In this document: piece after piece, positions 1 through 64,000 of the stretch
Numbering within the stretch: the first letter of the stretch is position 1
Layout: every line of letters starts with the position of its first letter
NCBI RefSeq assembly: GCF_988242995.1
Contig: NZ_OZ547043.1
Direction: 5' to 3' (one strand)
Length of the DNA stretch: 64,000 bases
The notes under the pieces: generated by a model
Database searches by the model: none
The model's input: only the letters and a program-made list of their open reading frames with translations
What the model was told of the DNA's origin: nothing
Position numbers and translations under genes: made by a program

Positions 1-272
1 TGGCGGTGCTAGCGAAGCGTCTGGAAGATCAGCAACGTAGCCGCGATCCGCAGCTGCAAGTGGTAACCAATAAAGCCATTGAGCTGAAAGGTCACAAAAT
101 GCAGCAGTTAGACAGCATTATCTCCGCGAAAGGCCAGACGGCGTACTCTTCCGTTATTCTGGGTAACGTGGGTAATCAACTGCTGACCATGCAAATTACG
201 CTGCCAGCTGACGATCAGCAAAAAGCACAGACCACCGCAGAAAACATCATTAATACGCTGGTTATTCAGTAA
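1..272 (+). CDS. dcrB: 3' end of dcrB-like periplasmic protein gene; start lies upstream of the window
   Basis: In-frame ORF ending at 272; position immediately upstream of convergent yhhS matches K-12 order dcrB-yhhS-yhhT-acpT-nikA. Identity by synteny and recollection only. Confidence 0.55.
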
Positions 273-275
273 GTT

Positions 276-1493
276 TTAAGATGATGAGATGGCCTCAGGT
301 GCTTCCACCGGAGGCCGTTTTTTTAATCGCCACGTCAGTAATAACGCGATTGCGACCAGTCCCGCCGCCGCCAGATAAATCACCGGTACGCCCGCCCAGC
401 TCATCACCAGCCCAGCCAGTGGTCCGGTCACGCCAAGCGATAAATCCATAAATACGGTGTAAGTTGCCAGCGCCGCCCCCTGATTTTGCTGCGGAACCGC
501 TTTTACCGCCACTACACCCAATGCAGGGAACACCAGCGAAAACCCTGCCCCCGCCAGTAAGACGCCGATTTTCGCCATCCACGGCATAGTCGCCACGCCA
601 ACCAGTAGCAGGCCGATTATCTCAACGCTAAAGCAAATCATCGCCACGTTTAAGCCGCCGATACGGTTAATACCATTAGGGAATAACAAACGCGTACCGA
701 CAAACGCACAGCTAAACAGCGTCAACGCGAAAGCCGCACCGTCCCAACCTTTAGCGTCATAAAACAGCGTGATAAAGGTGGCGATGACGCCAAATCCGGC
801 GGAAGCCAGTGCCAGCGCCATACCGTACAGCCAGACGCGCCCAAGCACCGCGCGAAACGGCAGCGGTTTGCCTTTACTGGCTTTTACCGTCGGACGCGGG
901 ATCGCCAACAAAATGGCCACCAGCGCCACGCCCATAATGATTAACGATAACGCCTGCAAGCCGCCCCAGTGATAAAACACGACACCTAACGGCGCACCCA
1001 TCGCCATCGCCCCGTAAGTGACAATGCCGTTCCACGAAATCACCCGCCCGATATGCAGCGAGCCAACCACGCCAACGCCCCACAGGGTCGATCCCGTTCC
1101 GGCAAAACTTTGCCCAATCCCAAGGATGACGCGTCCCAGGCAAAGTAATAACAGGCTGATGACGGGCAGACTGGCGGTTAATCCTGCCGTCAGATATCCC
1201 AGACCGCTCAAAAAGCAGCCGCATAAACCGAAGACGACAATCTTTTTGGGTCCCAGCAAATCGGCGTAACGTCCGGCATGAGGGCGGCTCAGCAAGGTGG
1301 CGAAATATTGCAGGCTGATAACCAATCCTGCCCAGAAAGCGCTAAAGCCCATCACATCATGGACATAGCCCGGTAATACAGCGAGCGGCAACCCGATGGT
1401 GAGGTAGCTGGCGAAGTTAAACATGACAATGGAGACAATGCGCAAATTCAGGCGCAATCCGTTTAGCGCAGGTTCGGCTACGGGTTCGGGCAT
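276..1493 (-). CDS. yhhS: MFS-family transporter YhhS (405 aa from internal ATG; ORF-track N-terminal extension rejected)
   Basis: Polytopic hydrophobic 12-TM-like protein; protein from MPEPVAEPALNGL matches remembered YhhS N-terminus; ATG confirmed at 1491-1493 (minus strand). Confidence 0.85.
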   Translation of the reverse strand: MPEPVAEPALNGLRLNLRIVSIVMFNFASYLTIGLPLAVLPGYVHDVMGFSAFWAGLVISLQYFATLLSRPHAGRYADLLGPKKIVVFGLCGCFLSGLGYLTAGLTASLPVISLLLLCLGRVILGIGQSFAGTGSTLWGVGVVGSLHIGRVISWNGIVTYGAMAMGAPLGVVFYHWGGLQALSLIIMGVALVAILLAIPRPTVKASKGKPLPFRAVLGRVWLYGMALALASAGFGVIATFITLFYDAKGWDGAAFALTLFSCAFVGTRLLFPNGINRIGGLNVAMICFSVEIIGLLLVGVATMPWMAKIGVLLAGAGFSLVFPALGVVAVKAVPQQNQGAALATYTVFMDLSLGVTGPLAGLVMSWAGVPVIYLAAAGLVAIALLLTWRLKKRPPVEAPEAISSS

Positions 1494-1624
1494 GAGGATC
1501 ACCACATTTTTACAACAGTGTTTCATTTTTACCACGTGCTGACGTGAAAATCAGCATTAAGAATCAGAATATTGCTGGCGTGACTCCCGCTACACTTAAT
1601 ACAAAAAGTCACAAGGAAGCCCCA

Positions 1625-2674
1625 ATGGAAACCCCTCAACCCGATAAAACGGGCATGCACATTCTGCTCAAGCTGGCCTCGCTGGTAGTGATCCTCGCGG
1701 GCATTCACGCAGCGGCAGATATCATTGTGCAGCTGTTACTGGCGCTGTTTTTTGCCATCGTCCTCAACCCGCTCGTCACCTGGTTTATTCGTCGGGGAGT
1801 ACAACGCCCCGTTGCCATTACGATTGTGGTGGTGGTGATGCTGATCGCACTCACCGCGCTGGTCGGCGTACTGGCGGCATCGTTTAACGAATTTATCTCT
1901 ATGCTGCCGAAGTTTAATAAGGAGCTGACGCGCAAACTTTTTAAATTGCAGGAGATGTTGCCTTTTCTTAATTTACATATGTCGCCGGAGCGAATGCTGC
2001 AGCGGATGGACTCGGAAAAAGTGGTTACCTTCACCACGGCGCTAATGACCGGGCTTTCCGGGGCAATGGTGAGCGTGCTTTTGCTGGTGATGACCGTAGT
2101 TTTCATGCTGTTTGAAGTGCGCCACGTCCCTTACAAAATGCGTTTTGCGTTGAATAATCCACAGATTCACATCGCCGGACTACACCGCGCCTTAAAAGGT
2201 GTTTCGCATTATCTGGCGTTAAAGACGCTACTCAGTTTATGGACGGGTGTCATCGTCTGGCTGGGGCTGGCGCTAATGGGCGTACAGTTTGCGCTGATGT
2301 GGGCAGTACTGGCGTTTTTGCTCAACTACGTGCCCAATATCGGCGCGGTAATTTCCGCCGTACCGCCAATGGTTCAGGTGCTGCTTTTTAATGGCGTTTA
2401 CGAATGTATTCTGGTCGGCGCATTGTTTTTAGTGGTCCATATGGTCATCGGCAATATTTTAGAACCACGGATGATGGGCCATCGCCTGGGGATGTCCACC
2501 ATGGTGGTATTTCTTTCATTGTTAATTTGGGGATGGCTGCTCGGCCCGGTAGGGATGCTACTTTCGGTGCCATTAACCAGCGTGTGTAAAATCTGGATGG
2601 AAACCACCAAAGGCGGTAGCAAACTGGCGATTTTACTGGGACCAGGCAGACCGAAAAGTCGGTTACCGGGATGA
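1625..2674 (+). CDS. yhhT: AI-2E/PerM-family membrane transporter YhhT (349 aa)
   Basis: Hydrophobic membrane protein; start chosen at METPQPDKTG (ATG 1625) rather than the upstream in-frame ATG; synteny. Confidence 0.8.
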   Translation: METPQPDKTGMHILLKLASLVVILAGIHAAADIIVQLLLALFFAIVLNPLVTWFIRRGVQRPVAITIVVVVMLIALTALVGVLAASFNEFISMLPKFNKELTRKLFKLQEMLPFLNLHMSPERMLQRMDSEKVVTFTTALMTGLSGAMVSVLLLVMTVVFMLFEVRHVPYKMRFALNNPQIHIAGLHRALKGVSHYLALKTLLSLWTGVIVWLGLALMGVQFALMWAVLAFLLNYVPNIGAVISAVPPMVQVLLFNGVYECILVGALFLVVHMVIGNILEPRMMGHRLGMSTMVVFLSLLIWGWLLGPVGMLLSVPLTSVCKIWMETTKGGSKLAILLGPGRPKSRLPG

Positions 2675-2728
2675 GGCGACAAGTGATACGATACGCACTT
2701 TCATTTTCCATTATACGTTGGCCCTGAT

Positions 2729-3316
2729 ATGTATCGGATAGTTCTGGGGAAAGTTTCGACCTTAAGCGCAGCTCCTCTGCCACCGGGTTTACGCGAGCAA
2801 GCACCGCAAGGTCCACGACGTGAACGCTGGCTGGCGGGGCGTGCATTGCTTTCGCACACGCTTTCCCCGCTACCGGAGATCATCTATGGCGAACAAGGCA
2901 AACCGGCATTCGCGCCGGAAACGCCGCTATGGTTCAACTTAAGCCATAGCGGTGACGATATCGCCCTGCTGTTGAGCGATGAAGGCGAAGTCGGCTGCGA
3001 TATCGAAGTGATTCGCCCGCGCGCCAACTGGCGCTGGCTGGCGAACGCCGTGTTCAGCCTCGGGGAACACGCTGAGATGGACGCCGTGCATCCTGATCAG
3101 CAACTGGAAATGTTCTGGCGCATCTGGACGCGCAAAGAAGCCATCGTTAAACAGCGTGGCGGCAGCGCCTGGCAAATCGTCAGCGTAGACAGCACCTATA
3201 ACTCCTCGCTGTCAGTCAGCCATTGTCAGCTGGAAAATTTAAGCCTGGCGATCTGCACCCCTACCCCCTTTACGCTCACCGCCGACAGTGTGCAATGGAT
3301 CGATTCAGTTAACTGA
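2729..3316 (+). CDS. acpT: 4'-phosphopantetheinyl transferase AcpT
   Basis: 195-aa ORF starting MYRIVLGKV, position directly upstream of nikA. Confidence 0.85.
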   Translation: MYRIVLGKVSTLSAAPLPPGLREQAPQGPRRERWLAGRALLSHTLSPLPEIIYGEQGKPAFAPETPLWFNLSHSGDDIALLLSDEGEVGCDIEVIRPRANWRWLANAVFSLGEHAEMDAVHPDQQLEMFWRIWTRKEAIVKQRGGSAWQIVSVDSTYNSSLSVSHCQLENLSLAICTPTPFTLTADSVQWIDSVN

Positions 3317-3340
3317 TCCGCCCACCCGACTGCCCATCTA

Positions 3341-3354
3341 TTGATCCAGAACAG
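3341..3354 (+). promoter_or_regulatory. possible FNR half-site-like sequence (TTGATccagAACAG) in nikA promoter
   Basis: Only partial match to TTGAT-N4-ATCAA; nik is known to be FNR-dependent. Confidence 0.25.
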
Positions 3355-3361
3355 GTAATCA

Positions 3362-3389
3362 GTATGACGAATACTTAAAATCGTCATAC
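3362..3389 (+). promoter_or_regulatory. NikR operator (GTATGA-N16-TCATAC) upstream of nikA
   Basis: Perfect dyad gtatga-(16 nt)-tcatac read directly, about 40 nt upstream of the nikA ATG. Confidence 0.7.
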
Positions 3390-3426
3390 TTATTTCCGCC
3401 ATCTATTTTAATCCATTGGGGTTACC

Positions 3427-5001
3427 ATGTTCTCTACACTCCGCCGCACTCTATTTGCGCTGCTGGCTTGTGCGTCTTTTATCGTCCATGCCGCTGCACC
3501 AGATGAAATCACCACCGCCTGGCCGGTGAATGTCGGGCCACTAAACCCGCACCTTTACACGCCTAACCAGATGTTCGCCCAGAGCATGGTTTATGAACCA
3601 TTGGTGAAATATCAGGCAGACGGTTCGGTGATCCCGTGGCTGGCAAAAAGCTGGACTCATTCAGAAGATGGTAAAACCTGGACCTTCACCCTGCGTGATG
3701 ACGTGAAATTCTCCAACGGCGAACCGTTTGATGCAGAGGCGGCGGCAGAAAACTTCCGCGCAGTGCTCGATAACCGTCAACGTCACGCCTGGCTGGAGCT
3801 GGCAAACCAGATTGTTGATGTCAAAGCACTCAGTAAAACAGAGCTGCAAATCACCCTGAAAAGCGCCTACTATCCTTTCCTGCAAGAACTGGCCCTGCCG
3901 CGCCCTTTCCGTTTTATCGCCCCCTCGCAGTTTAAAAACCATGAAACCATGAACGGGATTAAAGCGCCAATTGGCACCGGGCCGTGGATTTTGCAGGAAT
4001 CGAAACTGAATCAGTACGATGTCTTCGTCCGTAACGAAAACTACTGGGGCGAAAAGCCGGCGATTAAAAAGATCACCTTTAACGTGATCCCGGACCCGAC
4101 TACCCGCGCGGTGGCGTTTGAAACTGGCGATATCGACCTGCTGTACGGAAACGAAGGGTTATTACCGCTCGATACCTTCGCCCGCTTTAGCCAGAACCCG
4201 GCTTACCACACCCAACTGTCACAGCCGATCGAAACCGTGATGCTGGCGCTCAATACCGCCAAAGCCCCCACCAACGAGCTGGCCGTACGTGAAGCTCTTA
4301 ATTACGCGGTAAACAAAAAATCGCTGATTGATAACGCGTTGTATGGCACCCAGCAGGTCGCCGACACCCTGTTTGCTCCTTCTGTGCCCTACGCCAACCT
4401 CGGCCTGAAACCGCGCCAGTACGATCCGCAGAAAGCGAAAGCGTTGCTGGAAAAAGCCGGTTGGACGCTTCCTGCGGGCAAAGACATCCGCGAGAAAAAT
4501 GGTCAGCCGCTGCGCATTGAACTGTCGTTCATCGGCACCGATGCGTTAAGCAAATCGATGGCGGAAATCATTCAGGCTGATATGCGCCAGATTGGCGCAG
4601 ATGTCTCACTGGTTGGCGAAGAAGAGAGCAGTATCTATGCTCGTCAGCGCGACGGTCGTTTTGGCATGATTTTCCATCGCACCTGGGGCGCGCCATACGA
4701 TCCACACGCCTTCCTGAGTTCAATGCGCGTACCGTCGCACGCTGATTTCCAGGCACAGCAAGGATTAGCCGACAAGCCGCTGATTGATAAAGAGATCGGC
4801 GAAGTGCTGGCAACCCATGACGAAACGCAACGTCAGGCGCTGTATCGCGACATTCTGACCCGTCTGCATGACGAGGCGGTTTATCTGCCTATCAGTTACA
4901 TCTCGATGATGGTGGTATCAAAACCGGAGCTGGGTAACATCCCCTACGCGCCGATCGCCACCGAAATTCCGTTCGAACAGATTAAACCGGTGAAACCTTA
5001 A
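3427..5001 (+). CDS. nikA: periplasmic nickel-binding protein of nickel ABC importer
   Basis: 524-aa ORF with signal peptide; solute-binding-protein family 5; operon context nikABCDE-nikR. Confidence 0.95.
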
Positions 5002-5941
5002 TGTTGCGTTACGTATTACGCCGCTTTCTGCTGCTGATCCCGATGGTGCTCGCCGCCTCGGTGATCATTTTTCTGATGCTGCGCCTCGGCACCGGCGACC
5101 CGGCGCTCGATTATCTGCGTCTGTCTAACCTGCCGCCGACGCCGGAGATGCTGGCCTCTACACGCACCATGCTGGGGCTGGATCAGCCGCTGTATGTCCA
5201 GTACGGCACCTGGTTGTGGAAGGCGCTGCATCTTGACTTTGGTATCTCATTCGCCAGCCAACGCCCGGTGCTGGACGATATGCTGAACTTCCTGCCCGCC
5301 ACGCTGGAACTTGCAGGTGCCGCGCTGGTATTAATTCTGCTCACTTCCGTACCGCTCGGTATCTGGGCGGCGCGCCATCGCGATCGTCTGCCGGATTTCG
5401 CCGTACGTTTCATCGCGTTTCTCGGCGTGTCGATGCCCAACTTCTGGCTGGCGTTTTTGCTGGTGATGGCGTTTTCGGTATATCTGCAATGGCTACCCGC
5501 GATGGGCTACGGCGGCTGGCAGCACATCATTTTGCCTGCGGTTTCCATTGCCTTTATGTCGCTGGCGATTAATGCACGGCTACTGCGCGCCAGCATGCTG
5601 GACGTCGCCGGTCAGCGTCACGTCACCTGGGCGCGGCTACGCGGCCTGAATGACAAACAGACCGAGCGTCGTCATATTCTGCGCAATGCCTCGCTGCCGA
5701 TGATCACCGCCGTGGGGATGCACATTGGCGAACTGATTGGCGGGACGATGATTATCGAAAACATCTTTGCCTGGCCGGGCGTCGGGCGCTATGCGGTGTC
5801 GGCGATTTTTAACCGTGACTATCCGGTGATCCAGTGCTTTACGCTGATGATGGTGGTGGTTTTTGTGGTCTGTAATTTGATTGTTGATTTGCTCAACGCC
5901 GCGCTGGACCCGCGCATTCGTCGTCATGAAGGAGCCCACGC

Positions 5942-5945
<4 letters not shown>
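5001..5945 (+). CDS. nikB: nickel ABC transporter permease
   Basis: 314 aa, polytopic; 1-nt overlap with nikA stop. Confidence 0.93.
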
Positions 5946-8749
<2,804 letters not shown>

Positions 8750-8900
8750 CACCTACCAACGCGCCGTTATTTCCTGACGGCGCAGTAAATTCCTGCCAAA
8801 TATCGACTCACGTCACATTTTTTTGATCACGATTTGGTCCCTCAAAATGTGAGACGCTTCGATCCTCTTTTTCTCCCGTTCACCTACTATACGCTTGAAG

Positions 8901-8924
8901 TTGTCCATGATTGTCCATAGACAA
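8901..8924 (+). promoter_or_regulatory. candidate operator upstream of the GntR-family regulator: direct repeat TTGTCCAT x2 and palindrome TTGTC-cata-GACAA
   Basis: Sequence ttgtccatga ttgtccatagacaa read directly at 8901-8924, 15-40 nt upstream of the regulator start. Confidence 0.3.
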
Positions 8925-8938
8925 CTGTAAATGTTCAG

Positions 8939-9694
8939 GTGCGCGCCATGAAATCATTAAGTAAGTCGTCACAAATACCGCTCTATCAACAAGTGGTGGA
9001 GTGGATAAGAGAAAGTATTTATACCGGGGATTTGGTGGAAGACGATCGCATTCCTTCGGAATACCAGATTATGGATATGCTGGAAGTGAGTCGGGGAACC
9101 GTTAAAAAAGCAGTCGCCCAACTGGTAAAAGAAGGCGTGTTGATTCAGGTCCAGGGGAAGGGAACATTTGTCAAAAAAGAGAACGTGGCATATCCGTTAG
9201 GTGAAGGATTATTGTCATTCGCGGAATCGCTGGAAAGCCAGAAAATACACTTTACCACTGAAGTTATTACGTCACGGATTGAACCGGCTAATCGTTATGT
9301 GGCAGAGAAATTAAGAATAACGCCCGGTCAGGATATTCTTTACCTTGAGCGTTTACGTTCAATTGGTGATGAAAAAGCGATGCTGATAGAGAACCGTATC
9401 AATATTGAGCTATGCCCCGGCATCGTGGAAATCGATTTTAATCAACACAATTTATTTCCAACAATAGAAAGTTTGTCGCAAAGAAAAATTCGTTACTCGG
9501 AAAGTCGCTATGCCGCGCGATTAATTGGTAATGAACGCGGTCATTTTTTAGATATCAGTGAAGATGCACCCGTTTTGCATCTGGAGCAGTTAGTCTTTTT
9601 CTCCCGAGAGTTACCCGTTGAGTTTGGCAACGTCTGGTTAAAAGGAAATAAATATTATCTGGGTACCGTGCTGCAACGGCGGGAATTGAGTTAA
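8939..9694 (+). CDS. GntR-family transcriptional regulator (N-terminal winged HTH, C-terminal effector-binding domain)
   Basis: 251-aa ORF; N-terminus has typical GntR HTH (SEYQIMDMLEVSRGTVKKAVAQLVKEGVL); start could be 8939 or 8948. Confidence 0.75.
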   Translation: MRAMKSLSKSSQIPLYQQVVEWIRESIYTGDLVEDDRIPSEYQIMDMLEVSRGTVKKAVAQLVKEGVLIQVQGKGTFVKKENVAYPLGEGLLSFAESLESQKIHFTTEVITSRIEPANRYVAEKLRITPGQDILYLERLRSIGDEKAMLIENRINIELCPGIVEIDFNQHNLFPTIESLSQRKIRYSESRYAARLIGNERGHFLDISEDAPVLHLEQLVFFSRELPVEFGNVWLKGNKYYLGTVLQRRELS

Positions 9695-9706
9695 ATACAC
9701 TTTTTT

Positions 9707-10192
9707 ATGAGGAATAAAATGCAAGGCATACAGTTTCAGGAAAATTATATTCAACGACTTCCGGCAGGGTTAAGCGTTGAACAGATCATCCGTCAGTTAG
9801 CGCAACCGTTGGTTGCTGCTGAGCTGGTGGTCCCTGATTTTGCCGATCACGTACTGAAACGTGAGGCGACGTACCCAACAGGGCTGCCTACCGAACCGCC
9901 GTGCGTCGCTATTCCGCACACGGACCATAAACATGTCAGGCACAATGCAATTGCCGTCGGCATCCTGCCGGAACCGGTAGAGTTTGCCGATATGGGCGGC
10001 GATCCTGACCCCGTACCTGTCAGGGTGATTTTTTTGCTCGCCTTAAGCGAAAGTAATAAACAATTAAATGCCCTGGGCTGGATTATGGAGATGATTCAGG
10101 ATACGCCCTTTATGCGCGCCCTGCTTACGATGGAAACAACAGAAATACACACAGTAATCTTAAACAAAATGAAAGAACGAGGTGAAATATGA
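9707..10192 (+). CDS. PTS EIIA component, type 2 (galactitol/ascorbate-like)
   Basis: 161 aa; conserved phosphorylatable His context (VAIPHT); operon with EIIB/EIIC. Confidence 0.75.
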   Translation: MRNKMQGIQFQENYIQRLPAGLSVEQIIRQLAQPLVAAELVVPDFADHVLKREATYPTGLPTEPPCVAIPHTDHKHVRHNAIAVGILPEPVEFADMGGDPDPVPVRVIFLLALSESNKQLNALGWIMEMIQDTPFMRALLTMETTEIHTVILNKMKERGEI

Positions 10193-10470
10193 GTCAAACC
10201 ATTTTATTTGTCTGCGCCACGGGTATTGCCACATCCACGGCGGTAACAGAAAAAGTCATGGAATATTGTAAAGAGCACGGTCTTAACGTCAATTATTCCC
10301 AAACCAACGTTGCCTCTTTACCTGGAAATACTGACGGCGTAGCACTGGTAGTCTCAACGACTAAAGTGCCTTATGAACTCGACGTCCCGGTGGTTAACGG
10401 CTTGCCGATTATTACCGGTATTGGCGAAGAGAAAGTACTGGCGCAAATTGTTTCGATCCTTAAAAAGTAA
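10189..10470 (+). CDS. PTS EIIB component, galactitol family
   Basis: 93 aa; N-terminal active-site Cys motif (ILFVCATGIATS); 4-nt overlap with EIIA. Confidence 0.75.
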   Translation: MSQTILFVCATGIATSTAVTEKVMEYCKEHGLNVNYSQTNVASLPGNTDGVALVVSTTKVPYELDVPVVNGLPIITGIGEEKVLAQIVSILKK

Positions 10471-10546
10471 TTAATAATAATTAATTTCAACCCACTCCAT
10501 CAGGCGCTAACGCGAGGTGCGCTCTCGCCTGAAAAAGAGGTTTATT

Positions 10547-11905
10547 ATGAACGATATCGCGCATACCCTCTATAATATTGTGCAATATATATTGGGATTT
10601 GGTCCCACGGTAATGTTGCCGTTGGTGTTATTTATTCTTGCTCTCTTTTTTAAAGTAAAACCCGCTAAAGCCTTACGTTCGTCATTAACGGTCGGTATTG
10701 GTTTTGTCGGTATTTATGCCATTTTCGATATTCTTACCAGCAATGTCGGGCCAGCGGCCCAGGCGATGGTTGAACGCACCGGAATTAATTTACCGGTGGT
10801 GGATTTAGGCTGGCCGCCGCTTTCCGCTATTACATGGGGTTCGCCAATTGCCCCGTTTGTTATTCCCCTGACTATTCTGATTAACGTGGCGATGCTGGCG
10901 TTAAATAAAACCCGCACCGTTGACGTAGATATGTGGAACTACTGGCATTTTGCCCTTGCCGGTACGCTGGTTTATTACAGCACCGGCAGCCTGTTCTTTG
11001 GTTTGCTGGCAGCGGCGATTGCTGCGGTGGTAGTACTTAAACTCGCCGACTGGTCTGCGCCACTGGTACAAAAATACTTTGGCCTGGAAGGGATCTCTTT
11101 GCCGACGCTCTCTTCGGTGGTGTTCTTTCCGGTCGGTCTGTTGGTCGACAAAATCATCGACCATATCCCCGGCCTCAATCGTATTCATATCGATCCGGAA
11201 ACCGTACAGAAAAAGTTTGGCATATTCGGCGAACCGATGATGGTTGGTACTATTCTGGGCATTCTGCTCGGCGTAATTGCCGGATACGATTTCAAAAAAG
11301 TCTTGCTGCTTGGCATCAGCATTGGCGGTGTGATGTTCATCCTGCCACGCATGGTTCGCATTCTGATGGAAGGTTTATTACCGCTGTCTGAAGCCATTAA
11401 AAAGTATCTCAATGCCAAATACCCTGACCGTGACGATCTCTATATCGGCCTGGATATCGCCGTTGCCGTAGGTAACCCAGCGATTATCTCCACCGCCCTG
11501 CTGCTGACGCCAATCTCGGTCTTTATCGCGTTTGTCCTTCCGGGTAATGAAGTCCTGCCGCTTGGCGACCTTGCCAACCTGGCGGTAATGGCGTCGATGA
11601 TTGCTTTAGCCAGCCGTGGCAACATTTTCCGCACCGTTCTGGCGGCGATTCCGGTGATTATTGCCGATCTGTGGATTGCGACTAAAATCGCGCCGTTTAT
11701 TACCGGAATGGCGAAAGACGTTAATTTCAAATTTGCCGAAGGCTCCAGCGGCCAGGTCTCCAGTTTCCTTGATGGCGGTAACCCGTTCCGCTTCTGGCTG
11801 CTGGAAATCTTCAACGGCAATCTCATCGCCATTGGTCTGGTGCCGGTTATTGCCCTGGTACTGTATGGTATTTTCCGAATGACGCGGAGCACGGTTTATG
11901 CCTGA
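10547..11905 (+). CDS. PTS EIIC permease, galactitol (GatC-like) family
   Basis: Polytopic membrane protein of about 452 aa; start placed at ATG 10547 preceded by AAGAGG; ORF-track start 10517 is an in-frame extension. Confidence 0.75.
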   Translation: MNDIAHTLYNIVQYILGFGPTVMLPLVLFILALFFKVKPAKALRSSLTVGIGFVGIYAIFDILTSNVGPAAQAMVERTGINLPVVDLGWPPLSAITWGSPIAPFVIPLTILINVAMLALNKTRTVDVDMWNYWHFALAGTLVYYSTGSLFFGLLAAAIAAVVVLKLADWSAPLVQKYFGLEGISLPTLSSVVFFPVGLLVDKIIDHIPGLNRIHIDPETVQKKFGIFGEPMMVGTILGILLGVIAGYDFKKVLLLGISIGGVMFILPRMVRILMEGLLPLSEAIKKYLNAKYPDRDDLYIGLDIAVAVGNPAIISTALLLTPISVFIAFVLPGNEVLPLGDLANLAVMASMIALASRGNIFRTVLAAIPVIIADLWIATKIAPFITGMAKDVNFKFAEGSSGQVSSFLDGGNPFRFWLLEIFNGNLIAIGLVPVIALVLYGIFRMTRSTVYA

Positions 11906-13406
11906 TAACAGCGCAGCTATCGTTATCGATATTGGCACCACCAATTGCAAAGTCACCTGCTTTTCCTGCCTGGACGCAACGACGTTGGGCGCGCATAAAT
12001 TCGTGACGGCAAAACAGATCTCCCCACAGGGCAATGTCGATTTCGATATCGACGCCCTCTGGCAGGAGGTCCGCCAGGCGATAGCGCAACTGAACGCCGC
12101 TTCGCCGCTGCCAGTCAGGCGGATAAGCATTGCCAGTTTTGGCGAGTCAGGCGTGTTCCTTGACGAGCATGGCGAGATCCTGACGCCAATGCTGGCATGG
12201 TATGACCGTCGCGGTGAAGAGTATCTGGCTACACTTAGCGAGGCAGACAGTGCGGCACTTTATGACATTTGCGGGTTACCGCTGCACAGCAATTACTCTG
12301 CCTTCAAAATGCGTTGGTTGCTGGAACATTACCCACTGCGTAATCGCCGCGGCCTGCGTTGGCTACATGCGCCGGAAGTACTGCTCTGGCGGCTGACCGG
12401 CGAACAGCGCACGGATATCACCTTAGCCAGCCGCACGCTGTGTCTGGACGTGCGCAAAGGCGCATGGTCAGTGAAAGCGGCGGCGTTGTTACACGTTCCC
12501 TGTTCAGCATTTGCGCCATTGGTGCAGCCAGGCGAACACGCCGGATGGGTCAGCGAGTCGCTCTGCAAAACGCTTGGGTTCTCGCAACCGGTCAGCGTGA
12601 CGCTGGCCGGACATGACCATATGGTGGGTGCGCGAGCGTTGCAGATGATGCCGGGCGATATCCTTAACTCGACGGGGACCACAGAAGGTATTCTGCAACT
12701 GGATACACAACCGACGCTGGATGAACAGGCCAAACGTGACAAGCTGGCAAACGGCTGTTATTCGCTTGCAAACCAGTTCACCCTGTTTGCGTCGCTGCCC
12801 GTGGGCGGTTTCGCTCTGGAGTGGCTGCGTAACACGTTCCGGCTAACCGATGAGGAGATCGCCGCATCACTTACTCGCGGACATGCGGATTACCTGGCGG
12901 GGAACTGGTCGCTCGATGACATTCCCCTCTTTATTCCACATCTTCGCGGTTCGGGTTCGCCCTATAAAAATCGCCATACTCGTGGATTATTTTATGGGCT
13001 TGGCGATACGTTAAATATCGACATGTTAATTGCCAGCGTCTCACTGGGATTAACCATGGAATTTGCCAACTGCTTCGCCTGTTTTAATGTGCCTGGCACC
13101 AGCGCGTTAAAAGTGATAGGTCCGGCAACCCAAAATCCCCTTTGGCTGCAATTAAAAGCGGATATTTTACAGCGTCCGGTTGAAGCAATTGCATTTAACG
13201 AGGCGGTTTCTGTCGGAGCATTATTAACTGCCGCACCGGATATTCCACCGCCGCAAGTTACCATAGCCCAACGTTTGTTACCGAATCGGGCGAGATACCA
13301 TCAATTACAGCGTTATCAGCACAAATGGAAAAGCTGGTATCAGTTGAAATTACAGCAAGAAGGCGTGATGCCATTACACCATCGGGAGGAGCACTATGTT
13401 GAGTAA
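11898..13406 (+). CDS. FGGY-family carbohydrate kinase
   Basis: 502 aa; N-terminal AIVIDIGTTNCK actin-fold ATPase motif typical of FGGY kinases; overlaps EIIC end by 8 nt. Confidence 0.7.
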   Translation: MPDNSAAIVIDIGTTNCKVTCFSCLDATTLGAHKFVTAKQISPQGNVDFDIDALWQEVRQAIAQLNAASPLPVRRISIASFGESGVFLDEHGEILTPMLAWYDRRGEEYLATLSEADSAALYDICGLPLHSNYSAFKMRWLLEHYPLRNRRGLRWLHAPEVLLWRLTGEQRTDITLASRTLCLDVRKGAWSVKAAALLHVPCSAFAPLVQPGEHAGWVSESLCKTLGFSQPVSVTLAGHDHMVGARALQMMPGDILNSTGTTEGILQLDTQPTLDEQAKRDKLANGCYSLANQFTLFASLPVGGFALEWLRNTFRLTDEEIAASLTRGHADYLAGNWSLDDIPLFIPHLRGSGSPYKNRHTRGLFYGLGDTLNIDMLIASVSLGLTMEFANCFACFNVPGTSALKVIGPATQNPLWLQLKADILQRPVEAIAFNEAVSVGALLTAAPDIPPPQVTIAQRLLPNRARYHQLQRYQHKWKSWYQLKLQQEGVMPLHHREEHYVE

Positions 13407-24195: not shown

Positions 24196-24493
24196 TAATA
24201 CTTATATGTTCGATGATTTTAAGCACCGATACCATCCGGTCTTTTACCAAATAATGAAAAAGAATCCCTCCCTGGAAGATAATTGTAAAAAACAACAGAA
24301 TAAGAATTAATCTTAGGATAAATATTTATTTACCATGGCCTTTTGAACGCTGAAAAGTAGCGCTCTGCAAAGTAAATCCCGCTATAGTTATGCTATGCAT
24401 TTGTCTTTAATGATATCTCGTCATTATATTAACAGGCTGAAATTATCATTAATGCACATTTCAATATTAGCAGGGATACCTGAGGAGTTTAAA

Positions 24494-25546
24494 GTGAACA
24501 TATATATCGGGTGGCTTTTCAAATTAATCCCTTTAATTATGGGCTTGATTTGTATCGCGTTAGGTGGCTTTGTGCTGGAAAGTTCAGGGCAAAGCGAATA
24601 TTTCGTCGCGGGTCATGTGCTCATTTCTCTGGCAGCCATATGCCTGGCATTATTCACTACCGCATTTATTATCATTTCGCAGCTCACGCGCGGCGTTAAT
24701 ACGTTTTACAATACATTGTTCCCCATTATTGGCTATGCGGGGTCAATTATCACCATGATCTGGGGTTGGGCACTGTTAGCAGGCAATGATGTGATGGCAG
24801 ACGAGTTTGTTGCCGGCCATGTTATTTTTGGCGTTGGTATGATTGCCGCCTGTGTATCGACAGTGGCAGCGTCATCCGGTCACTTTCTGCTCATTCCCAA
24901 AAACGCAGCAGGGAGCAAGAGCGATGGAACACCGGTACAGGCTTATTCGTCATTAATCGGTAATTGCCTCATTGCCGTTCCCGTTTTACTCACCCTGCTC
25001 GGTTTCATTTGGTCTATTACGCTGTTACGTAGTGCCGACATAACTCCGCATTATGTCGCCGGTCACGTATTGCTTGGGTTAACCGCAATCTGTGCCTGTC
25101 TAATTGGCCTTGTTGCCACAATCGTCCATCAAACACGTAATACGTTCTCATCCAAAGAGCACTGGCTGTGGTGTTATTGGGTTATTATTCTCGGCTCAAT
25201 CACGGTGCTGCAGGGCATATACGTGTTAGTCAGCTCCGATGCAAGCGCCCGACTGGCTCCCGGCATTATCCTCATTTGCCTCGGAATGATCTGTTACAGC
25301 ATATTCTCAAAAGTCTGGCTACTGGCACTGGTCTGGAGACGTACCTGTTCGTTAGCCAACAGAATACCGATGATTCCCGTCTTCACCTGCCTGTTTTGCC
25401 TTTTCCTGGCATCGTTTCTTGCGGAAATGGCGCAGACCGATATGGGATATTTTATTCCTTCGCGGGTTCTGGTCGGTTTGGGAGCGGTATGCTTTACGTT
25501 GTTCTCAATCGTTTCAATATTAGAAGCGGGTTCTGCTAAAAAATAA
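24494..25546 (+). CDS. yhiM: inner-membrane protein YhiM (350 aa), GTG start
   Basis: Start GTG 24494 preceded by GAGGAG; polytopic membrane protein with repeated [FY]VAGHV motif; synteny. Confidence 0.8.
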   Translation: MNIYIGWLFKLIPLIMGLICIALGGFVLESSGQSEYFVAGHVLISLAAICLALFTTAFIIISQLTRGVNTFYNTLFPIIGYAGSIITMIWGWALLAGNDVMADEFVAGHVIFGVGMIAACVSTVAASSGHFLLIPKNAAGSKSDGTPVQAYSSLIGNCLIAVPVLLTLLGFIWSITLLRSADITPHYVAGHVLLGLTAICACLIGLVATIVHQTRNTFSSKEHWLWCYWVIILGSITVLQGIYVLVSSDASARLAPGIILICLGMICYSIFSKVWLLALVWRRTCSLANRIPMIPVFTCLFCLFLASFLAEMAQTDMGYFIPSRVLVGLGAVCFTLFSIVSILEAGSAKK

Positions 25547-25562
25547 TTGCAACGTACCGGAT

Positions 25563-25600
25563 AAAACCAGCGTTGATTATTTGCGTAACGCTGGTTTTTC
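25563..25600 (+). terminator. Rho-independent terminator after yhiM
   Basis: Stem ccagcgtt...aacgctgg followed by TTTTT. Confidence 0.7.
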
Positions 25601-25860
25601 TTAGGTATCATGAAATAACGCAGCATTAATGCATAGTGGTTAAGTATAAATAAACAGCAAAGTTGCTGATTTTTTCAACCTGTTCATATTTTATAAAGAT
25701 CTGGCCACTGGGGGAGTTTTAATCACCTTTCCTTCCACCTTATATTAAGCCTGGAGGGTTTCAGTTCACAGGCTCATTAGAAAATAATCACAAGATAACC
25801 ACTATCAAAATTAGCTCATTTTTAATGCGACCCTAATAATTTTCATCTTTAGATAATAGG

Positions 25861-27063
25861 TCAGGACGACTTCGCTTCGACCAAATCCTGCGCACAAGCC
25901 CACGCACTCGACCACGCCCACTGGAAGTTATAGCCCCCCAGCCAACCGGTGACGTCCATCACTTCGCCGATGAAGTACAGCCCAGGCACTTTGCGCGCTT
26001 CCATCGTCCGTGAAGAGAGTTCGTTGGTGTCCACGCCGCCGAGCGTCACTTCGGCAGTGCGATAGCCTTCAGTGCCGTTGGGTTGTACGCGCCAGTCGGT
26101 CAATGTGCTAATCAGTGCCTGTTGGTCACGTACGTTGAGCTGTTTTAGCGAGACATCCGGGATTTGCCCGAGTTGTTGTAAACGTTCAACCAACCGCTTC
26201 GGTAGATGAACCGCCAGTGTGTTTTTCAGGCTCTGATTCGGATGTGCATTACGCTGTTCATTCAGGAAGGTTTCGAGGTCCACATCCGGTAGCAGATTGA
26301 TACTGACAAATTCACCCGGTTGCCAGTAGCTGGAAATTTGCAACACCGCCGGTCCAGATAAGCCGCGGTGGGTGAAGAGTAAGTTCTCACGGAAAACGGT
26401 GCCGTTTTCAGCGGTAATCACGGAAGGCACCGCCACGCCTGCCAGCACCTGTAACTCTTCGAGCAACGGTTTATGCAGAGTGAATGGCACCAGACCCGCG
26501 CGGGTCGGCAGCACGTTGAGGCCAAATTGTTCGGCAATCTTATAACCAAACGGCGACGCGCCCAGCCCCGGCATTGACAGTCCACCGGTCGCGATGACTA
26601 GCTTTTCGCAACCGACAGTCATGCCGTTCAGTTCAAGCGTGAAGCCTGTATCATCCTTCTCCACGCTCAGCACTTCGCTACGCAATCTGAAGGTCACATT
26701 GCCCTTCTCGCACTCATCCACCAGCATGTCGACAATCTGCTGAGCGGAGTCATCGAAGAAGAGTTGCCCTAACGTTTTCTCGTGCCAGGCGATGCCGTGT
26801 TTATTGACCAGATCAATGAAATCCCACTGGGTAAAACGCGCGAGTGCAGACTTACAAAAATGCGGATTCTGGCTCAGATAAGCGCCCGGTTCGACATAAA
26901 GATTGGTAAAGTTGCAGCGCCCACCGCCAGACATGAGGATTTTGCGCCCTGGTTTTTTACCATTATCGATCAGCAGAACCCGGCGTCCTGCCTGACCTGC
27001 CAGCGCAGAACAGAACATACCCGCCGCACCAGCGCCTATAATAATGGCATCAAACCTTTCCAC
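25861..27063 (-). CDS. yhiN: FAD-dependent oxidoreductase YhiN (HI0933-like flavoprotein)
   Basis: 400 aa; N-terminal dinucleotide-binding motif DAIIIGAGAAGMFC. Confidence 0.88.
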   Translation of the reverse strand: MERFDAIIIGAGAAGMFCSALAGQAGRRVLLIDNGKKPGRKILMSGGGRCNFTNLYVEPGAYLSQNPHFCKSALARFTQWDFIDLVNKHGIAWHEKTLGQLFFDDSAQQIVDMLVDECEKGNVTFRLRSEVLSVEKDDTGFTLELNGMTVGCEKLVIATGGLSMPGLGASPFGYKIAEQFGLNVLPTRAGLVPFTLHKPLLEELQVLAGVAVPSVITAENGTVFRENLLFTHRGLSGPAVLQISSYWQPGEFVSINLLPDVDLETFLNEQRNAHPNQSLKNTLAVHLPKRLVERLQQLGQIPDVSLKQLNVRDQQALISTLTDWRVQPNGTEGYRTAEVTLGGVDTNELSSRTMEARKVPGLYFIGEVMDVTGWLGGYNFQWAWSSAWACAQDLVEAKSS

Positions 27064-27294
27064 GTTGCGCTCCTCTAAGAAAAAACGGGCGTGAATTGTA
27101 AAGATTCCTCAGTGGTCGCACCAGCATCAATATTACTAAAAGGAAGTATTTGCCTGAATTATATAAGATAATTATTTTTTGAGTGAAATCTATACAGGAG
27201 GCAAATCAAAAAAAGTCTATATTTCACTTTGCCCGCGCCGCGAAAGTCACTGATAATGCGCCGCGTTCATGTCCTCAAAATGGCGTAACGTCCT

Positions 27295-28794
27295 ATGCTA
27301 CATTTGTTTGCTGGCCTGGATTTGCATACCGGGCTGTTATTATTGCTTGCACTGGCTTTTGTGCTGTTCTACGAAGCCATCAATGGTTTCCATGACACAG
27401 CCAACGCCGTGGCAACCGTTATCTATACCCGCGCGATGCGTTCTCAGCTCGCCGTGGTTATGGCAGCGGTGTTCAACTTTTTGGGTGTTTTGCTGGGTGG
27501 TCTGAGTGTTGCCTATGCCATTGTGCATATGCTGCCGACGGATCTGCTGCTTAATATGGGATCGTCTCATGGCCTTGCCATGGTGTTCTCTATGTTGCTG
27601 GCGGCGATTATCTGGAACCTGGGTACCTGGTACTTTGGTTTACCTGCATCCAGCTCTCATACGCTGATTGGCGCGATCATCGGGATTGGTTTAACCAATG
27701 CGTTGATGACCGGGACGTCAGTGGTGGATGCACTCAATATCCCGAAAGTATTAAGTATTTTCGGTTCTCTGATCGTTTCCCCTATTGTCGGCCTGGTGTT
27801 TGCTGGCGGTCTGATTTTCTTGCTGCGTCGCTACTGGAGCGGCACCAAGAAACGCGCCCGTATCCACCTGACCCCAGCGGAGCGTGAAAAGAAAGACGGC
27901 AAGAAAAAGCCGCCGTTCTGGACGCGTATTGCGCTGATCCTTTCCGCTATCGGCGTGGCGTTTTCGCACGGCGCGAACGATGGTCAGAAAGGCATTGGTC
28001 TGGTTATGTTGGTATTGATTGGCGTCGCACCAGCAGGCTTCGTGGTGAACATGAATGCCACTGGCTACGAAATCACCCGTACCCGTGATGCCATCAACAA
28101 CGTGGAAGCTTACTTTGAGCAGCACCCTGCGCTGCTGAAACAGGCTACCGGTGCTGATCAGTTAGTACCGGCTCCGGAAGCTGGCGCAACGCAACCTGCG
28201 GAGTTCCATTGCCATCCGTCGAATACCATTAACGCGCTCAACCGCCTGAAAGGCATGTTGACTACCGATGTGGAAAGCTACGACAAGCTGTCGCTTGATC
28301 AACGTAGCCAGATGCGCCGCATTATGCTGTGCGTTTCTGACACTATCGACAAAGTGGTGAAGATGCCTGGCGTGAGTGCTGACGATCAGCGCCTGTTGAA
28401 GAAACTGAAGTCCGACATGCTTAGCACCATCGAGTATGCGCCGGTGTGGATCATCATGGCGGTCGCGCTGGCGTTAGGTATCGGTACGATGATTGGCTGG
28501 CGTCGTGTGGCAACGACTATCGGTGAGAAAATCGGTAAGAAAGGCATGACCTACGCTCAGGGGATGTCTGCCCAGATGACTGCGGCAGTGTCTATCGGCC
28601 TGGCGAGTTATACCGGGATGCCGGTTTCCACTACCCACGTACTCTCCTCTTCTGTCGCGGGGACGATGGTGGTAGATGGCGGCGGCTTACAGCGTAAAAC
28701 CGTGACCAGTATTCTGATGGCCTGGGTGTTTACCCTTCCGGCTGCGGTACTGCTTTCCGGCGGGCTTTACTGGCTCTCCTTGCAGTTCCTGTAA
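27295..28794 (+). CDS. pitA: low-affinity inorganic phosphate transporter PitA
   Basis: 499 aa polytopic protein starting [17 protein letters not shown]; synteny with uspB/uspA. Confidence 0.92.
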
Positions 28795-28809
28795 TCGCAC
28801 GCACCAAAA

Positions 28810-28842
28810 CGAGCGGGTCAGTTTACTGGCCCGCTTTTTTTA
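28810..28842 (+). terminator. Rho-independent terminator after pitA
   Basis: agcgggtcag...ctggcccgct stem followed by TTTTTTT. Confidence 0.75.
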
Positions 28843-28864
28843 TGCGTTATTTTTGCTGAATTGC

Positions 28865-29200
28865 TTAATGCCAAATCATCAATGCAATCAGACTGACCAC
28901 CACCAGACCACACAATGCGCTGGTCAGAATAAACTGCCGACGCACCCGCTCACAGCGGCGAATAAACTCATCATCGTGATGATCGCGATAACGTTGGGCA
29001 TAGATATACCAAACGAGACGCACCTGTTTGTTGGGTTGGCCATGTGAGGTAAAAAAGCCCCCTCCATCAACATATTGATAGAGCAATGGATCGCAGTTAC
29101 GCAGTACCACTAACAACGCGCGTAGTGATGAGAAATAGCGCGCCATGTTAACAATGCAAACGACACATAAAGCCCAAAATAATGCGACGGTGCTTATCAT
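28865..29200 (-). CDS. uspB: universal stress protein B
   Basis: 111-aa small membrane protein, divergent from uspA. Confidence 0.9.
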
Positions 29201-29590
29201 ACCTCCTCCCCGGCGACCTGCCCGCGGAGTTCCACCCCGGGGCTACCGCTCCCGATACGCTGCCAATCAGTTAACACCAGGTCCTGGAGAAACCGCTTTT
29301 GTGGTGACCAACATCCGAGCGGCTCTATAGATAGTGTAGGAGATCAGGTTGTTTTTTTTCCAGAAGGTTAACCACTATCAATATATTCATGTCGAAAATT
29401 TGTTTATCTAACGAGTAAGTAAGGCGGATTGACGGATCATCCGGGTCGCTATAAGGTAAGGATGGTCTTAACACTGAATCTTTACGGCTGGGTTAGCCCC
29501 GCGCACGTAGTTCGCAGGACGCGGGTGACGTAACGGCACAAGAAACGCTAGCTGGCCAGTCATCGACAACTTTATGGAAGGAGTAACACT

Positions 29591-30025
29591 ATGGCTTATA
29601 AACACATTCTCATCGCGGTCGATCTCTCCCCGGAAAGCAAAGTTCTGGTAGAGAAAGCAGTCTCTATGGCTCGCCCCTATAATGCGAAAGTTTCTCTGAT
29701 CCACGTAGATGTAAACTACTCTGACCTATACACCGGGCTTATTGATGTGAATCTGGGTGATATGCAGAAACGCATCTCTGAAGAGACACATCATGCGCTG
29801 ACCGAGCTTTCCACTAATGCAGGCTACCCAATCACTGAAACCCTGAGCGGCAGCGGCGATCTGGGCCAGGTTCTGGTCGATGCAATCAAGAAATACGATA
29901 TGGATCTGGTGGTTTGTGGTCACCACCAGGACTTCTGGAGCAAACTGATGTCTTCCGCACGTCAGCTGATCAACACCGTTCACGTTGATATGCTGATTGT
30001 TCCGCTGCGCGACGAAGAAGAATAA
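29591..30025 (+). CDS. uspA: universal stress protein A
   Basis: 144 aa starting [27 protein letters not shown]. Confidence 0.93.
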
Positions 30026-30050
30026 TCTTCCCTCTACGACGTGTTCCTGA

Positions 30051-30080
30051 ACGCCCGCATATGCGGGCGTTTTGCTTTTT
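30051..30080 (+). terminator. Rho-independent terminator after uspA
   Basis: acgcccgcat/atgcgggcgt perfect stem followed by tttgcttttt. Confidence 0.75.
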
Positions 30081-30340
30081 GGCGCGCCTTGTTACCTTGC
30101 AGCGTAAACACCTTATCTGGCCTACGGTCTGCCTACGCAATCAAAATCCCCTGCCAATACAACATTTAACACCATCATATTTTCCATCATTAGTGTGATC
30201 AGCTGGTTATTTTCTGTTGTAATAGTGTATTAATCTATTCACCGCATCAATATTAAGAATCTCTGACAGATGTAAACTTTTTCGCGCGTTATCCCTTACG
30301 CGTTCATACTTTTCAGGATGGTATTGGAAGGTTAATAAAT

Positions 30341-31810
30341 ATGAATACAACAACACCCATGGGGATGCTGCAGCAACCTCGCCCATTTTTCATGATCTTT
30401 TTTGTCGAGTTATGGGAGCGATTCGGCTACTACGGCGTGCAGGGCGTACTGGCGGTTTTCTTCGTTAAGCAGCTTGGATTCTCGCAAGAACAGGCTTTTG
30501 TCACTTTTGGTGCTTTTGCTGCGCTGGTCTATGGCCTCATTTCCATTGGCGGCTATGTCGGCGACCACCTGCTGGGGACCAAACGCACCATTGTCCTCGG
30601 AGCACTTGTGCTGGCGATTGGCTACTTCATGACCGGCCTGTCGCTACTTAAGCCTGACCTGATTTTCATCGCCCTGGGGACTATCGCTGTCGGTAACGGC
30701 CTGTTTAAAGCTAACCCAGCCAGCTTGCTTTCGAAGTGCTATCCGCCGAAAGATCCGCGGCTTGATGGCGCATTTACCCTGTTCTATATGTCGATCAACA
30801 TCGGCTCGTTGATAGCGTTATCGCTGGCCCCTGTGATCGCTGATAGATTCGGCTATTCAGTCACCTACAACCTGTGCGGTGCGGGATTAATTATCGCGCT
30901 ATTGGTTTACATCGCCTGTCGCGGAATGGTAAAAGACATTGGTTCTGAACCCGACTTCCGGCCGATGAGCTTCAGCAAACTGTTGTACGTGTTACTTGGC
31001 AGCGTGGTGATGATCTTCGTCTGTGCATGGCTGATGCACAACGTAGAAGTCGCCAATCTGGTGCTGATTGTTCTCTCCATCGTCGTCACCATCATTTTCT
31101 TTCGTCAGGCATTCAAGCTGGATAAAACCGGGCGCAATAAAATGTTTGTCGCCTTTGTCCTGATGCTCGAAGCGGTGGTGTTTTACATTCTCTACGCCCA
31201 GATGCCAACGTCGCTGAACTTCTTTGCCATCAACAACGTGCATCATGAAATTCTCGGCTTTTCCATCAACCCTGTCAGCTTCCAGGCGCTTAACCCGTTC
31301 TGGGTGGTACTCGCCAGCCCAATACTGGCAGGCATTTACACGCATCTGGGTAACAAAGGCAAAGACCTCTCGATGCCGATGAAATTTACTCTCGGCATGT
31401 TTATGTGCTCGCTGGGCTTTCTTACAGCCGCCGCTGCGGGAATGTGGTTTGCTGATGCACAAGGACTGACATCGCCATGGTTTATCGTGCTGGTGTACTT
31501 ATTCCAGAGCTTAGGTGAACTGTTTATTAGCGCCCTTGGCCTGGCGATGATTGCTGCCCTGGTGCCGCAGCATTTGATGGGCTTTATTCTCGGGATGTGG
31601 TTCCTGACACAGGCTGCCGCGTTCTTGCTGGGCGGCTATGTGGCAACATTTACCGCAGTACCAGACAACATTACCGATCCACTTGAGACGTTGCCCGTCT
31701 ATACCAACGTGTTTGGTAAGATTGGCCTGGTTACGCTGGGCGTTGCGGTGGTGATGCTGCTGATGGTGCCGTGGCTGAAACGAATGATTGCGACGCCCGA
31801 AAGCCATTAA
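30341..31810 (+). CDS. dtpB: proton-dependent di/tripeptide transporter DtpB (POT family)
   Basis: 489 aa, polytopic; POT-family N-terminal region ([17 protein letters not shown]). Confidence 0.9.
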
Positions 31811-31823
31811 TTATTCTTGCAGA

Positions 31824-31858
31824 AAGCAGGGTAGCGATAACGCTACCCTGCTTTACTT
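31824..31858. terminator. bidirectional hairpin between convergent dtpB and rsmJ
   Basis: aagcagggtagcg-ataa-cgctaccctgctt followed by T-rich run. Confidence 0.6.
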
Positions 31859-32611
31859 TTACACCGGCGTTCCGGCATAAATATCAAAGCGATGCCCTTT
31901 GGTCACTACCGCGTTTGGCGTGGCGACATTCGCCAGCGGCGGCGCGTAGTCCGGGCGCTTTACCACCACGCGTTTGGTCGCCAGCAAGCGTGCAGGCTCC
32001 AGTAATCCATCGGCATCAAGATCCGGCCCCACCAGCGACTGAAAGACACGCATCTCTTTTTTCACCAGCGCGCTTTTCTGCTTATGCGGGAACATCGGAT
32101 CGAGATAGACCACCTGCGGGCGCGGAGTAATATCGGTCAGCGCCGTCAGGCTGGAAGCGTGAATTAACTGCAACCGCTCCTGCAACCAGCCGCCGATTTC
32201 CGCATCCGCATAACCACGCGCCAGGCCGTCGTCGAGCAATGCGGCAACGACTGGATTACGCTCCAGCATCCGCACGCGGCAGCCGACTGAAGCCAACACA
32301 AAGGCATCGCGCCCAAGTCCTGCAGTGGCATCCACCACATCCGGCAAATAATCGCCTTTAATGCCCACCGCTTTCGCCACTGCCTCCCCACGTCCGCCGC
32401 CGAATTTGCGTCGGTGCGCCATCGCTCCGCCAACAAAATCAACAAAGATGCCACCAAGCTTCGGCTCATCACGCTTGCGCAGTTCCAGATGCTCCGGTGT
32501 TAACACCAGCGCCATCAGGTTGTCTTCATCGTGCTCCAGCCCCCAGCGGGCCGCCAGAACAGATAAGGCACCGTCTCCGGTGCCTGTTTCATCAATTAAG
32601 CAGATTTTCAC
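31859..32611 (-). CDS. rsmJ: 16S rRNA m2G1516 methyltransferase RsmJ (250 aa), GTG start
   Basis: Protein from (V)[13 protein letters not shown] matches remembered RsmJ; in-frame upstream extension in ORF track rejected because it overlaps prlC. Confidence 0.85.
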
Positions 32612-32618
32612 TGAATGA

Positions 32619-34661
32619 TCAGCCCTTAATGCCGTAATGCTCCAGCATCGCATCCAGTTGCGGTTCACGACCACGGAAGCGTTTGAACAGATCCATCGGC
32701 TCTTCTGAACCGCCACGGCTCAGAATGTTGTCGAGGAACGACTGTCCGGTTTCACGGTTGAAAATGCCCTCTTCCTCAAAGCGCGAGAAGGCATCTGCCG
32801 CCAGCACGTCGGCCCACAGGTAGCTGTAGTAACCTGCGGCATAACCACCGGCGAAAATATGGCTGAAAGCGTGCGGGAAACGGCCCCAGGATGGAGACGG
32901 TACTACGGCAACCAGTTTCTTGATTTCTGCCAGGGTTTCGAGGATTTTCGCCCCCTGCTCCGGGCGGAACTCGGCATGGAGGCGGAAATCGAACAGGCCG
33001 AACTCCAGCTGACGCAGGATAAACAGCGCCGCCTGGTAGTTCTTCGCCGCCAGCATTTTATCCAGCAACTCCTTCGGCAGCGGTTCGCCGGTTTCATAGT
33101 GACCGGAGATAAACGCCAGCGCCTCAGGCTCCCAGCACCAGTTTTCCATAAACTGGCTCGGCAGTTCGACCGCATCCCACGGCACCCCGCTGATCCCGGA
33201 TACACCGGCGGTTTCGATGCGGGTCAGCATATGGTGCAGGCCGTGACCGAACTCGTGGAACAGGGTGATCACTTCGTCATGGGTAAACAGCGCCGGTTTA
33301 CCATTTACCGGGCGGTTGAAGTTACAGGTCAGATACGCGACCGGTTTTTGCAGCGAACCGTCGGCTTTACGCATCTGGCCTACACAGTCATCCATCCACG
33401 CCCCGCCGCGCTTGTTTTCACGGGCATACAGGTCGAGGTAGAAGCTGCCGCGCAGTTCGTTGTTCTCGTCATACAGTTCGAAGAAACGTACATCCGGATG
33501 CCAGACATCAACATCTTTACGCTCTTTAGCGGTGATGCCGTAAATACGTTTCACCACTTCAAACAAGCCGTTAACCGCTTTGTTTTCCGGGAAGTACGGA
33601 CGCAGCTGTTCGTCACTGATGCTGTAGAGATGCTGTTTTTGTTTTTCGCTGTAGTAAGCGATATCCCACGGCTGCAACTCATCGACGCCAAATTCGGCTT
33701 TGACGAAGGCACGCAGTTGCGCCAGCTCTTTTTCGCCTTGTGGACGCGCGCGTTTTGCCAGATCGGTTAAGAAATCCAGCACCTGCTGCGGATTTTCTGC
33801 CATTTTAGTGGCAAGGGATTTAAAGGCGTAGTTTTCAAAGCCCAGCAGTTGCGCCAGTTCGTGACGCAGCGCGAGGATCTCTTCCATCACCTTGCTGTTG
33901 TCCCACGTACCGGCGTTCGGGCCTTGATCGGAAGCGCGGGTGCTGTAAGCACGATACATCTCTTCGCGCAGAGCCTGGTTGTCGCAGTAGGTCATTACCG
34001 GCAGGTAGCTTGGGATATCCAGCGTCAGCAAATAACCTTCCAGCTCTTTCGCTTCAGCCTGGGCTTTTGCCGCAGCCAGCGCGCTTTCGGGCATCCCCGC
34101 CAGTTCCGCTTCGTCGGTAACGAGTTTGGTCCAGCCCATTGTCGCGTCGAGAACGTTGTTGCTGTACTGGTTGCCCAGCTCGGAAAGACGAGTGGCAATC
34201 TCACCGTAACGCTGCTGTTTCTCTTTCGGCAGACCGATGCCAGAGAGTTCGAAGTCGCGCAGTGCGTTATCAACCGCTTTCTTCTGCGCCGTGTTCAGCG
34301 TGGCGTAATGATCGCCATCGCGCAGGTCGCGATATGCTTTATACAGCCCTTCATGTTGCCCTACCCAGGTGCTGTATTCCGACAGCAGCGGCAGAGTTTG
34401 TTCGTACGCTTCACGCAGTTCCGGGCTATTTTTCACCGAGTTCAGGTGGCTGACCGGGGAGAAGATACGCCCCAGCACATCGTCCACTTCCGCCAACGGC
34501 TGGCAGAGATTATCCCAGGTGTACGGTGCCCCTTGCGCTACTACGCGCTCCACATTTTCGCGGCAGTCGTTCAGCGCCTTAGTCACGGCTGGAACGACAT
34601 GTTCCGGGAGAATTTTAGAAAACGGAGGCAATTCAAAGGGAGTCAGTAACGGATTCGTCAT
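32619..34661 (-). CDS. prlC: oligopeptidase A (M3 family zinc metallopeptidase)
   Basis: 680 aa from [14 protein letters not shown]; zinc site HEFGH present. Confidence 0.93.
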
Positions 34662-34863
34662 TAGCGCAGTCCTGGTTAAAGAGGTTAAGGAAGCGCTCAA
34701 CAGGCGCTTTACATAATGTTTGTAGCATGGGGTTAAGTGTAGTGAATTTCAATGAGAAACGTTACGCTTTCGCGGCGGCGGCCTCTTTTCGGTATACTGT
34801 CCTGATAGGCTTTTGTGCGCCCCGAATACGGGCCGATTTTTACTTACCGGAACACCTTTACCC

Positions 34864-35706
34864 ATGCTCAGTTATCGCCACAGCTTTCACGCTGGCAACC
34901 ACGCCGACGTCCTTAAACATACCGTTCAGAGCCTGATCATCGAGTCGCTGAAAGAGAAAGATAAACCGTTTCTCTATCTCGATACCCACGCAGGGGCCGG
35001 GCGTTATCAGTTAGGCAGCGAACATGCCGAGCGTACCGGCGAATATCTCGAAGGTATCGCCCGTATCTGGCAGCAGGACGATTTGCCTGCAGAGCTGGAG
35101 GCGTACATCAATGTGGTAAAACACTTCAACCGTAGCGGTCAGTTGCGTTACTACCCCGGTTCGCCGTTGATTGCTCGTCAGTTACTGCGTGAACAGGACA
35201 GCCTGCAACTGACCGAACTGCACCCGAGCGATTACCCGTTGCTGCGTTCTGAATTTCAGAAAGACAATCGTGCGCGCGTCGAAAAAGCCGATGGTTTCCA
35301 GCAGCTTAAGGCCAAGCTGCCGCCGGTTTCCCGCCGTGGTTTAATCCTTATCGACCCGCCGTATGAAATGAAAACCGACTATCAGGCGGTGGTCAGCGGG
35401 ATAGCAGAAGGCTATAAACGTTTCGCCACGGGCACTTACGCACTGTGGTATCCAGTGGTGTTGCGCCAGCAAATTAAGCGCATGATCCACGACCTGGAAG
35501 CGACCGGCATTCGCAAAATTCTGCAAATTGAACTGGCGGTACTGCCAGACAGCGATCGCCGTGGCATGACCGCTTCCGGCATGATTGTGATTAATCCGCC
35601 GTGGAAGCTGGAACAGCAAATGAATAACGTGCTGCCGTGGCTGCACAGCAAACTGGTTCCGGCTGGTACCGGGCACGCCACCGTAAGCTGGATCGTGCCG
35701 GAGTAA
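34864..35706 (+). CDS. rlmJ: 23S rRNA m6A2030 methyltransferase RlmJ (280 aa)
   Basis: Protein from MLSYRHSFHAGNHADVLKH; catalytic DPPY motif (LILIDPPYE) present. Confidence 0.88.
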   Translation: MLSYRHSFHAGNHADVLKHTVQSLIIESLKEKDKPFLYLDTHAGAGRYQLGSEHAERTGEYLEGIARIWQQDDLPAELEAYINVVKHFNRSGQLRYYPGSPLIARQLLREQDSLQLTELHPSDYPLLRSEFQKDNRARVEKADGFQQLKAKLPPVSRRGLILIDPPYEMKTDYQAVVSGIAEGYKRFATGTYALWYPVVLRQQIKRMIHDLEATGIRKILQIELAVLPDSDRRGMTASGMIVINPPWKLEQQMNNVLPWLHSKLVPAGTGHATVSWIVPE

Positions 35707-35777
35707 TTGCAGCCATTGCTGGCACCTATTACGTCTCGCGCTACAATCGCGGTAATCAACGATAAGGACACTCTGTC

Positions 35778-37130
35778 ATGACTAAACACTATGATTACAT
35801 CGCCATCGGCGGCGGCAGCGGCGGTATCGCCTCCATCAACCGCGCGGCTATGTACGGCCAGAAATGCGCGCTGATTGAAGCCAAAGAGCTGGGCGGCACC
35901 TGCGTGAACGTCGGTTGCGTACCGAAGAAAGTGATGTGGCACGCGGCGCAAATCCGTGAAGCGATCCACATGTACGGTCCGGATTATGGTTTCGATACCA
36001 CTATCAATAAATTCAACTGGGAAACGTTGATCGCCAGCCGTACCGCCTATATCGACCGTATTCATACTTCCTATGAAAACGTGCTCGGTAAAAATAACGT
36101 TGATGTAATCAAAGGCTTTGCCCGCTTCGTTGATGCCAAAACGCTGGAGGTAAACGGCGAAACCATCACGGCCGATCATATTCTGATCGCCACCGGCGGT
36201 CGTCCGAGCCACCCGGATATTCCGGGCGTGGAATACGGTATTGATTCTGATGGATTCTTCGCCCTGCCGGCGCTGCCAGAGCGCGTAGCGGTTGTTGGCG
36301 CGGGTTACATCGCCGTTGAACTGGCGGGCGTGATTAACGGCCTCGGCGCGAAAACGCATCTGTTTGTGCGTAAACATGCGCCGCTGCGCAGCTTCGACCC
36401 GATGATCTCTGAAACGCTGGTCGAAGTGATGAACGCCGAAGGCCCGCAGTTGCACACCAACGCCATCCCGAAAGCAGTAGTGAAAAATGCCGATGGCAGC
36501 CTGACGCTGGAGCTGGAAGATGGGCGTAGTGAAACGGTGGATTGCCTGATTTGGGCGATTGGTCGCGAGCCTGCCAATGACAACATCAACCTGGAAGCCG
36601 CTGGCGTTAAAACCAACGAAAAAGGCTATATCGTCGTCGATAAATATCAAAACACCAACGTTGAAGGTATTTACGCGGTGGGCGATAACACGGGTGCAGT
36701 GGAACTGACACCGGTAGCAGTTGCAGCGGGTCGCCGTCTCTCTGAACGCCTGTTTAATAACAAGCCGGATGAGCATCTCGATTACAGCAACATTCCGACC
36801 GTGGTCTTCAGCCATCCGCCGATTGGGACTGTTGGTTTAACGGAACCGCAGGCGCGCGAGCAGTACGGCGACGATCAGGTGAAAGTGTATAAATCCTCTT
36901 TCACCGCGATGTATACCGCCGTCACCACTCACCGCCAGCCGTGCCGCATGAAACTGGTATGCGTTGGACCGGAAGAGAAGATTGTCGGAATTCACGGCAT
37001 TGGTTTTGGTATGGATGAAATGTTGCAGGGCTTCGCGGTGGCGCTGAAGATGGGGGCGACCAAAAAAGACTTCGACAATACCGTCGCCATTCACCCGACG
37101 GCGGCAGAAGAGTTCGTGACCATGCGTTAA
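35778..37130 (+). CDS. gor: glutathione reductase
   Basis: 450 aa; FAD-binding GGGSGG motif and redox-active CVNVGC disulfide motif. Confidence 0.95.
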
Positions 37131-37135
37131 ATGTT

Positions 37136-37168
37136 AAAGGGCAAAGAGTGGTGTGCTCTTTGCCCTTA
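37136..37168. terminator. hairpin between gor and dinQ 3' ends (putative bidirectional terminator)
   Basis: aagggcaaagag...ctctttgccctt; weak U-tract. Confidence 0.4.
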
Positions 37169-37183
37169 GCTACGTTTCCGCTA

Positions 37184-37267
37184 TCAGTTCAGAAGCTGAA
37201 GCAGGAAGCGGATCAGTTCCAGCAGCGCAATTAACGCCCCAAGAACGATGATTGCTTTATCAATCAC
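37184..37267 (-). CDS. dinQ: DinQ toxic inner-membrane peptide (27 aa), type I toxin
   Basis: Reverse-complement reading gives GTG ATT GAT AAA ... AAC TGA = (M)IDKAIIVLGALIALLELIRFLLQLLN, matching remembered DinQ. Confidence 0.8.
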   Translation of the reverse strand: MIDKAIIVLGALIALLELIRFLLQLLN

Positions 37268-37460
37268 CCGTTTTCTCCATGCGATGGAGTGAGAATGCAT
37301 CCGCTTACTCATCCACTGCCTGTCACGGCGCATGCCCCATTGTTAGATGTGGGCATTCTCACTCCGGCCAGAGCATCAGTTAACGGCACCACCCGTACTT
37401 CTGACCAGGACTTTGAAAGCGTTTATGCGCATTACCAGAGTGAAAATGCCTCAGAACTAA

Positions 37461-37476
37461 CTGGATAATCATACAG
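37461..37476 (-). promoter_or_regulatory. LexA box (CTG-N10-CAG) in dinQ promoter
   Basis: ctggataatcatacag read directly; adjacent overlapping CTGTAT repeats. Confidence 0.6.
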
Positions 37477-37540
37477 TACATACAGGTTATAAAACCAGCA
37501 TGTCCTTGCAATAGTTTCAGTATGGTATTAGCATTGATGC

Positions 37541-37623
37541 GTTAGATGATGGCATTCTCACTCCAGCCAGAGCCACCAACTCTGGGCTGCAAAGTAAAAA
37601 ACCGACGCGAAGTCGGTTTTTTT
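37541..37623 (+). ncRNA. agrA: AgrA small RNA (dinQ antisense-repeat sRNA) with intrinsic terminator
   Basis: Repeat gttagatgAtggcattctcactccAgccagagccaccaactc... shared with dinQ 5' region and agrB, ending in aaaaaaccgacgcgaagtcggttttttt; ends approximate. Confidence 0.65.
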
Positions 37624-37775
37624 ACGTCCGGATTCGGACAAGGCCTGGTACGGCAGCGACCCGATGAAAGTATATAAATCCTCTTTCACCAACATGTATA
37701 GCAAACTGTCCCTTCGCCAGCTGAAGAAATCGCTAACGCTTGCAATGTTAGCCACTGGCTAATAGTATTGAACCG

Positions 37776-37858
37776 TTAGATGTGGGCATTCTCACTCCGG
37801 CCAGAGCCACCAACTCAGGGCTGGAAAGTAAAAAACCGACGCAAAGTCGGTTTTTTTA
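37776..37858 (+). ncRNA. agrB: AgrB small RNA (antitoxin sRNA for dinQ) with intrinsic terminator
   Basis: Second copy of the repeat; gttagatgtgggcattctcactccggccagagc is identical to the segment at 37341-37373 in the dinQ leader; ends approximate. Confidence 0.65.
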
Positions 37859-38009
37859 CGTCCTGATTCAGACCTCCTTTCAAATGAATACCCAACTCAA
37901 AATTCACACCTATTACCTTCCTCTGCACTTACACATTCGTTAAACCATATATGTTTTTGACTTATCCGATTCGAAGAGAGACACTACCTGCAACAATCAG
38001 GAGCGCAAT

Positions 38010-38363
38010 ATGTCATTTCTGTTACCCATCCAACTGTTCAAAATTCTTGCCGATGAAACCCGTCTGGGCATCGTTTTACTGCTCAGCAAACTGGGAGAGT
38101 TATGCGTCTGCGATCTCTGCACTGCTCTCGACCAGTCGCAGCCCAAGATCTCCCGCCACCTGGCATTGCTGCGTGAATGCGGGCTATTGCTGGATCGCAA
38201 GCAAGGTAAGTGGGTTCATTACCGCTTATCGCCGCATATTCCAGCATGGGCGGCGAAAATTATTGATGAGGCCTGGCGATGTGAACAGGAAAAGGTTCAG
38301 GCAATTGTCCGCAAACTGGCTCGACAAAATTGTTCCGCAGACAGTAAGAACATTTGCAGTTAA
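38010..38363 (+). CDS. arsR: arsenite-responsive repressor ArsR
   Basis: 117 aa with metalloid-binding ELCVCDLC motif within the HTH region. Confidence 0.93.
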   Translation: MSFLLPIQLFKILADETRLGIVLLLSKLGELCVCDLCTALDQSQPKISRHLALLRECGLLLDRKQGKWVHYRLSPHIPAWAAKIIDEAWRCEQEKVQAIVRKLARQNCSADSKNICS

Positions 38364-38417
38364 AAAATTTATCTAAACACATATGTATTTGCACATGTGT
38401 TTTATCCGGGAGGCATT

Positions 38418-39707
38418 ATGTTACTGGCAGGCGCTATCTTTGTCCTGACCATCGTATTGGTTATCTGGCAGCCGAAAGGTTTAGGCATCGGCTGGAGTGC
38501 AACCCTCGGCGCAGTACTGGCGTTGGTTACGGGCGTGGTTCATCCGGGTGATATTCCGGTGGTGTGGAATATCGTCTGGAACGCGACGGCTGCGTTTATT
38601 GCCGTCATTATCATCAGCCTGCTGCTGGATGAGTCCGGCTTTTTTGAATGGGCGGCGCTGCACGTTTCACGCTGGGGCAATGGACGCGGTCGCTTGCTGT
38701 TTACCTGGATTGTCCTGCTCGGTGCCGCCGTTGCGGCCCTGTTTGCCAATGATGGCGCGGCGCTTATTTTAACGCCGATTGTCATCGCCATGCTGCTGGC
38801 TTTAGGGTTCAGTAAAGGCACTACGCTGGCGTTTGTTATGGCGGCCGGATTCATTGCCGATACCGCCAGCCTGCCGCTTATTGTCTCCAATCTGGTGAAT
38901 ATCGTTTCCGCAGATTTCTTTGGTCTTGGCTTTCGCGAATACGCATCGGTGATGGTGCCGGTGGATATCGCCGCAATTGTTGCCACGCTGGTGATGCTGC
39001 ATCTCTATTTTCGCAAAGATATTCCGCAGAACTACGATATGGCACTGCTGAAATCGCCCGCAGAAGCGATTAAAGATCCTGCTACGTTCAAAACTGGCTG
39101 GGTTGTTTTACTGTTTCTGCTGGTGGGATTTTTCGTCCTGGAACCGCTCGGCATTCCGGTAAGCGCCATTGCGGCAGTGGGCGCGCTGATATTATTTGCC
39201 GTCGCTAAACGCGGTCATGCAATTAATACGGGTAAAGTCCTGCGCGGTGCGCCCTGGCAGATTGTCATCTTCTCGCTCGGCATGTATCTGGTGGTTTATG
39301 GCCTGCGCAATGCCGGACTAACGGAATATCTTTCTGGCGTACTCAACGTGCTGGCGGAAAACGGCCTGTGGGCCGCGACGCTCGGCACCGGATTCCTCAC
39401 CGCCTTCCTCTCTTCTATTATGAACAATATGCCGACGGTACTGGTTGGCGCGTTGTCCATTGATGGCAGCACGGCATCTGGCGTTATCAAAGAAGCGATG
39501 GTTTATGCCAACGTGATTGGCTGCGATTTGGGGCCGAAAATTACCCCAATTGGTAGCCTGGCTACGCTACTCTGGCTGCACGTACTTTCGCAGAAGAATA
39601 TGACTATCAGCTGGGGATATTACTTCCGTACAGGGATTATCATGACCCTGCCTGTGCTGTTTGTGACGCTGGCTGCGCTGGCGCTACGCCTCTCTTTCAC
39701 TTTGTAA
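38418..39707 (+). CDS. arsB: arsenite/antimonite efflux pump ArsB (429 aa)
   Basis: Start at ATG 38418 preceded by GGGAGG; polytopic membrane protein. Confidence 0.92.
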
Positions 39708-39719
39708 TGAGATATTGAT

Positions 39720-40145
39720 ATGAGCAACATTACCATTTATCACAACCCGGCCTGCGGTACGTCGCGTAATACGCTGGAGATGATCCGCAACAGCGGTACA
39801 GAACCGACCATTATCTATTATCTGGAAACACCGCCAACGCGCGATGAGCTGGTCAAACTCATTGCCGATATGGGGATTTCCGTACGCGCGCTGCTGCGTA
39901 AAAACGTCGAGCCGTATGAGGAACTGGGCCTTGCAGAAGATAAATTTACTGACCATCAGTTAATCGACTTTATGCTTCAGCACCCGATTCTGATTAACCG
40001 CCCGATTGTGGTGACGCCGCTGGGAACTCGCCTGTGCCGCCCTTCAGAAGTGGTGCTGGAAATTCTGCCAGATGCGCAACAAGGCGCGTTCACCAAGGAA
40101 GATGGCGAGAAAGTGGTTGATGAGGCGGGTAATCGCCTGAAATAG
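39720..40145 (+). CDS. arsC: arsenate reductase ArsC (glutaredoxin-coupled)
   Basis: 141 aa starting MSNITIYHNPACGTSRNTL (catalytic Cys12 context). Confidence 0.93.
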   Translation: MSNITIYHNPACGTSRNTLEMIRNSGTEPTIIYYLETPPTRDELVKLIADMGISVRALLRKNVEPYEELGLAEDKFTDHQLIDFMLQHPILINRPIVVTPLGTRLCRPSEVVLEILPDAQQGAFTKEDGEKVVDEAGNRLK

Positions 40146-40147
40146 CT

Positions 40148-40175
40148 AAAGGGGGATATGCCCCCTTATTTGTTC
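40148..40175. terminator. hairpin terminator between convergent arsC and the ArsR-like gene
   Basis: aaggggg-atat-ccccctt followed by atttgttctt. Confidence 0.6.
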
Positions 40176-40486
40176 TTCGTGGCCCCTTCGCCATGTGTTT
40201 TGCTATTTACGCAGCACTCCTCGCGTAAGAATTCAATTATCGCTTCCAGCATTGCGTATTGCGAAACACACATCAGCGTTCGACTCTCACGGTTTTGTTT
40301 GACCAGCCCTACCGATACCAGTGCTGAAATATGGTGACTGAGTGTGGAGCCGGGTATCCCAAGCTGCTTTTGCAACTCACCGACCGGCAAACCTTGTTCC
40401 CCCGCTTTGACCAGGTGTTTGAATATGAACAAACGGGTCGGGTGACCTAGCTCTTTCAGCGCTTTAGCAACTTCTTCCAACTGCAT
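40166..40486 (-). CDS. ArsR/SmtB-family HTH regulator (second copy, atypical; C-terminal Cys pair)
   Basis: 106 aa; N-terminus ALKELGHPTRLFIFKHL typical of ArsR/SmtB; lacks the ELCVCDLC site but has EECC near the C-terminus. Confidence 0.75.
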   Translation of the reverse strand: MQLEEVAKALKELGHPTRLFIFKHLVKAGEQGLPVGELQKQLGIPGSTLSHHISALVSVGLVKQNRESRTLMCVSQYAMLEAIIEFLREECCVNSKTHGEGATKNK

Positions 40487-40508
40487 ATGACACCCCCTTT
40501 GTCTGGTT

Positions 40509-40569
40509 GATATTTCGATAATACCAGAAATATCTTGATCTGAATTTTATTTCGATTATTCTGGAAATA
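40509..40569. promoter_or_regulatory. two similar inverted repeats (GATATTTC-N10-GAAATATC and TATTTC-N10-GAAATA) in the divergent promoter; candidate operators
   Basis: Read directly at 40509-40534 and 40548-40569. Confidence 0.45.
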
Positions 40570-40593
40570 TAGATTTAATCAATGAGGTTGCGT

Positions 40594-41595
40594 ATGAATA
40601 GTTGGCTTGCGATGCTGCAAGATGCCGCAGAGATGTTTGTGTTTCTCGCCGTTGAGCTTTCTTTGCTGTTTATAGTGATTAGTGCCGGTGTGAGCCTGAT
40701 AAGACAAAAGGTGCCAGACCATAAAATCCAGCAGATGATGGGGGCCAGAAAAGGGAGAGGTTATCTCCTGGCTGCTCTGTTGGGAGCCGTTACCCCGTTC
40801 TGTAGTTGCTCGACAATCCCCATGTTACGTGGATTGTTATCAGCGAAAGCCGGGTTTGGTCCGACCCTCACTTTTTTATTTGTTTCACCGCTACTTAATC
40901 CCATTATCGTCGGGTTAATGTGGGTGACTTTTGGCTGGAAAGTTACCTTGTTGTACGCGATTATCGCCGCCGGCGTCTCCGTACTTGCCAGTATTATCCT
41001 GGATTCTCTGGGATTTGAACGTCATATCATTGCCAGTAAAAGCTCATCAGCAAATTGTTGTGCTCCAGCCAAAACTTCGCCAGGGACGACATATACGCCC
41101 ATAAAAGTGAGTTGCTGTAGTCCAGCGGCTAAAGTCATTGAGAAACCCGCAGTTAACTGTTGCAGTACCAAAGCAGTGGCAAGTATTAATCCCATAAAAT
41201 TAGCCATTAAAGATGCATTGCAGCAGTTTAAAGACGTACTGCCATATCTTGTGTTAGGGGTATTACTAGGCTCTTTTATTTATGGCTTTATCCCCTCACA
41301 GTGGATTGCCGCTCATGCAGGGGCAGATAATCCCTTCGCCATCCCGTTGAGCGCCGTTGTCGGTATTCCGCTGTATATCCGGGCAGAGGCGGTTATCCCT
41401 CTGGCATCAGTTCTGATGACGAAAGGCATGGGTCTGGGGGCATTAATGGCATTAATCATCGGCAGTGCCGGAGCAAGTCTGACGGAAGTGATATTACTTA
41501 AATCAATGTTCAGAATACCGATGATAGTTGCATTCCTGACGGTTATATTAGGTATGGCTATCTTGATGGGCTATTTGACTCAAATGCTATTTTAA
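40594..41595 (+). CDS. ArsP-like permease (putative organoarsenical/metalloid efflux permease) with TPFCSCS motif and Cys-rich loop
   Basis: Polytopic membrane protein; TPFCSCSTIP motif as I recall from ArsP; central soluble loop with three CC pairs; start at ATG 40594 (SD gagg) preferred over 40582. Confidence 0.65.
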   Translation: MNSWLAMLQDAAEMFVFLAVELSLLFIVISAGVSLIRQKVPDHKIQQMMGARKGRGYLLAALLGAVTPFCSCSTIPMLRGLLSAKAGFGPTLTFLFVSPLLNPIIVGLMWVTFGWKVTLLYAIIAAGVSVLASIILDSLGFERHIIASKSSSANCCAPAKTSPGTTYTPIKVSCCSPAAKVIEKPAVNCCSTKAVASINPIKLAIKDALQQFKDVLPYLVLGVLLGSFIYGFIPSQWIAAHAGADNPFAIPLSAVVGIPLYIRAEAVIPLASVLMTKGMGLGALMALIIGSAGASLTEVILLKSMFRIPMIVAFLTVILGMAILMGYLTQMLF

Positions 41596-42174
41596 ATAGA
41601 TGCCAGCAGTAAACTATAAGGAGCATTGTGAGTGCCTTATCCTTCTGAGTAGAAAATCATAGATAGGATAATCCTTAAAAATCACAAATAACTTAACTAA
41701 TGCTTTGAGAATGATGACGGATCCGTCAGTAAGTCATCAATCGACAATCACCACGCAATCATGCTTCTCTGACATTTTATCGGAGAAGCAATGTCTCTTT
41801 GTTTCAGTGCTATCCCCCCTTTTAAAGGGCAGATTTCAGTCGCCAATACAACACATTTTTAAATACACTTTAACCTGGTTCATTATTACACATCTAAAAC
41901 ATCACAAAAATATCACTTCACACACTATCGGTGAACATCATAACTTTTTAAAATGAGCGCTTTTTGATAGTTGTTAACGTTTTCCTTTACGATACTATCA
42001 CTGCCCTTTTTTTATACACAAATATTACCGGGTGGAAATGAAAGGGAAGTTAAAGGTAATTATATCAGGAAGATATGACGCATTGTGTTTATTTCCGCGT
42101 AGAAGAAAATCCATTCCTGCTCTAATTCTCCGATTTAAAAAATTTAGCGAAATAGATGAACAATAAGGAATGTT

Positions 42175-43398
42175 ATGTCAATTGACTTTACCCCAGGTAT
42201 GATAAATACATATCACGGCGATATTTATAACCGCACAACAGATACCGACAATGTTAAAACACCAGACACACCGATGTGGCCTTGTGATAATCAGGAAGAA
42301 CAGCAACCCATTAATTTTTCATTGTCTGAAGAAGGATATAACGCTGAACAATTTGATTTAGCGCAACAACAACTCCAACAAATTAATGCGTGCCACACGA
42401 ACACTACATATACAAATGCAGACTACTCAAAAGTTGTGGCTCAACTTGTAAGTCTTATTACTAACATTGAAACGATAAGTTCGACACCACTTACGCAACA
42501 GACACAATCAATACTTAATCAGATTAATAACATTAGATACGAAAAAAACAAAAGTGCTGAATGTCGAATCATTGTTGTCGCTAATCCTAAACCCGACAAG
42601 GCAATCATAACTAAAATTAGCGTAGAAGAGGGAATACCAGTAAGATTCAGTGTCCAAACCATGTTTTCAGATACTAATTTTATTGCTGAACAACAGGCTG
42701 ACTTACCTACTAATATAAAAGATATTCAAAACCTGTATCAAAAAATGACGAAGTTATATATTGAGCACAGTGAAAATAAAAACAGGATGAAAGTCTTTGC
42801 CGGAACCAACTTTATTGATTTCAATATGACAGGACAGAACCTGTCCGGGTTCGTTCTAACCTTGTCAAGGTTTTATTTCGAAGATCTACTTAATATAAAT
42901 TTCACTGACGCAAATTTAGGTGACACTATTTTTTCACATAAAGAACACCCTACCCCAAAATTATATAAAGACGAACAATATCTTGACAAACAAATCGAAG
43001 GTTTATTTTCAACATTATTAACCATTAATGACAACTTTTTACGAGCAAAAGCGGAAATTGCTTCGACAATAATTAAATTCTTAGAGGCCAGGATAACCAA
43101 TATTTCATACAATGACATATTAAAATATCAGCAAGAATTCAAAAAACAATGTTATAAGCAAGTTAAAGCCTTTACGACACTCTCCCGATACAATAAAATT
43201 CAAACATGGGCAGAAATGTCTGAATATCAATTCGAAGTATTTCAATACGAGACGCTTAACCCAAAAAAAATGTCATACGCACCTTATTTAAAGAGATCGC
43301 TACCTGATGAAAAAACTATAAATTATGGGGTGGAAATAGAAACACCATCTGGCAAAAGAATTCGCTTATCAAATCATTACCAGAATATAATCCCATAA
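42175..43398 (+). CDS. yhiS: uncharacterized protein YhiS, apparently intact (407 aa)
   Basis: Position between the ars region and slp; AT-rich, Asn/Ile-rich soluble protein. Confidence 0.6.
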
Positions 43399-43642
43399 TA
43401 TGAACATTAGCACTTTATAATCATTGAATAAAAATAGATTTTATGTACCTTTAAAAAAAGGCTATTTTATGGGGCGATGGATACTCATGTCACGCCCCAA
43501 AATTAACAGAATTAAACTAAACAGAAGGGATATAAACATCAGACAGGTTTACGTTACTATCAGGCATATCGCCTCAGAATCAGATGAAAACTATAAAGAA
43601 ATATCTATTATGGTTTTAATATTTGTTGATAAGGATAGTAAC

Positions 43643-44209
43643 ATGAACATGACAAAAGGTGCACTCATCCTCAGCCTTTCATTTTTGCTTGCCGCATGTA
43701 GTTCAATTCCGCAAAATATCAAAGGCAATAACCAACCTGATATTCAAAAAAGTTTTGTTGCTGTTCATAACCAGCCGGGGTTATATGTTGGTCAACAAGC
43801 GCGCTTTGGTGGGAAGGTTATCAACGTTATCAATGGCAAAACGGATACGTTGTTAGAAATCGCTGTATTACCGTTGGATAGCTATGCGAAGCCTGATATT
43901 GAAGCCAACTATCAGGGCCGACTGCTCGCCAGACAAAGCGGCTTCCTTGATCCAGTGAACTATCGTAATCACTTTGTTACCATCCTCGGTACCATTCAGG
44001 GTGAACAACCTGGCTTTATCAATAAAGTCCCGTATAACTTCCTCGAAGTGAATATGCAGGGCATCCAGGTGTGGCATTTGAGAGAAGTGGTTAATACCAC
44101 CTATAACCTGTGGGATTACGGCTATGGTGCATTCTGGCCGGAACCGGGCTGGGGTGCGCCTTACTACACCAACGCGGTGAGTCAGGTAACACCTGAGCTG
44201 GTCAAATAA
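43643..44209 (+). CDS. slp: starvation-inducible outer-membrane lipoprotein Slp (188 aa)
   Basis: Start at MNMTKGALILSLSFLLAAC (lipobox LAAC); ORF-track upstream extension rejected. Confidence 0.9.
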   Translation: MNMTKGALILSLSFLLAACSSIPQNIKGNNQPDIQKSFVAVHNQPGLYVGQQARFGGKVINVINGKTDTLLEIAVLPLDSYAKPDIEANYQGRLLARQSGFLDPVNYRNHFVTILGTIQGEQPGFINKVPYNFLEVNMQGIQVWHLREVVNTTYNLWDYGYGAFWPEPGWGAPYYTNAVSQVTPELVK

Positions 44210-44361
44210 CACCACCGAAAGATGCAGATGCTTTCTCAGCATCTGCATCATGCATTACATCAAATTAATACACAGTAAGCTAACTATTATTATAAGCCCT
44301 GTCCTGTTAATTACCTTTGGCAAACTGATTATAAAGTTAATGTCTGCACCAGGAGTCGGTT

Positions 44362-44892
44362 ATGTTTCTTATAATTACCAGGGATACGATGTTCTTCACC
44401 GCGATGAAAAACATTCTGAGTAAAGGTAATGTCGTTCATATACAGAACGAAGAAGAGATCGACGTAATGTTGCATCAGCATGCCTTCGTCATTATTGATA
44501 CATTAATGAATAATGTATTTCATTCTAATTTGCTCACTCAAATTGAACGATTAAAACCTGTCCATGTGATTATTTTCTCTCCCTTTAATATTAAACGCTG
44601 CCTGGGGAAAGTACCGGTGACCTTTGTTCCGCGAACTATCACCATCATCGACTTTGTCGCACTCATCAATGGCAGTTACTGCTCTGTGCCTGAAGCGGAT
44701 GTGTCCCTTTCGCGCAAGCAGCATCAGGTTCTGAGCTGCATTGCGAATCAAATGACAACGGAAGATATTCTGGAGAAACTGAAAATATCGCTAAAAACGT
44801 TCTACTGCCATAAACACAATATCATGATGATCCTCAATCTTAAGCGGATCAATGAGTTGGTACGCCATCAGCATATTGATTATCTGGTGTGA
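44362..44892 (+). CDS. dctR: LuxR-family regulator DctR (YhiF)
   Basis: 176 aa; C-terminal LuxR-type HTH; downstream of slp. Confidence 0.88.
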   Translation: MFLIITRDTMFFTAMKNILSKGNVVHIQNEEEIDVMLHQHAFVIIDTLMNNVFHSNLLTQIERLKPVHVIIFSPFNIKRCLGKVPVTFVPRTITIIDFVALINGSYCSVPEADVSLSRKQHQVLSCIANQMTTEDILEKLKISLKTFYCHKHNIMMILNLKRINELVRHQHIDYLV

Positions 44893-44952
44893 TCGATTGA
44901 TTAATATAAAGAGGCCCAGCAATAAATAGCCAGACCTCCCGTTAATTATACG

Positions 44953-45981
44953 TTATGCAGTAACGACTTCCGGTATCAGCGAAGCAATTTGCTTACGCCA
45001 TTGCGCTTGCTCCTGTTCGCCTTCTGTACGTTGACCATAAAGTTGCGCTATCTGCGTACCATCATGGGCAAACAATTCCAGACTGGTCACATAACCGTCA
45101 CTAGCAGGCTTACGGGTTACCCAGGTTTCAGCAATGCTCTCTTCTAATAGATGAAGAGTAAACGTCGGGTTAAAAATATTCAGCCAACTTTTCATTGGCA
45201 CCACTTTTTCTACCACGCCAGTGAAAATCTGTACGCAGCCACGGTTGCCAACAAACACCATGATTTCATTGCCATCCTGCTGTGCAGATTCAAGAATTTG
45301 CGCCAACGCACTGTTGGATACTTTGCAGGCCAAATCGTCTGCCACCAGATTGAACGCCTGTTGGCGCGTCAGGTTGTGGCGCTTGAGCAACGTAAAAAAC
45401 TGATGAACGTCGGTCATCGCCCGCCACTCTTGCTCAACCACACTGGCATCGGCTCGCATTTGAACGACTGGCGCATCACCGGCTTTTAACTCAAGCGACG
45501 TATTCTCATCGGTGATAAACCGTGCCAGAAGCTCACTCCATGCCGCCATATCGGTATTGTCGGTGGCATAAACTTTTAGTAATGCATCGCCCTGATGATC
45601 AAAGAACTGAATACTCTGACGTTCGCCACGAGTCGTATTTTCTTTGATGTGGAAAACACTGGCCCATTGATTGAGAAACAGACGCAAATCCAGCGCGCGT
45701 GGATTGAGGATCAATCCGGCATGTCCGTTCAAATGCTGGTTTGTGAACGCACCAACTTGCTCATGGACTGCATATTCATTACGGCAAATACATTTGGTCT
45801 CGCCAACACTTTCGAGCGCCGCCAGAATGTCACGGATATCGCCGCACATCCGCCACGCATCGTGCGTGACGCGCGCAAATGCCAGTTCTGCTTCGCTAAT
45901 ATTCATTAAACCTGCGATGTCACGCGCGTACTTTCCGGGATTTTGTTCTTTTAACTCAAGCCAGCGTGTGTAGTGGTTCAT
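44953..45981 (-). CDS. chuS: haem oxygenase / haem-degrading protein ChuS
   Basis: 342 aa; follows chuA in the same orientation. Confidence 0.85.
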   Translation of the reverse strand: MNHYTRWLELKEQNPGKYARDIAGLMNISEAELAFARVTHDAWRMCGDIRDILAALESVGETKCICRNEYAVHEQVGAFTNQHLNGHAGLILNPRALDLRLFLNQWASVFHIKENTTRGERQSIQFFDHQGDALLKVYATDNTDMAAWSELLARFITDENTSLELKAGDAPVVQMRADASVVEQEWRAMTDVHQFFTLLKRHNLTRQQAFNLVADDLACKVSNSALAQILESAQQDGNEIMVFVGNRGCVQIFTGVVEKVVPMKSWLNIFNPTFTLHLLEESIAETWVTRKPASDGYVTSLELFAHDGTQIAQLYGQRTEGEQEQAQWRKQIASLIPEVVTA

Positions 45982-46029
45982 TGTCTCTCTTCCTTCCAGA
46001 TAAATGCCCCGAAATATCGGGGCAGATGA

Positions 46030-48012
46030 TTACCATTGATAACTCACGAAAATTTTTCCATTACGACCATCCTGTGGGATGCCTTGCGGCGACCAGTACT
46101 CTTTGTCGAAGGCGTTGCCCAATACCAGAGTAGTGGTCATACCTTTGAGCGCCTGCTGCCCTTGATAACTGACGTAGAAATCATTCACACCATAGCCAGG
46201 TTGTTTGCTGTAGCTGCTGCTGATATGTGTTGAGCGATCGGCAAACGTACCGACCCAACCAACAGAGAAGCCACTGTGAGCGATCGGAATATTCAGGGTA
46301 CTGGTAACGGTATCCGGGTTAATGCTGGAGATATATTCCCCGGTATCGGTGTCTTTGCCGCGGGTACGGTTATAGGCCACATCAAGGCTAAACAGATCAG
46401 TGGTATATTTCGTCATCACATCCCAACCCCAGATTTTGGCGTTCGGGACGTTATACGACATAGTTGTCGCCGCCGCGAAATCGACGGTCGTGGAGATGTA
46501 ATCCTTCGCTTTGGTATCAAAGTAGCTGGCTTTAAATTCCAGGGCATCATTGGACAACATCAGGTCATCAAAACGCAGCCCAAAACCGTACTCCTGAGTT
46601 TCGTTAGTTTCCGGACGTAAGTTCGGGTTTGGCACCCAATAGTTGGTATAGAAGCGACCAATCGAGAAGTGCTTAGAATCGTTATACATTTCGCCCATCG
46701 TCGGGGCGCGGAATGCCTGGGCATATGAGCCAAATAACATCAGCCAGTTGGTCGGGTTGATAGTCATCCCCGCACGAGATGACCATTTGTCAGCATCAAC
46801 ATCTTTGTAGCCGTCGCTGCTACCGCGATAACTGTCATAGCGGGTTCCGCCAAGCAGGGTAATCGGCAGATCGCGTAAGGTGATCTCATCCTGTAGCCAG
46901 CCAGAGCTAAAATCGATTTTTGCTTGCGGGAAGCCCGTCGTCGCGCCGCCCGGATGTTGTTCCTGACGATAATACTCACCGCCATATGTCAGTAAGTGAG
47001 AAGCGAAACTGTCGGCAAATAGAGTGGAACGGTTCTCCAGCCTGGCTCCTTTTGTTATCTGTTCACGATACTCGCCGGAACTCCCCGTGTTTTGCGCATT
47101 AATACGGACTTCCGACCAGTAAATTTTTGCATCTGCATTTAACCAGTCGTTGCCCTGCGGGGCGAGTTTATAAGAAAGCTGCGCATCGCGTTGAATTGTT
47201 GAACGATCAACCATCGGGTTGCTGCTATCAGAAGCTTCAACGGTCTGCGGATTTTTTGGTTCACGCGCGTCGTTGTTGTAGTAACGCACTAAACCGCTCA
47301 GAGACTGGGCTGAATCAATTTGCCAGGTCCCTTTCGCCAGCATGTTATTAATGGACTCGTCATTCGGCGTGGTTTCACCATTGCTCTGGCGTAAATCACC
47401 CCGATCGCGACTGGACCAGGCCACAATACCATCCAGATTTTCAGTTCGCCCAAACGCGCTCGCGCCTAATCCCAGGCTATGGTCCCCCGTGCCGCCAGTA
47501 CCAAAGACACGAAAACCACTACTTTGTCCTTCCTGCAATAAATCTTTTGCATCGACCGTATCGTAGGAGATCACTCCACCCAGCGCGCCACTGCCATACA
47601 GTAATGCTGAAGGTCCGCGAACAATCTCAACACGCTTGATCAGCGCCGGATCAAGAAAAGTACCATTCAGGTGTCCGGTATCCGTTCCCTGGCGAACACC
47701 ATCGACAAGAACCAGCACGCCGCGATGATCATAGCCACGCATATTTACATCCTGACCGTTGGTTCGTCCGGTACCATCAAGAGTAATTCCAGGAACATGA
47801 CGCAGCAGATCGGAGGCTGAAGTAGCCGTTTGATTTTCAGGAGCGGAAGTGTCGATGACGCTGACCATCATAGGCGCTTCGAAGGAACTACGGGCATTCC
47901 CCGTTGCCGTAACGGTCATGGTTTCAGTAGCAAAAGCAAACGTTGGCAAGGTGGCAGAAACAGCCAAAGCCAACAAACTCAAACGCAACGAGGTAAATTG
48001 CGGACGTGACAT
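46030..48012 (-). CDS. chuA: TonB-dependent outer-membrane haem/haemoglobin receptor ChuA
   Basis: 660 aa; signal peptide, TonB-box-like ETMTVTA, C-terminal ...KIFVSYQW terminal Phe/Trp beta-barrel signature. Confidence 0.92.
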   Translation of the reverse strand: MSRPQFTSLRLSLLALAVSATLPTFAFATETMTVTATGNARSSFEAPMMVSVIDTSAPENQTATSASDLLRHVPGITLDGTGRTNGQDVNMRGYDHRGVLVLVDGVRQGTDTGHLNGTFLDPALIKRVEIVRGPSALLYGSGALGGVISYDTVDAKDLLQEGQSSGFRVFGTGGTGDHSLGLGASAFGRTENLDGIVAWSSRDRGDLRQSNGETTPNDESINNMLAKGTWQIDSAQSLSGLVRYYNNDAREPKNPQTVEASDSSNPMVDRSTIQRDAQLSYKLAPQGNDWLNADAKIYWSEVRINAQNTGSSGEYREQITKGARLENRSTLFADSFASHLLTYGGEYYRQEQHPGGATTGFPQAKIDFSSGWLQDEITLRDLPITLLGGTRYDSYRGSSDGYKDVDADKWSSRAGMTINPTNWLMLFGSYAQAFRAPTMGEMYNDSKHFSIGRFYTNYWVPNPNLRPETNETQEYGFGLRFDDLMLSNDALEFKASYFDTKAKDYISTTVDFAAATTMSYNVPNAKIWGWDVMTKYTTDLFSLDVAYNRTRGKDTDTGEYISSINPDTVTSTLNIPIAHSGFSVGWVGTFADRSTHISSSYSKQPGYGVNDFYVSYQGQQALKGMTTTLVLGNAFDKEYWSPQGIPQDGRNGKIFVSYQW

Positions 48013-48040
48013 AGCGATTCTCCATGAGGAAAATAAAAAA
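48013..48040 (-). promoter_or_regulatory. FourU-type RNA thermometer hairpin sequestering the chuA Shine-Dalgarno
   Basis: mRNA 5'-UUUUCC-UCAU-GGAGAA-3' about 7 nt upstream of the chuA AUG; U-tract pairs with GGAG. Confidence 0.6.
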
Positions 48041-48300
48041 TGCTGGCTGCCTGGGTTAATACCGGGGTGGCTGGCGAAAAATAAATTTATTTAAAATTCA
48101 GAGCGATAATATTCGCCGGGTGAGTTTACAGGCGTTTATATCCCATGAAATTGCCTGGTATCTCGGCAAATACGCAAAAGCACGCCCTCTTTGTCAGGCA
48201 AAACGATATGCCCCATCAGGAGTGAAGAGCGCTGTGCGTTATCCCTTGCAAATGCTATGGTTTTGTTATCCATATGGTCGTGTTTTGTTAAGCGCGAACG

Positions 48301-48323
48301 TGATAATGAGAATTATTATCGAT
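48301..48323. promoter_or_regulatory. Fur box (tgataatgagaattattatcgat) in chuA promoter region
   Basis: Close match to GATAATGATAATCATTATC consensus, about 290 nt upstream of chuA. Confidence 0.6.
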
Positions 48324-48652
48324 CAATTTTTTATGATCAAGCTTTTTTTTAACCGCCATTAACACAATAAACAGGGGGTTATGAAACTTATCCTGCGCCC
48401 TGGAAACCACTTTGTTTTTATGGTTATTCCCCCATGACCTCATCACTAAACTTTGTCGTTAACAGTGATAATTTTCTCTTCGCTTTGCTCTGCAAGCCTC
48501 GATATCTCTGGGTTCTCAGCTTTTTCCCGCGATGAAATTTAGTCGGTAACAAGAACGTTAGCTGACGAAGCATCTTGATAAAAATCAAAAATAAATACGC
48601 TTGTAACGCCTTGCGTATTGAATCGACGGTTGTATTTCATATATAACTCAAA

Positions 48653-48685
48653 TGATAATCATGATCATTCTCAATTTGATAAGAG
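48653..48685. promoter_or_regulatory. Fur box (tgataatcatgatcattctc plus adjacent aatttgataag) upstream of chuT
   Basis: Close match to Fur consensus immediately upstream of the chuT ATG. Confidence 0.6.
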
Positions 48686-48695
48686 TTCTCATATT

Positions 48696-49610
48696 ATGCC
48701 AAGGATCATCACCAGGCCGTTTCTTTTTTCCCCACTAACGTTATGTATTTCAGCCGTGGCCTCTGCCGCGAAGACCGCGGTAAAACGAAAAAAATTGTTT
48801 ACGGCAGTACTGGCTCTTAGCTGGGCTTTTAGCGTAACGGCTGCCGAACGTATCGTGGTCGCAGGAGGATCGCTGACGGAGCTAATCTACGCGATGGGCG
48901 CTGGCGAACGCGTGGTTGGTGTCGATGAAACGACATCTTATCCACCAGAAACCGCCAAACTGCCGCATATTGGCTACTGGAAACAACTCAACAGCGAAGG
49001 CATTTTGTCACTTCGCCCGGATAGCGTAATTACCTGGCAGGATGCCGGGCCACAAATTGTGCTCGACCAATTACGAGCGCAGAAAGTCAACGTCGTCACC
49101 CTGCCGCGTGTGCCTGCCACCCTTGAGCAGATGTACGCCAACATTCGCCAACTGGCAAAAACGCTACAGGTTCCTGAACAAGGCGAGGCGCTGGTGACAC
49201 AGATCAACCAACGCCTGGAGCGAGTACAGCAAAACGTGGCGGCCAAAAAAGCCCCGGTTAAAGCCATGTTTATTCTCTCCGCAGGCGGAAGTGCGCCACA
49301 GGTTGCCGGTAAAGGCAGCGTCGCGGACGCCATTCTTTCGCTTGCCGGAGCAGAAAACGTCGCAACCCACCAGCAGTACAAAAGCTACAGTGCAGAATCA
49401 CTGATTGCGGCCAATCCAGAAGTGATTGTCGTAACCTCACAAATGGTCGATGGCGATATTAATCGGCTACGTTCTATTGCCGGAATTACCCACACTGCCG
49501 CATGGAAAAACCAGCGCATTATCACCGTTGATCAAAACCTGATTCTGGGAATGGGTCCGCGTATTGCTGATGTCGTTGAGTCTTTACACCAGCAGCTTTG
49601 GCCGCAATAA
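48696..49610 (+). CDS. chuT: periplasmic haem-binding protein ChuT (304 aa)
   Basis: Start at MPRIITRPF downstream of Fur box; signal peptide; ORF-track start 48618 would place the Fur box inside the CDS. Confidence 0.85.
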   Translation: MPRIITRPFLFSPLTLCISAVASAAKTAVKRKKLFTAVLALSWAFSVTAAERIVVAGGSLTELIYAMGAGERVVGVDETTSYPPETAKLPHIGYWKQLNSEGILSLRPDSVITWQDAGPQIVLDQLRAQKVNVVTLPRVPATLEQMYANIRQLAKTLQVPEQGEALVTQINQRLERVQQNVAAKKAPVKAMFILSAGGSAPQVAGKGSVADAILSLAGAENVATHQQYKSYSAESLIAANPEVIVVTSQMVDGDINRLRSIAGITHTAAWKNQRIITVDQNLILGMGPRIADVVESLHQQLWPQ

Positions 49611-49629
49611 ATGGATTTAAATCAGACGA

Positions 49630-50967
49630 ATGAACGCAAATAACACCCTGGATCTCACGCCACATTTTGCTTTAGACGGTGATCAGCCATTTAAAGACAG
49701 GCGCGCCATGATGCCGTTTCGTGGAGCCATTCCGGTTGCCAAAGAGCAACTGGCACAGACCTGGCAAGAGATGATCAATCAAACGGCATCACCTCGTAAG
49801 CGACTGGTTTACCTACACATTCCTTTTTGTGCGACACACTGCACGTTTTGTGGCTTTTATCAGAACCGTTTTAATGAAGATGCGTGTGCTCATTATACCG
49901 ACGCCCTGATTCGTGAAATAGAAATGGAAGCGGACAGCGTATTGCATCAGTCAGCCCCCATCCACGCGGTCTATTTCGGTGGCGGCACGCCTTCCGCGCT
50001 TTCGGCACACGATTTGGCCAGAATTATCACCACATTACGAGAAAAGCTGCCACTGGCCCCTGATTGTGAAATCACTATCGAAGGCCGGGTACTGAATTTT
50101 GACGCTGAGCGAATCGATGCTTGCCTTGATGCAGGAGCAAACCGCTTCTCAATTGGTATTCAGTCGTTTAACAGCAAAATCCGCAAGAAAATGGCCCGCA
50201 CCTCGGATGGCCCAACCGCCATTGCGTTTATGGAAAGCCTGGTCAAACGCGACCGTGCAGCGGTGGTCTGTGACCTGCTGTTTGGCCTGCCGGGTCAGGA
50301 TGCGCAAACCTGGGGAGAAGATCTGACTATTGCCCGCGATATCGGTCTCGACGGCGTCGATCTCTATGCGCTCAATGTCCTGCCCAATACACCGCTGGGC
50401 AAAGCCGTGGAAAATGGGCGCACTACCGTGCCCTCTCCGGCAGAACGTCGCGATCTTTATCTGCAAGGGTGTGACTTCATGGACGAAGCCGGTTGGCGCT
50501 GCATCAGTAACAGCCACTGGGGCCGTACCACACGCGAACGCAATCTCTATAACCTGCTGATTAAACAAGGTGCCGATTGTCTGGCCTTTGGTTCCGGAGC
50601 CGGCGGTTCGATTAATGGTTACTCCTGGATGAACGAACGCAATCTGCAGACCTGGCATGAATCCGTCGCGGCAGGCAAAAAACCGCTGATGATGATCATG
50701 CGTAACGCCGAACGTAATGCGCAATGGCGTCATACCTTGCAGTCAGGTGTTGAAACAGCGCGTGTACCGCTGGATGAACTTACGCCACATGCCGAAAAAC
50801 TCGCGCCGTTACTGGCTCAATGGCACCAAAAAGGCTTAAGCCGCGATGCGTCAACTTGCCTGCGGCTGACTAATGAAGGTCGTTTCTGGGCAAGCAATAT
50901 TTTGCAGTCTCTTAATGAACTAATTCAGGTACTAAATGCGCCAGCGATTGTGCGTGAAAAACCATAA
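49630..50967 (+). CDS. chuW: radical-SAM haem-degrading enzyme ChuW (HutW family)
   Basis: 445 aa; CxxxCxxC radical-SAM motif (FCATHCTFCGF). Confidence 0.88.
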   Translation: MNANNTLDLTPHFALDGDQPFKDRRAMMPFRGAIPVAKEQLAQTWQEMINQTASPRKRLVYLHIPFCATHCTFCGFYQNRFNEDACAHYTDALIREIEMEADSVLHQSAPIHAVYFGGGTPSALSAHDLARIITTLREKLPLAPDCEITIEGRVLNFDAERIDACLDAGANRFSIGIQSFNSKIRKKMARTSDGPTAIAFMESLVKRDRAAVVCDLLFGLPGQDAQTWGEDLTIARDIGLDGVDLYALNVLPNTPLGKAVENGRTTVPSPAERRDLYLQGCDFMDEAGWRCISNSHWGRTTRERNLYNLLIKQGADCLAFGSGAGGSINGYSWMNERNLQTWHESVAAGKKPLMMIMRNAERNAQWRHTLQSGVETARVPLDELTPHAEKLAPLLAQWHQKGLSRDASTCLRLTNEGRFWASNILQSLNELIQVLNAPAIVREKP

Positions 50968-50979
50968 CAGGAGTGATTT

Positions 50980-51474
50980 ATGAGCCATGTCTCGTTACAA
51001 GAATTTTTGAAAACGGAGCCGGACGGTACGCTGGAGGTGGTAGCCGAACAATACAACACCACACTGCTGGAAGTAGTGAAAAACCTGCCCTCCTCAACCA
51101 TAGTGTCAGGCGATAAATTCGATACTGTCTGGGATACCGTCTGCGAATGGGGCAACGTCACCACGTTAGTACATACTGCCGATGTTATCCTCGAATTTAG
51201 CGGCGAACTGCCTTCGGGTTTCCACCGCCACGGCTATTTCAACCTACGCGGAAAGCACGGCATGTCCGGGCATATCAAAGCAGAAAACTGCACACATATT
51301 GCCTTGATCGAACGTAAATTTATGGGCATGGACACCGCATCCATTCTCTTTTTCAACAAAGAAGGCAGCGCAATGCTGAAAATCTTCCTCGGCAGGGATG
51401 ACCATCGTCAGCTCCTGAGCGAACAAGTCAGCGCCTTCCATGCTCTGGCAGCATCGTTAAAGGAACACGCCTGA
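50980..51474 (+). CDS. chuX: haem utilization protein ChuX
   Basis: 164 aa; operon position between chuW and chuY. Confidence 0.85.
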   Translation: MSHVSLQEFLKTEPDGTLEVVAEQYNTTLLEVVKNLPSSTIVSGDKFDTVWDTVCEWGNVTTLVHTADVILEFSGELPSGFHRHGYFNLRGKHGMSGHIKAENCTHIALIERKFMGMDTASILFFNKEGSAMLKIFLGRDDHRQLLSEQVSAFHALAASLKEHA

Positions 51475-52097
51475 TGACGCCGTGGCTACTCTTTGGCGCA
51501 GGCGGAAAAGGTGTGGGTGCCAGAACGCTTGAACTGGCGCTGGCAGAGCAACGTCCGGTCGTTGCTGTCGTTCGTCATGCCGATGCCGCCACGAAACTGG
51601 CGCAACAAGGCGTACAGGTTTTTACAGGCGACGCCTGTGATGCCAGCGTAGTCGCGGATGCTTGCCGCGCAGCTGGCCCGGATGCGCTTATCATCTCAAC
51701 AATGGGCGGAGCTCAGGATTATCTGGCGCACAGAACAGTGATTGATGAGGCCGAAAAGGCCGGCATCAGTCGCATGATTCTGGTGACCTCTTTGGGATGC
51801 GGCGATAGCTGGCCGTTTTTATCGGAGCGAGCAAAGGCTGCGTTTGGTCAGGCGGTACGGGAAAAAACGCTGGCGGAAAGCTGGTTGCAAACCAGCCAGC
51901 TTGATTACGCCATTCTCCGCCCTGGCGGTCTGCTTGATGGGGCGGCAACGGGCAAAGCACAACGGATACAAAATCAGGAGTGTCATGGTTTTGTTAACCG
52001 TGCCGATGTCGCCGCACATATCCATGAACTGGCAAATGCGCCAGCACTTAACCAGCAGGTCTACAGTCTGATTGAACCGGACCTGAAACCGGCGTGA
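51474..52097 (+). CDS. chuY: NAD(P)-dependent reductase ChuY
   Basis: 207 aa; N-terminal Rossmann GxGxxG (LLFGAGGKGVGA). Confidence 0.85.
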   Translation: MTPWLLFGAGGKGVGARTLELALAEQRPVVAVVRHADAATKLAQQGVQVFTGDACDASVVADACRAAGPDALIISTMGGAQDYLAHRTVIDEAEKAGISRMILVTSLGCGDSWPFLSERAKAAFGQAVREKTLAESWLQTSQLDYAILRPGGLLDGAATGKAQRIQNQECHGFVNRADVAAHIHELANAPALNQQVYSLIEPDLKPA

Positions 52098-52145
52098 TCC
52101 CCCGGCGCGGAATCTCCGCGCCGTAATGTCGTAACGGAGTTTTGC

Positions 52146-53138
52146 GTGCTCAAGGATTCACTCTCTTCCGCCAGGATCTTTATGGGGCTATCACTATTAT
52201 TGCTCGCTCTGGTGCTGTTCGGTGCCAGTCAGGGAGCGTTAAAGATCAGTTTTGATGCCCTTTTTGATGAGGAATACCGCGATATCTGGCTCAATATTCG
52301 TCTACCACGGGTTTTGCTGGCGGTGCTGGTAGGTGCAGCGTTGGCAACCGCCGGGGTAATTATGCAGGGGCTTTTTCGCAACCCAATGGCTGACCCTGGA
52401 TTACTCGGCGTCAGTAGCGGTTCTGCATTAATGGTTGGCGTTGCTATTGTGCTGCCCTTCTCCTTCCCAGTGGTGCTGGTGCTCTATGAGCAAATGGTGT
52501 TTGCCATTGCCGGAAGTTTAGTGGTCTGCACCATCATTTTTCTCATCACGCAGCGCCATCGCGATGGCAGCATGATGCAATTATTACTCGCCGGTATCGC
52601 CATCAATGCCCTGTGCGGCGCAGCGATCGGCATCCTGAGCTATATCGGCGATGAGCAGCAGCTACGACAACTCACATTGTGGATGATGGGCAATCTTGGA
52701 CAGGCGCAATGGCCGACGTTATTGGTTGCCAGTTCATTCATCCTACCGGCCATTATCGCAACAACTTGTCTCGCCGGAACGCTGAATTTACTGCAGCTCG
52801 GTGATGAAGAAGCCCACTACCTCGGCGTGAACGTTAAGCGTAAACGCCAGCAATTACTGTTAGTGAGCTCACTGCTCGTTGGTGCCGCCGTATCGGTAAG
52901 CGGCATTATCGGCTTTATTGGCCTGGTAATCCCGCATCTGATTCGCATGACTACCGGAGCAAATCACCGCTGGCTAATCCCTTGTTCCGCCCTCGCCGGA
53001 GCCTGTTTATTGCTGATGGCAGACACGCTTGCCCGCACGCTGGTACAGCCAGCAGAAATGCCCGTGGGATTATTAACCAGCCTGCTTGGTGGCCCTTATT
53101 TTATGTGGTTGATTCTGCGAAATCGGAGGATCACATGA
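52146..53138 (+). CDS. chuU: haemin ABC transporter permease ChuU
   Basis: 330 aa polytopic FecCD-family permease. Confidence 0.88.
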
Positions 53139-53905
53139 TCAGCGCCCAGAATCTGGTTTATAGCCTTCAGGGGCGGCGTCTGACTGATAATGTCTCGCTG
53201 ACTTTTCCCGGTGGGGAAATTGTTGCCATTCTCGGCCCTAATGGTGCGGGAAAATCTACGCTGCTTCGCCAGTTAACCGGCTATCTTCAACCTGATAGCG
53301 GCGAATGTCGGTTGTTTAATAAGCCATTAAATGAATGGTCGATTACTGAACTGGCGAAACACCGGGCCGTGATGCGTCAAAATAGCCACATGGCGTTTCC
53401 ATTCAGCGTACAAGAAGTTATCCAGATGGGGCGGCATCCGCATCGCACTGGTAATCAGGATAATGAAACAGCACAAATAATGGCGTTATGTGACTGTCAG
53501 GCGTTAGCAAACCGCGACTATCGGCAATTATCCGGTGGTGAACAACAGCGCGTGCAATTAGCGCGCCTGCTGGTGCAACTCTGGGAACCTACTCCCTCAC
53601 CGAAATGGTTATTTCTTGATGAACCAACTTCGGCGCTGGATATTCACCATCAGCAGCACTTGTTTCGTTTATTACGCCAGCTAGTTCACGAACGGCAGTT
53701 CAATGTTTGCTGCGTATTGCACGATCTAAATCTTGCCGCGCGTTATGCAGACCGTGTTGTATTAATGCAAAAAGGAAAGGTTATCGCAAATGGTAAACCA
53801 CAGGACGTATTGACACAGCAGGCGCTGACCATGCTTTACGGCGCGGATATTACCGTACTTAAAGATCCTGCCAGCCATTCCCCCCTGATCGTCCTCGATC
53901 ATTAA
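53135..53905 (+). CDS. chuV: haemin ABC transporter ATP-binding protein ChuV (256 aa)
   Basis: Start ATG 53135 overlapping chuU stop (ATGA), SD GGAGGA upstream; Walker [10 protein letters not shown], signature LSGGEQQR. Confidence 0.88.
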
Positions 53906-53910
53906 AACCA

Positions 53911-53938
53911 ACAGGAGTACCGCTCTGGTACTCCTGTG
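53911..53938. terminator. hairpin between convergent chuV and yhiD
   Basis: caggagtac-cgctctg-gtactcctg. Confidence 0.55.
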
Positions 53939-53956
53939 AATAAATAACTATAAAGA

Positions 53957-54604
53957 TTAGCTAATTGAAACGCCTTTCACCCCTGCCATACCTTTTAATA
54001 ATCGCAACAGGTCTTCTATCGACGTTGTGGCATGAAGCTGGATATCAATGGCGACCACTTCATGATCTTCATTTTCCTGCAACGAAACTAAATCAGTTTT
54101 TATTTTTTGCTGCTTAAACCAGTCGAGCATTGATACCGTATTACCGTTCACTAATGTCAGCTGTAAATGGTAATTTTTGTTCATCAGGCGGAAGGTTAAT
54201 TGATGGAAGACTTCCAGCACCAGCAAGGTCATCACTGAACCATAAATGCCCAGTTCGTACATACCACTGCCAATAACCATACCTATAGCGGCGGTCACCC
54301 AGATATCCGCTGCCGTCGTCAGACCTACAATATTTTGGTTACGAACGAGAATGTTACCTGCGCCGATAAACCCGACGCCCGTCACCACCTGAGCAGCAAT
54401 ACGGCTGGGGTCCAGTCCGACGTGATCTAAAGACAGCACGTCAGCAAAACCATATTTCGAAACAATCATAAACAGGGCGCTTCCCATGCCAATTAATACA
54501 TGTGTGCGTAACCCTGCTCCTTTGCCGCGCATTTGCCTTTCCATGCCAATAGCGCCACAGGCAATTGCTGCGAGTATAAGACGTATAATAAATTCTGCTG
54601 TCAT
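53957..54604 (-). CDS. yhiD: MgtC-family inner-membrane protein YhiD (215 aa)
   Basis: Start at MTAEFIIRL; MgtC-like hydrophobic N-domain; position next to hdeB. Confidence 0.85.
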   Translation of the reverse strand: MTAEFIIRLILAAIACGAIGMERQMRGKGAGLRTHVLIGMGSALFMIVSKYGFADVLSLDHVGLDPSRIAAQVVTGVGFIGAGNILVRNQNIVGLTTAADIWVTAAIGMVIGSGMYELGIYGSVMTLLVLEVFHQLTFRLMNKNYHLQLTLVNGNTVSMLDWFKQQKIKTDLVSLQENEDHEVVAIDIQLHATTSIEDLLRLLKGMAGVKGVSIS

Positions 54605-54667
54605 ATAAAAATGCAAAAAGGAGCAGCAAGATGGCTCAACTTGCTACTCCTTTTTACTTGTACCTCA

Positions 54668-54994
54668 TTAATTCGGCAAGTCATTAGATGCTTGATTTTT
54701 GAAGGTATACAAATTTTTCTGCGGATTTTTCTTGCAGTATTCGATCACTTTAGGAATTTGAGTGAGATCGGTTTCATTTAAAGTAACGGTATCGCCACCT
54801 TTATATACTGTTTCTTCATGCAGCATCCACCATGCAACCGGTGTCATTGCTTTTGGATTCAGATCAATAAATTCCTGGCAGGTCATATCTTTAGCGGATT
54901 CATTGGCTGCCAGCGCAGATTGTGCGTTCACCAGTGACAAAGCCGCTACAGCGCCCATAAAAATAAACGCTTTACGGAGAGATGAAATATTCAT
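54668..54994 (-). CDS. hdeB: periplasmic acid-stress chaperone HdeB (108 aa)
   Basis: Start at MNISSLRKAF; signal peptide; downstream of hdeA in hdeAB operon. Confidence 0.9.
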   Translation of the reverse strand: MNISSLRKAFIFMGAVAALSLVNAQSALAANESAKDMTCQEFIDLNPKAMTPVAWWMLHEETVYKGGDTVTLNETDLTQIPKVIEYCKKNPQKNLYTFKNQASNDLPN

Positions 54995-55109
54995 TTTGTA
55001 ACCCATTCAATATAGAGATTATATATGAACAGGCGGAATAGCTGCTTTTAAAGAAGATATTCCGGCCTGTTCAATATGCAAGGAAGTACGATGTAACGCA
55101 TTCCCGGAA

Positions 55110-55442
55110 TTACATATCTTTCTTAATTTTGTCCCACTCGCCTTTAACTTTATCTTTAAAGTTGGCTTGTTTATCCTGAGTACAAGCCTGAACGATAGCT
55201 GGGGTTACGGTTGCAATACCCTGAACATCTAAAACCGCATCTTCTGGTTTATCTTTGTTGTTCAGCGCTTCAGCAAAACCAACTGCAGTTGGCTGGAAGG
55301 ATTCGTCCACAGCCAGGAAATCTTCACAGGTCCAGGAGTTGACCGGTTTTTTGTTATCAGCTGCTTTTTGCGCATCCGCTGCATTGCTCACAACTGGCAG
55401 AAGAAGCAGACCACCAAGAATAACGCCTAATACTTTTTTCAT
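55110..55442 (-). CDS. hdeA: periplasmic acid-stress chaperone HdeA
   Basis: 110 aa starting MKKVLGVILGGLLLLPVVSNAADAQKAADN. Confidence 0.93.
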   Translation of the reverse strand: MKKVLGVILGGLLLLPVVSNAADAQKAADNKKPVNSWTCEDFLAVDESFQPTAVGFAEALNNKDKPEDAVLDVQGIATVTPAIVQACTQDKQANFKDKVKGEWDKIKKDM

Positions 55443-55696
55443 CGTAATATCCTCAACTATAAAGTGAAAGAGCCGTCACGAATCAATTTCGACACTGAGG
55501 TTATAACCTGGTTTTCTGTATATGTCATGTTGATGGAAAATATCAAAATCAGATATTTTTATTTCAATACAATGAGTTACAGATGCATCAGATACTGTAA
55601 TTAGGAAATTTTTATTAAATCGACTGCATTCTTAGACGCGTTTTTGGCATAGATTGATAGCAGGGGATTTTCTTCTTAATTTTATAGGGTGGTTCT

Positions 55697-56269
55697 ATGT
55701 TATATATAGATAAGGCAACAATTTTGAAGTTTGATCTGGAGATGCTGAAAAAGCATCGCAGAGCAATCCAGTTTATTGCCGTGTTGCTGTTTATCGTCGG
55801 GTTGCTGTGTATCAGTTTCCCGTTCGTCTCTGGCGATATTTTAAGCACAGTAGTGGGTGCATTATTAATCTGCTCGGGCATTGCGCTTATTGTCGGGTTA
55901 TTCAGCAACCGCAGTCATAATTTCTGGCCGGTATTATCCGGTTTCCTCGTCGCAGTCGCCTATTTATTGATCGGCTATTTCTTCATCCGCGCACCGGAGC
56001 TGGGCATTTTTGCCATTGCGGCATTTATTGCCGGTTTGTTCTGTGTTGCAGGGGTTATTCGCCTGATGAGTTGGTATCGTCAGCGTTCAATGAAAGGCAG
56101 CTGGCTACAGCTCGTTATTGGTGTGCTGGATATCGTCATTGCATGGATATTCCTTGGTGCAACGCCGATGGTGTCTGTAACTTTGGTTTCCACACTGGTG
56201 GGTATTGAACTGATATTTAGCGCCGCCAGCCTGTTCAGCTTCGCCAGTTTGTTCGTTAAGCAGCAATAA
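55697..56269 (+). CDS. hdeD: acid-resistance membrane protein HdeD
   Basis: 190 aa polytopic membrane protein divergent from hdeAB. Confidence 0.9.
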   Translation: MLYIDKATILKFDLEMLKKHRRAIQFIAVLLFIVGLLCISFPFVSGDILSTVVGALLICSGIALIVGLFSNRSHNFWPVLSGFLVAVAYLLIGYFFIRAPELGIFAIAAFIAGLFCVAGVIRLMSWYRQRSMKGSWLQLVIGVLDIVIAWIFLGATPMVSVTLVSTLVGIELIFSAASLFSFASLFVKQQ

Positions 56270-56286
56270 TTATTCCTGTTGTCACC

Positions 56287-56320
56287 CGGATCATAGTCAC
56301 TTGATGTGACTATGATCCGA
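56287..56320 (+). terminator. strong hairpin after hdeD (putative terminator)
   Basis: ggatcatagtcac-ttga-tgtgactatgatcc; no strong U-tract. Confidence 0.4.

Positions 56321-64000: not shown

Follow-up and report, generated by a model that had tools for sequence, protein, structure and literature searches.

The general operator consensus of the GntR family of transcriptional regulators is NyGT-Nx-ACNy, and in most sites of the HutC subfamily x is 4, giving GTMTAKAC (PMC4494728). The usual mode of recognition among GntR/HutC proteins is one dimer on one GT-N4-AC palindrome. The closest described system is that of NagR (YvoA) and DasR, HutC-subfamily proteins that bind the dre site (PDB 4WWC, 4U0Y; PMC4333415). 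In NagR, Arg38 and Arg48 read both guanines of the TGGT half-site and the wing residue Gly69 reads the minor groove; the half-sites are separated by 6 nt for NagR, 5 nt for FadR and 6 or 8 nt for AraR (PMC4333415). Several members of the family use other arrangements. Direct repeats are the operators of FarR/MngR (unit TGTATTAWTT), NagQ and NanR, the SdhR palindrome has an additional symmetry, and weaker extra half-sites 7-12 nt from the palindrome centre are common, as for the groups FadR, HutC and YtrA (PMC4494728).

Here we analyse a site of this kind in a 64-kb stretch of an Escherichia-type chromosome, hereafter the window. Positions 8901-8924, just upstream of a gene for a GntR-family regulator, had been proposed from the DNA letters to be its autoregulatory operator. 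We find that the site is very probably the operator of this adjacent HutC-subfamily protein, through which it would repress its own sugar operon.

Results

The site and its closest relatives

On inspection, 8901-8924 reads TTGTCCATGATTGTCCATAGACAA. The octamer TTGTCCAT starts at 8901 and again at 8911, i.e. with a 10-bp period, as claimed in the original prediction. The TTGTC-N4-GACAA dyad that was also claimed is present as TTGTC-CATA-GACAA within 8911-8924, TTGTCCATAGACAA, and is better given as a 14-bp palindrome in which 6 of the 7 pairs match, with C8916/A8919 as the sole mismatch. It is as close to the regulator start as had been said, lying 24-37 nt 5' of the ATG at 8948. The proposed likeness to GntR operators holds in part: TTGTCCATAGACAA matches NyGT-Nx-ACNy as an inverted repeat, but its GT-to-AC distance is 6 nt (GT-CCATAG-AC) and not the 4 nt typical of HutC sites.

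The site has in common with dre the HutC subfamily of the adjacent regulator, the inverted repeat and the GT...AC core. It differs in its half-site, TTGT where dre has TGGT with two guanines, and in the 6 nt that separate GT from AC, against 4 nt in dre. Furthermore, an extra phased half-site is conserved here, and distant relatives have up to 8 units. The separation of 6 or 8 nt between AraR half-sites offers a structural precedent for the 2-nt wider spacing of 8911-8924. AraR boxes are made of half-sites of the TTGTAC/TTGTCC type. The DNA-binding domain of AraR of Bacillus subtilis (PDB 4EGY) is similar to that of our regulator (E = 6.8e-12); however, the AraR effector domain is of the LacI type and not UTRA, and its boxes are paired at a distance for looping, whereas the array here is contiguous with a 10-bp period.

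The direct units recall FarR/MngR, NagQ and NanR, the exceptions in the family that act on direct repeats, and the FarR unit is likewise 10 nt long and begins with TGTA. SdhR combines direct and inverted half-sites, as 8901-8924 does. The unit sequences of all these systems differ from ours, however, and our regulator is not an ortholog of theirs; in contrast to FarR/MngR, NagQ and NanR, moreover, the direct repeats here coexist with a clear palindrome. Unit 1 (8901-8908), 10 nt from unit 2, resembles the extra boxes of Suvorova et al. 2015 (PMC4494728), except that here the extra box is conserved as well as the palindrome arms. A palindrome with a phased extra half-site is a known theme in the GntR family. 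What appears to be new, as far as sequence comparison can tell, is the definition of a motif for an uncharacterised operon, with an atypical GT-N6-AC spacing and half-sites phased at 10 bp. The coordinates of the features are collected in Table 1.

Table 1. Features of the predicted operator region and its operon (window positions, unless a locus is named) and operator arrays of the split clusters.
Feature	Position	Strand	Remarks
CRP-like site 1	8802..8817	+	ATCGActcacgTCACA; putative; degenerate here, 7/10 consensus positions
CRP-like site 2	8848..8863	+	TGTGAgacgctTCGAT; putative; 7/10 consensus positions
Predicted -10 hexamer	8885..8890	+	TACTAT (conserved TAnnAT); deduced from conservation
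Operator unit 1	8901..8910	+	TTGTCCATGA; extra direct half-site; most other genera read TTGTACATGA
Operator unit 2	8911..8920	+	TTGTCCATAG; palindrome left arm; top single unit in window, 13.9 bits
Inverted unit	8915..8924	-	TTGTCTATGG on minus strand; palindrome right arm, paired with unit 2
Shine-Dalgarno sequence of regulator gene	8936..8940	+	AGGTG
GntR-family, HutC-subfamily regulator (wHTH + UTRA)	8948..9694	+	first operon gene
PTS EIIA	9707..10192	+	PGAP start 12 nt further in, at 9719
PTS EIIB	10189..10470	+	
PTS EIIC, galactitol family	10547..11905	+	
FGGY-family sugar kinase	11898..13406	+	
HPr-family phosphocarrier protein	13396..13665	+	
Class II ketose-bisphosphate aldolase	13696..14547	+	last operon gene
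Split-cluster operator arrays	L055 3909-3932 and 8956-8980; L066 1900 and 6953; L067 1904 and 6954		

The operon downstream of the site

The island consists of seven genes on the + strand, preceded by nikA to nikE and nikR (8348-8749) and followed, after the aldolase gene, by the convergent yhhJ. The start codon taken for the regulator is the one that PGAP uses in E. coli genomes. The genes follow each other closely (those of the regulator and EIIA are 12 nt apart), and a scan for promoters and terminators inside the gene series returned only background-level matches, none of them convincing; we therefore read the seven genes as one operon. As the regulator gene comes first, the site should control the whole operon and not the regulator alone. 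Of the autoregulation originally proposed, control of the own gene would stand, but its scope seems too narrow, since the whole PTS, kinase and aldolase operon is expected under the site. Between the aldolase gene and yhhJ, an inverted repeat at 14595-14627 (CCGATGCGTA...TACGCATCGG) is likely a bidirectional terminator marking the end of the operon.

The promoter region of the island was found in 1637 of 5426 complete E. coli genomes, O157:H7 included, and the island is therefore accessory. K-12 carries rhsB at this position, and homology with the K-12 nikR-rhsB region stops exactly at the nikR stop codon (TAA here, TGA in K-12), which makes the whole 8750-8947 spacer island-type DNA. A GC-rich hairpin in this spacer, at about 8761-8786, may serve as the nikR terminator. 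We considered the vpe carbohydrate-permease operon of uropathogenic E. coli as a possible identity of the operon and rejected it, since vpe is described on an island with deoK and not beside nikR. In Salmonella enterica the orthologous cluster (locus L065, 1039-6003) adjoins uhpA, uhpB, uhpC and uhpT. Judging from these neighbouring genes, it is probably the island STM3779-STM3785, for which an aldolase, a regulator and a PTS of unknown specificity are described and which is silenced by H-NS (PMC3604774).

Occurrence of the element in the window

Taken alone, by window statistics, neither the dyad nor the octamer repeat is beyond chance. With up to 1 mismatch allowed, the 64 kb contain TTGTC-N4-GACAA a single time against 1.95 times expected, and 88 of 100 shuffles hold at least one such match; TTGTCCAT occurs 4 times against 2.4 expected. 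The composite tandem element, as opposed to the isolated dyad or repeat, is exceptional in the window. Indeed, when a matrix of the 10-bp unit was trained solely on distant loci (Gilliamella, Firmicutes and Coriobacteriaceae, with regulators at most 59% identical to ours), the tandem pair at 8901-8920 scored 24.4 bits and the runner-up in the window 11.6, and none of 200 window shuffles reached that score (mean 13.0, maximum 22.1). The same element does not recur elsewhere: the matrix scan found no second tandem operator pair in the 64 kb, and single units such as those at 19916 and 39453 score at shuffle level.

Conservation of the array

It is the comparison with other genomes that, at the level of sequence, makes 8901-8924 convincing. 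With an alignment of 26 homologues that share 52-100% identity with the regulator, we fetched 53 loci from one-genome-per-species contigs. They come from Escherichia, Citrobacter and many other Enterobacterales (regulators 66-90% identical), Gilliamella (58%), Enterococcus, Selenomonas, Centipeda, Anaeromonas and Sporolactobacillus (50-59%) and one Coriobacteriaceae genome (48%). The regulators of the fetched loci span 48-99% identity to ours and are accompanied in every locus by the same PTS, FGGY kinase and aldolase genes.

Of the 51 regions compared 5' of the regulator, only one lacks an array of TTGTNNAT half-sites phased at 10 bp; the unit consensus of the arrays is TTGT[A/C][C/T]AT[A/G]G and the 10-bp period is strict. 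When both strands of the whole 5-15 kb of each locus were scored with cross-clade matrices, 46 of 48 loci, Clostridia included, had their top tandem pair at most 130 nt 5' of the regulator and on the strand of this gene. The two exceptions are Sporolactobacillus, which has a weak array, and Pantoea sp. BAV 3049 (locus L021, upstream of 4001), whose regulator is 72% identical to ours and which is the sole locus with no recognisable array.

The layout of the half-sites depends on the lineage, being direct-direct-inverted in Enterobacterales and all-direct in Gilliamella and Enterococcus. In the closest Enterobacterales group two direct units are followed by the inverted half-site, and Salmonella and five other genera, including Winslowiella and Izhakiella-like genomes, have the perfect palindrome TTGTCTATAGACAA. 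In Gilliamella and several Firmicutes the array consists of three or four direct units, and species of the Enterococcus avium group carry strong units every 10 or 20 bp across about 80 bp. Unit 1 is TTGTACAT nearly everywhere, and TTGTCCAT is found there only in Escherichia and Citrobacter amalonaticus. The exact duplication of TTGTCCAT thus looks, from this comparison, like a lineage-specific accident, and the conserved feature appears to be the TTGTNNAT half-sites in 10-bp phase.

At closer range, 8895-8926 is invariant among the 12 Escherichia and Citrobacter sequences aligned, whereas the upstream spacer varies; the 201-bp spacer differs by up to 4.5% between Escherichia lineages. Conservation is not specific to the dyad within the closest enterobacterial group, where it covers everything from the operator to the ATG. 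Further downstream, ATGTTCAGGTGCGC (window 8931-8960) is nearly invariant in 16 genera, which exceeds what a ribosome-binding site alone requires. In a Gilliamella MAG we noticed an extra site, TTCTATATGGTTGTACAAGG (17.8 bits; locus L037, 2707-2726), which lies some 1.3 kb upstream of the regulator in a different intergenic region and may belong to a further member of the regulon.

A second type of enterobacterial cluster is split, with the order EIIA-EIIB-EIIC-kinase-dehydrogenase, then a gap, then regulator-aldolase-HPr. For these clusters longer flanks were fetched from Klebsiella, Erwinia billingiae and Yersinia intermedia, and in each case only two strong sites were present in the 14-18 kb, one 5' of EIIA (e.g. 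GGTTGAACATAGTTGTACATAGACAAGT and CACTTGCACATGGTTGTATATAGACAACT) and one 5' of the regulator, with 20-28 bits against less than 10 for all other positions. Two sites that mark exactly both transcription units are the pattern expected of a pathway-specific operator. Clusters of this second type (Klebsiella, Erwinia, Yersinia) have two genes for Zn-dependent dehydrogenases, and the gene content suggests a polyol substrate there and a ketose for the E. coli type, which lacks the dehydrogenase.

That 8901-8924 should be nothing but a functionless repeat and palindrome assembled by chance is hardly conceivable. The dyad and octamer counts would allow it as long as the window is considered alone, but the conservation of the array across phyla, its presence at both promoters of the split clusters and the shuffle test all speak against it.

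Position relative to the predicted promoter

A scan of 8700-9000 found no consensus sigma-70 promoter and no intrinsic terminator, and we therefore derived the promoter from conservation. The hexamer TAnnAT is conserved 10 nt before the array in 16 enterobacterial genera, with no recognisable -35 element beside it. If it is the -10 element, transcription would start near 8897 and the operator would extend from about +5 to +28, a placement that depends on predicted promoters. In Firmicutes the arrays begin 4-5 nt after near-consensus promoters, such as TTTACA-17-TACAAT and TTTACT-17-TATAAT, which puts them on the transcription start. A repressor would be expected to bind at such a place, past the predicted -10 and within the 5' untranslated region.

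The predicted promoter has a poor -35 element and would need some activator, and since some GntR proteins do activate, the regulator might bind 8901-8924 as an activator or in a dual role. We hold this to be improbable. The site lies past the -10 and over the start point of the predicted promoters in every lineage, the near-consensus promoters of Firmicutes need no activator, and those sugar regulators of the HutC type that have been characterised, NagR for instance, repress until sugar phosphates release them (PMC4333415).

CRP is a candidate activator of the promoter. The centre of CRP-like site 2, at 8855.5, corresponds to -41.5 relative to a start at 8897, as in a class II arrangement, which like the start itself is a prediction; only its left half, AAAnTGTGA, is conserved. 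In most other genera, e.g. Salmonella, Klebsiella oxytoca NBRC, Cedecea, Phytobacter and Trabulsiella, CRP-like site 1 (TGTGA-N6-TCACA) agrees with the consensus at 9-10 of 10 positions; its left half was lost in Escherichia and C. amalonaticus. With a start at 8897 it would sit at -87.5, out of phase. Its degeneration may leave the E. coli island under weaker catabolite control. The island junction was considered as the cause of the lost half-site and rejected, as K-12 homology ends at the nikR stop, 50 nt further upstream. Between the two CRP-like sites, a TGATC box (8825-8829) is conserved in 15 of 16 enterobacterial genera; we found no explanation for it.

Since the site is predicted to be transcribed, it could also act as RNA, that is, as a 5' untranslated hairpin (GUUGUCC...GACAAC) controlling mRNA stability or translation. 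Folding of the leader does pair unit 1 with the inverted arm, with -16.1 kcal/mol for 8897-8960 (z = -2.1) and -11.3 kcal/mol for 8897-8947 (z = -1.2). Nevertheless, we consider a role as RNA very improbable. The hairpin requires the Escherichia-specific A-to-C change in unit 1 and cannot form in arrays of direct repeats alone. The orthologous leaders share no common structure: z is +0.55 in Salmonella, +1.18 and -0.37 in Klebsiella, -0.5 in Gilliamella and -0.6 and -1.55 in Enterococcus, the Selenomonas leader (z = -2.74) being the sole strongly negative one. Furthermore, the leader has no match in Rfam, and a period of strictly 10 bp is characteristic of duplex DNA rather than of an RNA fold. 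The predicted fold contains a second small hairpin, in which the regulator gene has its Shine-Dalgarno sequence and start codon paired.

The regulator and its fit to the half-site

The regulator carries the Pfam domains GntR (3.8e-16) and UTRA (1.3e-26); it reaches none of the NCBIfam equivalog cut-offs and is therefore uncharacterised. Its effector domain is PDB 3hfi, a structural-genomics entry. Its relatives in the PDB are NagR, DasR and PhnF, and the nearest characterised one is NagR/YvoA (E = 2.6e-21). Our literature search found no paper on the regulator and no binding or expression data, and both its orthologous group and the motif are absent from the site tables of Suvorova et al. 2015 (PMC4494728).

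Among the orthologues R49 and G70, the equivalents of NagR Arg48 and Gly69, are invariant. No orthologue has Arg at the position of NagR Arg38: the closest group carries Tyr or Phe, and outside it the residue is mostly Asn, with Lys, His or Gln in three orthologues. AraR likewise keeps just one of the two arginines of NagR (PMC4333415). The replacement of Arg38 with retention of the Arg48 equivalent is in keeping with TTGT, a half-site that has only one guanine. Between E. coli and Enterococcus there is hardly any change in the recognition helix VSRGTVKKA and the wing QGKGTFV, in agreement with a DNA motif that is conserved across phyla.

The CRP-like sites and the conserved TGATC box indicate that other factors act on the spacer, and the array might accordingly be bound not by the adjacent GntR protein but by a different transcription factor, e.g. 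a global regulator. This appears unlikely to us, for several reasons. Proteobacteria, Firmicutes and Actinobacteria have few global regulators in common, and the motif accompanies the regulator in all three; it agrees with the conserved recognition helix and coincides exactly with the transcription units of the cluster; and its TnGT/ACnA core is typical of GntR-family sites (PMC4494728).

Discussion

That 8901-8924 is the operator of the adjacent GntR regulator, as originally predicted, gains strong comparative support from the conservation of the array across phyla, from the split clusters, from its invariance in Escherichia and from the contact residues of the protein. The motif, its conservation, its position relative to the genes and its fit to the contact residues are computational results; the model that we infer from them extends to the start site, the role of CRP, repression as opposed to activation, the stoichiometry of binding and the inducer.

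In this model the operator comprises three half-sites, TTGT(A/C)(C/T)AT, placed one helical turn apart, with direct copies at 8901 and 8911 and one inverted copy. Without inducer, the dimeric regulator would bind 8901-8924, the upstream unit being possibly taken by a second dimer or by an extra DNA-binding domain. The promoter would be weak and probably CRP-dependent, and the bound regulator, just past the -10 and over the first 30 or so transcribed bases, would block RNA polymerase. A single site could thereby provide both autoregulation and repression of the whole operon (regulator, EIIA, EIIB, EIIC, FGGY kinase, HPr and aldolase). Induction would occur when a phosphorylated sugar intermediate binds at the UTRA domain and thereby shifts the DNA-binding domains out of place. 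NagR works in this way: it represses an operon that serves a sugar imported by a PTS, and sugar phosphates at UTRA release it (PMC4333415).

The phased arrays of the distant relatives hint at cooperative binding of several dimers. From this we put forward, tentatively and with considerable doubt, an unusual mode of action for a HutC protein, in which the DNA-binding domains would sit on single TTGTNNAT half-sites one helical turn apart, in either orientation, and one or more dimers would polymerise cooperatively along one face of the DNA. In contrast to the single dimer on a single palindrome of the usual mode, such binding would range from the three half-sites of E. coli to the 4-8 units over a 40-80 bp leader in Gilliamella and Enterococcus.

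In conclusion, the GntR family would gain a well-supported case of GT-N6-AC spacing combined with phased extra half-sites. For the organism, the pair of operator and regulator would offer a handle on the substrate of an accessory sugar operon: a crystal structure of the effector domain already exists, and a reporter of the promoter could reveal the inducers.

Follow-up and report, generated by a model that had tools for sequence, protein, structure and literature searches.

Anion channels of the SLAC1/TehA type possess ten transmembrane (TM) helices, which are organised as five hairpins that make up two layers and have quasi-five-fold symmetry and short external loops, and their odd-numbered helices form a Phe-gated pore (PMC11260165, PMC3172217). 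Designed proteins are also among the closest described systems, namely the sc-CC-5/6/7/8 barrels and circular tandem-repeat toroids (8qai, 8qah, 8qag, 6xr1, 8u1a, DHR81), which are soluble and consist of idealised repeats with 5-9 inner helices. Homopentameric channels built from subunits of two TM helices are exemplified by CorA. Two further accessions matter in this context: P44741, which we take to be a homolog of TehA, and P50537, presumably Mae1. Albanese et al. 2024 (PMC11288890) matched designed barrels to the AlphaFold model of YhiM, described this protein as 'based on five central helices' and as the most striking natural match, and listed P44741 and P50537 beside P37630 in the supplementary tables. 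TehA, SLAC1 and a sequence repeat are all unmentioned in the main text of that study (PMC11288890).

The yhiM gene itself is already known, and so is a model with five central helices, which is in print from the public AlphaFold model. So far, YhiM has been linked to several stresses and carries a DUF label, without a mechanism or a solved relative. The two papers on YhiM function give only 10 predicted TM helices and mention neither a repeat nor the motif described below. A five-fold sequence repeat, its Gly/His/Cys register, a link to the SLAC1/TehA fold and a swap of helix roles were not found in the searchable literature, and the same holds for a functional link between yhiM and tehA.

When YhiM is set beside these systems, ten TM helices in five tandem hairpins and a two-layer quasi-five-fold barrel are common to SLAC1/TehA and YhiM, the barrel being predicted for the latter. 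However, the TehA hairpins have no residual sequence similarity, whereas those of YhiM are 11-29% identical to each other and share a motif. The pore of SLAC1/TehA is lined by odd helices; in YhiM the even, motif-bearing helices appear to be central, judged from sequence. In contrast to the designed barrels, YhiM occurs in nature and in the membrane, and its five units carry a symmetry-breaking set of residues (H/H/H/I/R). CorA-type homopentamers and the barrel predicted for YhiM are alike in having five hairpins and ten TM helices around one axis, but YhiM is a single chain.

The yhiM locus

The window, a stretch of 64,000 nucleotides from contig NZ_OZ547043.1 (assembly GCF_988242995.1), contains an open reading frame at 24494..25546 (plus strand) that is translated from GTG into a protein of 350 amino acids. 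This protein matches the Pfam family DUF2776 (PF10951) over its full length (HMM positions 1-347 of 348, E 1.4e-158, 528.2 bits against a cutoff of 26.1), and its size of ~350 aa, its 10 TM helices and the cytoplasmic position of its N- and C-terminus agree with membership in this family. None of the NCBIfam models matched. The RefSeq annotation of a 99.5%-identical E. coli locus is yhiM, with two DUF4049 genes on one side and yhiN/pitA on the other. The gene identity is unchanged by the repeat described here. The features of the locus are:

24481..24496, plus strand: Shine-Dalgarno-like GAGGAG (24481-24486) and GTG start codon (24494-24496), read from the sequence
24494..25546, plus strand: yhiM coding sequence with GTG start, 350 codons and stop, 10 TM helices (translation, Pfam PF10951, RefSeq locus, AlphaFold2 model)
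24494..24697, plus strand: repeat unit 1, aa 1-68, with outer TM1 (3-29), turn and inner TM2 (34-64) (Smith-Waterman, hhalign, AlphaFold2)
24698..24901, plus strand: repeat unit 2, aa 69-136, with TM3 (70-95), turn and TM4 (102-130) (Smith-Waterman, hhalign, AlphaFold2)
24902..24931, plus strand: middle part (aa 137-146) of the loop that joins units 2 and 3 (aa 131-152; AlphaFold2 secondary structure)
24932..25141, plus strand: repeat unit 3, aa 147-216, with TM5 (153-179), turn and TM6 (184-214) (Smith-Waterman, hhalign, AlphaFold2)
25142..25345, plus strand: repeat unit 4, aa 217-284, with TM7 (220-246), turn and TM8 (251-280) (Smith-Waterman, hhalign)
25346..25543, plus strand: repeat unit 5, aa 285-350, with TM9 (293-312), turn and TM10 (317-347) (Smith-Waterman, hhalign, AlphaFold2)
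25563..25602, plus strand: 12-bp inverted repeat (25563-25574 / 25587-25598) past the stop codon, leading into a T tract, read from the sequence

The published transcription start of yhiM lies 22 nt 5' of the GTG (PMC6604978), so that an in-frame ATG at 24452 falls outside the transcript. The inverted repeat at 25563..25602 with its T tract is the probable terminator of yhiM. It was not called by a consensus terminator scan because its loop measures 12 nt; the presence of inverted repeats in the yhiM-yhiN intergenic region was described in a 2017 paper. As a clue to a substrate, gene neighbourhood was compared at nine homolog loci, which have no shared neighbour, three lying on uninformatively short contigs. 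The gene order gadC-yhiM-gadB in C. perfringens is taken from the literature only (PMC6604978).

Five tandem copies of a two-helix hairpin

AlphaFold2, applied to an alignment of 114 sequences, gave a model of YhiM with ten long helices and short loops (pLDDT 93.7, pTM 0.93); no solved structures exist among the relatives of YhiM. Based on this model and on hydropathy, the protein was cut into five two-helix units (aa 1-68, 69-136, 147-216, 217-284 and 285-350). A unit of ~68 aa (66-70) comprises an outer helix, a periplasmic turn of 4-6 residues, which usually holds an acidic residue, and an inner helix. The only long cytoplasmic loop of the model (aa 131-152) tolerates insertion in homologs, as seen in P0183 with an insert of ~100 aa at this place. 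In the loops of YhiM, nine Lys/Arg residues are cytoplasmic versus none periplasmic. This agrees with the published prediction of 10 TM helices with cytoplasmic N- and C-terminus (PMC6604978). The N-in/C-in topology is thereby established, and the motif is placed at the periplasmic end.

This motif, [FY]-V-A-G-[H/C/R]-V-L-x-G-L-x-A-I-C, starts the inner helix. Counted from its glycine, the register reads [FY](-3), V(-2), A/P(-1), G(0), H/C/R(+1), V(+2), L(+3), x, G/S(+5), L(+6), G/A/T(+7), A/M(+8), I(+9) and C(+10), the Cys being found at +12 in unit 2. The conserved face of the outer helix is one-sided and includes P13/P77/P163/P295, G24/G91/G241 and a Trp directly before that Gly. The copies of the motif are:

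24596..24655, plus strand: copy 1, EYFVAGHVLISLAAICLALF, aa 35-54, with G40, H41 and C50
24800..24859, plus strand: copy 2, DEFVAGHVIFGVGMIAACVS, aa 103-122, with G108, H109 and C120
25046..25105, plus strand: copy 3, PHYVAGHVLLGLTAICACLI, aa 185-204, with G190, H191 and C200
25247..25306, plus strand: copy 4, ARLAPGIILICLGMICYSIF, aa 252-271, with G257, I258 (Cys in 65% of homologs) and C267
25445..25504, plus strand: copy 5, GYFIPSRVLVGLGAVCFTLF, aa 318-337, with S323 (Ala in most homologs), R324 and C333

The initial annotation had quoted four motif strings, which were located correctly at aa 35-54, 103-122, 185-204 and 318-337, and had taken them for a four-fold repeat. The repeat is significant, but it is five-fold, the unit at aa 217-284, with RLAPGII as its motif core, having been overlooked. 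In the same way, the Cys residues assigned to a helix following each motif are present, but there is no separate helix: [FY]VAGHV forms the periplasmic start, i.e. the first two turns, of the Cys-bearing helix itself. The suggested architecture of internally duplicated helical hairpins was borne out and extends to five hairpins, equal to 10 TM helices.

Internal repeat detection revealed highly significant similarity between the units. In Smith-Waterman comparisons, scores reached 83 with z up to 11.7 against plain shuffles and up to 11.4 against shuffles that preserve the hydrophobic/polar pattern; unit 1 versus unit 4 gave a score of 81 (z 11.3). As single sequences, the pairs of unit 2 with units 4 and 5 are weak (z 1.3-1.9). 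A three-fold occurrence of any 5-mer was reached in only 14 of 20,000 shuffles of YhiM. Family sub-profiles cut from the 114-sequence DUF2776 alignment and compared by hhalign aligned in register for all ten unit pairs (41-61 columns, probability 80-98.9%), including unit 4 with the other four units (93-97%), whereas controls with reversed or column-shuffled unit profiles stayed at or below 4.4%. A search of the full-length profile with the unit-1 profile, in which the query-side boundaries were not preset, returned exactly five non-overlapping copies (aa 1-68, 69-130, 161-218, 223-272 and 293-343; probability 95-99.9%), and a sixth alignment had a probability of 0. The consensus of the five-unit alignment is IP...G...L...FVAGHVL.GLGAIC..L. 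The five TehA hairpins from E. coli, taken as a natural control, gave z values of at most 2.1, against 5-11 for those of YhiM. A mere artefact of composition, for which the biased composition common to membrane helices and the weak single-sequence pairs of unit 2 might speak, is already refuted by the profile comparisons, the pattern-preserving shuffles, the unit-1 profile scan and the TehA control, and its probability is negligible.

By sequence comparison, YhiM thus consists of five tandem, in-register repeats of a two-helix hairpin, and this holds across DUF2776. At the DNA level, no repeat or recent duplication was detected in yhiM, two short matches being at chance level. Since there is no DNA repeat and the three VAGHV cores differ in their codons, the duplication of the hairpin is ancient and has been kept at the protein level. 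An origin of the unit-5 motif by a compensated frameshift (IPSRV as a shifted VAGH) had been considered from an out-of-frame match of 13/15 nt; it was rejected as chance because ~0.5 matches of this kind would be expected and the units already align well in frame.

At 50% identity, 1.8 billion proteins contain 257 representatives of the small family DUF2776, whose members have a scattered distribution in Proteobacteria, Actinobacteria and further phyla. Among 127 full-length homologs, Gly(0) (G40, G108, G190, G257) is kept in 119-125, and each of the Cys residues C50, C120, C200, C267 and C333 in 121-126 (95-99%), with all five Cys jointly present in 113. The initial annotation had predicted conserved His residues in orthologs. 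H41, H109 and H191 are indeed found in 110, 120 and 112 of the 127 sequences (87-94%), but they are lost in divergent members: among 14 homologs below 45% identity, H41 is kept in three and H191 in nine. Moreover, His is never found at +1 in units 4 and 5, which have Cys (unit 4, with Ile in E. coli) and Arg (unit 5) there. Across the five equivalent positions, H-H-H-C-R is the most frequent pattern (76/127), while the H-H-H-I-R of E. coli YhiM is a minority type (9/127). The family invariants of DUF2776 are the Gly and the five Cys, not the His. Outside DUF2776, a search with a unit profile of 133 sequences retrieved DUF2776 fragments alone and no free-standing hairpin family, and single units compared with Pfam gave only weak matches at chance level (e.g. 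holins, DUF4079).

Arrangement of the helices and orientation of the motif

A Foldseek search with the YhiM model ranked single-chain parallel coiled-coil barrels first. In the predicted structure, a closed central parallel ring is accompanied by outer return helices, which is the arrangement of single-chain parallel alpha-helical barrels. For the five hairpins, closure into an alpha-helical barrel with two layers and pseudo-five-fold symmetry is predicted, and YhiM would belong to the architectural class that comprises the SLAC1/TehA anion channels and the designed single-chain parallel helical barrels.

The question which helices form the central ring was addressed by conservation and covariation. 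The even helices are better conserved (2.59-2.82 bits versus 2.03-2.69 for the odd ones), show almost no helical periodicity of conservation (moment 0.09-0.15 versus 0.22-0.38) and contain more small residues than the odd helices. Nearly all Trp residues reside in the odd helices, of which the variable third is hydrophobic; this pattern agrees with a helix that packs on one side and meets lipid on the other. Mean-field direct coupling analysis (DCA) was carried out with 183 aligned sequences (Neff ~79), the scores being pooled over the five equivalent unit pairs. It recovered the antiparallel ladders of the hairpins (46 of 76 strong pairs depth-consistent, p=1.4e-6) and ladders from the inner helix of one unit to the outer helix of the next (36/65, p=2.5e-4). 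Parallel, depth-consistent couplings were obtained between adjacent even helices (17/27, p=9.5e-5), and those between adjacent odd helices were weak (15/34, p=0.067). Taken together, conservation, Trp distribution and pooled couplings place the motif helices in the centre: the even helices probably form a parallel five-helix ring and the odd helices a lipid-facing outer ring, which is the reverse of SLAC1/TehA.

On a helical wheel of the inner helix, the pooled couplings point to the own outer helix at ~16 degrees, to the next inner helix at ~114 and to the previous inner helix at ~265 degrees. From these contact directions, the barrel axis would lie near 190 degrees, at the heptad positions +2/+5. 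This orientation would direct +2 (Val), +5 (Gly), +9 (Ile) and +12 (Ala/Cys/Ser/Thr) towards the axis, followed by +16, which includes the conserved K273, and +23 (Q63, Q213). Polar residues that are conserved, namely K273, S128, Q63, Q213 and E344, are concentrated in the cytoplasmic half of the inner helices. In the same pooled analysis (Neff ~79), Gly(0) couples to the equivalents of Gly24, and His(+1) couples to the equivalents of position 23, located in its own outer helix and in that of the following unit. These equivalents are L23, W90, W173, Q240 and L305, the last two being replaced in the majority of homologs by Trp and Phe, respectively. Covariation at this depth turns the His side chain towards the outer helices at the seam between hairpins, ~90 degrees from the axis, and sets four of the Cys (+10) at interfaces between inner helices; C120 (+12, TM4) alone lies on the axis stripe, a low-power assignment. 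Within a motif, 9 residues separate His and Cys, which point to opposite sides of the helix. Read in this way, at low power, the motif may be a clasp for packing that recurs at the ring's periplasmic end rather than a ring of axial ligands.

Possible function and relation to other membrane proteins

Published phenotypes of yhiM are pleiotropic and comprise survival in acid, growth when temperature is high and osmolarity low, copper and Cpx, and GABA (PMC6604978, PMC11005409). A yhiM mutant exports ~50% less GABA at pH 5 and overexpression raises the export, whereas YhiM-dependent export shows no significant pH dependence (PMC6604978). In a deletion mutant, the Cu content is reduced, Cu resistance is observed and CpxAR is switched on; the Cu effect was ascribed to induction of copA/Cpx, the resistance needs CpxAR, and the loss of YhiM activates cpxP independently of NlpE (PMC11005409).

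As an overall explanation we lean, if only by a little, towards a five-hairpin barrel with central motif helices, in which the motif acts as a packing device and the protein as a TehA-like channel or facilitator. In this arrangement the motif would mainly be a packing element, repeated at the ring's periplasmic end. Through Gly(0), the inner helix would be seated tightly against a conserved Gly in the outer helix of the same hairpin. Contacts with the neighbouring inner helix would be made by Phe/Tyr(-3) and Ala/Pro(-1), and His/Cys/Arg(+1) would occupy the seam of adjacent hairpins, where the outer helices present conserved Trp/Phe/Leu. The side towards the axis would hold Val(+2), Gly(+5), Ile(+9) and, at +12, a small polar residue. 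With moderate confidence, drawn from these orientations and the published phenotypes, YhiM can be regarded as a channel or facilitator of TehA-like type with a narrow central path, the periplasmic half of which is largely hydrophobic. Such a path could contribute to GABA export and affect the copper load. The three seam His, being accessible from the periplasm, might at most serve as modulatory sensors of pH or Cu, not as a conduction relay.

The initial annotation had proposed a metal or proton relay of His and Cys, i.e. that these residues line the central pathway as a site for Cu binding and translocation or for proton transfer, which would explain the acid and the copper phenotypes. In favour of this, both residues are well known as ligands of Cu, the three His occur in 87-94% and the five Cys in 95-99% of the homologs, H-H-H-C-R is the commonest pattern, and all five Cys occur together in most members. 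The motif helices probably form the central ring, C120 lies on the inferred axis stripe, and the deletion mutant accumulates less Cu. However, the covariation, albeit of low power, turns the His to the unit seams and four Cys off the axis to the inner-inner interfaces, and the two residues of each motif lie on opposite helix faces. In addition, H41 and H191 are often lost in the divergent clade, His is never present at this place in units 4 and 5, the copper phenotype has been ascribed to copA/Cpx induction, and GABA export does not depend significantly on pH. A relay is somewhat disfavoured by these data, and we consider the axial placement of His and Cys unlikely.

Just as unlikely in our view is a protein without any conduit, in which the core is plugged, the motif serves folding and packing only, and YhiM is a structural or signalling component whose loss perturbs the envelope and switches CpxAR on. 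In each of the five units, conserved Val/Ile occupy positions +2 and +9 of the presumed axis stripe, and the NlpE-independent activation of cpxP, the requirement of CpxAR for Cu resistance and the breadth of the phenotypes (acid, heat/osmolarity, Cu, GABA) would suit such a role. It is opposed by the increase of GABA export on overexpression, by the conserved polar residues in the cytoplasmic half of the inner helices, and by the closest natural fold, which is that of a channel family with a hydrophobic, Phe-gated pore.

If YhiM and DUF2776 were a very diverged member of the TehA/SLAC1 (TDT) group, the anion pore of odd helices with its Phe gate and the trimer would transfer to YhiM. Sequence homology to TehA/SLAC1 was rejected as a candidate: in hhalign comparisons with E. 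coli TehA, alone or as a shallow family profile (the homologs listed are all at least 81% identical), the probability was 0.1-0.2%, and with a profile of this depth a very remote homology is still possible. In 27 diverse members of DUF2776, all of which match DUF2776, no match to PF03595 appeared even at E values up to 10. The apparent swap of inner and outer helices and the lack of similarity among TehA hairpins, where those of YhiM reach z 5-11, also stand against membership in the TDT group, and we regard it as very improbable.

Another protein encoded in the same window, HdeD / DUF308 (55697..56269), is like YhiM an acid-stress-regulated inner-membrane protein with short repeated TM units. 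Compared with the unit profile of YhiM it shows no similarity (probability 0.3% in hhalign), and a relation to HdeD/DUF308 was rejected.

A homopentamer of subunits with two TM helices gives, by analogy, a plausible picture of the ancestor of a protein with five fused hairpins. A more far-reaching interpretation, which is conceivable but doubtful, is that the quasi-five-fold hairpin barrel, which in nature would otherwise be known from SLAC1/TehA alone, has a second lineage in DUF2776 that is unrelated in sequence. Here the opposite helix of each hairpin would be central and the repeat still legible, and YhiM would act as a channel with a hydrophobic gate, in which the His-aromatic seams, accessible from the periplasm, respond to acid or copper by opening the ring. 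If this is true, DUF2776 would be a snapshot of the origin of a barrel by fusion of five two-TM hairpins, and the GABA, acid, copper and Cpx phenotypes of YhiM would be tied together.

For experimental work on YhiM, the view of five hairpins defines equivalent positions that can be mutated unit by unit: five Gly, five Cys, the set H/H/H/(C or I)/R, the axis stripe +2/+5/+9/+12 and the Trp-Gly of the outer helix. A SLAC1/TehA-like barrel predicts a channel-like rather than a carrier-like action for YhiM. As a natural protein with a readable trace of a five-fold hairpin duplication, YhiM is useful for studies on the evolution and the design of helical barrels.

Variation among the repeat units of YhiM

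Within the five-unit repeat of YhiM, the His-equivalent position of unit 4, codon 258 (25265-25267), holds Cys in 83 of the 127 full-length homologs, whereas E. coli and the sequences closest to it have Ile. All 14 members of less than 45% identity carry an aromatic residue here (Phe, Tyr or Trp), and this same group mostly lacks H41, the His of motif copy 1. This is a co-change, at the level of clades, of two positions that are 'equivalent' to each other but belong to different units.

In P0183, a DUF2776 homolog of 445 aa, a Pro-, Ala- and Arg-rich insert of about 100 residues was found exactly in the loop between units 2 and 3. The insert site falls in the long cytoplasmic loop, equivalent to 24884-24949 in the window, which is the sole long inter-unit loop of E. 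coli YhiM. This suggests that nowhere else in the YhiM ring are insertions tolerated.

At the DNA level, a direct match of 13 out of 15 nt was detected between 24599-24613 (motif copy 1, YFVAG) and 25453-25467 (motif copy 5, IPSRV), with different reading frames at the two sites. The compensated frameshift hinted at by this match was rejected: in 1053 nt, chance alone should produce about 0.5 matches of this quality, and the copies diverged so long ago that no similarity would be left in their DNA.

Another repeat protein of the window, HdeD (DUF308), is not related to the YhiM repeat; its gene is located, together with neighbouring genes of the acid-fitness island, some 30 kb beyond yhiM in the downstream direction.

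55697-56269: hdeD, encoding a DUF308 repeat protein

Start site and flanking regions of yhiM

The following features adjoin the gene:

20734-24195, minus strand: two adjacent large ORFs upstream of yhiM
24481-24486, plus strand: Shine-Dalgarno sequence GAGGAG upstream of the yhiM GTG
24494, plus strand: GTG start codon of yhiM
25563-25602, just 3′ of the yhiM stop codon: perfect 12-bp inverted repeat with a 12-nt loop, running into a T tract

On inspection of the sequence, an in-frame ATG at 24452 would lengthen the ORF by 14 codons, and it is the start chosen by automated gene calls (P0001, 364 aa, with 4700 member sequences). The GAGGAG, the GTG and a transcription start mapped 22 nt upstream of this GTG (PMC6604978) argue that the N-terminal extension is not translated.

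The inverted repeat is probably the terminator within the convergent yhiM/yhiN intergenic region; a consensus terminator scan did not flag it. An insertion of Tn7/pco/sil between yhiM and yhiN has been reported (PMC8417528). Upstream, the ORF at 22522..24195 (minus strand) carries DUF6860 and DUF4049 domains, and in a related RefSeq locus two DUF4049 paralogs are annotated at the same relative position.

Alleles and distribution in E. coli

A second yhiM allele, P0002 (2301 member sequences), is 90% identical to that of the window; the two differ at 34 positions, all of them outside the Gly, His and Cys residues of the repeat. Its N-terminus, MGFKM-NIYIG, looks like the 'MXXXM motif' carried by UPEC YhiM according to a 2024 mBio paper. 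At 24482-24496 the window allele reads E-E-F-K-(GTG) instead of MGFKM, and is thus of the non-UPEC type. Of the 5426 complete E. coli genomes covered by a megablast search with 24300-25700, only 4255 gave a yhiM match, mostly at 95-99% rather than above 99% identity. About one fifth of E. coli strains may lack the gene or have a strongly diverged version of it.

What the first reader, a model, noticed from the sequence alone, without database searches (positions are those of the whole stretch)
37184..37858. dinQ / agrA / agrB type I toxin-antitoxin locus with LexA box and triplicated repeat
Between gor and arsR a 27-codon ORF on the minus strand encodes the DinQ membrane peptide. About 200 nt upstream (in dinQ orientation) is a CTG-N10-CAG LexA box. 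A roughly 35-nt repeat (gttagatg[t/a][g/t]ggcattctcactcc[g/a]gccagagc) occurs three times: once in the dinQ leader and twice in plus-strand units that end in identical strong intrinsic terminators (agrA, agrB). The agrB copy is identical to the leader segment over 33 nt while the agrA copy differs at three positions, consistent with agrB being the functional antisense regulator.
Basis: partly seen in the sequence, partly recalled or inferred. Interest (0 to 1): 0.4.

Follow-up and report, generated by a model that had tools for sequence, protein, structure and literature searches.

The report
Known E. coli dinQ-agrAB toxin-antitoxin locus
This is the well-characterised, SOS-inducible dinQ/agrA/agrB type I toxin-antitoxin locus that lies between gor and arsR in Escherichia coli, so the finding is correct but ordinary; its only unusual feature is a minority allele in which the agrB antisense RNA matches the dinQ leader perfectly.

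Summary
Window 37131-38009 is the E. coli gor-arsR intergenic region: 100% identical to strain NY1601 and 96% to K-12 MG1655, where dinQ, agrA and agrB are annotated.

- The 27-codon minus-strand ORF (37184-37267, GTG start) is DinQ (NCBIfam NF041472, 54 bits).
- Both plus-strand units hit Rfam RF02891 AgrB far above threshold (106 and 98 bits; gathering score 40).
- The 33-nt repeat occurs three times, against 0 expected by chance. agrB is identical to the leader copy and agrA differs at 3 positions.
- The CTG-N10-CAG box (37461-37476) is identical to the published K-12 LexA operator and overlaps dinQ +1.
- One slip: the two terminators have identical stems but differ by one loop base.

The mechanism is published: LexA repression, +44 processing, an RNA switch, and agrB-induced sequestration of the Shine-Dalgarno (SD) sequence plus RNase III cleavage. 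All its sequence elements are conserved here. Verdict: already known, low interest.

Things I noticed beyond the finding:
- Repeat positions 8-16 are a hypervariable specificity segment that changes in concert in the leader and one agr copy.
- The matching copy is agrB here and in K-12, but agrA in the O157, O26 and O104 genomes and several others I sampled.
- About 15% of complete E. coli genomes, including Nissle 1917, have collapsed the locus by recombination between repeats, deleting the dinQ promoter.
- A gor pseudo-fragment lies between agrA and agrB.

The parts
37131..37461 (-). Full-length (+1) dinQ transcript, 331 nt, placed by homology with K-12. mRNA position p corresponds to window coordinate 37462 - p.
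   Evidence: No indels against MG1655 across this stretch. The published lengths are 331 nt (+1) and 288 nt (+44), with the SD at G184-G187 (PMC5066626). The first base is G and position 44 is U, as published.
37137..37167 (.). Terminator hairpin shared by gor and dinQ (SL9 of the dinQ mRNA).
   Evidence: 12-nt perfect inverted repeat (I5). Fold energy is -18.6 kcal/mol, z = -5.9. One stem pair is A:U here and U:A in K-12 (37161/37143), a compensatory change.
37184..37267 (-). dinQ coding sequence: 27-aa single-pass membrane toxin with a GTG start.
   Evidence: NCBIfam NF041472 toxin_DinQ, 54 bits against a cut-off of 30. PGAP annotation in identical DNA. The peptide is identical in 17 of the 18 loci for which it was translated; one has a stop-codon change. 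Experimental basis for the GTG start and toxicity: PMC3567139.
37275..37298 (-). SD GGAG (37275-37278), published element 4 (37275-37280) and element 3, the anti-SD (37284-37295). Also the 13-nt stretch 37286-37298 that is complementary to the leader repeat.
   Evidence: Mapped from PMC5066626. Identical to K-12. Inverted repeat I3 is 13/13 complementary, against 9 bp in K-12. The SD hairpin 173-178:182-187 is predicted in the +1 form.
37342..37374 (-). Leader copy of the repeat, which is the agrB target site in the dinQ 5' UTR (mRNA 88-120). It contains published element 2 (37356-37368).
   Evidence: Mapped to the published antisense region G88-A119. Differs from K-12 at 6 positions (37349, 50, 52, 53, 55, 56), and agrB carries the same 6 changes.
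37418..37418 (-). Position homologous to U44, the 5' end of the translatable +44 dinQ mRNA.
   Evidence: Placed by homology only. Processing was not tested here.
37434..37461 (-). 5' arm of the S1 'double-lock' stem (mRNA 1-28). It includes published element 1 (37434-37446) and is itself an agr-like sequence acting in cis.
   Evidence: Predicted to pair with mRNA 94-120 in both alleles. There are 17 contiguous pairs here against 13 in K-12, with duplex energies of -34.6 and -27.3 kcal/mol.
37461..37476 (.). LexA operator 1 (CTG-N10-CAG). It overlaps dinQ +1 and my inferred -10 hexamer, TATGAT on the minus strand (37468-37473).
   Evidence: Identical to K-12, where the operator has a published heterology index of 4.83 (PMC3567139). 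Conserved in Escherichia species and Citrobacter youngae. The -10 assignment is my inference.
37470..37485 (.). Candidate for the second, weaker LexA operator: CTGTATGTACTGTATG on the minus strand. Uncertain.
   Evidence: The paper reports a second operator (HI 13.82) close to the first, but the figure is not held, so the assignment is my inference. The window has CTGTAT where K-12 has CTGCAT.
37506..37534 (+). Inferred agrA promoter: TTGCAA, 17-nt spacer, TAGCAT.
   Evidence: Read from the sequence. The -10 ends 7 nt before the mapped +1. It scores 8/12, below the scan threshold. The paper reports consensus-like -10/-35 boxes.
37542..37625 (+). agrA small RNA, the paralogue of agrB. Its 5' antisense segment has 3 mismatches to dinQ and it ends in an intrinsic terminator (37596-37622).
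   Evidence: Rfam RF02891, 98.3 bits, E = 1.3e-17. K-12 agrA (b4712) maps to 37542-37623. Fold energy -27.3 kcal/mol, z = -3.3.
37648..37700 (+). 53-nt pseudo-copy of an internal piece of gor (83% identical to 36863-36915), lying between agrA and agrB.
   Evidence: D3. blastn E = 4e-11. Present in all two-agr loci sampled and, in degraded form, in K-12.
37740..37768 (+). Inferred agrB promoter: TTGCAA, 17-nt spacer, TAGTAT.
   Evidence: Read from the sequence. Aligns with the agrA promoter at 72% identity.
37776..37859 (+). agrB antisense RNA, the antitoxin. Its 5' segment (with G37775) is 33/33 complementary to the dinQ leader, followed by a stem-loop and a terminator (37830-37856).
   Evidence: Rfam RF02891, 106.2 bits, E = 2.4e-19, full length. 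K-12 agrB (b4713) maps to 37776-37857. Fold energy -32.5 kcal/mol, z = -4.2. Duplex with the target is -69.9 kcal/mol.

Best explanation
This is the chromosomal dinQ-agrAB type I toxin-antitoxin module of Escherichia coli. The working model is taken from the K-12 experiments and fitted onto this sequence.

1. LexA binds the operator that overlaps the dinQ promoter and +1 (37461-37476), so dinQ is transcribed on the minus strand only during the SOS response.
2. The 331-nt primary transcript cannot be translated. Its first 28 nt pair with nt 94-120 (stem S1). This leaves the anti-SD element 3 free to close a hairpin over the GGAG SD, and it also hides the agrB target.
3. Removal of the first 43 nt gives the +44 mRNA. 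Element 2, inside the leader repeat, now pairs with element 3. That opens the SD, and the 27-aa DinQ peptide is made from the GTG at 37267. DinQ inserts into the inner membrane, depolarises it and lowers ATP.
4. agrB is transcribed constitutively from the plus strand. Its 5' 33 nt pair with the leader repeat of +44 dinQ, which displaces element 3 so that the SD hairpin re-forms. The duplex is then cut by RNase III.
5. agrA is a paralogue with 3 mismatches and is the weaker or non-cognate partner in this strain.

Shown here: the identity and position of every sequence element, the complementarity, the predicted structures and the family membership. Inferred from K-12 by homology: transcription, LexA binding, +44 processing, RNase III cleavage and toxicity.
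For: - Identity of the region: 100% identical to E. coli NY1601, where PGAP calls dinQ, and 96% to MG1655, where dinQ, agrA and agrB are annotated at the homologous positions.
- Toxin family: NCBIfam NF041472 toxin_DinQ, 54 bits.
- Antisense RNA family: Rfam AgrB RF02891, 106 and 98 bits against a gathering score of 40.
- Repeat: three copies against 0 expected by chance.
- Conserved switch elements: LexA operator 1, the SD, elements 3 and 4 and position U44 are base-for-base identical to K-12. Elements 1 and 2 each differ at one end position, and pairing is kept (U28:G94 and U16:A106).
- Folding: the MFE fold of the +1 form reproduces the published S1 stem and SD hairpin. The SD is predicted to be more open in the +44 form.
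- Pairing energies: the agrB-target duplex is -69.9 kcal/mol and the agrA duplex -54.7. The net cofold gains are -44.9 and -28.4.
- Natural co-variation: across at least 6 different alleles of the 9-nt variable segment, in Escherichia, Citrobacter and Serratia, one agr copy carries exactly the same segment as the leader. SL3 pair 110:127 is C:G here and U:A in K-12.
- Mechanism: experimental papers PMC3567139 and PMC5066626.
Against: - Nothing in the sequence contradicts the model.
- No expression data exist for this strain.
- The unconstrained MFE fold of +44 does not pick the published 2:3 stem. With that stem enforced the structure is only 0.6 kcal/mol worse here, and 3.1 kcal/mol worse in K-12.
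- Because the three repeats are direct copies on one strand, identity between the leader and agrB could be kept by gene conversion rather than by selection for pairing. The co-variation is therefore supportive, not proof.
Confidence: 0.95

Rival explanations
1. In this allele both agrA and agrB act as antitoxins. agrA has only 3 mismatches in 33, against 6 of 31 reported for K-12 agrA, so it would not be the degenerate bystander it is in K-12.
For: - The isolated agrA-target duplex is -54.7 kcal/mol with a 14-nt perfect run. That is similar to the best available pair in O26 (-55.0) or O157 (-52.8) and not far from functional K-12 agrB (-59.6).
- In K-12, both sRNAs lowered the full-length dinQ transcript (PMC3567139).
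Against: - When the RNAs' own structures are included, the net gain for agrA is -28.4 kcal/mol. That is the same as non-functional K-12 agrA (-27.7) and 16 kcal/mol worse than agrB.
- It falls in the non-cognate cluster of -21 to -31, against a cognate cluster of -38 to -45, across ten genomes.
- The two adjacent mismatches sit in the variable segment that distinguishes alleles.
Confidence: 0.15
2. The repeats are inert remnants of tandem duplication and recombination in the gor-arsR spacer, and the plus-strand units are not expressed regulators in this strain.
For: - The spacer carries duplication debris: a gor pseudo-fragment at 37648-37700.
- The repeats do recombine. Single-agr loci and fully collapsed loci exist in other E. 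coli.
Against: - Both units keep full-length, high-scoring matches to the AgrB covariance model, TTGCAA-17-TAGNAT promoters and strong terminators.
- agrB is a perfect match to a leader allele that itself differs from K-12 at 6 positions, so the pair has been kept matched.
- The K-12 homologues are experimentally expressed and functional (PMC3567139).
Confidence: 0.03
3. The product is the longer 49-aa ORF (37184-37333) or one of its ATG-initiated forms, not the 27-aa peptide.
For: The ORF is open for 49 codons with three in-frame ATGs. It was the original annotation of dinQ.
Against: - A GGAG SD sits 7 nt upstream of the GTG, and the regulatory hairpin is built around it.
- The NCBIfam model covers only the C-terminal 22 residues.
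Confidence: 0.02

Closest known systems
dinQ-agrA-agrB of E. coli K-12 MG1655 (b4613, b4712, b4713; Weel-Sneve et al. 2013, Kristiansen et al. 2016)
   Same: - Same genomic position (gor-arsR) and the same gene order and strands.
- Identical DinQ peptide, LexA operator 1, SD, elements 3 and 4, and +44 position.
- The same two sRNA units with the same promoter architecture and terminator stems.
- 96% identity overall with no indel in the dinQ transcript.
   Different: - Six substitutions in the 9-nt variable segment of the leader repeat (GTGGGCATT against AAGAACTCT), mirrored exactly in agrB.
- agrB pairing is 33/33 here. In K-12 it has one mismatch over the same 33 nt, and the paper counts 30/31 complementary.
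- agrA has 3 mismatches here against 7 over the same 33 nt in K-12.
- S1 is predicted to have 17 contiguous pairs against 13, and the element 2:3 duplex 13 against 9.
- The gor pseudo-fragment is better preserved here.
- This allele class is in roughly 3% of complete E. coli genomes (164 at 99% identity or more). The K-12 class is in about 28% (1497).
tisB-istR-1 (E. coli SOS-induced type I toxin-antitoxin)
   Same: LexA-repressed toxin mRNA that is inert until about 42-44 nt are removed from the 5' end. The antisense RNA is encoded divergently and non-overlapping, pairs in the 5' UTR far from the SD and triggers RNase III cleavage. The toxin is a small inner-membrane depolarising peptide (PMC5066626).
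   Different: Unrelated sequences: DinQ matches only NF041472. tisB uses a ribosome standby site, whereas dinQ uses a four-element SD hairpin switch. tisB has a single functional antisense RNA, IstR-1.
dql (dinQ-like) genes of Enterobacteriaceae (Kristiansen et al. 2016; DinQ/AgrB family in T1TAdb)
   Same: Same 5' UTR architecture and peptide signature. My cross-species scan recovered leader plus agr pairs in Citrobacter and Serratia with the same repeat organisation.
   Different: Those are paralogous or orthologous loci in other contexts, some without the LexA box. The window's locus is the true dinQ.
hok/sok fold-back inhibition and shoB-ohsC
   Same: The full-length toxin mRNA is locked against both translation and antisense binding by an intramolecular stem, and processing activates it.
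   Different: hok is locked by 5'-3' pairing and activated by 3' trimming. Sok overlaps its target in cis. There is no LexA control.

Membership tests
DinQ/AgrB type I toxin-antitoxin family | Small hydrophobic toxin peptide of the DinQ family | tested here: met
   NCBIfam NF041472 (equivalog) scores 54 bits against a cut-off of 30, E = 1.4e-14. The peptide is identical to K-12 DinQ.
DinQ/AgrB type I toxin-antitoxin family | Located in the gor-arsR intergenic region, transcribed towards gor | tested here: met
   gor is at 35778-37130 (+) and arsR at 38010-38363 (+), with dinQ on the minus strand between them.
DinQ/AgrB type I toxin-antitoxin family | LexA operator overlapping the dinQ promoter | tested here: met
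   37461-37476 is identical to the K-12 operator (published HI 4.83) and overlaps the mapped +1. LexA binding itself was not tested.
DinQ/AgrB type I toxin-antitoxin family | Divergent, non-overlapping antisense sRNA of the AgrB family whose 5' end is complementary to the dinQ 5' UTR over about 31-34 nt | tested here: met
   Rfam RF02891 scores 106.2 bits (agrB) and 98.3 bits (agrA) against a gathering score of 40. Complementarity is 33/33 and 30/33.
DinQ/AgrB type I toxin-antitoxin family | Four 5' UTR elements allowing mutually exclusive 1:2, 2:3 and 3:4 pairings, so that the SD hairpin can switch | tested here: met
   Elements 3 and 4 are identical to K-12. Elements 1 and 2 each carry one end-position change that keeps the pairing. 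S1 and the SD hairpin are predicted in the +1 form, and the SD is more open in +44. The 2:3 structure lies within 0.6 kcal/mol of the MFE.
DinQ/AgrB type I toxin-antitoxin family | Expression of the RNAs, +44 processing, RNase III cleavage of the duplex, and toxicity of the peptide | not testable with these tools
   Known for K-12 only (PMC3567139, PMC5066626).
TisB/IstR-1 family | Toxin homologous to TisB | tested here: not met
   In NCBIfam at E <= 0.01, the only family matched by the peptide is toxin_DinQ. The resemblance to tisB is in mechanism, not in membership.

The most novel reading that the evidence does not exclude
The dinQ-agr module may be a polymorphic lock-and-key system rather than one fixed toxin-antitoxin pair.

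- Variable segment: repeat positions 8-16 exist in at least five alleles in E. coli.
- Cognate copy: in each two-agr genome only one agr copy matches the leader. That copy is agrB in the window and K-12 classes, but agrA in the O157:H7, O26, O104:H4 and several other genomes I sampled. There the 'spare' agrB often carries the allele that matches another lineage's dinQ.
- Collapse of the locus: the same direct repeats mediate deletions. About 8-13% of genomes keep one agr copy. About 15% (807 genomes, including the B2 strains Nissle 1917 and NC101) have fused the leader repeat to an agr repeat. That fusion removes the dinQ promoter, the LexA boxes, mRNA nt 1 to about 95 and the agr promoter, yet the ORF is still annotated as dinQ.

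I found no description of this in the papers held. T1TAdb only notes that either paralogue may be chosen by energy.
Probability: 0.45. Interest if true: 0.4.

Novelty: already known. Interest (0 to 1): 0.12.

Why it matters
As reported, the finding adds nothing new. dinQ, agrA and agrB are annotated genes of E. coli K-12, with an Rfam family, an NCBIfam model and two mechanistic papers.

Its value is as a positive control: a reader with no tools can recognise a type I toxin-antitoxin module, its operator and its antisense repeats from raw sequence.

The by-products could matter modestly.
- The natural allele series (leader and cognate agr changing together, and SL3 and terminator pairs changing in a compensatory way) is independent evidence for the published RNA-pairing model.
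- The apparent agrA/agrB role swap means that K-12-based statements such as 'agrA is non-functional' should not be carried over to other lineages.
- The collapsed locus in about 15% of genomes means that 'dinQ present' calls in toxin-antitoxin surveys and annotations, for example in B2 strains, probably mark a promoterless relic.

Tried and rejected
- **Promoter/terminator scan.** It found none of the three promoters or the agr terminators. The promoters score 8/12, just under threshold. I think the terminator A/T runs are absorbed into the stem. I used folding and homology instead.
- **Bare CTG-N10-CAG as evidence for a LexA box.** Rejected, because it occurs 27 times in the window. Only identity with the K-12 operator carries weight.
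- **Chimeric leader+agrB queries to build a genome-wide 2x2 table of alleles.** Only partly usable. The shared 33-nt repeat lets one site satisfy both halves, giving '81% covered' rows. I therefore relied on 18 fetched loci from a rank-spaced sample of 60. Treating rows with equal bit scores as the same allele is an assumption.
- **Unconstrained MFE of +44 dinQ.** It does not reproduce the published S2 stem in either allele. With the stem enforced the energies are close to the optimum, so I did not treat this as evidence against the model.
- **'agrA may be functional here'.** Suggested by mismatch counts and duplex energy, then downgraded once whole-RNA cofolding placed it with the non-cognate pairs.
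- **A further remnant of the dinQ 3' end after the gor pseudo-fragment (37706-37726).** E = 6.6, not significant. Left as speculation.
- **Heterology index of the operators.** Not computed, because I do not hold the Lewis matrix.
- **Position of the second operator.** My guess only, because the paper's figure is not held.

Full report
**What is there**

Window 37131-38009 is the spacer between gor (35778-37130, +) and arsR (38010-38363, +). It is 100% identical to E. coli strain NY1601 and matches 5422 of 5426 complete E. coli genomes. It is 96% identical to K-12 MG1655, with no indel across the dinQ transcript. In NY1601, PGAP annotates the minus-strand ORF as 'damage-inducible type I toxin DinQ'. 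In MG1655, dinQ (b4613), agrA (b4712) and agrB (b4713) are annotated at the homologous positions, which map to window 37184-37267, 37542-37623 and 37776-37857.

**Checking the observation**

- The ORF 37184-37267 (-) has a GTG start and 27 codons. It encodes VIDKAIIVLGALIALLELIRFLLQLLN, identical to K-12 DinQ, and hits NCBIfam NF041472 at 54 bits against a cut-off of 30.
- The 33-nt repeat GTTAGATGTGGGCATTCTCACTCCGGCCAGAGC lies at 37342, 37541 (3 mismatches) and 37775 (0 mismatches). That is three matches against 0.00 expected by chance.
- The two plus-strand units are full-length matches to Rfam RF02891 AgrB, at 106.2 and 98.3 bits against a gathering score of 40. They fold into a 5' single-stranded antisense arm, a stem-loop and an 11-bp terminator, with z-scores of -4.2 and -3.3.
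- The CTG-N10-CAG box is at 37461-37476. The bare motif occurs 27 times in the window. Its meaning therefore rests on identity with the K-12 operator, which has a published heterology index of 4.83. It also rests on the box overlapping the mapped +1.

**Mapping the published mechanism**

There are no indels, so K-12 mRNA numbering transfers directly: position = 37462 minus the window coordinate.

| Element | mRNA position | Window coordinates |
|---|---|---|
| +1 | G1 | 37461 |
| +44 processing site | U44 | 37418 |
| Element 1 | 16-28 | 37446-37434 |
| agrB target | 88-119 | 37374-37343 |
| Element 2 | 94-106 | 37368-37356 |
| Element 3 | 167-178 | 37295-37284 |
| SD | 184-187 | 37278-37275 |
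| GUG start | 195-197 | 37267 |

 Weel-Sneve et al. 2013 and Kristiansen et al. 2016 showed the following in K-12:
- LexA control of dinQ.
- A translationally inert +1 RNA locked by stem S1 (1-28 paired with 94-120).
- Activation by removal of 43 nt, which lets element 2 pair with element 3 and free the SD.
- Repression by agrB, which binds element 2's region, re-closes the SD hairpin and creates an RNase III substrate.
- No such effect from agrA.

 In the window, the MFE fold of the +1 form reproduces S1 and the SD hairpin. The SD is predicted to be more open in the +44 form. With the published 2:3 stem enforced, the structure is only 0.6 kcal/mol above the optimum. I therefore take the K-12 mechanism to apply here. 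The sequence elements and pairings are shown. Expression, processing, cleavage and toxicity are inferred by homology.

**How this allele differs from K-12**

The differences cluster in the leader repeat. Six substitutions fall at mRNA positions 106, 107, 109, 110, 112 and 113, changing the segment from AAGAACTCT to GTGGGCATT. agrB carries exactly the same six changes.

- Pairing with agrB is perfect over 33 nt here. In K-12 the same 33 nt have one mismatch, and the paper counts 30/31 complementary.
- The changes are also accommodated inside the mRNA.
  - SL3 pair 110:127 goes from U:A to C:G.
  - S1 becomes 17 contiguous pairs (-34.6 against -27.3 kcal/mol).
  - The 2:3 duplex can reach 13 bp, against 9 in K-12.
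- agrA has 3 mismatches here, against 7 over the same 33 nt in K-12. Even so, whole-RNA cofolding gives a net -28.4 kcal/mol for agrA and -44.9 for agrB, the same gap as in K-12 (-27.7 and -43.4).

**Beyond the finding**

I fetched 18 loci from a rank-spaced sample of the E. coli genomes and 12 loci from a species-level scan.

- Repeat positions 8-16 are hypervariable, while DinQ, the SD region and the rest of the repeat are nearly invariant.
  - Leader alleles seen in E. coli are GTGGGCATT, AAGAACTCT, AATGGCATT, AATGGTATT, GACGACTAT and GTGGGCTAT.
  - Serratia oryzae has GTGGACTGC, Citrobacter youngae GATAACTAT and C. amalonaticus GTTGAGAGT.
  - In each of these three species, as in the window, K-12 and O26 classes of E. 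coli, one agr copy carries the identical segment. In the other E. coli alleles the best agr copy differs by 1-2 bases in the segment.
- Net interaction energies fall into two clusters, cognate (-38 to -45 kcal/mol) and non-cognate (-21 to -31). E. whittamii is the exception among the ten genomes, with both copies at about -43 to -45.
  - The cognate copy is agrB in the window, 181.1, K-12 and elppa9 types.
  - It is agrA in O157:H7, O26, MS6198, FDAARGOS_1291 and E69. O104:H4 has the same alleles as O26.
- The direct repeats also recombine.
  - Some genomes keep a single agr copy, with a spacer 234 nt shorter.
  - 807 genomes match, at 99% identity or more, a junction in which the leader repeat is fused to an agr repeat. 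They include Nissle 1917 and NC101.
  - That fusion deletes the dinQ promoter, the LexA boxes, the first 95 nt or so of the mRNA and the agr promoter.
- The K-12 class (leader plus agrB) is in 1497 genomes. The window's class is in roughly 164.
- Because the copies are direct repeats, gene conversion can explain the concerted changes without invoking selection, so this is supportive evidence, not proof.
- In the papers held I found no description of the role swap or of the collapsed locus.

**History of the locus**

A 53-nt pseudo-copy of an internal gor segment lies between agrA and agrB (37648-37700, 83% identical to 36863-36915, E = 4e-11). It is present in all two-agr loci sampled. This suggests that the second agr unit arose by a duplication that included part of gor. 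The 2013 paper had proposed tandem duplication of the sRNAs.

**Verdict**

The locus is already known and annotated, so interest is low. The allele series, the agrA/agrB role swap and the repeat-mediated collapse are the only points that might merit a short follow-up.

Noticed in passing
window 37648-37700 (compare 36863-36915): A 53-nt pseudo-copy of an internal piece of gor (83% identical, E = 4e-11) lies between agrA and agrB. It reads in frame as KVYKSSFT, as in Gor. It is present in all two-agr loci sampled and degraded in K-12. This suggests the agrB unit arose by a duplication that included part of gor.
   Followed up: partly
window 37349-37356 and 37782-37789; loci L002, L015-L032: Repeat positions 8-16 are a hypervariable segment with at least six alleles in E. 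coli. Relative to K-12, the leader and agrB of the window carry the same six substitutions. In the O157:H7, O26, O104:H4, MS6198, FDAARGOS_1291 and E69 genomes the well-matched copy is agrA and agrB is mismatched, the reverse of K-12 and of this window.
   Followed up: yes
L023 and L024 (positions about 360-400); junction query L023:300-470: In 807 complete E. coli genomes, including Nissle 1917 and NC101, the leader repeat is fused directly to an agr repeat. This deletes the dinQ promoter, the LexA boxes, the 5' 95 nt or so of the mRNA and the agr promoter. PGAP still annotates dinQ there. arsR and arsB are also missing, so arsC is adjacent.
   Followed up: partly
L019 (Ecol_AZ155), L020, L021, L022: Loci with a single agr copy, with a spacer 234 nt shorter. 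This is consistent with recombination between the agrA and agrB units. They make up about 8-13% of the rank-spaced sample.
   Followed up: partly
window 37143/37161 and 37335/37352: Compensatory changes relative to K-12. The terminator stem pair is A:U here and U:A in K-12. SL3 pair 110:127 of the dinQ leader is C:G here and U:A in K-12.
   Followed up: partly
window 37289-37468 (+): A 59-codon plus-strand ORF opposite the dinQ 5' UTR. The homologous ORF is annotated as 'hypothetical protein' in some RefSeq genomes (L022, L026, L029, L031) but not in others with the same DNA organisation. It is probably a spurious call.
   Followed up: no
L004 (Serratia oryzae), L006 and L011 (Citrobacter), L009 (C. 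amalonaticus): dinQ-like loci in other genera with the same organisation of leader repeat plus agr. C. youngae keeps a LexA box (CTGGATAAGTATACAG). Serratia and C. amalonaticus have none at that place. C. amalonaticus has two leaders and two agr units within 1 kb.
   Followed up: partly
L014 (Escherichia sp. MOD1-EC7003), L007 ('Lachnospiraceae' MAG), L005: L014 has the SD/anti-SD motif but no recognisable repeat within 10 mismatches. L007 is an E. coli-type dinQ contig binned into a Lachnospiraceae MAG, which is probably contamination.
   Followed up: no
L028 (E. coli GN03551): The dinQ stop codon is changed, giving a 28-aa DinQ with an extra C-terminal W. This is the only peptide variant in the sample.
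   Followed up: no
window 37482: In the candidate second LexA operator the window reads CTGTAT (minus strand) where K-12 reads CTGCAT, which is closer to the LexA half-site consensus. The operator assignment itself is uncertain.
   Followed up: no

Follow-up and report, generated by a model that had tools for sequence, protein, structure and literature searches.

The window analysed here is a stretch of 64,000 nucleotides (contig NZ_OZ547043.1, assembly GCF_988242995.1), and it carries a canonical arsRBC operon with a second pair of genes directly downstream of it in both the ORF list and the RefSeq annotation. The pair consists of arsR2, encoding a regulator, and an arsP-like permease gene (Table 1). 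The two genes are divergent and separated by 95 or 107 bp according to the permease start chosen; 5 nt before the RefSeq start stands a GAGG Shine-Dalgarno sequence, and the alternative upstream ATG is without any. An earlier reading made from the sequence alone (the sequence-only reading) had described a 106-residue ArsR/SmtB-type regulator divergent from a permease, and the ORF list contains both exactly as described, together with every motif that was quoted. The G+C-rich hairpin and T-run between the convergent arsC and arsR2 genes are a likely bidirectional terminator. No arsH, sigZ, arsD, or arsA gene accompanies the chromosomal pair, and arsA is absent from the whole window.

Table 1. 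Coordinates of the arsR2/permease locus and of its features within the 64,000-nucleotide window.
Feature	Position	Strand	Comment
Canonical arsR-arsB-arsC operon	38010-40145	plus	NCBIfam ArsR and ArsC above cut-off; RefSeq annotation
G+C-rich hairpin AAGGGGGATATGCCCCCTT, then T-run	40149-40167	.	Terminator-like site, convergent arsC/arsR2
arsR2 regulator gene	40166-40486	minus	106-aa ORF, ArsR/SmtB family
Cys91-Cys92 codons of ArsR2	40211-40216	minus	Proposed (organo)arsenical-binding vicinal pair
Cys73 codon of ArsR2	40268-40270	minus	Third invariant cysteine, just before helix alpha5
Divergent promoter/operator region	40487-40593	.	32% G+C; promoter-like hexamers on both strands
Operator-like site 1 ATTTCGATAATACCAGAAAT	40512-40531	plus	Imperfect palindrome
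Operator-like site 2 ATTTCGATTATTCTGGAAAT	40549-40568	plus	Overlaps candidate permease -10 TATTCT (placed by eye)
Permease, alternative upstream ATG	40582-41595	plus	337 aa
arsP-like permease gene	40594-41595	plus	333 aa, RefSeq start
TPFCSCSTIP motif, Cys70 and Cys72	40792-40821	plus	Proposed substrate-binding thiol pair at helix break
Central hydrophilic loop, aa 139-199	41008-41190	plus	Three vicinal Cys pairs
CC pair in ANCCAPA	41056-41061	plus	
CC pair in VSCCSPA	41113-41118	plus	
CC pair in VNCCSTK	41158-41163	plus	

The permease matches the Pfam family ArsP_1 (PF03773) over its full length (E 1.2e-51, residues 13-334, model positions 3-293 of 294), and is 35% identical over 326 residues (pairwise E 2e-66) to a Campylobacter jejuni protein, P0546, that NCBI names organoarsenical efflux permease ArsP and that is encoded in an arsP-arsR-arsC operon. 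The sequence-only reading had pointed to BLAST and HMM comparisons of this kind, and both agree with its description of an ArsP-like permease. RefSeq calls the protein just 'permease' and no NCBIfam ArsP model is matched by it, an identity of 35% apparently being too low for NCBI to use the ArsP name. C. jejuni ArsP has the same full-length Pfam family and an identical, aligned TPFCSCSTIP decapeptide, with Cys65 and Cys67 at the positions of Cys70 and Cys72, so that the sequence-only reading was right to connect this string with ArsP. No variation is seen at residues P68, F69, C70, S71, C72, S73, and T74 across 40 diverse homologues, and TPFCSCS is present in nearly all full-length representatives among the 150 best matches, down to 31% identity. 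The motif marks a very large subfamily, mostly without ars neighbors; it supports membership of the family, and not a specific substrate. Chen et al. (2015) reportedly found that Cys65 and Cys67 of C. jejuni ArsP are required for transport, and our search of literature full text returned no relevant mention of the motif string or of Cys65/Cys67. One permease relative carries an ArsG-like N-terminal fusion.

Two observations count against an arsenical reading: the annotations of other members of PF03773 name Cu/Zn efflux or efflux of other kinds, and YraQ, a paralog in E. coli, likewise shows a CxC (MCTCC) where the permease has its thiol pair, so that the pair is a family-wide feature. The system could be unrelated to arsenic, a general thiol-based sensor and exporter for another soft metal (Hg, Cd, Cu, or Zn) or for a thiol-reactive electrophile or oxidant, to which the arsRBC neighborhood is incidental. 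The nearest NCBIfam models are those for SO_0444 Cu/Zn efflux and SaoE, although the permease scores far below both cut-offs (109 bits against 300 and 86.6 bits against 325, respectively), and the sole characterized protein with the motif is an organoarsenical exporter. Assignment of the motif-bearing relatives to SO_0444 or SaoE was also considered and rejected, as none of the 10 scanned reaches either cut-off.

An AlphaFold2 model of the permease (pLDDT 87.6) places TPFCSCS between predicted helices 55-66 and 71-83, and the predicted fold resembles those of ArsB and of the DASS transporters (SLC13/INDY), with 333 residues compared to 430-540 in those proteins. A PDB sequence search gave no match for the permease, and thus no detectable similarity to ArsB or DASS at that level. 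We know of no solved structure for the ArsP permease family, and we take the cysteine motif to stand in place of the polar SNT-type hairpin-tip motifs of DASS transporters. Sequence does not reveal which way the substrate moves, and relatives with the same predicted fold (DASS, TRAP, and CNT) are importers, which raises the alternative of an uptake or exchange system, for example for import of a thiol-bound nutrient. We regard this as extremely improbable, given that derepression of an ArsR-type repressor by a toxic ligand is the logic of efflux and resistance, that resistance plasmids carry the pair beside arsH and arsDA, and that export is the function both of ArsB, whose fold is the same, and of C. 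jejuni ArsP; the latter is reported to export MAs(III) and trivalent roxarsone, and not As(III) (PMC6205960).

All eight cysteines of the permease lie either in the CxC motif or in the three CC pairs of the central loop, and this placement is not a chance arrangement. The three vicinal pairs noted in the sequence-only reading are all present, in a loop that is predicted to be disordered (pLDDT 45-55) and that is probably cytoplasmic, as suggested by a tally of charges. C. jejuni ArsP also has a central hydrophilic loop between its halves, although this has one vicinal CC pair, and the window permease has a longer loop with three. In the loops of Escherichia, Salmonella, Aeromonas, and Citrobacter proteins the CC pairs are kept, mostly two to four per protein, and the sequence around them and the loop length vary.

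ArsR2 (...EFLREECCVNSKTHGEGATKNK) contains an ArsR/SmtB winged-helix DNA-binding domain, with matches to Pfam HTH_20 and HTH_5 and to NCBIfam NF033788 (HTH_metalloreg, 61.6 bits against a cut-off of 55), and RefSeq names it ArsR/SmtB family transcription factor. It has just three cysteines, C73, C91, and C92, and all 57 orthologues compared keep each of them. The R773/K-12-type site ELCVCDLC is absent from it, as the sequence-only reading had said, and is present in the neighboring ArsR (38010-38363). The best PDB match is AfArsR of Acidithiobacillus ferrooxidans (6J05, E 3e-10 by phmmer), and in the alignment Cys91-Cys92 stand opposite its arsenic ligands Cys95-Cys96 (LREECCVNSK and LTENCCHGTR), which is consistent with the alternative sensing site that had been proposed, although the type of site is already published. 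The proposed position of this site at the very end of the regulator (REECCVNS) holds for the CC pair and not for the end, as 14 residues follow the pair, and what sets the regulator apart from the classical type is nothing new, the two-cysteine version corresponding to the published SpArsR type.

AfArsR and SpArsR (Shewanella putrefaciens 200) both have the ArsR/SmtB fold of ArsR2, and in all three a vicinal pair, Cys101-Cys102 in SpArsR, lies at the end of the C-terminal helix. ArsR2 has no cysteine beyond Cys92, so the equivalent of AfArsR Cys102 is missing, and it fails the three-cysteine pattern of AfArsR and fits the two-cysteine pattern of SpArsR. SpArsR is compared here by cysteine pattern, from published descriptions that give it only the vicinal pair and selectivity for MAs(III) (PMC13236881, PMC11868830) and, as in ArsR2, no Cys102 equivalent, a lack that is reported to abolish the As(III) response of SpArsR (PMC13236881). 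A search with the Shewanella xiamenensis regulator returned no match named S. putrefaciens. There are nonetheless departures from both proteins, in that the AfArsR position aligned with the invariant Cys73 is not a cysteine, and in that some ArsR2 orthologues in other genera, unlike SpArsR, regain a third C-terminal cysteine (an AfArsR-like CCxxxxC triad in approximately 23 of 57, about 40%). Cys73 could supply a third ligand, leaving an As(III) response possible. The invariance of Cys73 and the frequency of the triad speak for a rival explanation in which the module handles inorganic arsenite or antimonite. In it, As(III) would be sensed by three thiolates, two from Cys91 and Cys92 in one subunit and the third from Cys73 in its partner, and the permease would be an alternative membrane partner of the ArsA ATPase or a backup for ArsB, which its predicted fold resembles. 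The missing Cys102 equivalent in the E. coli regulator argues against this explanation.

BigR and SqrR use an alpha2 cysteine paired with one in alpha5, and ArsR2 has none in alpha2; its score with the BigR equivalog is 38.2 bits, far below the cut-off of 155 (NCBIfam). This speaks against a sensor unrelated to arsenic, as does the alignment of the CC pair with proven arsenic ligands, notwithstanding that the cysteine-pair ArsR members BigR, YgaV, and RexT sense redox or persulfide signals (PMC8960804).

The region between the two genes contains two 37-nt direct repeats and two operator-like sites with the core TTTCGAT-N7-RGAAA, which has only two matches in the 64-kb window compared to zero expected. 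The -35 and -10 hexamers of the permease were placed by eye, and the promoter scan does not list that hexamer pair. Among 80 related loci, 44 have the operator ahead of the permease gene (background rate 0.004 per 270 bp), and the sites are kept in plasmid, Citrobacter, Aeromonas, and Acinetobacter copies. A regulator homologue adjoins the permease gene, mostly divergently, in 59 of the 80 species within the 16 kb searched. Conservation of both the pair and the operator extends across gammaproteobacteria. In C. jejuni an arsR gene also adjoins the permease gene, although there it is co-transcribed in the order arsP-arsR-arsC and encodes an R773-type regulator with ELCVCDL, rather than the divergent C-terminal-CC type of the window.

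The pair is present in 2221 of 5426 complete E. coli genomes (41%). In K-12, arsC is followed by 628 bp and then by an IS5-disrupted yhiS, in agreement with the sequence-only reading that the pair sits where K-12 has only yhiS after arsC. A 62-nt piece of the regulator gene survives in this 628-bp gap and LF82 also keeps a remnant, which indicates that K-12 lost the pair by deletion, with LF82 likewise a deletion by the same comparison. Acquisition by insertion or on a mobile element was rejected, both because of these remnants and because no IS or integrase flanks the pair.

Canonical ars genes lie within 8 kb in only five of the 80 related loci (L009, L020, L024, L080, and L081), a count that leaves out Acr3, ArsM, and ArsI and may be slightly low; no LMW-phosphatase-type ArsC was found near any of the 80. 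Because the other 75, mostly from marine gammaproteobacteria, have no ars genes within that distance, gene context does not tie the clade in general to arsenic. The homologue of Campylobacter sp. TTU-622 (P0254) stands alone among housekeeping genes. These 75 loci, and the IncHI2 plasmids on which the pair adjoins the sil copper/silver cluster, speak for a function unrelated to arsenic. However, ars linkage recurs independently, on Escherichia and Citrobacter chromosomes, on enterobacterial plasmids, in Pseudoalteromonas (arsH), and in Endozoicomonas (arsDA), and with the scores and cysteine alignments above this makes us consider such a function very unlikely. In Citrobacter gillenii the pair adjoins arsRDABC, and this context, with the arsRBC neighbors in the window and the plasmid linkage to arsH, arsD, and arsA, bears out the description of the locus as a metalloid module.

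The plasmid paralogs have the same divergent regulator/permease pair and the same two operators in the spacer (PMC6449608), with a permease 75-80% identical to that of the window (tblastn) and a regulator of 107 residues compared to 106. They differ in context, lying in the order arsP<>arsR-arsH-sigZ-arsD-arsA (ArsH 401 bits against a cut-off of 292) whereas the chromosomal copy adjoins arsRBC, and in the loop, which has up to four CC pairs plus extra CxxxC motifs on plasmids and is shorter, with three pairs, in the chromosomal protein. About a thousand enterobacterial plasmids carry a paralog, and of those sampled many are from poultry, swine, or retail meat; AMRFinderPlus leaves the pSa27 paralog unflagged while flagging the neighboring sil genes. 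By these comparisons the pair is a putative new member of an already known arsenical-resistance module that is also found on poultry- and swine-associated plasmids.

The permease may act on inorganic As(III) or Sb(III), since the plasmid clusters and the arsD-arsA-arsP arrangements of Endozoicomonas link it to ArsD and ArsA, and a search of the same stretch for ArsB, though not for Acr3, found none. Castillo and Saier proposed that ArsA energizes ArsP and found apparent co-evolution of the two (PMC2963123). Nonetheless, there is no arsA in the window, a second As(III) pump would be redundant with the adjoining arsRBC, and C. jejuni ArsP is reported not to extrude As(III) (PMC6205960), and overall we think a module dedicated to inorganic arsenite or antimonite rather unlikely.

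We favor the interpretation, which we hold to be probable, that the two genes form an efflux module for trivalent arsenicals that is complete in itself and regulates its own expression. An ArsR2 dimer would occupy the two operators and repress both its own gene and the permease gene, and a thiophilic trivalent arsenical would bind Cys91-Cys92 at the C-terminal end of helix alpha5, perhaps with the help of Cys73, and release the repressor. The inducer would most likely be an organoarsenical of the two-coordinate kind, for example methylarsenite or reduced roxarsone, because ArsR2 is without the third C-terminal cysteine of AfArsR, which matches the published behavior of SpArsR. The permease, with its compact predicted ion-transporter-superfamily fold, would hold the substrate with Cys70 and Cys72 of TPFCSCS at the helix break and then export it, and the disordered loop with its vicinal cysteine pairs may pick up substrate and deliver it to the site of transport. 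Within this picture the family memberships, the cysteine alignments, the conservation of the operator, the linkage of the genes, and the fold prediction are results of the analysis, and the inducer, the substrate, the direction of transport, and the sidedness and role of the loop are inferences from them. We rate an arsenical as a likely substrate and an organoarsenical as a plausible one.

A more elaborate version joins several of these features, although we think it unlikely to hold in full. The hypervariable loop would act as a built-in, ArsD-like cytosolic chaperone arm that captures trivalent (organo)arsenicals and passes them by thiol exchange to Cys70/Cys72 of a permease that would be a miniature elevator-type transporter. 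A previously undescribed intersubunit site, Cys73' with Cys91/Cys92, would tune the selectivity between As(III) and methylarsenite across orthologues, and the copy in 41% of E. coli genomes would be a chromosomal determinant of resistance to organoarsenicals, for example roxarsone-derived, in commensal and pathogenic strains.

If the module is functional, approximately two-fifths of complete E. coli genomes would have a second, chromosomal arsenical determinant that is absent from K-12 and hence would have been overlooked in genetic work based on that strain. Its substrates are likely to be trivalent methyl and aromatic arsenicals, compounds of high toxicity that microbes of gut and soil produce and that originate from feed additives such as roxarsone; the module could thus contribute to co-selection of resistance plasmids. 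The pair also offers a compact system for asking how two- and three-cysteine sites set ArsR selectivity, and what role a disordered vicinal-cysteine loop plays in a small ArsB-fold transporter. It does not overturn current understanding, but extends a known system to a well-studied organism.

The window, part of an E. coli chromosome, has the gene order gor, dinQ, arsR, arsB, arsC, the regulator-permease pair, a yhiS-like ORF, slp, dctR and chuS, and the pair is by its sequence a chromosomal representative of a known type: an ArsP-family permease under an ArsR with C-terminal cysteines. The proposal from the sequence-only reading of a second metalloid module beside arsRBC is essentially right, with an ArsP_1-family permease, a CC-type ArsR and linkage to ars genes in enterobacteria, and both ORFs and every motif quoted are found in the window sequence. 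The RefSeq start of the permease is likelier than that of the longest form because a GAGG Shine-Dalgarno sequence precedes its ATG. The G+C content of the pair (47-49%) is near the window mean of 49%. The yhiS-like ORF of the window matched no NCBIfam family; yhiS is interrupted by IS5 in K-12 and annotated as frameshifted in the 100%-identical strain NY1601.

Coordinates of the module, its neighbours, its remnants and the associated sigma factor gene
Feature	Window	Strand	Other loci	Remarks
Regulator ORF (arsR2)	40166-40486	minus		106 aa
Permease ORF, longest form	40582-41595	plus		337 aa
Permease, RefSeq start	40594	plus		333 aa
TPFCSCSTIP motif of permease	40792-40821	plus
G+C-rich hairpin	40149-40167			between convergent arsC and regulator genes
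yhiS-like ORF	42175-43398			intact in window, 407 aa, 34% G+C
Regulator remnant	40198-40259		L092:5315-5376 (K-12); L003:5197-5258 (LF82)
Permease remnant	41212-41241		L003:5282-5311 (LF82)	30 nt
SigZ-family sigma gene			L004:5217-5762 (plasmid); L039:6895-7494	in 15 of the 80 related loci (L008-L087)

The permease matches Pfam ArsP_1 (PF03773) along its full length (E 1.2e-51), and its matches to the NCBIfam families SO_0444 Cu/Zn efflux (109 bits, cut-off 300) and SaoE (87 bits, cut-off 325) are sub-threshold. Among the C. jejuni proteins retrieved for comparison, which NCBI names 'organoarsenical efflux permease ArsP', P0546 is encoded in an arsP-arsR-arsC(LMWP) operon and is 35% identical to the window permease across 326 residues. 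TPFCSCSTIP, named in the sequence-only reading as an ArsP signature, is identical in P0546 (cysteines at positions 65 and 67), and that reading is therefore correct, but the motif spans a large subfamily: of the 150 top-ranking representatives (50% clusters), nearly all that are full-length carry TPFC(S/A)CS, down to 31% identity, and P68 to T74 are invariant in the permease alignment of 40 sequences. In YraQ, an E. coli paralog of the window permease at 24% identity, the motif-aligned position reads MCTCC, and the CxC is thus family-wide. TPFCSCS marks a large subfamily, ArsP included, and demonstrates membership, not substrate. A 461-aa homologue, P0243, has an ArsG-like N-terminal segment fused to an ArsP_1 domain; the segment scores 125 bits, below cut-off, against the ArsG family (aromatic aminobenzylarsenical efflux permease), and the fusion may be a Rosetta-stone clue pointing to aromatic arsenicals.

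Neither sequence search nor Foldseek gave a significant PDB match to the permease. An AlphaFold2 model built from a 40-sequence alignment is confident (pLDDT 87.6, pTM 0.84) and contains two repeats; in each, a long and a short helix are accompanied by helices that break at conserved motifs, and TPFC occupies the break separating helix 55-66 from helix 71-83. The family appears from this model to adopt a compact ion-transporter-superfamily fold, as ArsB does. The loop of Cys pairs (residues roughly 146-199) is disordered in the model; with helices 55-83 and 249-276 taken as re-entrant hairpins, nearly all Lys/Arg residues share one side with it, and if the hairpins are re-entrant as in that fold, we infer from this arrangement that the loop would be cytoplasmic. 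The three vicinal pairs (ANCCAPA, VSCCSPA and VNCCSTK) are present as originally quoted, and all eight permease cysteines lie within them or the CxC motif. Among close relatives in Escherichia, Salmonella, Aeromonas and Citrobacter the loop is 45-124 residues long and fast-diverging in sequence, and mostly retains two to four vicinal CC pairs, often with CxxxC motifs, whereas that of C. jejuni ArsP has a single CC, aligned with the second pair of the window permease. ArsP proteins fall into two types, one of ~300 aa and another, in which a hydrophilic insert separates TMS4 from TMS5, of ~400 aa (Castillo and Saier, PMC2963123), and vicinal cysteine pairs are the methylarsenite (MAs(III)) ligands described in ArsI and in SpArsR, the MAs(III)-selective ArsR of Shewanella putrefaciens 200 (PMC6514093, PMC13236881). 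The loop may plausibly capture substrate.

The regulator is classed as an ArsR/SmtB protein, and it does lack the ELCVCDLC site, which is present in the neighbouring K-12-type ArsR; its only cysteines are Cys73, Cys91 and Cys92. Its closest solved relative is the Acidithiobacillus ferrooxidans AfArsR (PDB 6J05, E 3e-10), in which Cys95, Cys96 and Cys102 are the As(III) ligands. Cys91-Cys92 fall on Cys95-Cys96 in the alignment, and there is no cysteine beyond Cys92 in the E. coli protein, so the SpArsR pattern fits. This two-cysteine C-terminal site and the ArsP precedent favour, by analogy, organoarsenicals as the module's substrates. The main rival has inorganic As(III)/Sb(III) as the substrate, perhaps handled in concert with ArsA. 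All three cysteines are invariant in 57 regulator orthologues, and ~23 of these, mainly Vibrio, have an AfArsR-like CCxxxxC triad. An antiparallel alpha5 dimer interface is typical of the ArsR/SmtB fold; Cys73 is directly ahead of helix alpha5 and, by analogy, could lie near Cys91/92 of the partner subunit across that interface. The placement and invariance of Cys73, together with the orthologue triads, thus make an As(III) response of the regulator possible.

Scanning a single genome for each species yielded 80 loci, mostly from marine gammaproteobacteria, with permeases ~50% identical to that of the window. In 59 of these a regulator homologue (45-88% identical) falls inside the 16-kb interval covered by the search, in 56 as a called ORF within 5 kb; it is mostly directly upstream of the permease and divergent from it, with a median spacer of 130 bp. 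The spacer in our window contains two direct 37-nt repeats, each with the imperfect palindrome ATTTCGAT(A/T)AT(A/T)C(C/T)(A/G)GAAAT, which is matched twice in the 64 kb (0 expected). Both sites are also present in the plasmid, Citrobacter, Aeromonas and Acinetobacter copies, and in 44/80 loci the core TTTCGAT-N7-RGAAA is no more than 260 bp upstream of the permease; the background rate is 0.004 per 270 bp. We regard the repeated palindrome as a conserved operator. Site 2 would overlap a candidate permease promoter, TTGATC-16-TATTCT, read by eye; this pair is not among the promoters listed by a scan of the window.

The pair follows arsRBC in the window and arsRDABC in Citrobacter gillenii. By tblastn the permease is found on 997 PLSDB plasmids, on ~640 of which, chiefly Escherichia and Salmonella plasmids, it is 60-90% identical. 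The permease of the pESI-like S. Infantis plasmid pN17S0041 is divergent from arsR-arsH-sigma-arsD-arsA, with ArsH at 401 bits (cut-off 292). The best NCBIfam match of its sigma factor, to the SigZ family, is below cut-off (140 bits against 169), and a Vibrio counterpart passes (228 bits against 212); such an ECF sigma gene adjoins the regulator in many Vibrio loci and lies between arsH and arsD in the plasmid cluster. On another plasmid carrying the pair, arsH is truncated by IS26. Two loci from Pseudoalteromonas have arsH next to the pair, and two from Endozoicomonas have arsD-arsA there; against the arsenic link, 75/80 loci have no ars gene within 8 kb. Context supports the arsenic link for the enterobacterial branch, not for the whole clade; action on a non-arsenic thiophile is the weaker rival.

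Paralogs of the pair reside on about a thousand plasmids, and many of those sampled have poultry, swine or retail meat as their source (BLAST matches H21-H60; plasmid loci L002, L004, L005); the plasmid pair is often near IS26 or IS1, the sil cluster or antibiotic-resistance genes. Close to lnu(G) and sul2 on the Acinetobacter portensis NDM-1 plasmid pJNE5-X3_NDM-1 (L006, 6563-8023) is a more distant pair, its permease ~47% identical, that shares the operator motif.

Of 5426 complete E. coli genomes, 2221 carry the pair, with nucleotide identities of 90-100%; the chromosomal copies fall in bands of 90-95%, 95-99% and ≥99%, and our impression is of a locus unusually divergent for the E. coli chromosome. 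At least one strain (NZ_OZ546925.1, BLAST match H2) has IS1 between regulator and permease. K-12 and LF82 lack the pair, and between arsC and yhiS each retains 62 nt of the regulator 3' end, at 84% identity. The remnants in these two strains therefore indicate that the pair is ancestral at the site and was deleted in their lineages, and rule out its insertion into the window.

The plasmid version of the module has already been named in the literature and the chromosomal version is uncharacterised; judged from sequence, the function of the module is most likely the inducible efflux of trivalent arsenicals.

What the first reader, a model, noticed from the sequence alone, without database searches (positions are those of the whole stretch)
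40509..40569. Duplicated inverted-repeat operators in the ArsR-like / ArsP-like divergent promoter
Two related dyads, GATATTTC-(10)-GAAATATC at 40509-40534 and TATTTC-(10)-GAAATA at 40548-40569, lie between the divergent start codons. Repeated dyads of this size are the typical binding architecture for ArsR/SmtB dimers and suggest the regulator controls both genes.
Basis: seen in the sequence. Interest (0 to 1): 0.35.

Follow-up and report, generated by a model that had tools for sequence, protein, structure and literature searches.

The report
Conserved operators of an ArsR-family repressor
The two inverted repeats are real and deeply conserved, and they are almost certainly the binding sites through which a small ArsR-family repressor shuts off both its own gene and a neighbouring cysteine-rich efflux permease: an ordinary kind of switch, but for an uncharacterised, widespread and plasmid-borne gene pair.

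Summary
GATATTTC-N10-GAAATATC lies at 40509-40534 and TATTTC-N10-GAAATA at 40548-69. The pattern occurs only twice in 64 kb, against 0.01 expected.

In 80 related loci, from Aeromonas to Vibrio, Shewanella, Pseudovibrio and Desulfobacterales, the core ATTTC-N10-GAAAT follows the regulator gene. A site lies about 33 nt before its ATG in 66 of 80 loci, against about 1 expected. All 46 divergent regulator/permease spacers hold at least two sites.

The layout is modular. The regulator promoter has one dyad. The permease promoter has two: one abutting a conserved TTGAC -35 and one over the -10. In E. coli the two modules share site 1. Each dyad centre sits 35.5 nt from its start codon and carries a -10-like hexamer pointing at that gene.

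The regulator is closest to AfArsR (PDB 6J05). It has invariant C73, C91 and C92 but lacks AfArsR's third cysteine. Relatives sit next to arsH and arsBC, so a trivalent arsenical, possibly an organoarsenical, is the best guess for the inducer.

Binding, transcription starts and the inducer were not tested. This is a new member of a known kind, of modest interest.

The parts
40166..40486 (-). ArsR/SmtB-family regulator gene (106 aa), with invariant C73, C91 and C92.
   Evidence: Pfam HTH_20 and HTH_5. NCBIfam NF033788, 61.6 bits against a cut-off of 55. Best solved relative is AfArsR 6J05. Cysteines are conserved in 83 of 83 relatives.
40493..40499 (-). Shine-Dalgarno sequence of the regulator (AAGGGGG), 6 nt before the ATG.
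   Evidence: Read from the sequence.
40509..40534 (.). Operator site 1 (GATATTTC-N10-GAAATATC). It is centred at 40521.5, which is 35.5 nt from the regulator ATG.
   Evidence: Invariant across E. coli, plasmid, Aeromonas, Limnobaculum and Buttiauxella copies while the flanks diverge. Scores 35.0 bits with the out-group matrix. An equivalent site lies 20-60 nt before the regulator ATG in 66 of 80 loci.
40518..40526 (-). Predicted extended -10 of the regulator promoter (TGGTATTAT on the minus strand), in the centre of site 1. The predicted start is near 40511.
   Evidence: The same position reads TAnnnT in the regulator's direction in 64 of 66 loci, and TGn precedes it in 23 of 66. This is inferred; no start site has been mapped.
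40535..40540 (+). Predicted -35 of the permease promoter (TTGATC), directly abutting site 1.
   Evidence: A TTGAC/TTGATC-like hexamer starts 23-28 nt after the start of the distal core in 44 of 45 spacers, followed by a 16-18 nt spacer. Inferred.
40546..40571 (.). It is centred at 40558.5, which is 35.5 nt from the permease ATG.
   Evidence: Scores 34.7 bits. It is conserved but less strictly than site 1: the right arm has decayed in the plasmid copy, which scores 27.3 bits.
40557..40562 (+). Predicted -10 of the permease promoter (TATTCT), in the centre of site 2. The predicted start is near 40569.
   Evidence: It lies 16 nt after the TTGATC hexamer. The same geometry holds in the eight copies with 37-39 nt site spacing where a -10 was called at this position. 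In the 48-52 nt class the -10 (TATATT or TATAAT) lies on the left arm of the proximal site. Inferred.
40584..40587 (+). Shine-Dalgarno sequence of the permease (GAGG), 6 nt before the ATG.
   Evidence: Read from the sequence. The RefSeq start is at 40594.
40594..41595 (+). PF03773 (ArsP_1) permease gene (333 aa), with an invariant TPFCSCST motif (C70, C72) and three CC pairs in the central loop.
   Evidence: Pfam, 176 bits against a cut-off of 32.3. [quoted passage not shown] The motif is invariant in 48 of 48 relatives, while the loop varies.

Best explanation
The two dyads are operators of the ArsR/SmtB-family repressor encoded at 40166-40486. They lie over two back-to-back sigma-70 promoters in the 107-bp spacer.

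**Regulator promoter.** Site 1 carries in its centre the -10 of the regulator's own promoter (TGGTATTAT on the minus strand).

**Permease promoter.** Site 1 also abuts the -35 (TTGATC) of the permease promoter. Site 2 carries that promoter's -10 (TATTCT) in its centre.

**Switch.** Without inducer, one repressor dimer sits on each dyad and keeps RNA polymerase off both promoters. This gives autoregulation plus repression of the permease. A thiol-seeking inducer then binds the cysteine pair C91-C92 at the end of helix alpha-5, possibly together with the invariant C73 of the partner subunit. The repressor leaves the DNA and the CSC-motif permease is made to export the inducer.

**Inducer.** My best guess is a trivalent arsenical, and in the E. 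coli clade, which lacks a third C-terminal cysteine, possibly an organoarsenical such as methylarsenite or reduced roxarsone.

**Shown:** the motif, its conservation, its linkage to the regulator and permease genes, its fixed geometry, and the protein family.

**Inferred:** binding, repression, transcription starts, one dimer per dyad, and the inducer.

The confidence given is for the operator/repressor part. I put the arsenical inducer at about 0.45.
For: **The motif is non-random and unique in the window.**
-.

**Phylogenetic footprint.**
- Site 1 is invariant and site 2 largely conserved in copies whose flanks have diverged.
- All 46 divergent regulator/permease spacers, from more than 15 genera and three classes, hold at least two core sites.

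**Linkage to the regulator.**
- 66 of 80 loci have a site with at most one mismatch 20-60 nt before the regulator ATG (mode 33-35 nt). Shuffled upstream zones give about 1 of 80.
- Site density is 7.9 per kb in promoter zones against 0.053 per kb elsewhere.
- Loci without an adjacent permease keep this single site.

**Linkage to the permease.**
- Where the permease lies apart from the regulator (L022, L046, L060, L070, L080), its upstream region still has two sites 50-51 nt apart.
- Vibrio has three sites: one at the regulator and two at the permease.

**Promoter overlap.**
- A conserved TTGAC -35 abuts the distal site, and the -10 lies inside the proximal site, in 44 of 45 spacers.
- The centre of the regulator-side site reads TAnnnT in 64 of 66 loci.
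- In the window both dyad centres lie 35.5 nt from their ATG.

**The protein.**
- It belongs to the ArsR/SmtB family.
- The recognition helix STLSHH is invariant.
- The model has pLDDT 89.9, with helix alpha-4 at 46-58 and alpha-5 at 77-95.
- The best structural match is AfArsR 6J05, TM 0.82-0.90.
- The CC pair aligns with AfArsR C95/C96.

**Arsenic context.**
- The pair sits next to arsRBC here and next to arsBC in Buttiauxella.
- The regulator is followed by arsH (402 bits against a cut-off of 292) in Hafnia and Pantoea.
- ArsP exports MAs(III) and Rox(III), and ArsH oxidises MAs(III) (PMC6205960).
- SpArsR, which lacks the third cysteine, responds to MAs(III) only (PMC11868830, PMC13236881).
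Against: - There is no experimental binding, expression or start-site data for this pair in anything I could read.
- The regulator promoter has no recognisable -35 in the window. It would have to rely on the TGn extension, which is present in only 23 of 66 relatives.
- The centre-to-centre distance of the two sites varies (37, 39, 48-52 nt). No helical phasing is conserved, so cooperativity cannot be argued.
- Most marine loci have no ars gene within 2.5 kb. In 17 Vibrio loci (an 18th hit, in a Shewanella locus, lies elsewhere in the locus) the regulator is co-operonic with a SigZ-type sigma factor, which does not point to arsenic.
- The invariant C73 has no counterpart in AfArsR or, as described, in SpArsR.
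- The permease is below the cut-off of every specific NCBIfam family.
Confidence: 0.8

Rival explanations
1. The operators and repressor are as described, but the signal is not an arsenical. The C73/C91/C92 thiols would sense another soft metal (Cd, Cu(I), Zn, Hg, Sb) or a thiol-reactive or oxidative signal, and the permease would export that metal or compound.
For: - The permease's nearest named families are the SO_0444 Cu/Zn efflux family and SaoE, although below their cut-offs. SO_0444 is needed under Zn and Cu stress (PMC3219624).
- The CSC motif is read as a heavy-metal site in those families (bioRxiv 10.1101/2022.07.06.499078).
- CC-rich loops occur in many of the permeases.
- Most marine loci have no ars neighbours, and Vibrio loci pair the regulator with a Cys-rich SigZ-type sigma factor.
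- There are weak similarities to BigR and YgaV.
Against: - SO_0444 scores 109 bits against a cut-off of 300 and is controlled by a MerR-type regulator, not an ArsR-type one (PMC3219624).
- BigR scores 38 bits against a cut-off of 155, and the alpha-2 cysteine of BigR/SqrR-type sensors is absent.
- The best sequence and fold match is an As(III) sensor whose CC pair aligns.
- arsH and arsBC are neighbours in four enterobacterial genera.
Confidence: 0.3
2. The dyads are bound by some other DNA-binding protein (a global regulator or nucleoid protein), and the neighbouring ArsR-family gene is a bystander.
For: The sites are AT-rich and overlap promoters, as many global-regulator sites do. No binding data exist.
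Against: - The motif travels with this regulator gene at a fixed distance in Gamma-, Alpha- and Deltaproteobacteria-type genomes and on plasmids, with or without the permease.
- The regulator's recognition helix is invariant, as is the DNA core.
- No further copy exists in 64 kb of E. coli chromosome.
Confidence: 0.04
3. The inverted repeats act as RNA hairpins in the 5' leaders (attenuator, stability or translational element) rather than as DNA operators.
For: Site 1 folds as an 8-bp hairpin on either strand (-7.1 and -7.2 kcal/mol; z = -2.0 and -2.6).
Against: - The site 2 hairpin is not better than shuffles (-3.2 kcal/mol, z = -0.9), and the whole spacer is unremarkable.
- No Rfam family reaches its threshold.
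- The arms are conserved in sequence rather than by compensatory change. Position 0 becomes C in 6 of 45 site-1 copies while its partner stays A in 44 of 45, and G6/A15 do not pair in 33 of 45.
- With the predicted starts, most of each dyad is not transcribed.
Confidence: 0.03
4. The regulator acts as an activator or anti-silencer at the permease promoter from site 1, which lies just upstream of the -35, rather than as a repressor.
For: Site 1 abuts the -35, a position used by some activators. At least one ArsR-family member (HlyU) increases expression of its targets (my knowledge).
Against: - A second site always overlaps the -10 of the same promoter.
- The regulator-side site overlaps its own -10-like element.
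- This is the layout of steric repression, which is the rule in the family (PMC11868830 for four ArsR types).
Confidence: 0.04

Closest known systems
AfArsR of Acidithiobacillus ferrooxidans (type 2 As(III) site; PDB 6J05)
   Same: It is the best sequence match (E = 3e-10) and the best fold match (TM 0.82-0.90, 29-30% identity). Its vicinal cysteines at the end of alpha-5 align: AfArsR C95/C96 with C91/C92 here. In 38 of 83 relatives a further Cys follows 4-7 residues later, as C102 does in AfArsR.
   Different: The E. coli/Aeromonas clade has no third C-terminal Cys. All 83 members instead have C73 in the second wing strand, which AfArsR lacks. Identity is only about 30%. I could not read AfArsR's operator, so the DNA sites were not compared.
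SpArsR of Shewanella putrefaciens 200 (methylarsenite-selective ArsR)
   Same: [quoted passage not shown] From memory of the original abstract (Chen et al. 2017, not held in the library), it controls arsP and arsH. Those are the same two kinds of gene found next to this regulator family.
   Different: Its cysteines are numbered 101/102, against 91/92 here, and it is described as having only two conserved cysteines, against three here. Orthology was not tested because neither the sequence nor the paper was available. The gene order may also differ.
SmtB/CzrA-type operator-promoters (12-2-12 inverted repeats, sometimes two per promoter)
   Same: Imperfect inverted repeats spanning 26 bp, more than one per promoter, overlapping core promoter elements, and bound by a winged-helix dimer of the same family (my knowledge). 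Fold similarity to CzrA and SmtB is shown.
   Different: The sequence is unrelated: ATTTC-N10-GAAAT here, against the TGAA/TTCA-type cores there. The sensing site is made of cysteines, not the alpha-5 His/Asp/Glu site. The targets are arranged divergently and share one operator.
The chromosomal E. coli ArsR (arsRBC, window 38010-38363), 2 kb upstream
   Same: It is an ArsR-family repressor of an arsenic efflux gene, in the same chromosomal island.
   Different: It is only 31% identical over 62 residues. It has a different recognition helix, and its CVC site (ELCVCDLC) aligns with GLPVGELQ here. No ATTTC-N10-GAAAT site lies at the arsRBC promoter. The two are therefore separate regulons.
Campylobacter jejuni arsP (organoarsenical efflux permease) under its ArsR
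   Same: It is a PF03773-family permease with a vicinal Cys-x-Cys pair, under an ArsR-family repressor that binds an inverted repeat (PMC6205960 for function; the cysteine detail and the operator are from memory).
   Different: There it is part of a four-gene operon with arsC and acr3. Here it is a two-gene divergent module. Sequence relatedness between the two permeases was not measured here. Two distinct arsP clusters, possibly with different functions, are reported (PMC6205960).

Membership tests
ArsR/SmtB family of winged-helix regulators | HTH_5/HTH_20 domain and the fold alpha1-alpha2-alpha3-alpha4-beta-beta-alpha5. | tested here: met
   PF12840 E = 1.8e-14 and PF01022 E = 7.6e-07. NF033788 scores 61.6 bits against a cut-off of 55. 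The model has helices at 3-13, 16-31, 35-42, 46-58 and 77-95 and strands at 62-67 and 70-75. The top 50 fold hits are essentially all family members or ArsR-like winged-helix regulators.
Type 1 ArsR (R773/K-12 type) | A Cys-x-Cys-x-x-Cys As(III) site in the alpha-3 region (ELCVCDLC). | tested here: not met
   The aligned stretch is GLPVGELQ, with no cysteine before residue 73 in any of 25 aligned members.
Type 2 ArsR (AfArsR type) | A vicinal Cys pair at the C-terminal end of alpha-5. | tested here: met
   C91/C92 align with AfArsR C95/C96 and are invariant in 83 of 83 relatives.
Type 2 ArsR (AfArsR type) | A third Cys a few residues downstream (C102) that completes the three-sulfur As(III) site. 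| tested here: not met
   The window protein ends CCVNSKTHGEGATKNK. This Cys is absent from the E. coli, plasmid and most Aeromonas copies and present in 38 of 83 relatives, mostly Vibrio.
SpArsR type (MAs(III)-selective) | AfArsR-like, with only the vicinal pair, and selective for MAs(III). | tested here: inconclusive
   The pair without the third C-terminal Cys is present, but so is an extra invariant C73. The SpArsR sequence and paper were not available. Ligand selectivity cannot be tested with these tools.
BigR/SqrR/YgaV-type thiol or persulfide sensors | One Cys in alpha-2 and one near the C-terminus that form a di- or tetrasulfide link; a family-specific HMM. | tested here: not met
   NF040642 scores 38 bits against a cut-off of 155. 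There is no Cys in alpha-2, residues 16-31.
ArsP / PF03773 permeases | A Pfam ArsP_1 domain with the conserved Cys-Ser-Cys motif. | tested here: met
   176 bits against a cut-off of 32.3. TPFCSCST is invariant in 48 of 48 relatives.
ArsP / PF03773 permeases | Efflux of trivalent organoarsenicals (MAs(III), Rox(III)). | not testable with these tools
   The function is known only for C. jejuni ArsP (PMC6205960).
SO_0444 Cu/Zn efflux family and SaoE family | An NCBIfam equivalog score above the cut-off. | tested here: not met
   109 bits against a cut-off of 300, and 86.5 bits against 325.
Repressor-operator pair (autoregulated divergent module) | A conserved palindromic site overlapping core promoter elements and co-inherited with the regulator. 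| tested here: met
Repressor-operator pair (autoregulated divergent module) | Physical binding of the regulator to the site, released by the inducer. | not testable with these tools
   This needs EMSA, footprinting or anisotropy with purified protein.

The most novel reading that the evidence does not exclude
This is an undescribed ArsR subtype. Its sensing site would be built across the dimer interface from C91-C92 of one subunit and the invariant wing-strand C73 of the other. It would work through a modular operator code: one ATTTC-N10-GAAAT dyad on its own promoter and two on the permease promoter. In the enterobacterial clade it would respond to organoarsenicals such as methylarsenite or reduced roxarsone. 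The two-gene module, present in about 40% of complete E. coli genomes and on more than 600 mostly conjugative resistance plasmids, would then be an organoarsenical resistance cassette that arsenical feed additives could co-select together with antibiotic resistance genes.
Probability: 0.3. Interest if true: 0.6.

Novelty: new member of a known kind. Interest (0 to 1): 0.35.

Why it matters
The switch is of a familiar type, so the finding does not change how ArsR-family regulation is understood. Its value is practical.

- **A precise, testable regulatory map for an unnamed gene pair.** The pair is annotated only as 'ArsR/SmtB family transcription factor' and 'permease'. It is present in 2221 of 5426 complete E. 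coli genomes and on 616 plasmids of Escherichia, Salmonella and Klebsiella, some next to IS26 and blaCTX-M-55.
- **A ready biosensor design.** The operator consensus, the predicted promoters and the three invariant cysteines give a direct basis for a biosensor or reporter.
- **A route to the inducer.** The same features can be used to test whether these bacteria sense and export organoarsenicals.

Tried and rejected
**RNA element.** An Rfam scan of 40350-40750 gave only a sub-threshold snoRNA hit (21.7 bits against 43). The folding energies were weak. Rejected.

**Wider regulon in the window.** A core search with one mismatch gave 7 hits against 3.3 expected, and only the two known sites were exact. 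The weight-matrix scan found nothing else above 12 bits. There is no sign of control of arsRBC or any other gene here.

**Permease as a named family.** I considered filing the permease under SO_0444 or SaoE. Both are below cut-off, and SO_0444 is controlled by a MerR-type regulator. Rejected.

**BigR/YgaV-type sensing.** Rejected.

**Primary papers.** I tried to read the papers on SpArsR (PMC5653410 and its DOI), AfArsR (PMC2859433), ArsP (PMC4681449) and the arsRM operon (PMC8881391). None is held. Their operators could therefore not be compared, and SpArsR orthology stays open.

**Literature searches.** Searches for DUF318+ArsR, SaoE, ArsP+Cys65/67 and the SpArsR supplement gave nothing useful on this pair.

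**The 37-nt direct repeat as a recent tandem duplication.** The similarity outside the dyads is weak. Other genera have 48-52 nt spacing with unrelated inter-site sequence. The repeat therefore mostly reflects two operators rather than a recent duplication.

**Recombination site or transposon end.** Rejected, because the dyads lie between the two genes in every context, chromosomal and plasmid alike.

Full report
**Setting**

The window is an E. coli chromosome. It is 100% identical over the 1601-bp stretch queried (40100-41700) to strain NY1601, isolated from chicken faeces. The local gene order is gor, dinQ, arsR, arsB, arsC, then a 106-aa ArsR-family gene on the minus strand (40166-40486), a 333-aa permease on the plus strand (40594-41595), a yhiS-like gene, slp and dctR. 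RefSeq annotates the pair only as 'ArsR/SmtB family transcription factor' and 'permease'. It is present in 2221 of 5426 complete E. coli genomes.

**The observation**

- The 8-nt arms of the first are perfectly complementary, with 10 nt between them.
- TATTTC-N10-GAAATA occurs twice in 64 kb, both times here, against 0.01 expected. None of 100 shuffles gave two matches.
- The repeat finder also shows that the two dyads are two copies of a 37-nt direct repeat.

**Conservation**

At short range, site 1 is invariant in a 94% identical E. coli copy, an 84% identical plasmid copy, three Aeromonas, a divergent E. coli lineage, Limnobaculum and Buttiauxella, while the flanking spacer has diverged freely. 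Site 2 is conserved less strictly.

At long range, I fetched 80 loci that encode relatives of the regulator at 58-91% identity. They come from Aeromonas, Photobacterium, Vibrio, Shewanella, Endozoicomonas, Thalassotalea, Colwellia, Pseudovibrio, Desulfobacterales and others. In 46 spacers (43 of these loci, plus the window and two copies fetched earlier) the regulator and a homologue of the permease are divergent neighbours. Every one of these spacers has at least two sites with the core ATTTC-N10-GAAAT.

Positions outside the core that I used for searching are also near-invariant:

| Position | Conservation |
|---|---|
| G6 | 44/45 |
| A7 | 45/45 |
| T11 | 45/45 in the distal site |
| A21 | 44/45 |

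In Vibrio the site is the fuller palindrome ATTTCGA-N6-TCGAAAT.

**The motif follows the regulator**

In 66 of 80 loci a site with at most one core mismatch is centred 20-60 nt before the regulator ATG, most often 33-35 nt. Shuffled upstream zones give about 1 of 80. Site density is 7.9 per kb in the promoter zones and 0.053 per kb elsewhere in 380 kb.

Loci in which the regulator has no adjacent permease keep exactly this one site. Where the permease lies elsewhere in the locus (L022, L046, L060, L070, L080), its own upstream region has two sites 50-51 nt apart. Vibrio spacers have three sites: one at the regulator, and two at the permease 50 nt apart.

The design is therefore modular, with one dyad for the regulator promoter and two for the permease promoter. 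In the compact E. coli/Aeromonas version, site 1 does both jobs.

**Promoters (inferred)**

*Permease promoter.* In 44 of 45 spacers a TTGAC/TTGATC-like hexamer starts 23-28 nt after the start of the distal core, which means it directly abuts the dyad. A 16-18 nt spacer follows, then a -10. Where the sites are 48-52 nt apart, this -10 falls on the left arm of the proximal site (TATATT or TATAAT). In eight of the nine copies where they are 37-39 nt apart, it falls in the centre of the proximal site. In the window these elements are TTGATC at 40535-40540 and TATTCT at 40557-40562.

*Regulator promoter.* Read in the regulator's direction, the centre of the regulator-side site is TAnnnT in 64 of 66 loci (TAATAT 22, TATTAT 21). 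TGn precedes it in 23 of 66. In the window this is TGGTATTAT at 40526-40518.

*Symmetry.* The window is strikingly symmetrical. Both dyad centres are 35.5 nt from their start codon, both -10 candidates sit in the same register within their dyad, and both Shine-Dalgarno sequences are 6 nt from the ATG. A bound protein would cover the -10 of each promoter and flank the -35 of the permease promoter, which is the standard layout for steric repression. No conserved helical phasing exists between the sites (37, 39, 48-52 nt), so I do not claim cooperativity.

**The regulator**

- It is an ArsR/SmtB protein, and its recognition helix (STLSHH) is invariant.
- The AlphaFold model is confident (pLDDT 89.9). 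It places C73 in the second wing strand and C91/C92 near the end of alpha-5, which spans residues 77-95.
- The best sequence and fold match is the As(III) sensor AfArsR, and its C95/C96 align with C91/C92.
- C73, C91 and C92 are present in 83 of 83 relatives.
- A further cysteine 4-7 residues after the pair, comparable to AfArsR C102, occurs in 38 of 83 relatives but not in the E. coli clade.
- The published SpArsR also lacks that third cysteine and responds only to methylarsenite (PMC11868830, PMC13236881).
- The regulator is only 31% identical to the classical ArsR 2 kb away, and it lacks that protein's CVC site.
- No copy of the motif lies at the arsRBC promoter.

**The permease and the likely signal**

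The permease is a PF03773 (ArsP_1) protein. Its TPFCSCST motif is invariant, and its central cysteine-rich loop is variable. It falls below the cut-offs of the SO_0444 Cu/Zn and SaoE families.

*Pointing to arsenic.* The pair sits beside arsRBC in E. coli and beside arsBC in Buttiauxella. In Hafnia and Pantoea the regulator is followed by arsH. ArsP exports trivalent organoarsenicals, and ArsH oxidises them (PMC6205960).

*Pointing away from arsenic.* Most marine loci have no ars neighbour. In 17 Vibrio loci the regulator precedes a SigZ-type sigma factor gene.

I therefore put the arsenical inducer at about 0.45 and another thiophilic signal at about 0.3.

**Rival readings**

- *RNA hairpin:* weak. 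The energies are small, no Rfam family matches, and the arms are conserved in sequence without compensatory change.
- *Another binding protein:* unlikely, given co-inheritance with this regulator across classes and on plasmids.
- *Activation rather than repression:* does not fit the overlap with both -10 elements.

**Verdict**

It is a new member of a known kind: an autoregulated ArsR-family repressor with duplicated operators in a divergent promoter. The operator consensus, modular layout and candidate sensing cysteines are now defined. The main open questions are the inducer and the role of C73.

Noticed in passing
L042:2751-3353 and 16 other Vibrio loci (e.g. L015, L036, L044, L072): In 17 Vibrio loci (plus one weaker hit in a Shewanella locus that lies elsewhere in the locus) the regulator gene is followed by a SigZ-type ECF sigma factor gene that overlaps its end (PRK09637, 234 bits against a cut-off of 212). 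That protein has a cysteine-rich C-terminus (EECCDLT...CPHC). The repressor may therefore gate a sigma factor regulon there.
   Followed up: partly
L047:2770-3546 (Hafnia psychrotolerans) and L082:2770-3555 (Pantoea MAG): The regulator is followed by arsH (TIGR02690, 402 bits against a cut-off of 292), with a single dyad upstream of the regulator. L047 also has an ArsK-like MFS transporter (166 bits, below the cut-off of 400). L082 has convergent arsC and arsB.
   Followed up: partly
L002, L084, L085 (plasmids pCRST010, p2-65, pTREC1): An 80-91% identical copy of the pair (91.5% for the regulator protein, 80.4% for the permease; 84% at DNA level) lies on 616 plasmids: Escherichia 400, Salmonella 186, Klebsiella 32. 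Of these, 457 are predicted conjugative, and IncHI2 and IncF types occur. It is flanked by IS26 and, in pTREC1, sits next to ISEcp1-blaCTX-M-55. Many isolates are from chicken. In these copies the right arm of site 2 has decayed (GGAAATA to AGAATAA; 27.3 against 34.7 bits). A plasmid paper calls a similar pair arsR/arsP without functional tests (PMC9484752).
   Followed up: partly
window 40100-40198; L003:2859-2993: Most E. coli copies match the window only from 40198 onward. The arsC-regulator junction and the regulator's C-terminal tail therefore vary between strains: 98 aa ending CCVNSKIA in strain G5, against 106 aa here.
   Followed up: no
window 40149-40167: A GC-rich hairpin (AAGGGGGATATGCCCCCTT, followed by a T-run) lies between the arsC stop and the convergent regulator stop. 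It is a candidate two-way terminator.
   Followed up: no
window 42175-43398: A 407-aa yhiS-like ORF with no Pfam hit lies here. RefSeq marks the corresponding gene as a frameshifted pseudogene in the identical strain and in strain G5.
   Followed up: no
L069:2818 and L078:2817 (Desulfobacterales): A second dyad lies just downstream of the regulator gene. In L078 it lies in front of a distant PF03773-type permease with a SPFCSCG motif (25% identical; 110 bits to SO_0444, below cut-off). Here a TTGACA follows the regulator-side dyad instead of a -10 lying inside it, so the promoter layout differs in this lineage.
   Followed up: no
spacers of L007, L008, L009 compared with L012-L083: The distance between the two permease-promoter sites falls into discrete classes: 37, 39 and 48-52 nt. 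The enterobacterial/Aeromonas class looks like a roughly 12-nt deletion that moved the -10 from the left arm to the centre of the proximal site.
   Followed up: partly

Follow-up and report, generated by a model that had tools for sequence, protein, structure and literature searches.

The open reading frame (ORF) at positions 42175..43398 (plus strand) of the window, the 64,000-nucleotide stretch of DNA analysed here, is most probably an intact ancestral allele of yhiS (b3504 in K-12, Z4907 in O157:H7), a chromosomal protein-coding gene restricted to Escherichia coli, Shigella and unclassified Escherichia. The alignments described below show it to be the gene that is split in K-12 by an IS5 element at a TTAG target. 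In addition, comparison of its alleles shows that purifying selection has kept the 407-codon frame across proteins that differ by up to 38%. Intact yhiS is a common condition of a known orphan gene and is already catalogued, and the disruption in K-12 has been documented; the finding has little value as a discovery, since the intact gene is frequent and the exact protein is public.

The yhiS locus and its counterpart in K-12

The continuous 407-codon ORF that a sequence-only reading of this DNA had reported at the yhiS position was confirmed (ATG start, 407 codons plus stop in the ORF listing), between arsC, an ArsR-like regulator and a permease on one side and slp-dctR on the other. Its ATG lies 5 nt downstream of AAGGA (42165..42169, plus strand), a Shine-Dalgarno-like motif that was read from the sequence and would presumably act as such. 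The gene order of the region is gor, dinQ, arsR, arsB, arsC, an ArsR/SmtB-type regulator gene (40166..40486, minus strand), an ArsP_1-family permease gene (40582..41595) that directly precedes yhiS, yhiS itself, slp (43643..44209, plus strand) as the next gene on its 3′ side, and dctR, after which chuS/chuA lie on the opposite strand. Orthology is borne out by this arrangement, since here as in K-12 the gene lies between the ars genes on its 5′ side and slp-dctR, which follows directly on its 3′ side, with the same orientation. The earlier reading had placed yhiS next to slp within the acid fitness island. The adjacency to slp holds, but the gene sits immediately upstream of slp and outside the slp-to-gadA interval. 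One STEC genome comparison has likewise placed the O157 orthologue Z4907 at the border of the acid fitness island and not among its members (PMC9729726).

The description of the gene as AT-rich was also accurate, with a G+C content of 33.9% for the ORF, well below that of most flanking genes. Low values (0.32-0.36) extend across approximately 41500 to 43750, whereas most flanking genes have about 0.50 and the adjoining permease 0.43-0.47. The AT-rich region upstream of yhiS (41867..42174, plus strand; G+C 0.35), which starts at a homology boundary, is common to K-12 and O157:H7. A promoter scan upstream of the gene returned 13 sites versus 10.1 ± 3.2 in shuffled sequences, that is, no enrichment.

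The identification as yhiS depends on homology to the two K-12 fragments, and both were found to match the window at 93-95% nucleotide identity: the 5′ fragment aligns to 41867-42920 (93.2%) and the 3′ fragment to 42916-43672 (94.9%). The disruption of the K-12 gene by IS5, mentioned in the earlier reading, was confirmed as well. The element lies inside the gene in K-12 derivatives, and previous works have included yhiS in the loci that IS5 interrupts in K-12/BW25113, as a pseudogene of an uncharacterised protein (PMC11677980, PMC8170033, PMC1174868). The annotation of a K-12 derivative shows at this locus two partial "hypothetical protein" pieces flanking the IS5 transposase gene. The K-12 IS5 measures 1195 bp and is inserted at TTAG with the usual 4-bp duplication; its junctions with yhiS read ...AAATTTAG followed by GGAAGGTGCG... 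and ...CACCTTCC followed by TTAGGTGACACT, and the gene across the element reads ...AAATTTAG-IS5-TTAGGTGACACT... The corresponding TTAG in the window (42916..42919, plus strand; ORF nt 742-745) is single-copy and unoccupied. When IS5 and one TTAG were removed in silico from the K-12 gene, 407 codons with no internal stop were recovered, encoding a protein 91.9% identical to that of the window. K-12 yhiS (b3504, UniProt P37635; fragments yhiS-1/yhiS-2 around IS5 insH-11) thus corresponds to the same gene at the same arsC-slp locus, with 95.6% nucleotide identity. The window differs from K-12 in the absence of IS5 and in the retention, upstream, of the ArsR-like regulator and the permease, of which K-12 keeps only remnants.

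The presence or absence of this IS5 copy has consequences for the stability of the region. In evolution experiments, the element in K-12 yhiS has mediated a 14-kb deletion that removed the gad island entirely (bioRxiv 10.1101/063271), and IS5-mediated deletions of 1.4 kb (arsC-yhiS; PMC7260982) and 20.8 kb (yhiJ-yhiS; PMC11633386) have also been described in K-12. As yhiS carries no IS5 here, the strain lacks the hotspot for IS5-mediated deletions found in K-12 next to the acid fitness island, a hotspot that repeatedly removes neighbouring acid-resistance genes in such experiments.

Frequency of intact alleles and recurrent inactivation

The exact 407-aa protein is present on 217 contigs in a public protein collection, where one source names it YhiS. 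Sensitive blastn detected yhiS in 5416 of the 5426 complete E. coli genomes, in every case on the chromosome and in no more than two pieces per genome. Sixty of the 5416 genomes with a match, sampled at regular intervals along the blastn ranking, were then classified by the state of the gene. A colinear copy of 1224 nt was present in 22 of them; 16 carried a copy of 1223 nt and five a copy of 1222, 1225 or 1226 nt; two had an IS1 insertion, four were K-12 derivatives with IS5, and 11 retained the first ~379 nt only. All nine colinear 1224-nt copies fetched from other genomes were fully open, and all seven fetched copies of other lengths were frameshifted. On these counts, about 37% of the sequenced complete genomes would carry an intact yhiS, with a rough 95% range of 25-50%. 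The allele of the window is less common, with identity of at least 99% in only 19 genomes. The gene is colinear in all of the best 25 blastn matches to it, and the nearest genome, NY1601, shows a single synonymous difference. An intact allele is also carried by NEBExpress, a laboratory derivative of the B strain. K-12 and O157:H7 are consequently poor references for yhiS, and an intact allele, either that of the window or that of the B-strain derivatives, would be a better choice for the study of YhiS.

The lesions found in other genomes are diverse. Frameshifts have occurred in four homopolymer tracts of the gene. An A7 tract (42542..42548, plus strand) shows length variants of +2, which shifts the frame, and of +3. 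A T6 tract (42929..42934, plus strand), which is T7 in K-12-type alleles, has undergone in several genomes a -1 slip that leads to a stop at codon 282. An A6 tract (43141..43146, plus strand) carries a +1 frameshift in strain 14EC001, and an A8 tract (43263..43270, plus strand) is reduced to A7 in O157:H7 and others, yielding a 371-aa form. Insertion of IS1 was observed in three cases, at three different sites. In O2:H1 HM670, the one B2-type genome examined, ~0.9 kb equivalent to 42554-43466 is gone and the first ~379 nt of yhiS are kept; this segment (42554..43466, plus strand) is present in the window. The slip in the T run recurs on allele backgrounds that are 47-48 substitutions apart, and one frameshifted copy equals the intact B-strain allele with zero other substitutions, which argues that the frameshifts are recurrent and that some of them are either very recent or assembly errors. 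Taken as they stand in the assemblies, these lesions (slips in A/T runs, IS1, IS5 and the 0.9-kb deletion) show that yhiS has been inactivated many times independently, with the caveat that sequencing error could account for some of the single-base frameshifts where the assembly comes from long reads.

Among the short forms, the 371-aa protein is found on at least 1000 contigs. The O157:H7 copy (Z4907 / WP_001303709.1, 371 aa) is an orthologue at the same locus, 95.3% identical to the window in nucleotides. It has A7 where the window has A8 (43263-43270), and the resulting frameshift exchanges the final 39 residues for three (ending KKCHTHLI), in contrast to the window, which keeps the full C-terminus. 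Automatic annotation treats these forms inconsistently, as an intact copy is flagged "frameshifted" and the truncated 371-aa form passes as normal. The PGAP "frameshifted" flags on the yhiS of NY1601 and on the K-12 3′ fragment were discarded as annotation artefacts, both being in frame on translation; it is suspected that the PGAP reference for the gene is the 371-aa form.

Horizontally acquired, AT-rich, H-NS-associated orphan genes of E. coli form a class that decays through IS insertion and frameshift. yhiS resembles this general class in its low G+C content, its listing among "promoter islands", its targeting by IS1 and IS5 and its patchy integrity (PMC3661553), and differs from it in that its frame has demonstrably been selected over deep divergence, so that yhiS is more than junk DNA. 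A study of H-NS complexes with "promoter islands" tabulates the K-12 arsC/yhiS and insH-11/slp regions among these islands (PMC3661553), the first of which corresponds to the AT-rich region upstream of yhiS in the window (41867..42174), and yhiS has been cited as a high-affinity StpA site (bioRxiv 10.64898/2026.02.10.705075). Because the AT-rich K-12 locus is reported both as an H-NS-associated "promoter island" and as a StpA site, yhiS is probably little transcribed under ordinary conditions. In K-12, where the gene is disrupted, over-expression of YdeO had no effect on yhiS and raised slp-dctR more than 3-fold (PMC4222967), and neither deletion of yhiS nor ASKA over-expression of the disrupted copy changed the chlorhexidine MIC (PMC8170033). 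The gene may be dispensable in most niches, which would explain its frequent loss. As a separate observation, a dN/dS of about 0.4-0.6 together with loss in about 60% of the sampled genomes would also be compatible with a gene that has ceased to matter.

Allelic divergence and selection on the frame

All named homologues of YhiS in a collection of 5.8 billion proteins come from E. coli, Shigella or Escherichia sp. There, the alleles fall into classes of approximately 96-98, 91-93, 85-88, 82, 77 and 62% identity to the protein of the window, nearly all of them with 407 aa and the most distant with 410. Even the 62% allele is found at the same locus (arsC, yhiS, slp, dctR, chuS). In agreement with this narrow range, a scan of 1.84 billion representatives with an allele profile recovered one full-length 50% cluster and its fragments, and a peptide-pattern scan of the GTDB species representatives revealed no relative. 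Among named Escherichia species beyond E. coli/Shigella no yhiS was found, the other carriers being unclassified "Escherichia sp.". A DNA pattern built from the most conserved 3′ stretch had a sole match among the GTDB representatives, a 409-bp contig of 0.77x coverage in an "Ensifer" assembly, which was set aside as evident contamination. A phage search with yhiS gave no match, and the three "plasmid" matches obtained turned out to be chromosomes of 4.8-4.9 Mb mislabelled in that collection, with no genuine plasmid match among them.

The suggestion that the uninterrupted gene is the ancestral form, together with the conservation check proposed along with it, can be addressed with these alleles: a frame of 407-410 codons is kept from 98% down to 62% amino acid identity, and no deep class is truncated, not even that of the 410-aa allele, which occupies the same locus. 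Pairwise dN/dS values for yhiS range from 0.34 to 0.65, and non-synonymous changes in the deep pairs are far below the neutral expectation (binomial p from 1.7e-7 to 5.9e-15). Random placement of the 172 differences to the L016 allele (86% identical), with the from-to spectrum of the observed differences kept, left the frame open in 0 of 5000 trials; for the 97 differences to the L014 allele, the frame stayed open in 0.16% of trials. As the frame is open across the alleles and almost never after random placement, it follows that it has been selected and that full length is ancestral. The full-length proteins share the conserved C-terminal stretch INYGVEI..GKRIRLS.HYQNIIP and, on this comparison of alleles, shorter forms such as that of 371 aa are derived.

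It has to be considered whether yhiS is a relic, once coding and now neutral everywhere, that this strain simply has not yet disabled. We regard this as unlikely, although it accounts for a number of observations: approximately 63% of the 60-genome sample is disrupted, by at least seven kinds of lesion; the dN/dS of yhiS exceeds the 0.08-0.17 calculated for arsC, dctR and chuS; the frameshifted copy with zero substitutions relative to an intact one points to very recent loss; and the K-12 locus is reported to be associated with H-NS and StpA (PMC3661553; bioRxiv 10.64898/2026.02.10.705075). Nevertheless, neutral change would close the frame, as seen in the 5000 trials, and the frame has been kept across a dS of 0.3-0.6. 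Moreover, pN/pS falls to about 0.2 in the core segment of the protein, and each of the nine colinear copies from other genomes is open. An intact gene kept by past purifying selection, and lost in many lineages, is the reading that we prefer.

The preferred reading also has to accommodate a high rate of change. Between the window and L020, the genome that carries the 62% allele, dN and dS are 0.21 and 0.62 for yhiS, 0.019 and 0.20 for arsC, 0 and 0.04 for slp, 0.002 and 0.03 for dctR, and 0.006 and 0.04 for chuS. Identity between both genomes is 90-98% in the ars region, drops to 70-79% over yhiS and recovers to 98-100% within ~200 nt past the stop codon. Comparison of E. coli alleles with one another reveals an alternation of fully identical (100%) blocks and blocks of 84-85% identity, a pattern indicative of recombination mosaics in yhiS. 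By contrast with this divergence, the Slp protein is identical (one accession) in 17 of 18 sampled genomes with an intact slp, the K-12 derivative carrying another. These substitution estimates show yhiS to be mosaic and to evolve several times faster than its neighbours. Low codon bias raises dS, and since part of the high dS of yhiS is expected on this ground, balancing selection is not claimed. The fast mosaic evolution and recurrent loss of yhiS beside a nearly invariant slp provide a modest lead for population geneticists.

The YhiS protein and its possible role

Residues 208-257 of YhiS (42796..42945, plus strand) form a segment that resembles pentapeptide repeats, with ten consecutive pentads in which F, M or L occupies every fifth position, mostly preceded by N or D. 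This segment lies in the most constrained part of the protein, where pN/pS is 0.18-0.25 over residues 197-296. Comparison by hhalign of residues 208-261 with a genuine pentapeptide-repeat protein gave 93.1% probability (E 3e-7, 54 columns). When the allele profile was run with hmmsearch against the 1.84 billion representatives, larger proteins matched residues ~204-280 alone (E 9e-9 to 6e-4), and all ten of those scanned were genuine pentapeptide-repeat (PF00805) proteins. In addition, a PDB profile search returned Rfr32 (2f3l; E 0.006) and also TL15 (3n90). The Pfam Pentapeptide model scores the YhiS of the window below its gathering threshold (12.0 versus 20.2 bits) and matches 35 of 38 YhiS alleles, in all cases sub-threshold (best E 0.037); searches of Pfam, NCBIfam, PADLOC and PHROGs with YhiS gave nothing above threshold. 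AlphaFold2 models built from alignments of 17 and 38 alleles had mean pLDDT values of 44.7 and 32.5, respectively, and drew the repeat segment as low-confidence helix/coil, with no beta-helix. Foldseek comparison of the better model, itself of low confidence, with the PDB yielded nothing at E ≤ 0.001.

YhiS thus shares pentad periodicity and profile similarity with the pentapeptide repeat proteins (PF00805; Rfr32, 2f3l; the thylakoid protein TL15, 3n90), and differs from them in having only ~10 repeats, the remaining ~350 of 407 aa matching nothing. Such a core of about 10 repeats would suffice for ~2.5 turns of a right-handed beta-helix, presumably flanked by helices. A simple hydropathy check detected neither a signal peptide nor a membrane segment (maximum Kyte-Doolittle 19-residue mean 0.99), and the protein is predicted to be soluble and cytoplasmic. 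In known proteins, the pentapeptide-repeat module provides a rigid binding surface and is not an enzyme. By this analogy, YhiS would most likely be a non-enzymatic binding or adaptor protein.

A more specific role has been considered on the basis of the divergence pattern, namely that YhiS is a protein specific to Escherichia whose core consists of pentapeptide repeats and which might be involved in an antagonism, be it with a host factor, with a phage or with a competing bacterium; we hold this to be very improbable. If it were true, selection would keep several very old recombining allele classes (62-98%) beside a near-invariant slp, outright loss of yhiS would have been repeatedly favoured (K-12, O157:H7, B2-type genomes), and strains with an intact allele would carry an activity that is absent from the standard laboratory and pathogen references. 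A related proposal, an arms race in which YhiS acts, for example, as a secreted effector, an antigen or a phage target/sensor, so that its alleles would diversify and the gene would be discarded once it turned into a liability, is in our opinion very unlikely. The dN and dS of yhiS against L020, far above those of slp, dctR, chuS and arsC, would fit such a scenario, and so would the sharp identity boundary just past the stop codon, the mosaic alleles and the repeated losses, as well as a polar N-terminus modelled with very low confidence. Furthermore, some type III effectors, e.g., PipB2 and NleL/EspX7, contain pentapeptide repeats. A structural study of NleL has been published (PMC3013003). 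However, the pN/pS ratio does not reach 1 in any sliding window along yhiS (maximum 0.77, residues 337-376), and the high dS is, as mentioned above, partly expected from low codon bias. YhiS matched no effector or defence model in PADLOC, PHROGs or NCBIfam; with regard to type III effectors with pentapeptide repeats (PipB2, EspX/NleL, SopA), none of the NCBIfam or Pfam effector models was matched. In the PDB profile search, which was taken up to an E value of 1, only Rfr32 and TL15 appeared, and no chain of NleL, SopA or PipB2. Lastly, the NEBExpress allele is intact, and laboratory derivatives of the B strain are not known to have a working type III system.

The frameshifts in the A7, T6/7, A6 and A8 tracts, together with the same T-run slip on different allele backgrounds, might also suggest a phase-variable contingency gene toggled by slippage in its A/T runs, an explanation to which we attach hardly any probability. 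Shuffling of codon order showed that runs of at least 6 nt (6 observed versus 3.6 ± 1.7 expected, P 0.13) and of at least 8 nt (1 observed versus 0.5 expected, P 0.40) are no more frequent in yhiS than in the codon shuffles, and an evolved phase-variation mechanism was rejected on these grounds. Besides, no tract is longer than 8 nt, and the A7 form is fixed across O157:H7, as the many contigs with the 371-aa protein attest, instead of flickering. Being A+T-rich, yhiS simply offers many slippery runs and IS targets.

Finally, a chance open frame in non-coding, AT-rich, horizontally acquired DNA, which the orphan nature of the protein, devoid of Pfam, NCBIfam or structural matches above threshold, might bring to mind, can be dismissed almost outright: the base composition of yhiS predicts a stop every ~14 codons and a probability of ~6e-14 for 407 codons without one, the longest stop-free stretch in 1000 shuffles of 41600-43640 averaged 82 codons (maximum 174) against the 412 observed, alleles that are 62-98% identical retain both the frame and its length, and dN is significantly below dS.

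Divergence around the 3′ end of yhiS

Comparison of the window with L020, a locus from another genome that carries the deepest yhiS allele class, reveals an abrupt shift in divergence at around 43400-43600. While identity between the two sequences is 90-98% in the ars region and 70-79% in yhiS, it reaches 98-100% in slp, dctR, chuS and chuA, starting just past the yhiS stop codon. In addition, the Slp protein is nearly uniform: among the 18 sampled genomes in which slp is intact, 17 share the accession WP_001057453.1, and the protein of the K-12 derivative has another accession. Together, the jump in identity past yhiS and the near-uniformity of Slp suggest that the slp-chu segment was recently exchanged between lineages or swept through them.

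Within yhiS itself, the highest nucleotide conservation across all allele classes is found in the final ~45 nt (43354-43398; ORF nt ~1180-1224), where it extends to synonymous sites and includes a run of 17 invariant bases. This conservation could reflect a recombination boundary or, alternatively, a regulatory element of slp that overlaps the end of the gene.

Gene content on either side of yhiS

The interval between arsC and yhiS harbors two divergently arranged genes (40166-41595), encoding an ArsR/SmtB-type regulator (40166..40486, minus strand) and an ArsP_1-family permease (40582..41595, plus strand) in which paired cysteines are abundant in one loop. A remnant of this pair, ~62 nt in length and equivalent to 40198-40259 of the window, is found in K-12 and in O2:H1 HM670, the one B2-type genome examined, and O157:H7 contains a 55-nt match to it. 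A second remnant, of 30 nt, is present in O157:H7 and HM670 (equivalent to 41212-41241). On the basis of these short remnants, the regulator-permease pair appears to have been lost by deletion in the K-12, O157:H7 and HM670 lineages and kept in the window strain.

Downstream of slp, dctR is separated from the hde/gad genes by the chu cluster for haem uptake (chuS, chuA and the genes after them; 44953-48041 onward), an arrangement shared with O157:H7 and HM670 but not with K-12. Rfam places the shuA/chuA 5′-UTR thermoregulator at 48010-48041 on the minus strand. Elsewhere in the window, two AgrB antisense RNAs adjoining dinQ (37542-37625 and 37776-37859), STnc490 (20623-20746), ES205 (57713-57784) and GadY (63564-63677) score above the Rfam gathering score, all of them expected as usual occupants of this E. 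coli region.

Annotation and database records of yhiS

RefSeq labels for yhiS are inconsistent between intact and truncated copies. The intact 407-codon gene of NY1601 (L001 6001-7224), the genome nearest to the window allele, is labelled 'frameshifted', as is the K-12 3′ fragment despite being in frame, while the truncated 371-aa form of O157:H7 (loci L010 and L021) is annotated as an ordinary protein. We suspect that the truncated form serves as the annotation reference.

The conserved yhiS 3′ end was also detected in the 'Ensifer sp. MPMI2T' assembly, on contig NZ_SRXN01000179.1 (L025), which is 409 bp long, has a coverage of 0.77x and is almost certainly E. coli contamination. Finally, yhiS is present in three plasmid-collection records of 4.8-4.9 Mb (NZ_CP134663.1, NZ_CP141089.1 and NZ_OL790696.1), which are evidently chromosomes wrongly labelled as plasmids.

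Follow-up and report, generated by a model that had tools for sequence, protein, structure and literature searches.

The closest described systems to the DNA analysed here are the haem loci known as chu in E. coli O157:H7 and UPEC and as shu in S. dysenteriae type 1. The locus, its site and its distribution are already known and have been in the literature since 1997–98, in reports such as those of Torres & Payne (1997) and Wyckoff et al. (1998). The same locus underpins Clermont phylotyping. As a phylogroup marker it is present in B2, D, E, F and G and absent from A, B1 and C (PMC8281228), and its regulation by Fur and by an RNA thermometer has been described (PMC5458455, PMC3660397). In O157:H7 and E. 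albertii it lies within the acid fitness island (AFI), and the xenoGI paper has already argued for its loss in K-12-type lineages, while stating its clean removal from the AFI as a puzzle (PMC5799925).

The window, by which we mean the whole stretch of 64,000 nucleotides from contig NZ_OZ547043.1 (RefSeq assembly GCF_988242995.1), carries a locus that matches these systems in its eight genes, their order and orientation, the dctR (yhiF)–yhiD site, a size of about 9.1 kb and the presence of Fur boxes and of the FourU thermometer of chuA. It is 97–99% identical to O157:H7, ST131 and other chu-positive genomes, with zero structural differences from the O157:H7/shu locus. Two features set the window copy apart: a C>A SNP of its own at 53953, in the right junction, and a chuU patch that diverges from the nearest complete-genome relative.

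An intact chu locus in the acid fitness island

On sequence grounds, positions 44893–53951 are the canonical intact chu (= shu) haem uptake/utilisation locus. All eight chu ORFs have their full length and lack internal stops; chuS and chuA lie on the minus strand, the other six (chuT, W, X, Y, U and V) on the plus strand.

44362–44892, plus strand: dctR (yhiF), left flank; the TGA stop at 44890–44892 ends on the last base common with K-12
44893–53951: chu indel, 9,059 bp (9,061 by strict identity in the window)
44910–44939, minus strand: terminator-like hairpin 3' of chuS, stem GAGGTCTGGC/GCTGGGCCTC, then TTTATATT; fold z = −2.8
44953–45981, minus strand: chuS, cytoplasmic haem-degrading protein with two HemS/ChuX domains (PF05171 twice, PF06228 twice)
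46005–46024, minus strand: GC-rich hairpin plus T-run in the chuA–chuS spacer (pattern match only)
46030–48012, minus strand: chuA, TonB-dependent outer-membrane haem/haemoglobin receptor (TIGR01785, 587 bits, cutoff 317)
48010–48041, minus strand: shuA/chuA 5'UTR FourU RNA thermometer (Rfam RF02597, 60.1 bits, gathering score 58, E = 1.2e-7)
48302–48320: Fur box of the chuA promoter region, agreeing with GATAATGATAATCATTATC at 17/19 positions and lying about 290 nt before the chuA start codon
48648–48672: two overlapping Fur boxes, 15/19 and 16/19, 25–48 nt upstream of the chuT start codon
48696–49610, plus strand: chuT, periplasmic haem-binding protein (PDB ShuT 2R7A, E = 4e-162; RefSeq name)
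49630–50967, plus strand: chuW, radical-SAM methyltransferase of anaerobic haem degradation (TIGR04107, 571.5 bits, cutoff 400)
50980–51474, plus strand: chuX, cytosolic haem carrier (TIGR04108, 209 bits, cutoff 110)
51474–52097, plus strand: chuY, NAD(P)H-dependent anaerobilin reductase (PDB ChuY 5GUY, E = 1e-133; PF13460)
52146–53138, plus strand: chuU, haem ABC transporter permease (RefSeq name)
53135–53905, plus strand: chuV, haem ABC transporter ATPase (NF010068, 394.8 bits, cutoff 261)
53911–53937, minus strand: chuV/yhiD hairpin, 11 bp stem followed by TGGTTTT on the minus strand; top terminator match
53957–54604, minus strand: yhiD (MgtC/SapB family), right flank, stop codon 53957–53959 (NF007431, 401.7 bits, cutoff 214)

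The assignment of the components draws on families, structures and annotated relatives. The matches to TIGR01785, TIGR04107, TIGR04108 and NF010068 all exceed the curated cutoffs, and ChuS, ShuA/ChuA, ChuY and ShuT in the PDB are near-identical to the window proteins (for chuS, 1U9T/4CDP at E = 1e-222, with the RefSeq name in agreement; for chuA, ChuA 9DHE and ShuA 3FHH at about 1430–1440 bits). ChuU reaches no NCBIfam equivalog cutoff (best score BtuC, 283 versus 334) and is 99% identical to RefSeq ShuU/ChuU. The nearest complete genome, ST2747, is 99.0–99.3% identical, its annotated proteins share 99–100% amino-acid identity with the window chu proteins, and the product of dctR is 100% identical to that of ST2747 and 98% to that of K-12. 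Gene by gene against ST2747, chuU is 96.3% identical and its neighbours 99–100%, a dip that indicates a recombination patch. A metagenome scaffold matches the window at 100% over 7 kb. The earlier note had placed chuS–chuA and chuTWXYUV between dctR and yhiD, inside the AFI; both statements hold, since the eight intact ORFs carry the same names in the RefSeq annotation of ST2747, and slp–dctR lies on the left and yhiD–hdeBA–hdeD–gadE–mdtEF–gadWX on the right.

By homology to characterised proteins, ChuA would bring haem through the outer membrane in a TonB-driven manner, ChuT would shuttle it across the periplasm and ChuUV would pump it into the cytoplasm. There, ChuS would degrade or handle haem aerobically, and anaerobic ring opening would fall to the radical-SAM enzyme ChuW together with the carrier ChuX and the reductase ChuY. 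We infer these functions in the window strain by homology alone; on this reading, the source strain carries a complete predicted pathway of haem-iron acquisition and degradation embedded, with shared terminators, in an acid-resistance cluster.

The published regulatory parts—Fur boxes and the chuA FourU thermometer, in a divergent promoter region—are all present as sequence. Fur, at boxes in the 683-bp chuA–chuT spacer, would repress both divergent transcription units, and the thermometer would gate chuA translation. A Fur site has been mapped for shuT, and the boxes before chuT in the window are consistent with it (PMC5458455). Short ORFs in the chuA–chuT spacer show no sign of being genes, and weak Rfam matches to mir-761, ceN63 and Hammerhead_HH9 (E = 0.4–0.7, far below the gathering scores) were set aside as noise. 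The hairpin between chuA and chuS is a possible attenuator or partial terminator, and that at the end of chuS is kept in other Escherichia lineages in the junction alignment. The chuV/yhiD hairpin is well separated from its shuffles on both strands (minus, z = −4.35; plus, z = −4.07). Being part of the indel, it is missing from K-12, whose filler forms nothing of like stability (z = −0.08). The T-run of the hairpin, on the minus strand, orients the predicted intrinsic terminator for yhiD, at the end of an hdeAB–yhiD transcript, rather than primarily for chuV. The earlier description of the 3' boundary as tight and marked by a real hairpin was correct.

Junctions with K-12 and ancestry of the locus

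As the earlier note stated, dctR and yhiD are neighbours in K-12: 41 bp lie between them in an MG1655 derivative, and alignment finds no chu genes at the K-12 site. In place of the 9.06 kb, K-12 has a 36-nt orphan filler followed by ACAG. The left breakpoint falls between 44892 and 44893, directly 3' of the dctR stop codon. The right breakpoint falls between 53951 and 53952 by homology (the ACAG of K-12 corresponds to TACAG in most chu-positive genomes) and between 53953 and 53954 by strict identity, the shift being due to the C>A SNP of the window at 53953. These breakpoints against K-12 lie slightly outside the 44953–53938 of the earlier note, an interval that runs from the chuS stop codon to the end of the hairpin. 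Its wording of a clean replacement was apt, because 9.06 kb stands against an unrelated 36-nt filler with neither target duplication nor repeats, as opposed to a simple insertion; the flanking repeats that it suggested looking for, direct or inverted, were not found at 44893 or 53951. There is no tRNA gene in 38000–60000 and no integrase, transposase or IS in the indel, in which every ORF is a chu gene. A search of the window for the K-12 filler with up to 3 mismatches found nothing, and across nine chu loci the longest exact partial or inverted matches were of 10–11 nt, the same as for shuffled fillers. Since these matches are no better than chance, the filler is not a recognisable chu remnant; a 9-nt inverted match to the chuS terminator region was likewise dismissed as chance.

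Among complete E. coli genomes, chu is present in 2,234–2,238 of 5,426 (about 41%), always at the dctR–yhiD site. Its 2,239 places are all chromosomal, one per genome (2,238 genomes), the only two "plasmid" matches being mislabelled chromosomes of 4.9 Mb. Nearly all chu-negative genomes carry one invariant empty-site allele: 3,169–3,179 genomes of the K-12 type share one filler, and 3,164 of these are at least 99% identical to it. The chu-positive isolates include some from milk, wastewater, poultry and wild birds. These sources, and the use of chu as a phylogroup marker (PMC8281228), do not fit the claim of the earlier note that the system is characteristic of pathogenic E. coli. Its placement of the strain outside the K-12/commensal type survives in part: carriage of chu puts the window strain outside phylogroups A, B1 and C (B2/D/E/F/G-like), and its presence says nothing direct on pathogenicity. 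Assignment of the strain to a chuA-positive phylogroup is the practical use of this result.

The same site is occupied in other Escherichia. chu adjoins dctR in E. albertii (L047) and in the divergent lineages L037, L058 and L003, and the left-junction terminator hairpin is kept in all four, weakly in E. albertii. The right junction ATACAG/ATTAGC is unbroken in L037 and L058, two of the three divergent lineages; L003 has lost chuT–V and retains ATACAG. In each case the chu genes are about as similar to the window, at the nucleotide level, as the flanking AFI genes are: 88.5–92.9% versus 91–98% in L058, 89–94.5% versus 85–93% in L037, and 87–92% versus 84–92% in E. albertii. Common site, flank-tracking divergence and the invariant empty allele together make the locus look ancestral and the K-12 state a later loss. 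The polarity follows from parsimony over five Escherichia lineages, E. fergusonii not among them, and one allele survey. Most likely, then, K-12 represents a secondary loss rather than the window strain a gain, and the insertion into a K-12-like site proposed in the earlier note is disfavoured by the shared site in E. albertii and three divergent lineages. As a separate matter, homologous recombination acting through the flanks could also carry either allele from one lineage to another, and chu haplotypes show a visible mosaic pattern.

The chu locus would thus be a non-mobile chromosomal resident of the AFI since before the split of E. coli, the cryptic clades and E. albertii. The GC content of the indel (50.5%) differs from that of the adjoining slp–dctR and yhiD–gadE segments (37.5–40.4%), a contrast which suggests that foreign DNA entered the AFI at that older time. 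The K-12-type allele would be a derived, single-origin loss, in which 9.06 kb between two stop codons was swapped for the 36-nt filler, and this fits the published absence of chu from A, B1 and C. That the window holds the canonical locus, as an old AFI resident, and that the K-12 state is a single-origin loss is a combined reading in which we have considerable confidence.

The hybrid allele and rival histories

Two genomes, HH97 and HH45, for which we found no literature, carry dctR, the filler and then the 3' part of chuY, chuU and chuV. In this hybrid, filler nt 1–36 are joined to mid-chuY at about window position 51803–51809, and removing exactly 2,150 bp from HH97 yields the K-12 sequence, without a mismatch over 436 bp. 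The exactness of this difference hints at a two-step deletion. K-12-type loss may therefore have passed through a dctR–filler–chuY'UV–yhiD intermediate that is extant in two sequenced strains. In a first event, the 6.9 kb from the dctR stop to mid-chuY would have been swapped for an untemplated 36-nt filler; a 7–10 bp inverted repeat between the 3' portion of this filler and the adjoining chuY sequence hints at a template switch. In a second event, an exact 2,150-bp deletion would have produced the K-12 allele, with HH97 and HH45 as the surviving intermediate in which gene conversion would keep the chuY'UV remnant similar to chu-positive alleles. Taken jointly with the two-module origin of the locus considered below, stepwise loss is a tentative proposal whose chances we put somewhat short of even.

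The hybrid could instead be a partial re-gain and not a relic, if K-12-type loss was a single step and a K-12-type strain later took up chu-positive DNA by homology-facilitated illegitimate recombination; the geometry would be a homology anchor in yhiD and an illegitimate join at the filler end. In HH97, 12.6 kb of neighbouring housekeeping DNA is nearest to phylogroup A strains (99.3%, a rough placement), which nests the hybrid allele within the chu-negative side instead of at its base. The 2,150-bp chu segment of HH97 is B2-like (99.5–99.7% identical to B2-type strains) within flanks that are K-12-type right to the junction, and over these 2,150 bp, with 112 variable sites, the chuY'UV of HH97 differs from that of HH45 at roughly 40. 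However, re-gain would require an illegitimate join placed precisely at the boundary between filler and ACAG with no recipient base lost, and the two strains have an identical junction, including a 1-nt chuY deletion found in none of the chu-positive genomes examined, despite clearly different chuY'UV haplotypes. Identical junction and different haplotypes imply an old, single-origin allele later altered by gene conversion, and we consider re-gain conceivable but less likely than not.

A further possibility, raised in the xenoGI paper (PMC5799925), is that chu and the acid-fitness genes arrived as one block, so that chu was never inserted into the AFI. The two do occur together in every Escherichia lineage recovered, but a joint arrival is unlikely in view of the sharp difference in composition (50.5% versus 37.5–40.4% GC), the position of the chu block exactly between two convergent stop codons with its own terminators, and the 76 non-Escherichia loci, in none of which hemRS(TUV) adjoins the probed AFI genes (slp, dctR, yhiD, hdeA/B/D and gadE). 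Least plausible, and in our view very improbable, is that a 9-kb haem island entered a K-12-like empty dctR–yhiD site in pathogenic lineages recently, by lineage-specific horizontal transfer. Although the locus is missing from K-12, differs in GC from its flanks and has ChuA and ChuS homologues 72–88% identical in Kluyvera, Citrobacter, Enterobacter and other genera (which makes a foreign origin at some time plausible), the K-12 filler is absent at both island ends, mobility machinery and repeats are lacking, E. albertii and the cryptic-clade-like lineages share a homologous left junction and have diverged there in step with the flanks, and the 41% of complete genomes that are chu-positive come from sources of all kinds.

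What an old resident lost once in K-12-type lineages adds is mildly new and evolutionary only: the K-12 "empty site" would be a derived, single-origin deletion scar, and a rare half-deleted allele exists. Both bear on the puzzle of how chu could leave the AFI cleanly (PMC5799925).

Comparison with other haem loci and with islands

Like tRNA-associated pathogenicity islands such as LEE at selC, chu is variably present accessory DNA, linked to virulence in the literature, and its composition differs from the immediate flanks. Unlike them, it has no tRNA gene, integrase, direct repeats or IS, it is never at another site or on a real plasmid in complete E. coli genomes, and its GC is near the genome average, the AFI flanks being the compositional outliers. 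Neither machinery with attachment site and repeats, nor multiple sites or plasmids, the traits of a mobile or pathogenicity island, were found. A likeness to hutWXZ of Vibrio/Plesiomonas is seen in ChuW and ChuX, which reach the NCBIfam HutW and HutX equivalog cutoffs (a comparison with family models, not with Vibrio loci), whereas ChuY is an NAD(P)H-binding Rossmann reductase (PF13460; PDB 5GUY) and not HutZ-type.

The Yersinia-type hemRSTUV (hmu) loci of Kluyvera, Citrobacter, Enterobacter, Buttiauxella, Cedecea and others contain a receptor and HemS pair clearly orthologous to ChuA and ChuS (57–88% and 61–84% amino-acid identity, respectively), together with a periplasmic binding protein and an ABC permease/ATPase. 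These loci are collinear in one direction, R-S-T-U-V (76 non-Escherichia loci), while in Escherichia chuAS diverges from chuTWXYUV, and ChuW/X/Y were not found within 10 kb of them. The window locus, divergent and with W, X and Y, therefore falls outside this type. The T, U and V proteins of hemRSTUV are only 30–37%, 57–66% and 48–55% identical to ChuT, ChuU and ChuV, which together with the divergent layout suggests that the Escherichia locus is a mosaic of a hemRS-like chuAS module and a differently sourced chuTWXYUV module.

The chu haem-uptake locus and its setting

The chu locus in the window is already known, and the new material is limited to evolutionary side observations on chu loss and on a half-deleted allele. 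The earlier note had identified eight chu genes between dctR and yhiD, and both identities and location are right. Gene coordinates come from the ORF listing and the RefSeq annotation of E. coli ST2747, the nearest among complete genomes (99.0-99.3% identity to the window).

Features of the chu locus and its flanks
44362-44892 (+), dctR, left flank
44910-44939 (-), hairpin 3' of chuS, left indel end (z = -2.8)
44953-45981 (-), chuS
46030-48012 (-), chuA
48010-48041 (-), shuA/chuA FourU thermometer (Rfam match above gathering score)
48302-48320, Fur box (17/19 match), ~290 nt upstream of chuA
48648-48672, overlapping Fur boxes (15-16/19 matches), immediately upstream of chuT
48696-49610 (+), chuT
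49630-50967 (+), chuW
50980-51474 (+), chuX
51474-52097 (+), chuY
52146-53138 (+), chuU
53135-53905 (+), chuV
53911-53937, very strong hairpin, right indel end, T-run on minus strand
53957-54604 (-), yhiD, right flank

None of the eight products is truncated, and each shares 99-100% identity with its annotated counterpart. The family assignments hold without relying on RefSeq annotation: ChuA (TIGR01785), ChuW (TIGR04107), ChuX (TIGR04108) and ChuV (NF010068) pass curated cutoffs, a domain search finds the HemS/ChuX domains duplicated in ChuS, and near-identical solved structures exist for ChuS (1U9T/4CDP), ChuA/ShuA (9DHE/3FHH), ChuY (5GUY) and ChuT (ShuT, 2R7A). At 96.3% identity to ST2747, chuU falls below the adjoining chu genes (99-100%), a drop that resembles a recombination patch; variable sites sort into several families of chuU/chuV haplotypes that have been shuffled between strains. 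The locus sits in the acid fitness island (AFI), with slp-dctR to its left and yhiD-hdeBA-hdeD-gadE-mdtEF-gadW-gadX to its right.

The chuA-chuT spacer is 683 bp long (39% GC), and the Fur boxes and thermometer agree with published shuA and shuT regulation (PMC3660397, PMC5458455). The T-run of the right-end hairpin falls on the minus strand, which makes this hairpin a putative terminator of yhiD rather than of chuV. Another GC-rich hairpin with a T-run (46005-46024, -) lies within the 48-bp chuA-chuS spacer and may attenuate chuS relative to chuA.

The island was matched in 2,238 of 5,426 complete E. coli genomes and is essentially complete in 2,234, always chromosomal, with a single place in essentially every genome and two in one; the only "plasmid" matches are mislabelled 4.9-Mb chromosomes. 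These chu+ isolates were obtained from, among other sources, humans, poultry, pigs, milk, wastewater and wild birds. In the literature, chu is carried by phylogroups B2, D, E, F and G and missing from A, B1 and C (PMC8281228), and chu accounts for an AFI of ~22 kb in O157:H7 vs 13.6 kb in K-12 (PMC9144400). Reading the locus as a mark of pathogenic E. coli was overstated; it is ordinary for strains outside A, B1 and C. Across the 7,029 bp of 41953-48981, the window matches a metagenome scaffold in ENA (ERZ28659460, XIEH16-2_SAMEA4525159 scaffold_24) at 100% identity; complete RefSeq E. coli genomes reach at most 99.3% there, so that the window probably derives from a lineage known through metagenome assembly or otherwise missing among those genomes.

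Breakpoints and polarity of the indel

In the MG1655 derivative used as K-12 reference, dctR adjoins yhiD. K-12 identity stops directly after the dctR TGA stop codon (44892) and restarts at ACAG/ATTAGC, two bases ahead of the yhiD stop codon; this right junction reads TATACAG in most chu+ genomes and TATAAAG in the window (C>A at 53953). The indel therefore spans 44893-53951 (9,059 bp), and its K-12 counterpart is a 36-nt filler, ATTTCAGGCTTACGGTGAGTCTGGCTACGCTGCCAC, at a site bounded by GATTATCTGGTGTGA and AGATTAGCTAATTG. A K-12-type junction occurs in 3,169-3,179 of the 5,426 genomes, with filler identity of 99% or more in 3,164 of these genomes and a single filler copy in every genome carrying it. 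No filler counterpart was found in the window, nothing above chance in nine chu loci, and the folded filler has no structure comparable to the indel-end hairpins (z = -0.08). Since neither direct nor inverted repeats occur at the two indel ends, no tRNA gene lies in window 38-60 kb and the indel contains no non-chu ORF, "clean replacement" was a fair description.

The direction proposed in the earlier note, a gain by insertion, is probably wrong. A ChuA-anchored scan with one genome per species retrieved four further Escherichia lineages: E. albertii NBRC 107761 (L047), two at ~90-91% identity to the window (L037 and L058) and one at ~95% (L003, Escherichia sp. MOD1-EC7003). chuS-chuA adjoins dctR through a homologous left junction in all four, and the right junction is also homologous in L037 and L058. 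In every lineage compared, per-gene chu identity to the window parallels that of the AFI flanks, as predicted by vertical co-divergence and not by recent transfer. This co-divergence, together with the monomorphic empty site, argues that the chu-bearing state is probably ancestral and that K-12 has a derived loss allele of single origin. The GC contrast between chu (50.5%) and the AFI flanks (37.5-40.4%) suggests a foreign origin for chu, with its entry into the AFI falling in that older period.

E. albertii lacks yhiD, and its chuV abuts hdeB 66 bp away, so that the right-hand neighbour is unlike that in the window. L003 retains chuAS and has lost chuTWXYUV (window 48443-53948). A partial ERIC/IRU repeat occupies the deletion site, and the end of the deletion lies no more than 3 nt from the right breakpoint of K-12; another ERIC copy, facing the other way, has inserted upstream of chuA.

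ERIC/deletion features of L003
12107-12230 and 12538-12621, reverse-complement coordinates

A half-deleted hybrid allele

Two strains, HH97 (met via a filler search) and HH45 (via a junction search), and no others among the 5,426 genomes, carry a hybrid allele ordered dctR stop codon, filler nt 1-36, chuY' (from mid-chuY onwards), chuU, chuV, hairpin, ACAG, yhiD.

Hybrid alleles, both matching window ~51803-53951
HH97 (L091), NZ_CP116409.1, 3997-6186
HH45 (L092), NZ_CP116411.1, ~4602-6787

In both, the filler joins chuY at approximately window 51803-51809 (junction GCTGCCACGGCGTAGCTGGCC), with a 1-nt deletion missing from every chu+ genome examined. Removing 2,150 bp from HH97 yields the K-12 sequence with no mismatch in 436 bp. 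On these alignments, the simplest reading is that the hybrid is an intermediate of a two-step loss: a first step would have produced dctR-filler-chuY'UV-yhiD, and a second, removing the 2,150 bp, would have left the K-12 allele. In the hybrid, the filler finishes at its 3' end with GCTACGC, and its inverted complement, GCGTAGC, lies directly next to it; this is suggestive of a template switch, but the estimated chance probability is only ~0.03.

The two-step reading has caveats. Phylogroup A strains are the nearest match to the HH97 neighbourhood (99.3%), and the chu remnant of HH97 is B2-like (99.5-99.7%); the HH45 remnant is another mosaic, and the two strains share the junction and differ in their chuY'UV haplotypes. 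Either an old hybrid allele has thus been converted repeatedly by chu+ donors, which we favour with slightly less than even confidence, or chu has been partially re-gained, a somewhat less probable course to which the A-like surroundings and B2-like remnant of HH97 lend support.

The window shows other variation. Between arsC and yhiS it differs from both K-12 and HH97 by another indel (40260-41866); its two genes are present in ST2747 and not in K-12, which has ~105 unrelated bases instead.

Genes of the second indel
40166-40486 (-), ArsR/HTH_20-family regulator
40582-41595 (+), ArsP_1 "predicted permease"

A yhiS-like ORF of 407 aa (42175-43398), with no Pfam match, is intact in the window, split by IS5 in K-12 and reduced to ~380 bp in B2-type strains, HH97 and HH45. 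Two stretches do not align with ST2747: 8749-14553, where ~5.8 kb of differing sequence replaces a 10.6-kb RHS-element/immunity-protein region, and 20048-20756, in the yhiJ (DUF4049) area.

Haem loci of other Enterobacterales

The 76 non-Escherichia Enterobacterales loci with ChuA homologues are collinear hemR-S-T-U-V clusters. Their ChuA and ChuS homologues are 57-88% and 61-84% identical, whereas T, U and V reach only 30-37%, 57-66% and 48-55%, and no W, X or Y was found within 10 kb of these clusters. These differences indicate that the Escherichia locus is probably a mosaic, in which a hemRS-like module has been joined to a separately derived chuTWXYUV module.
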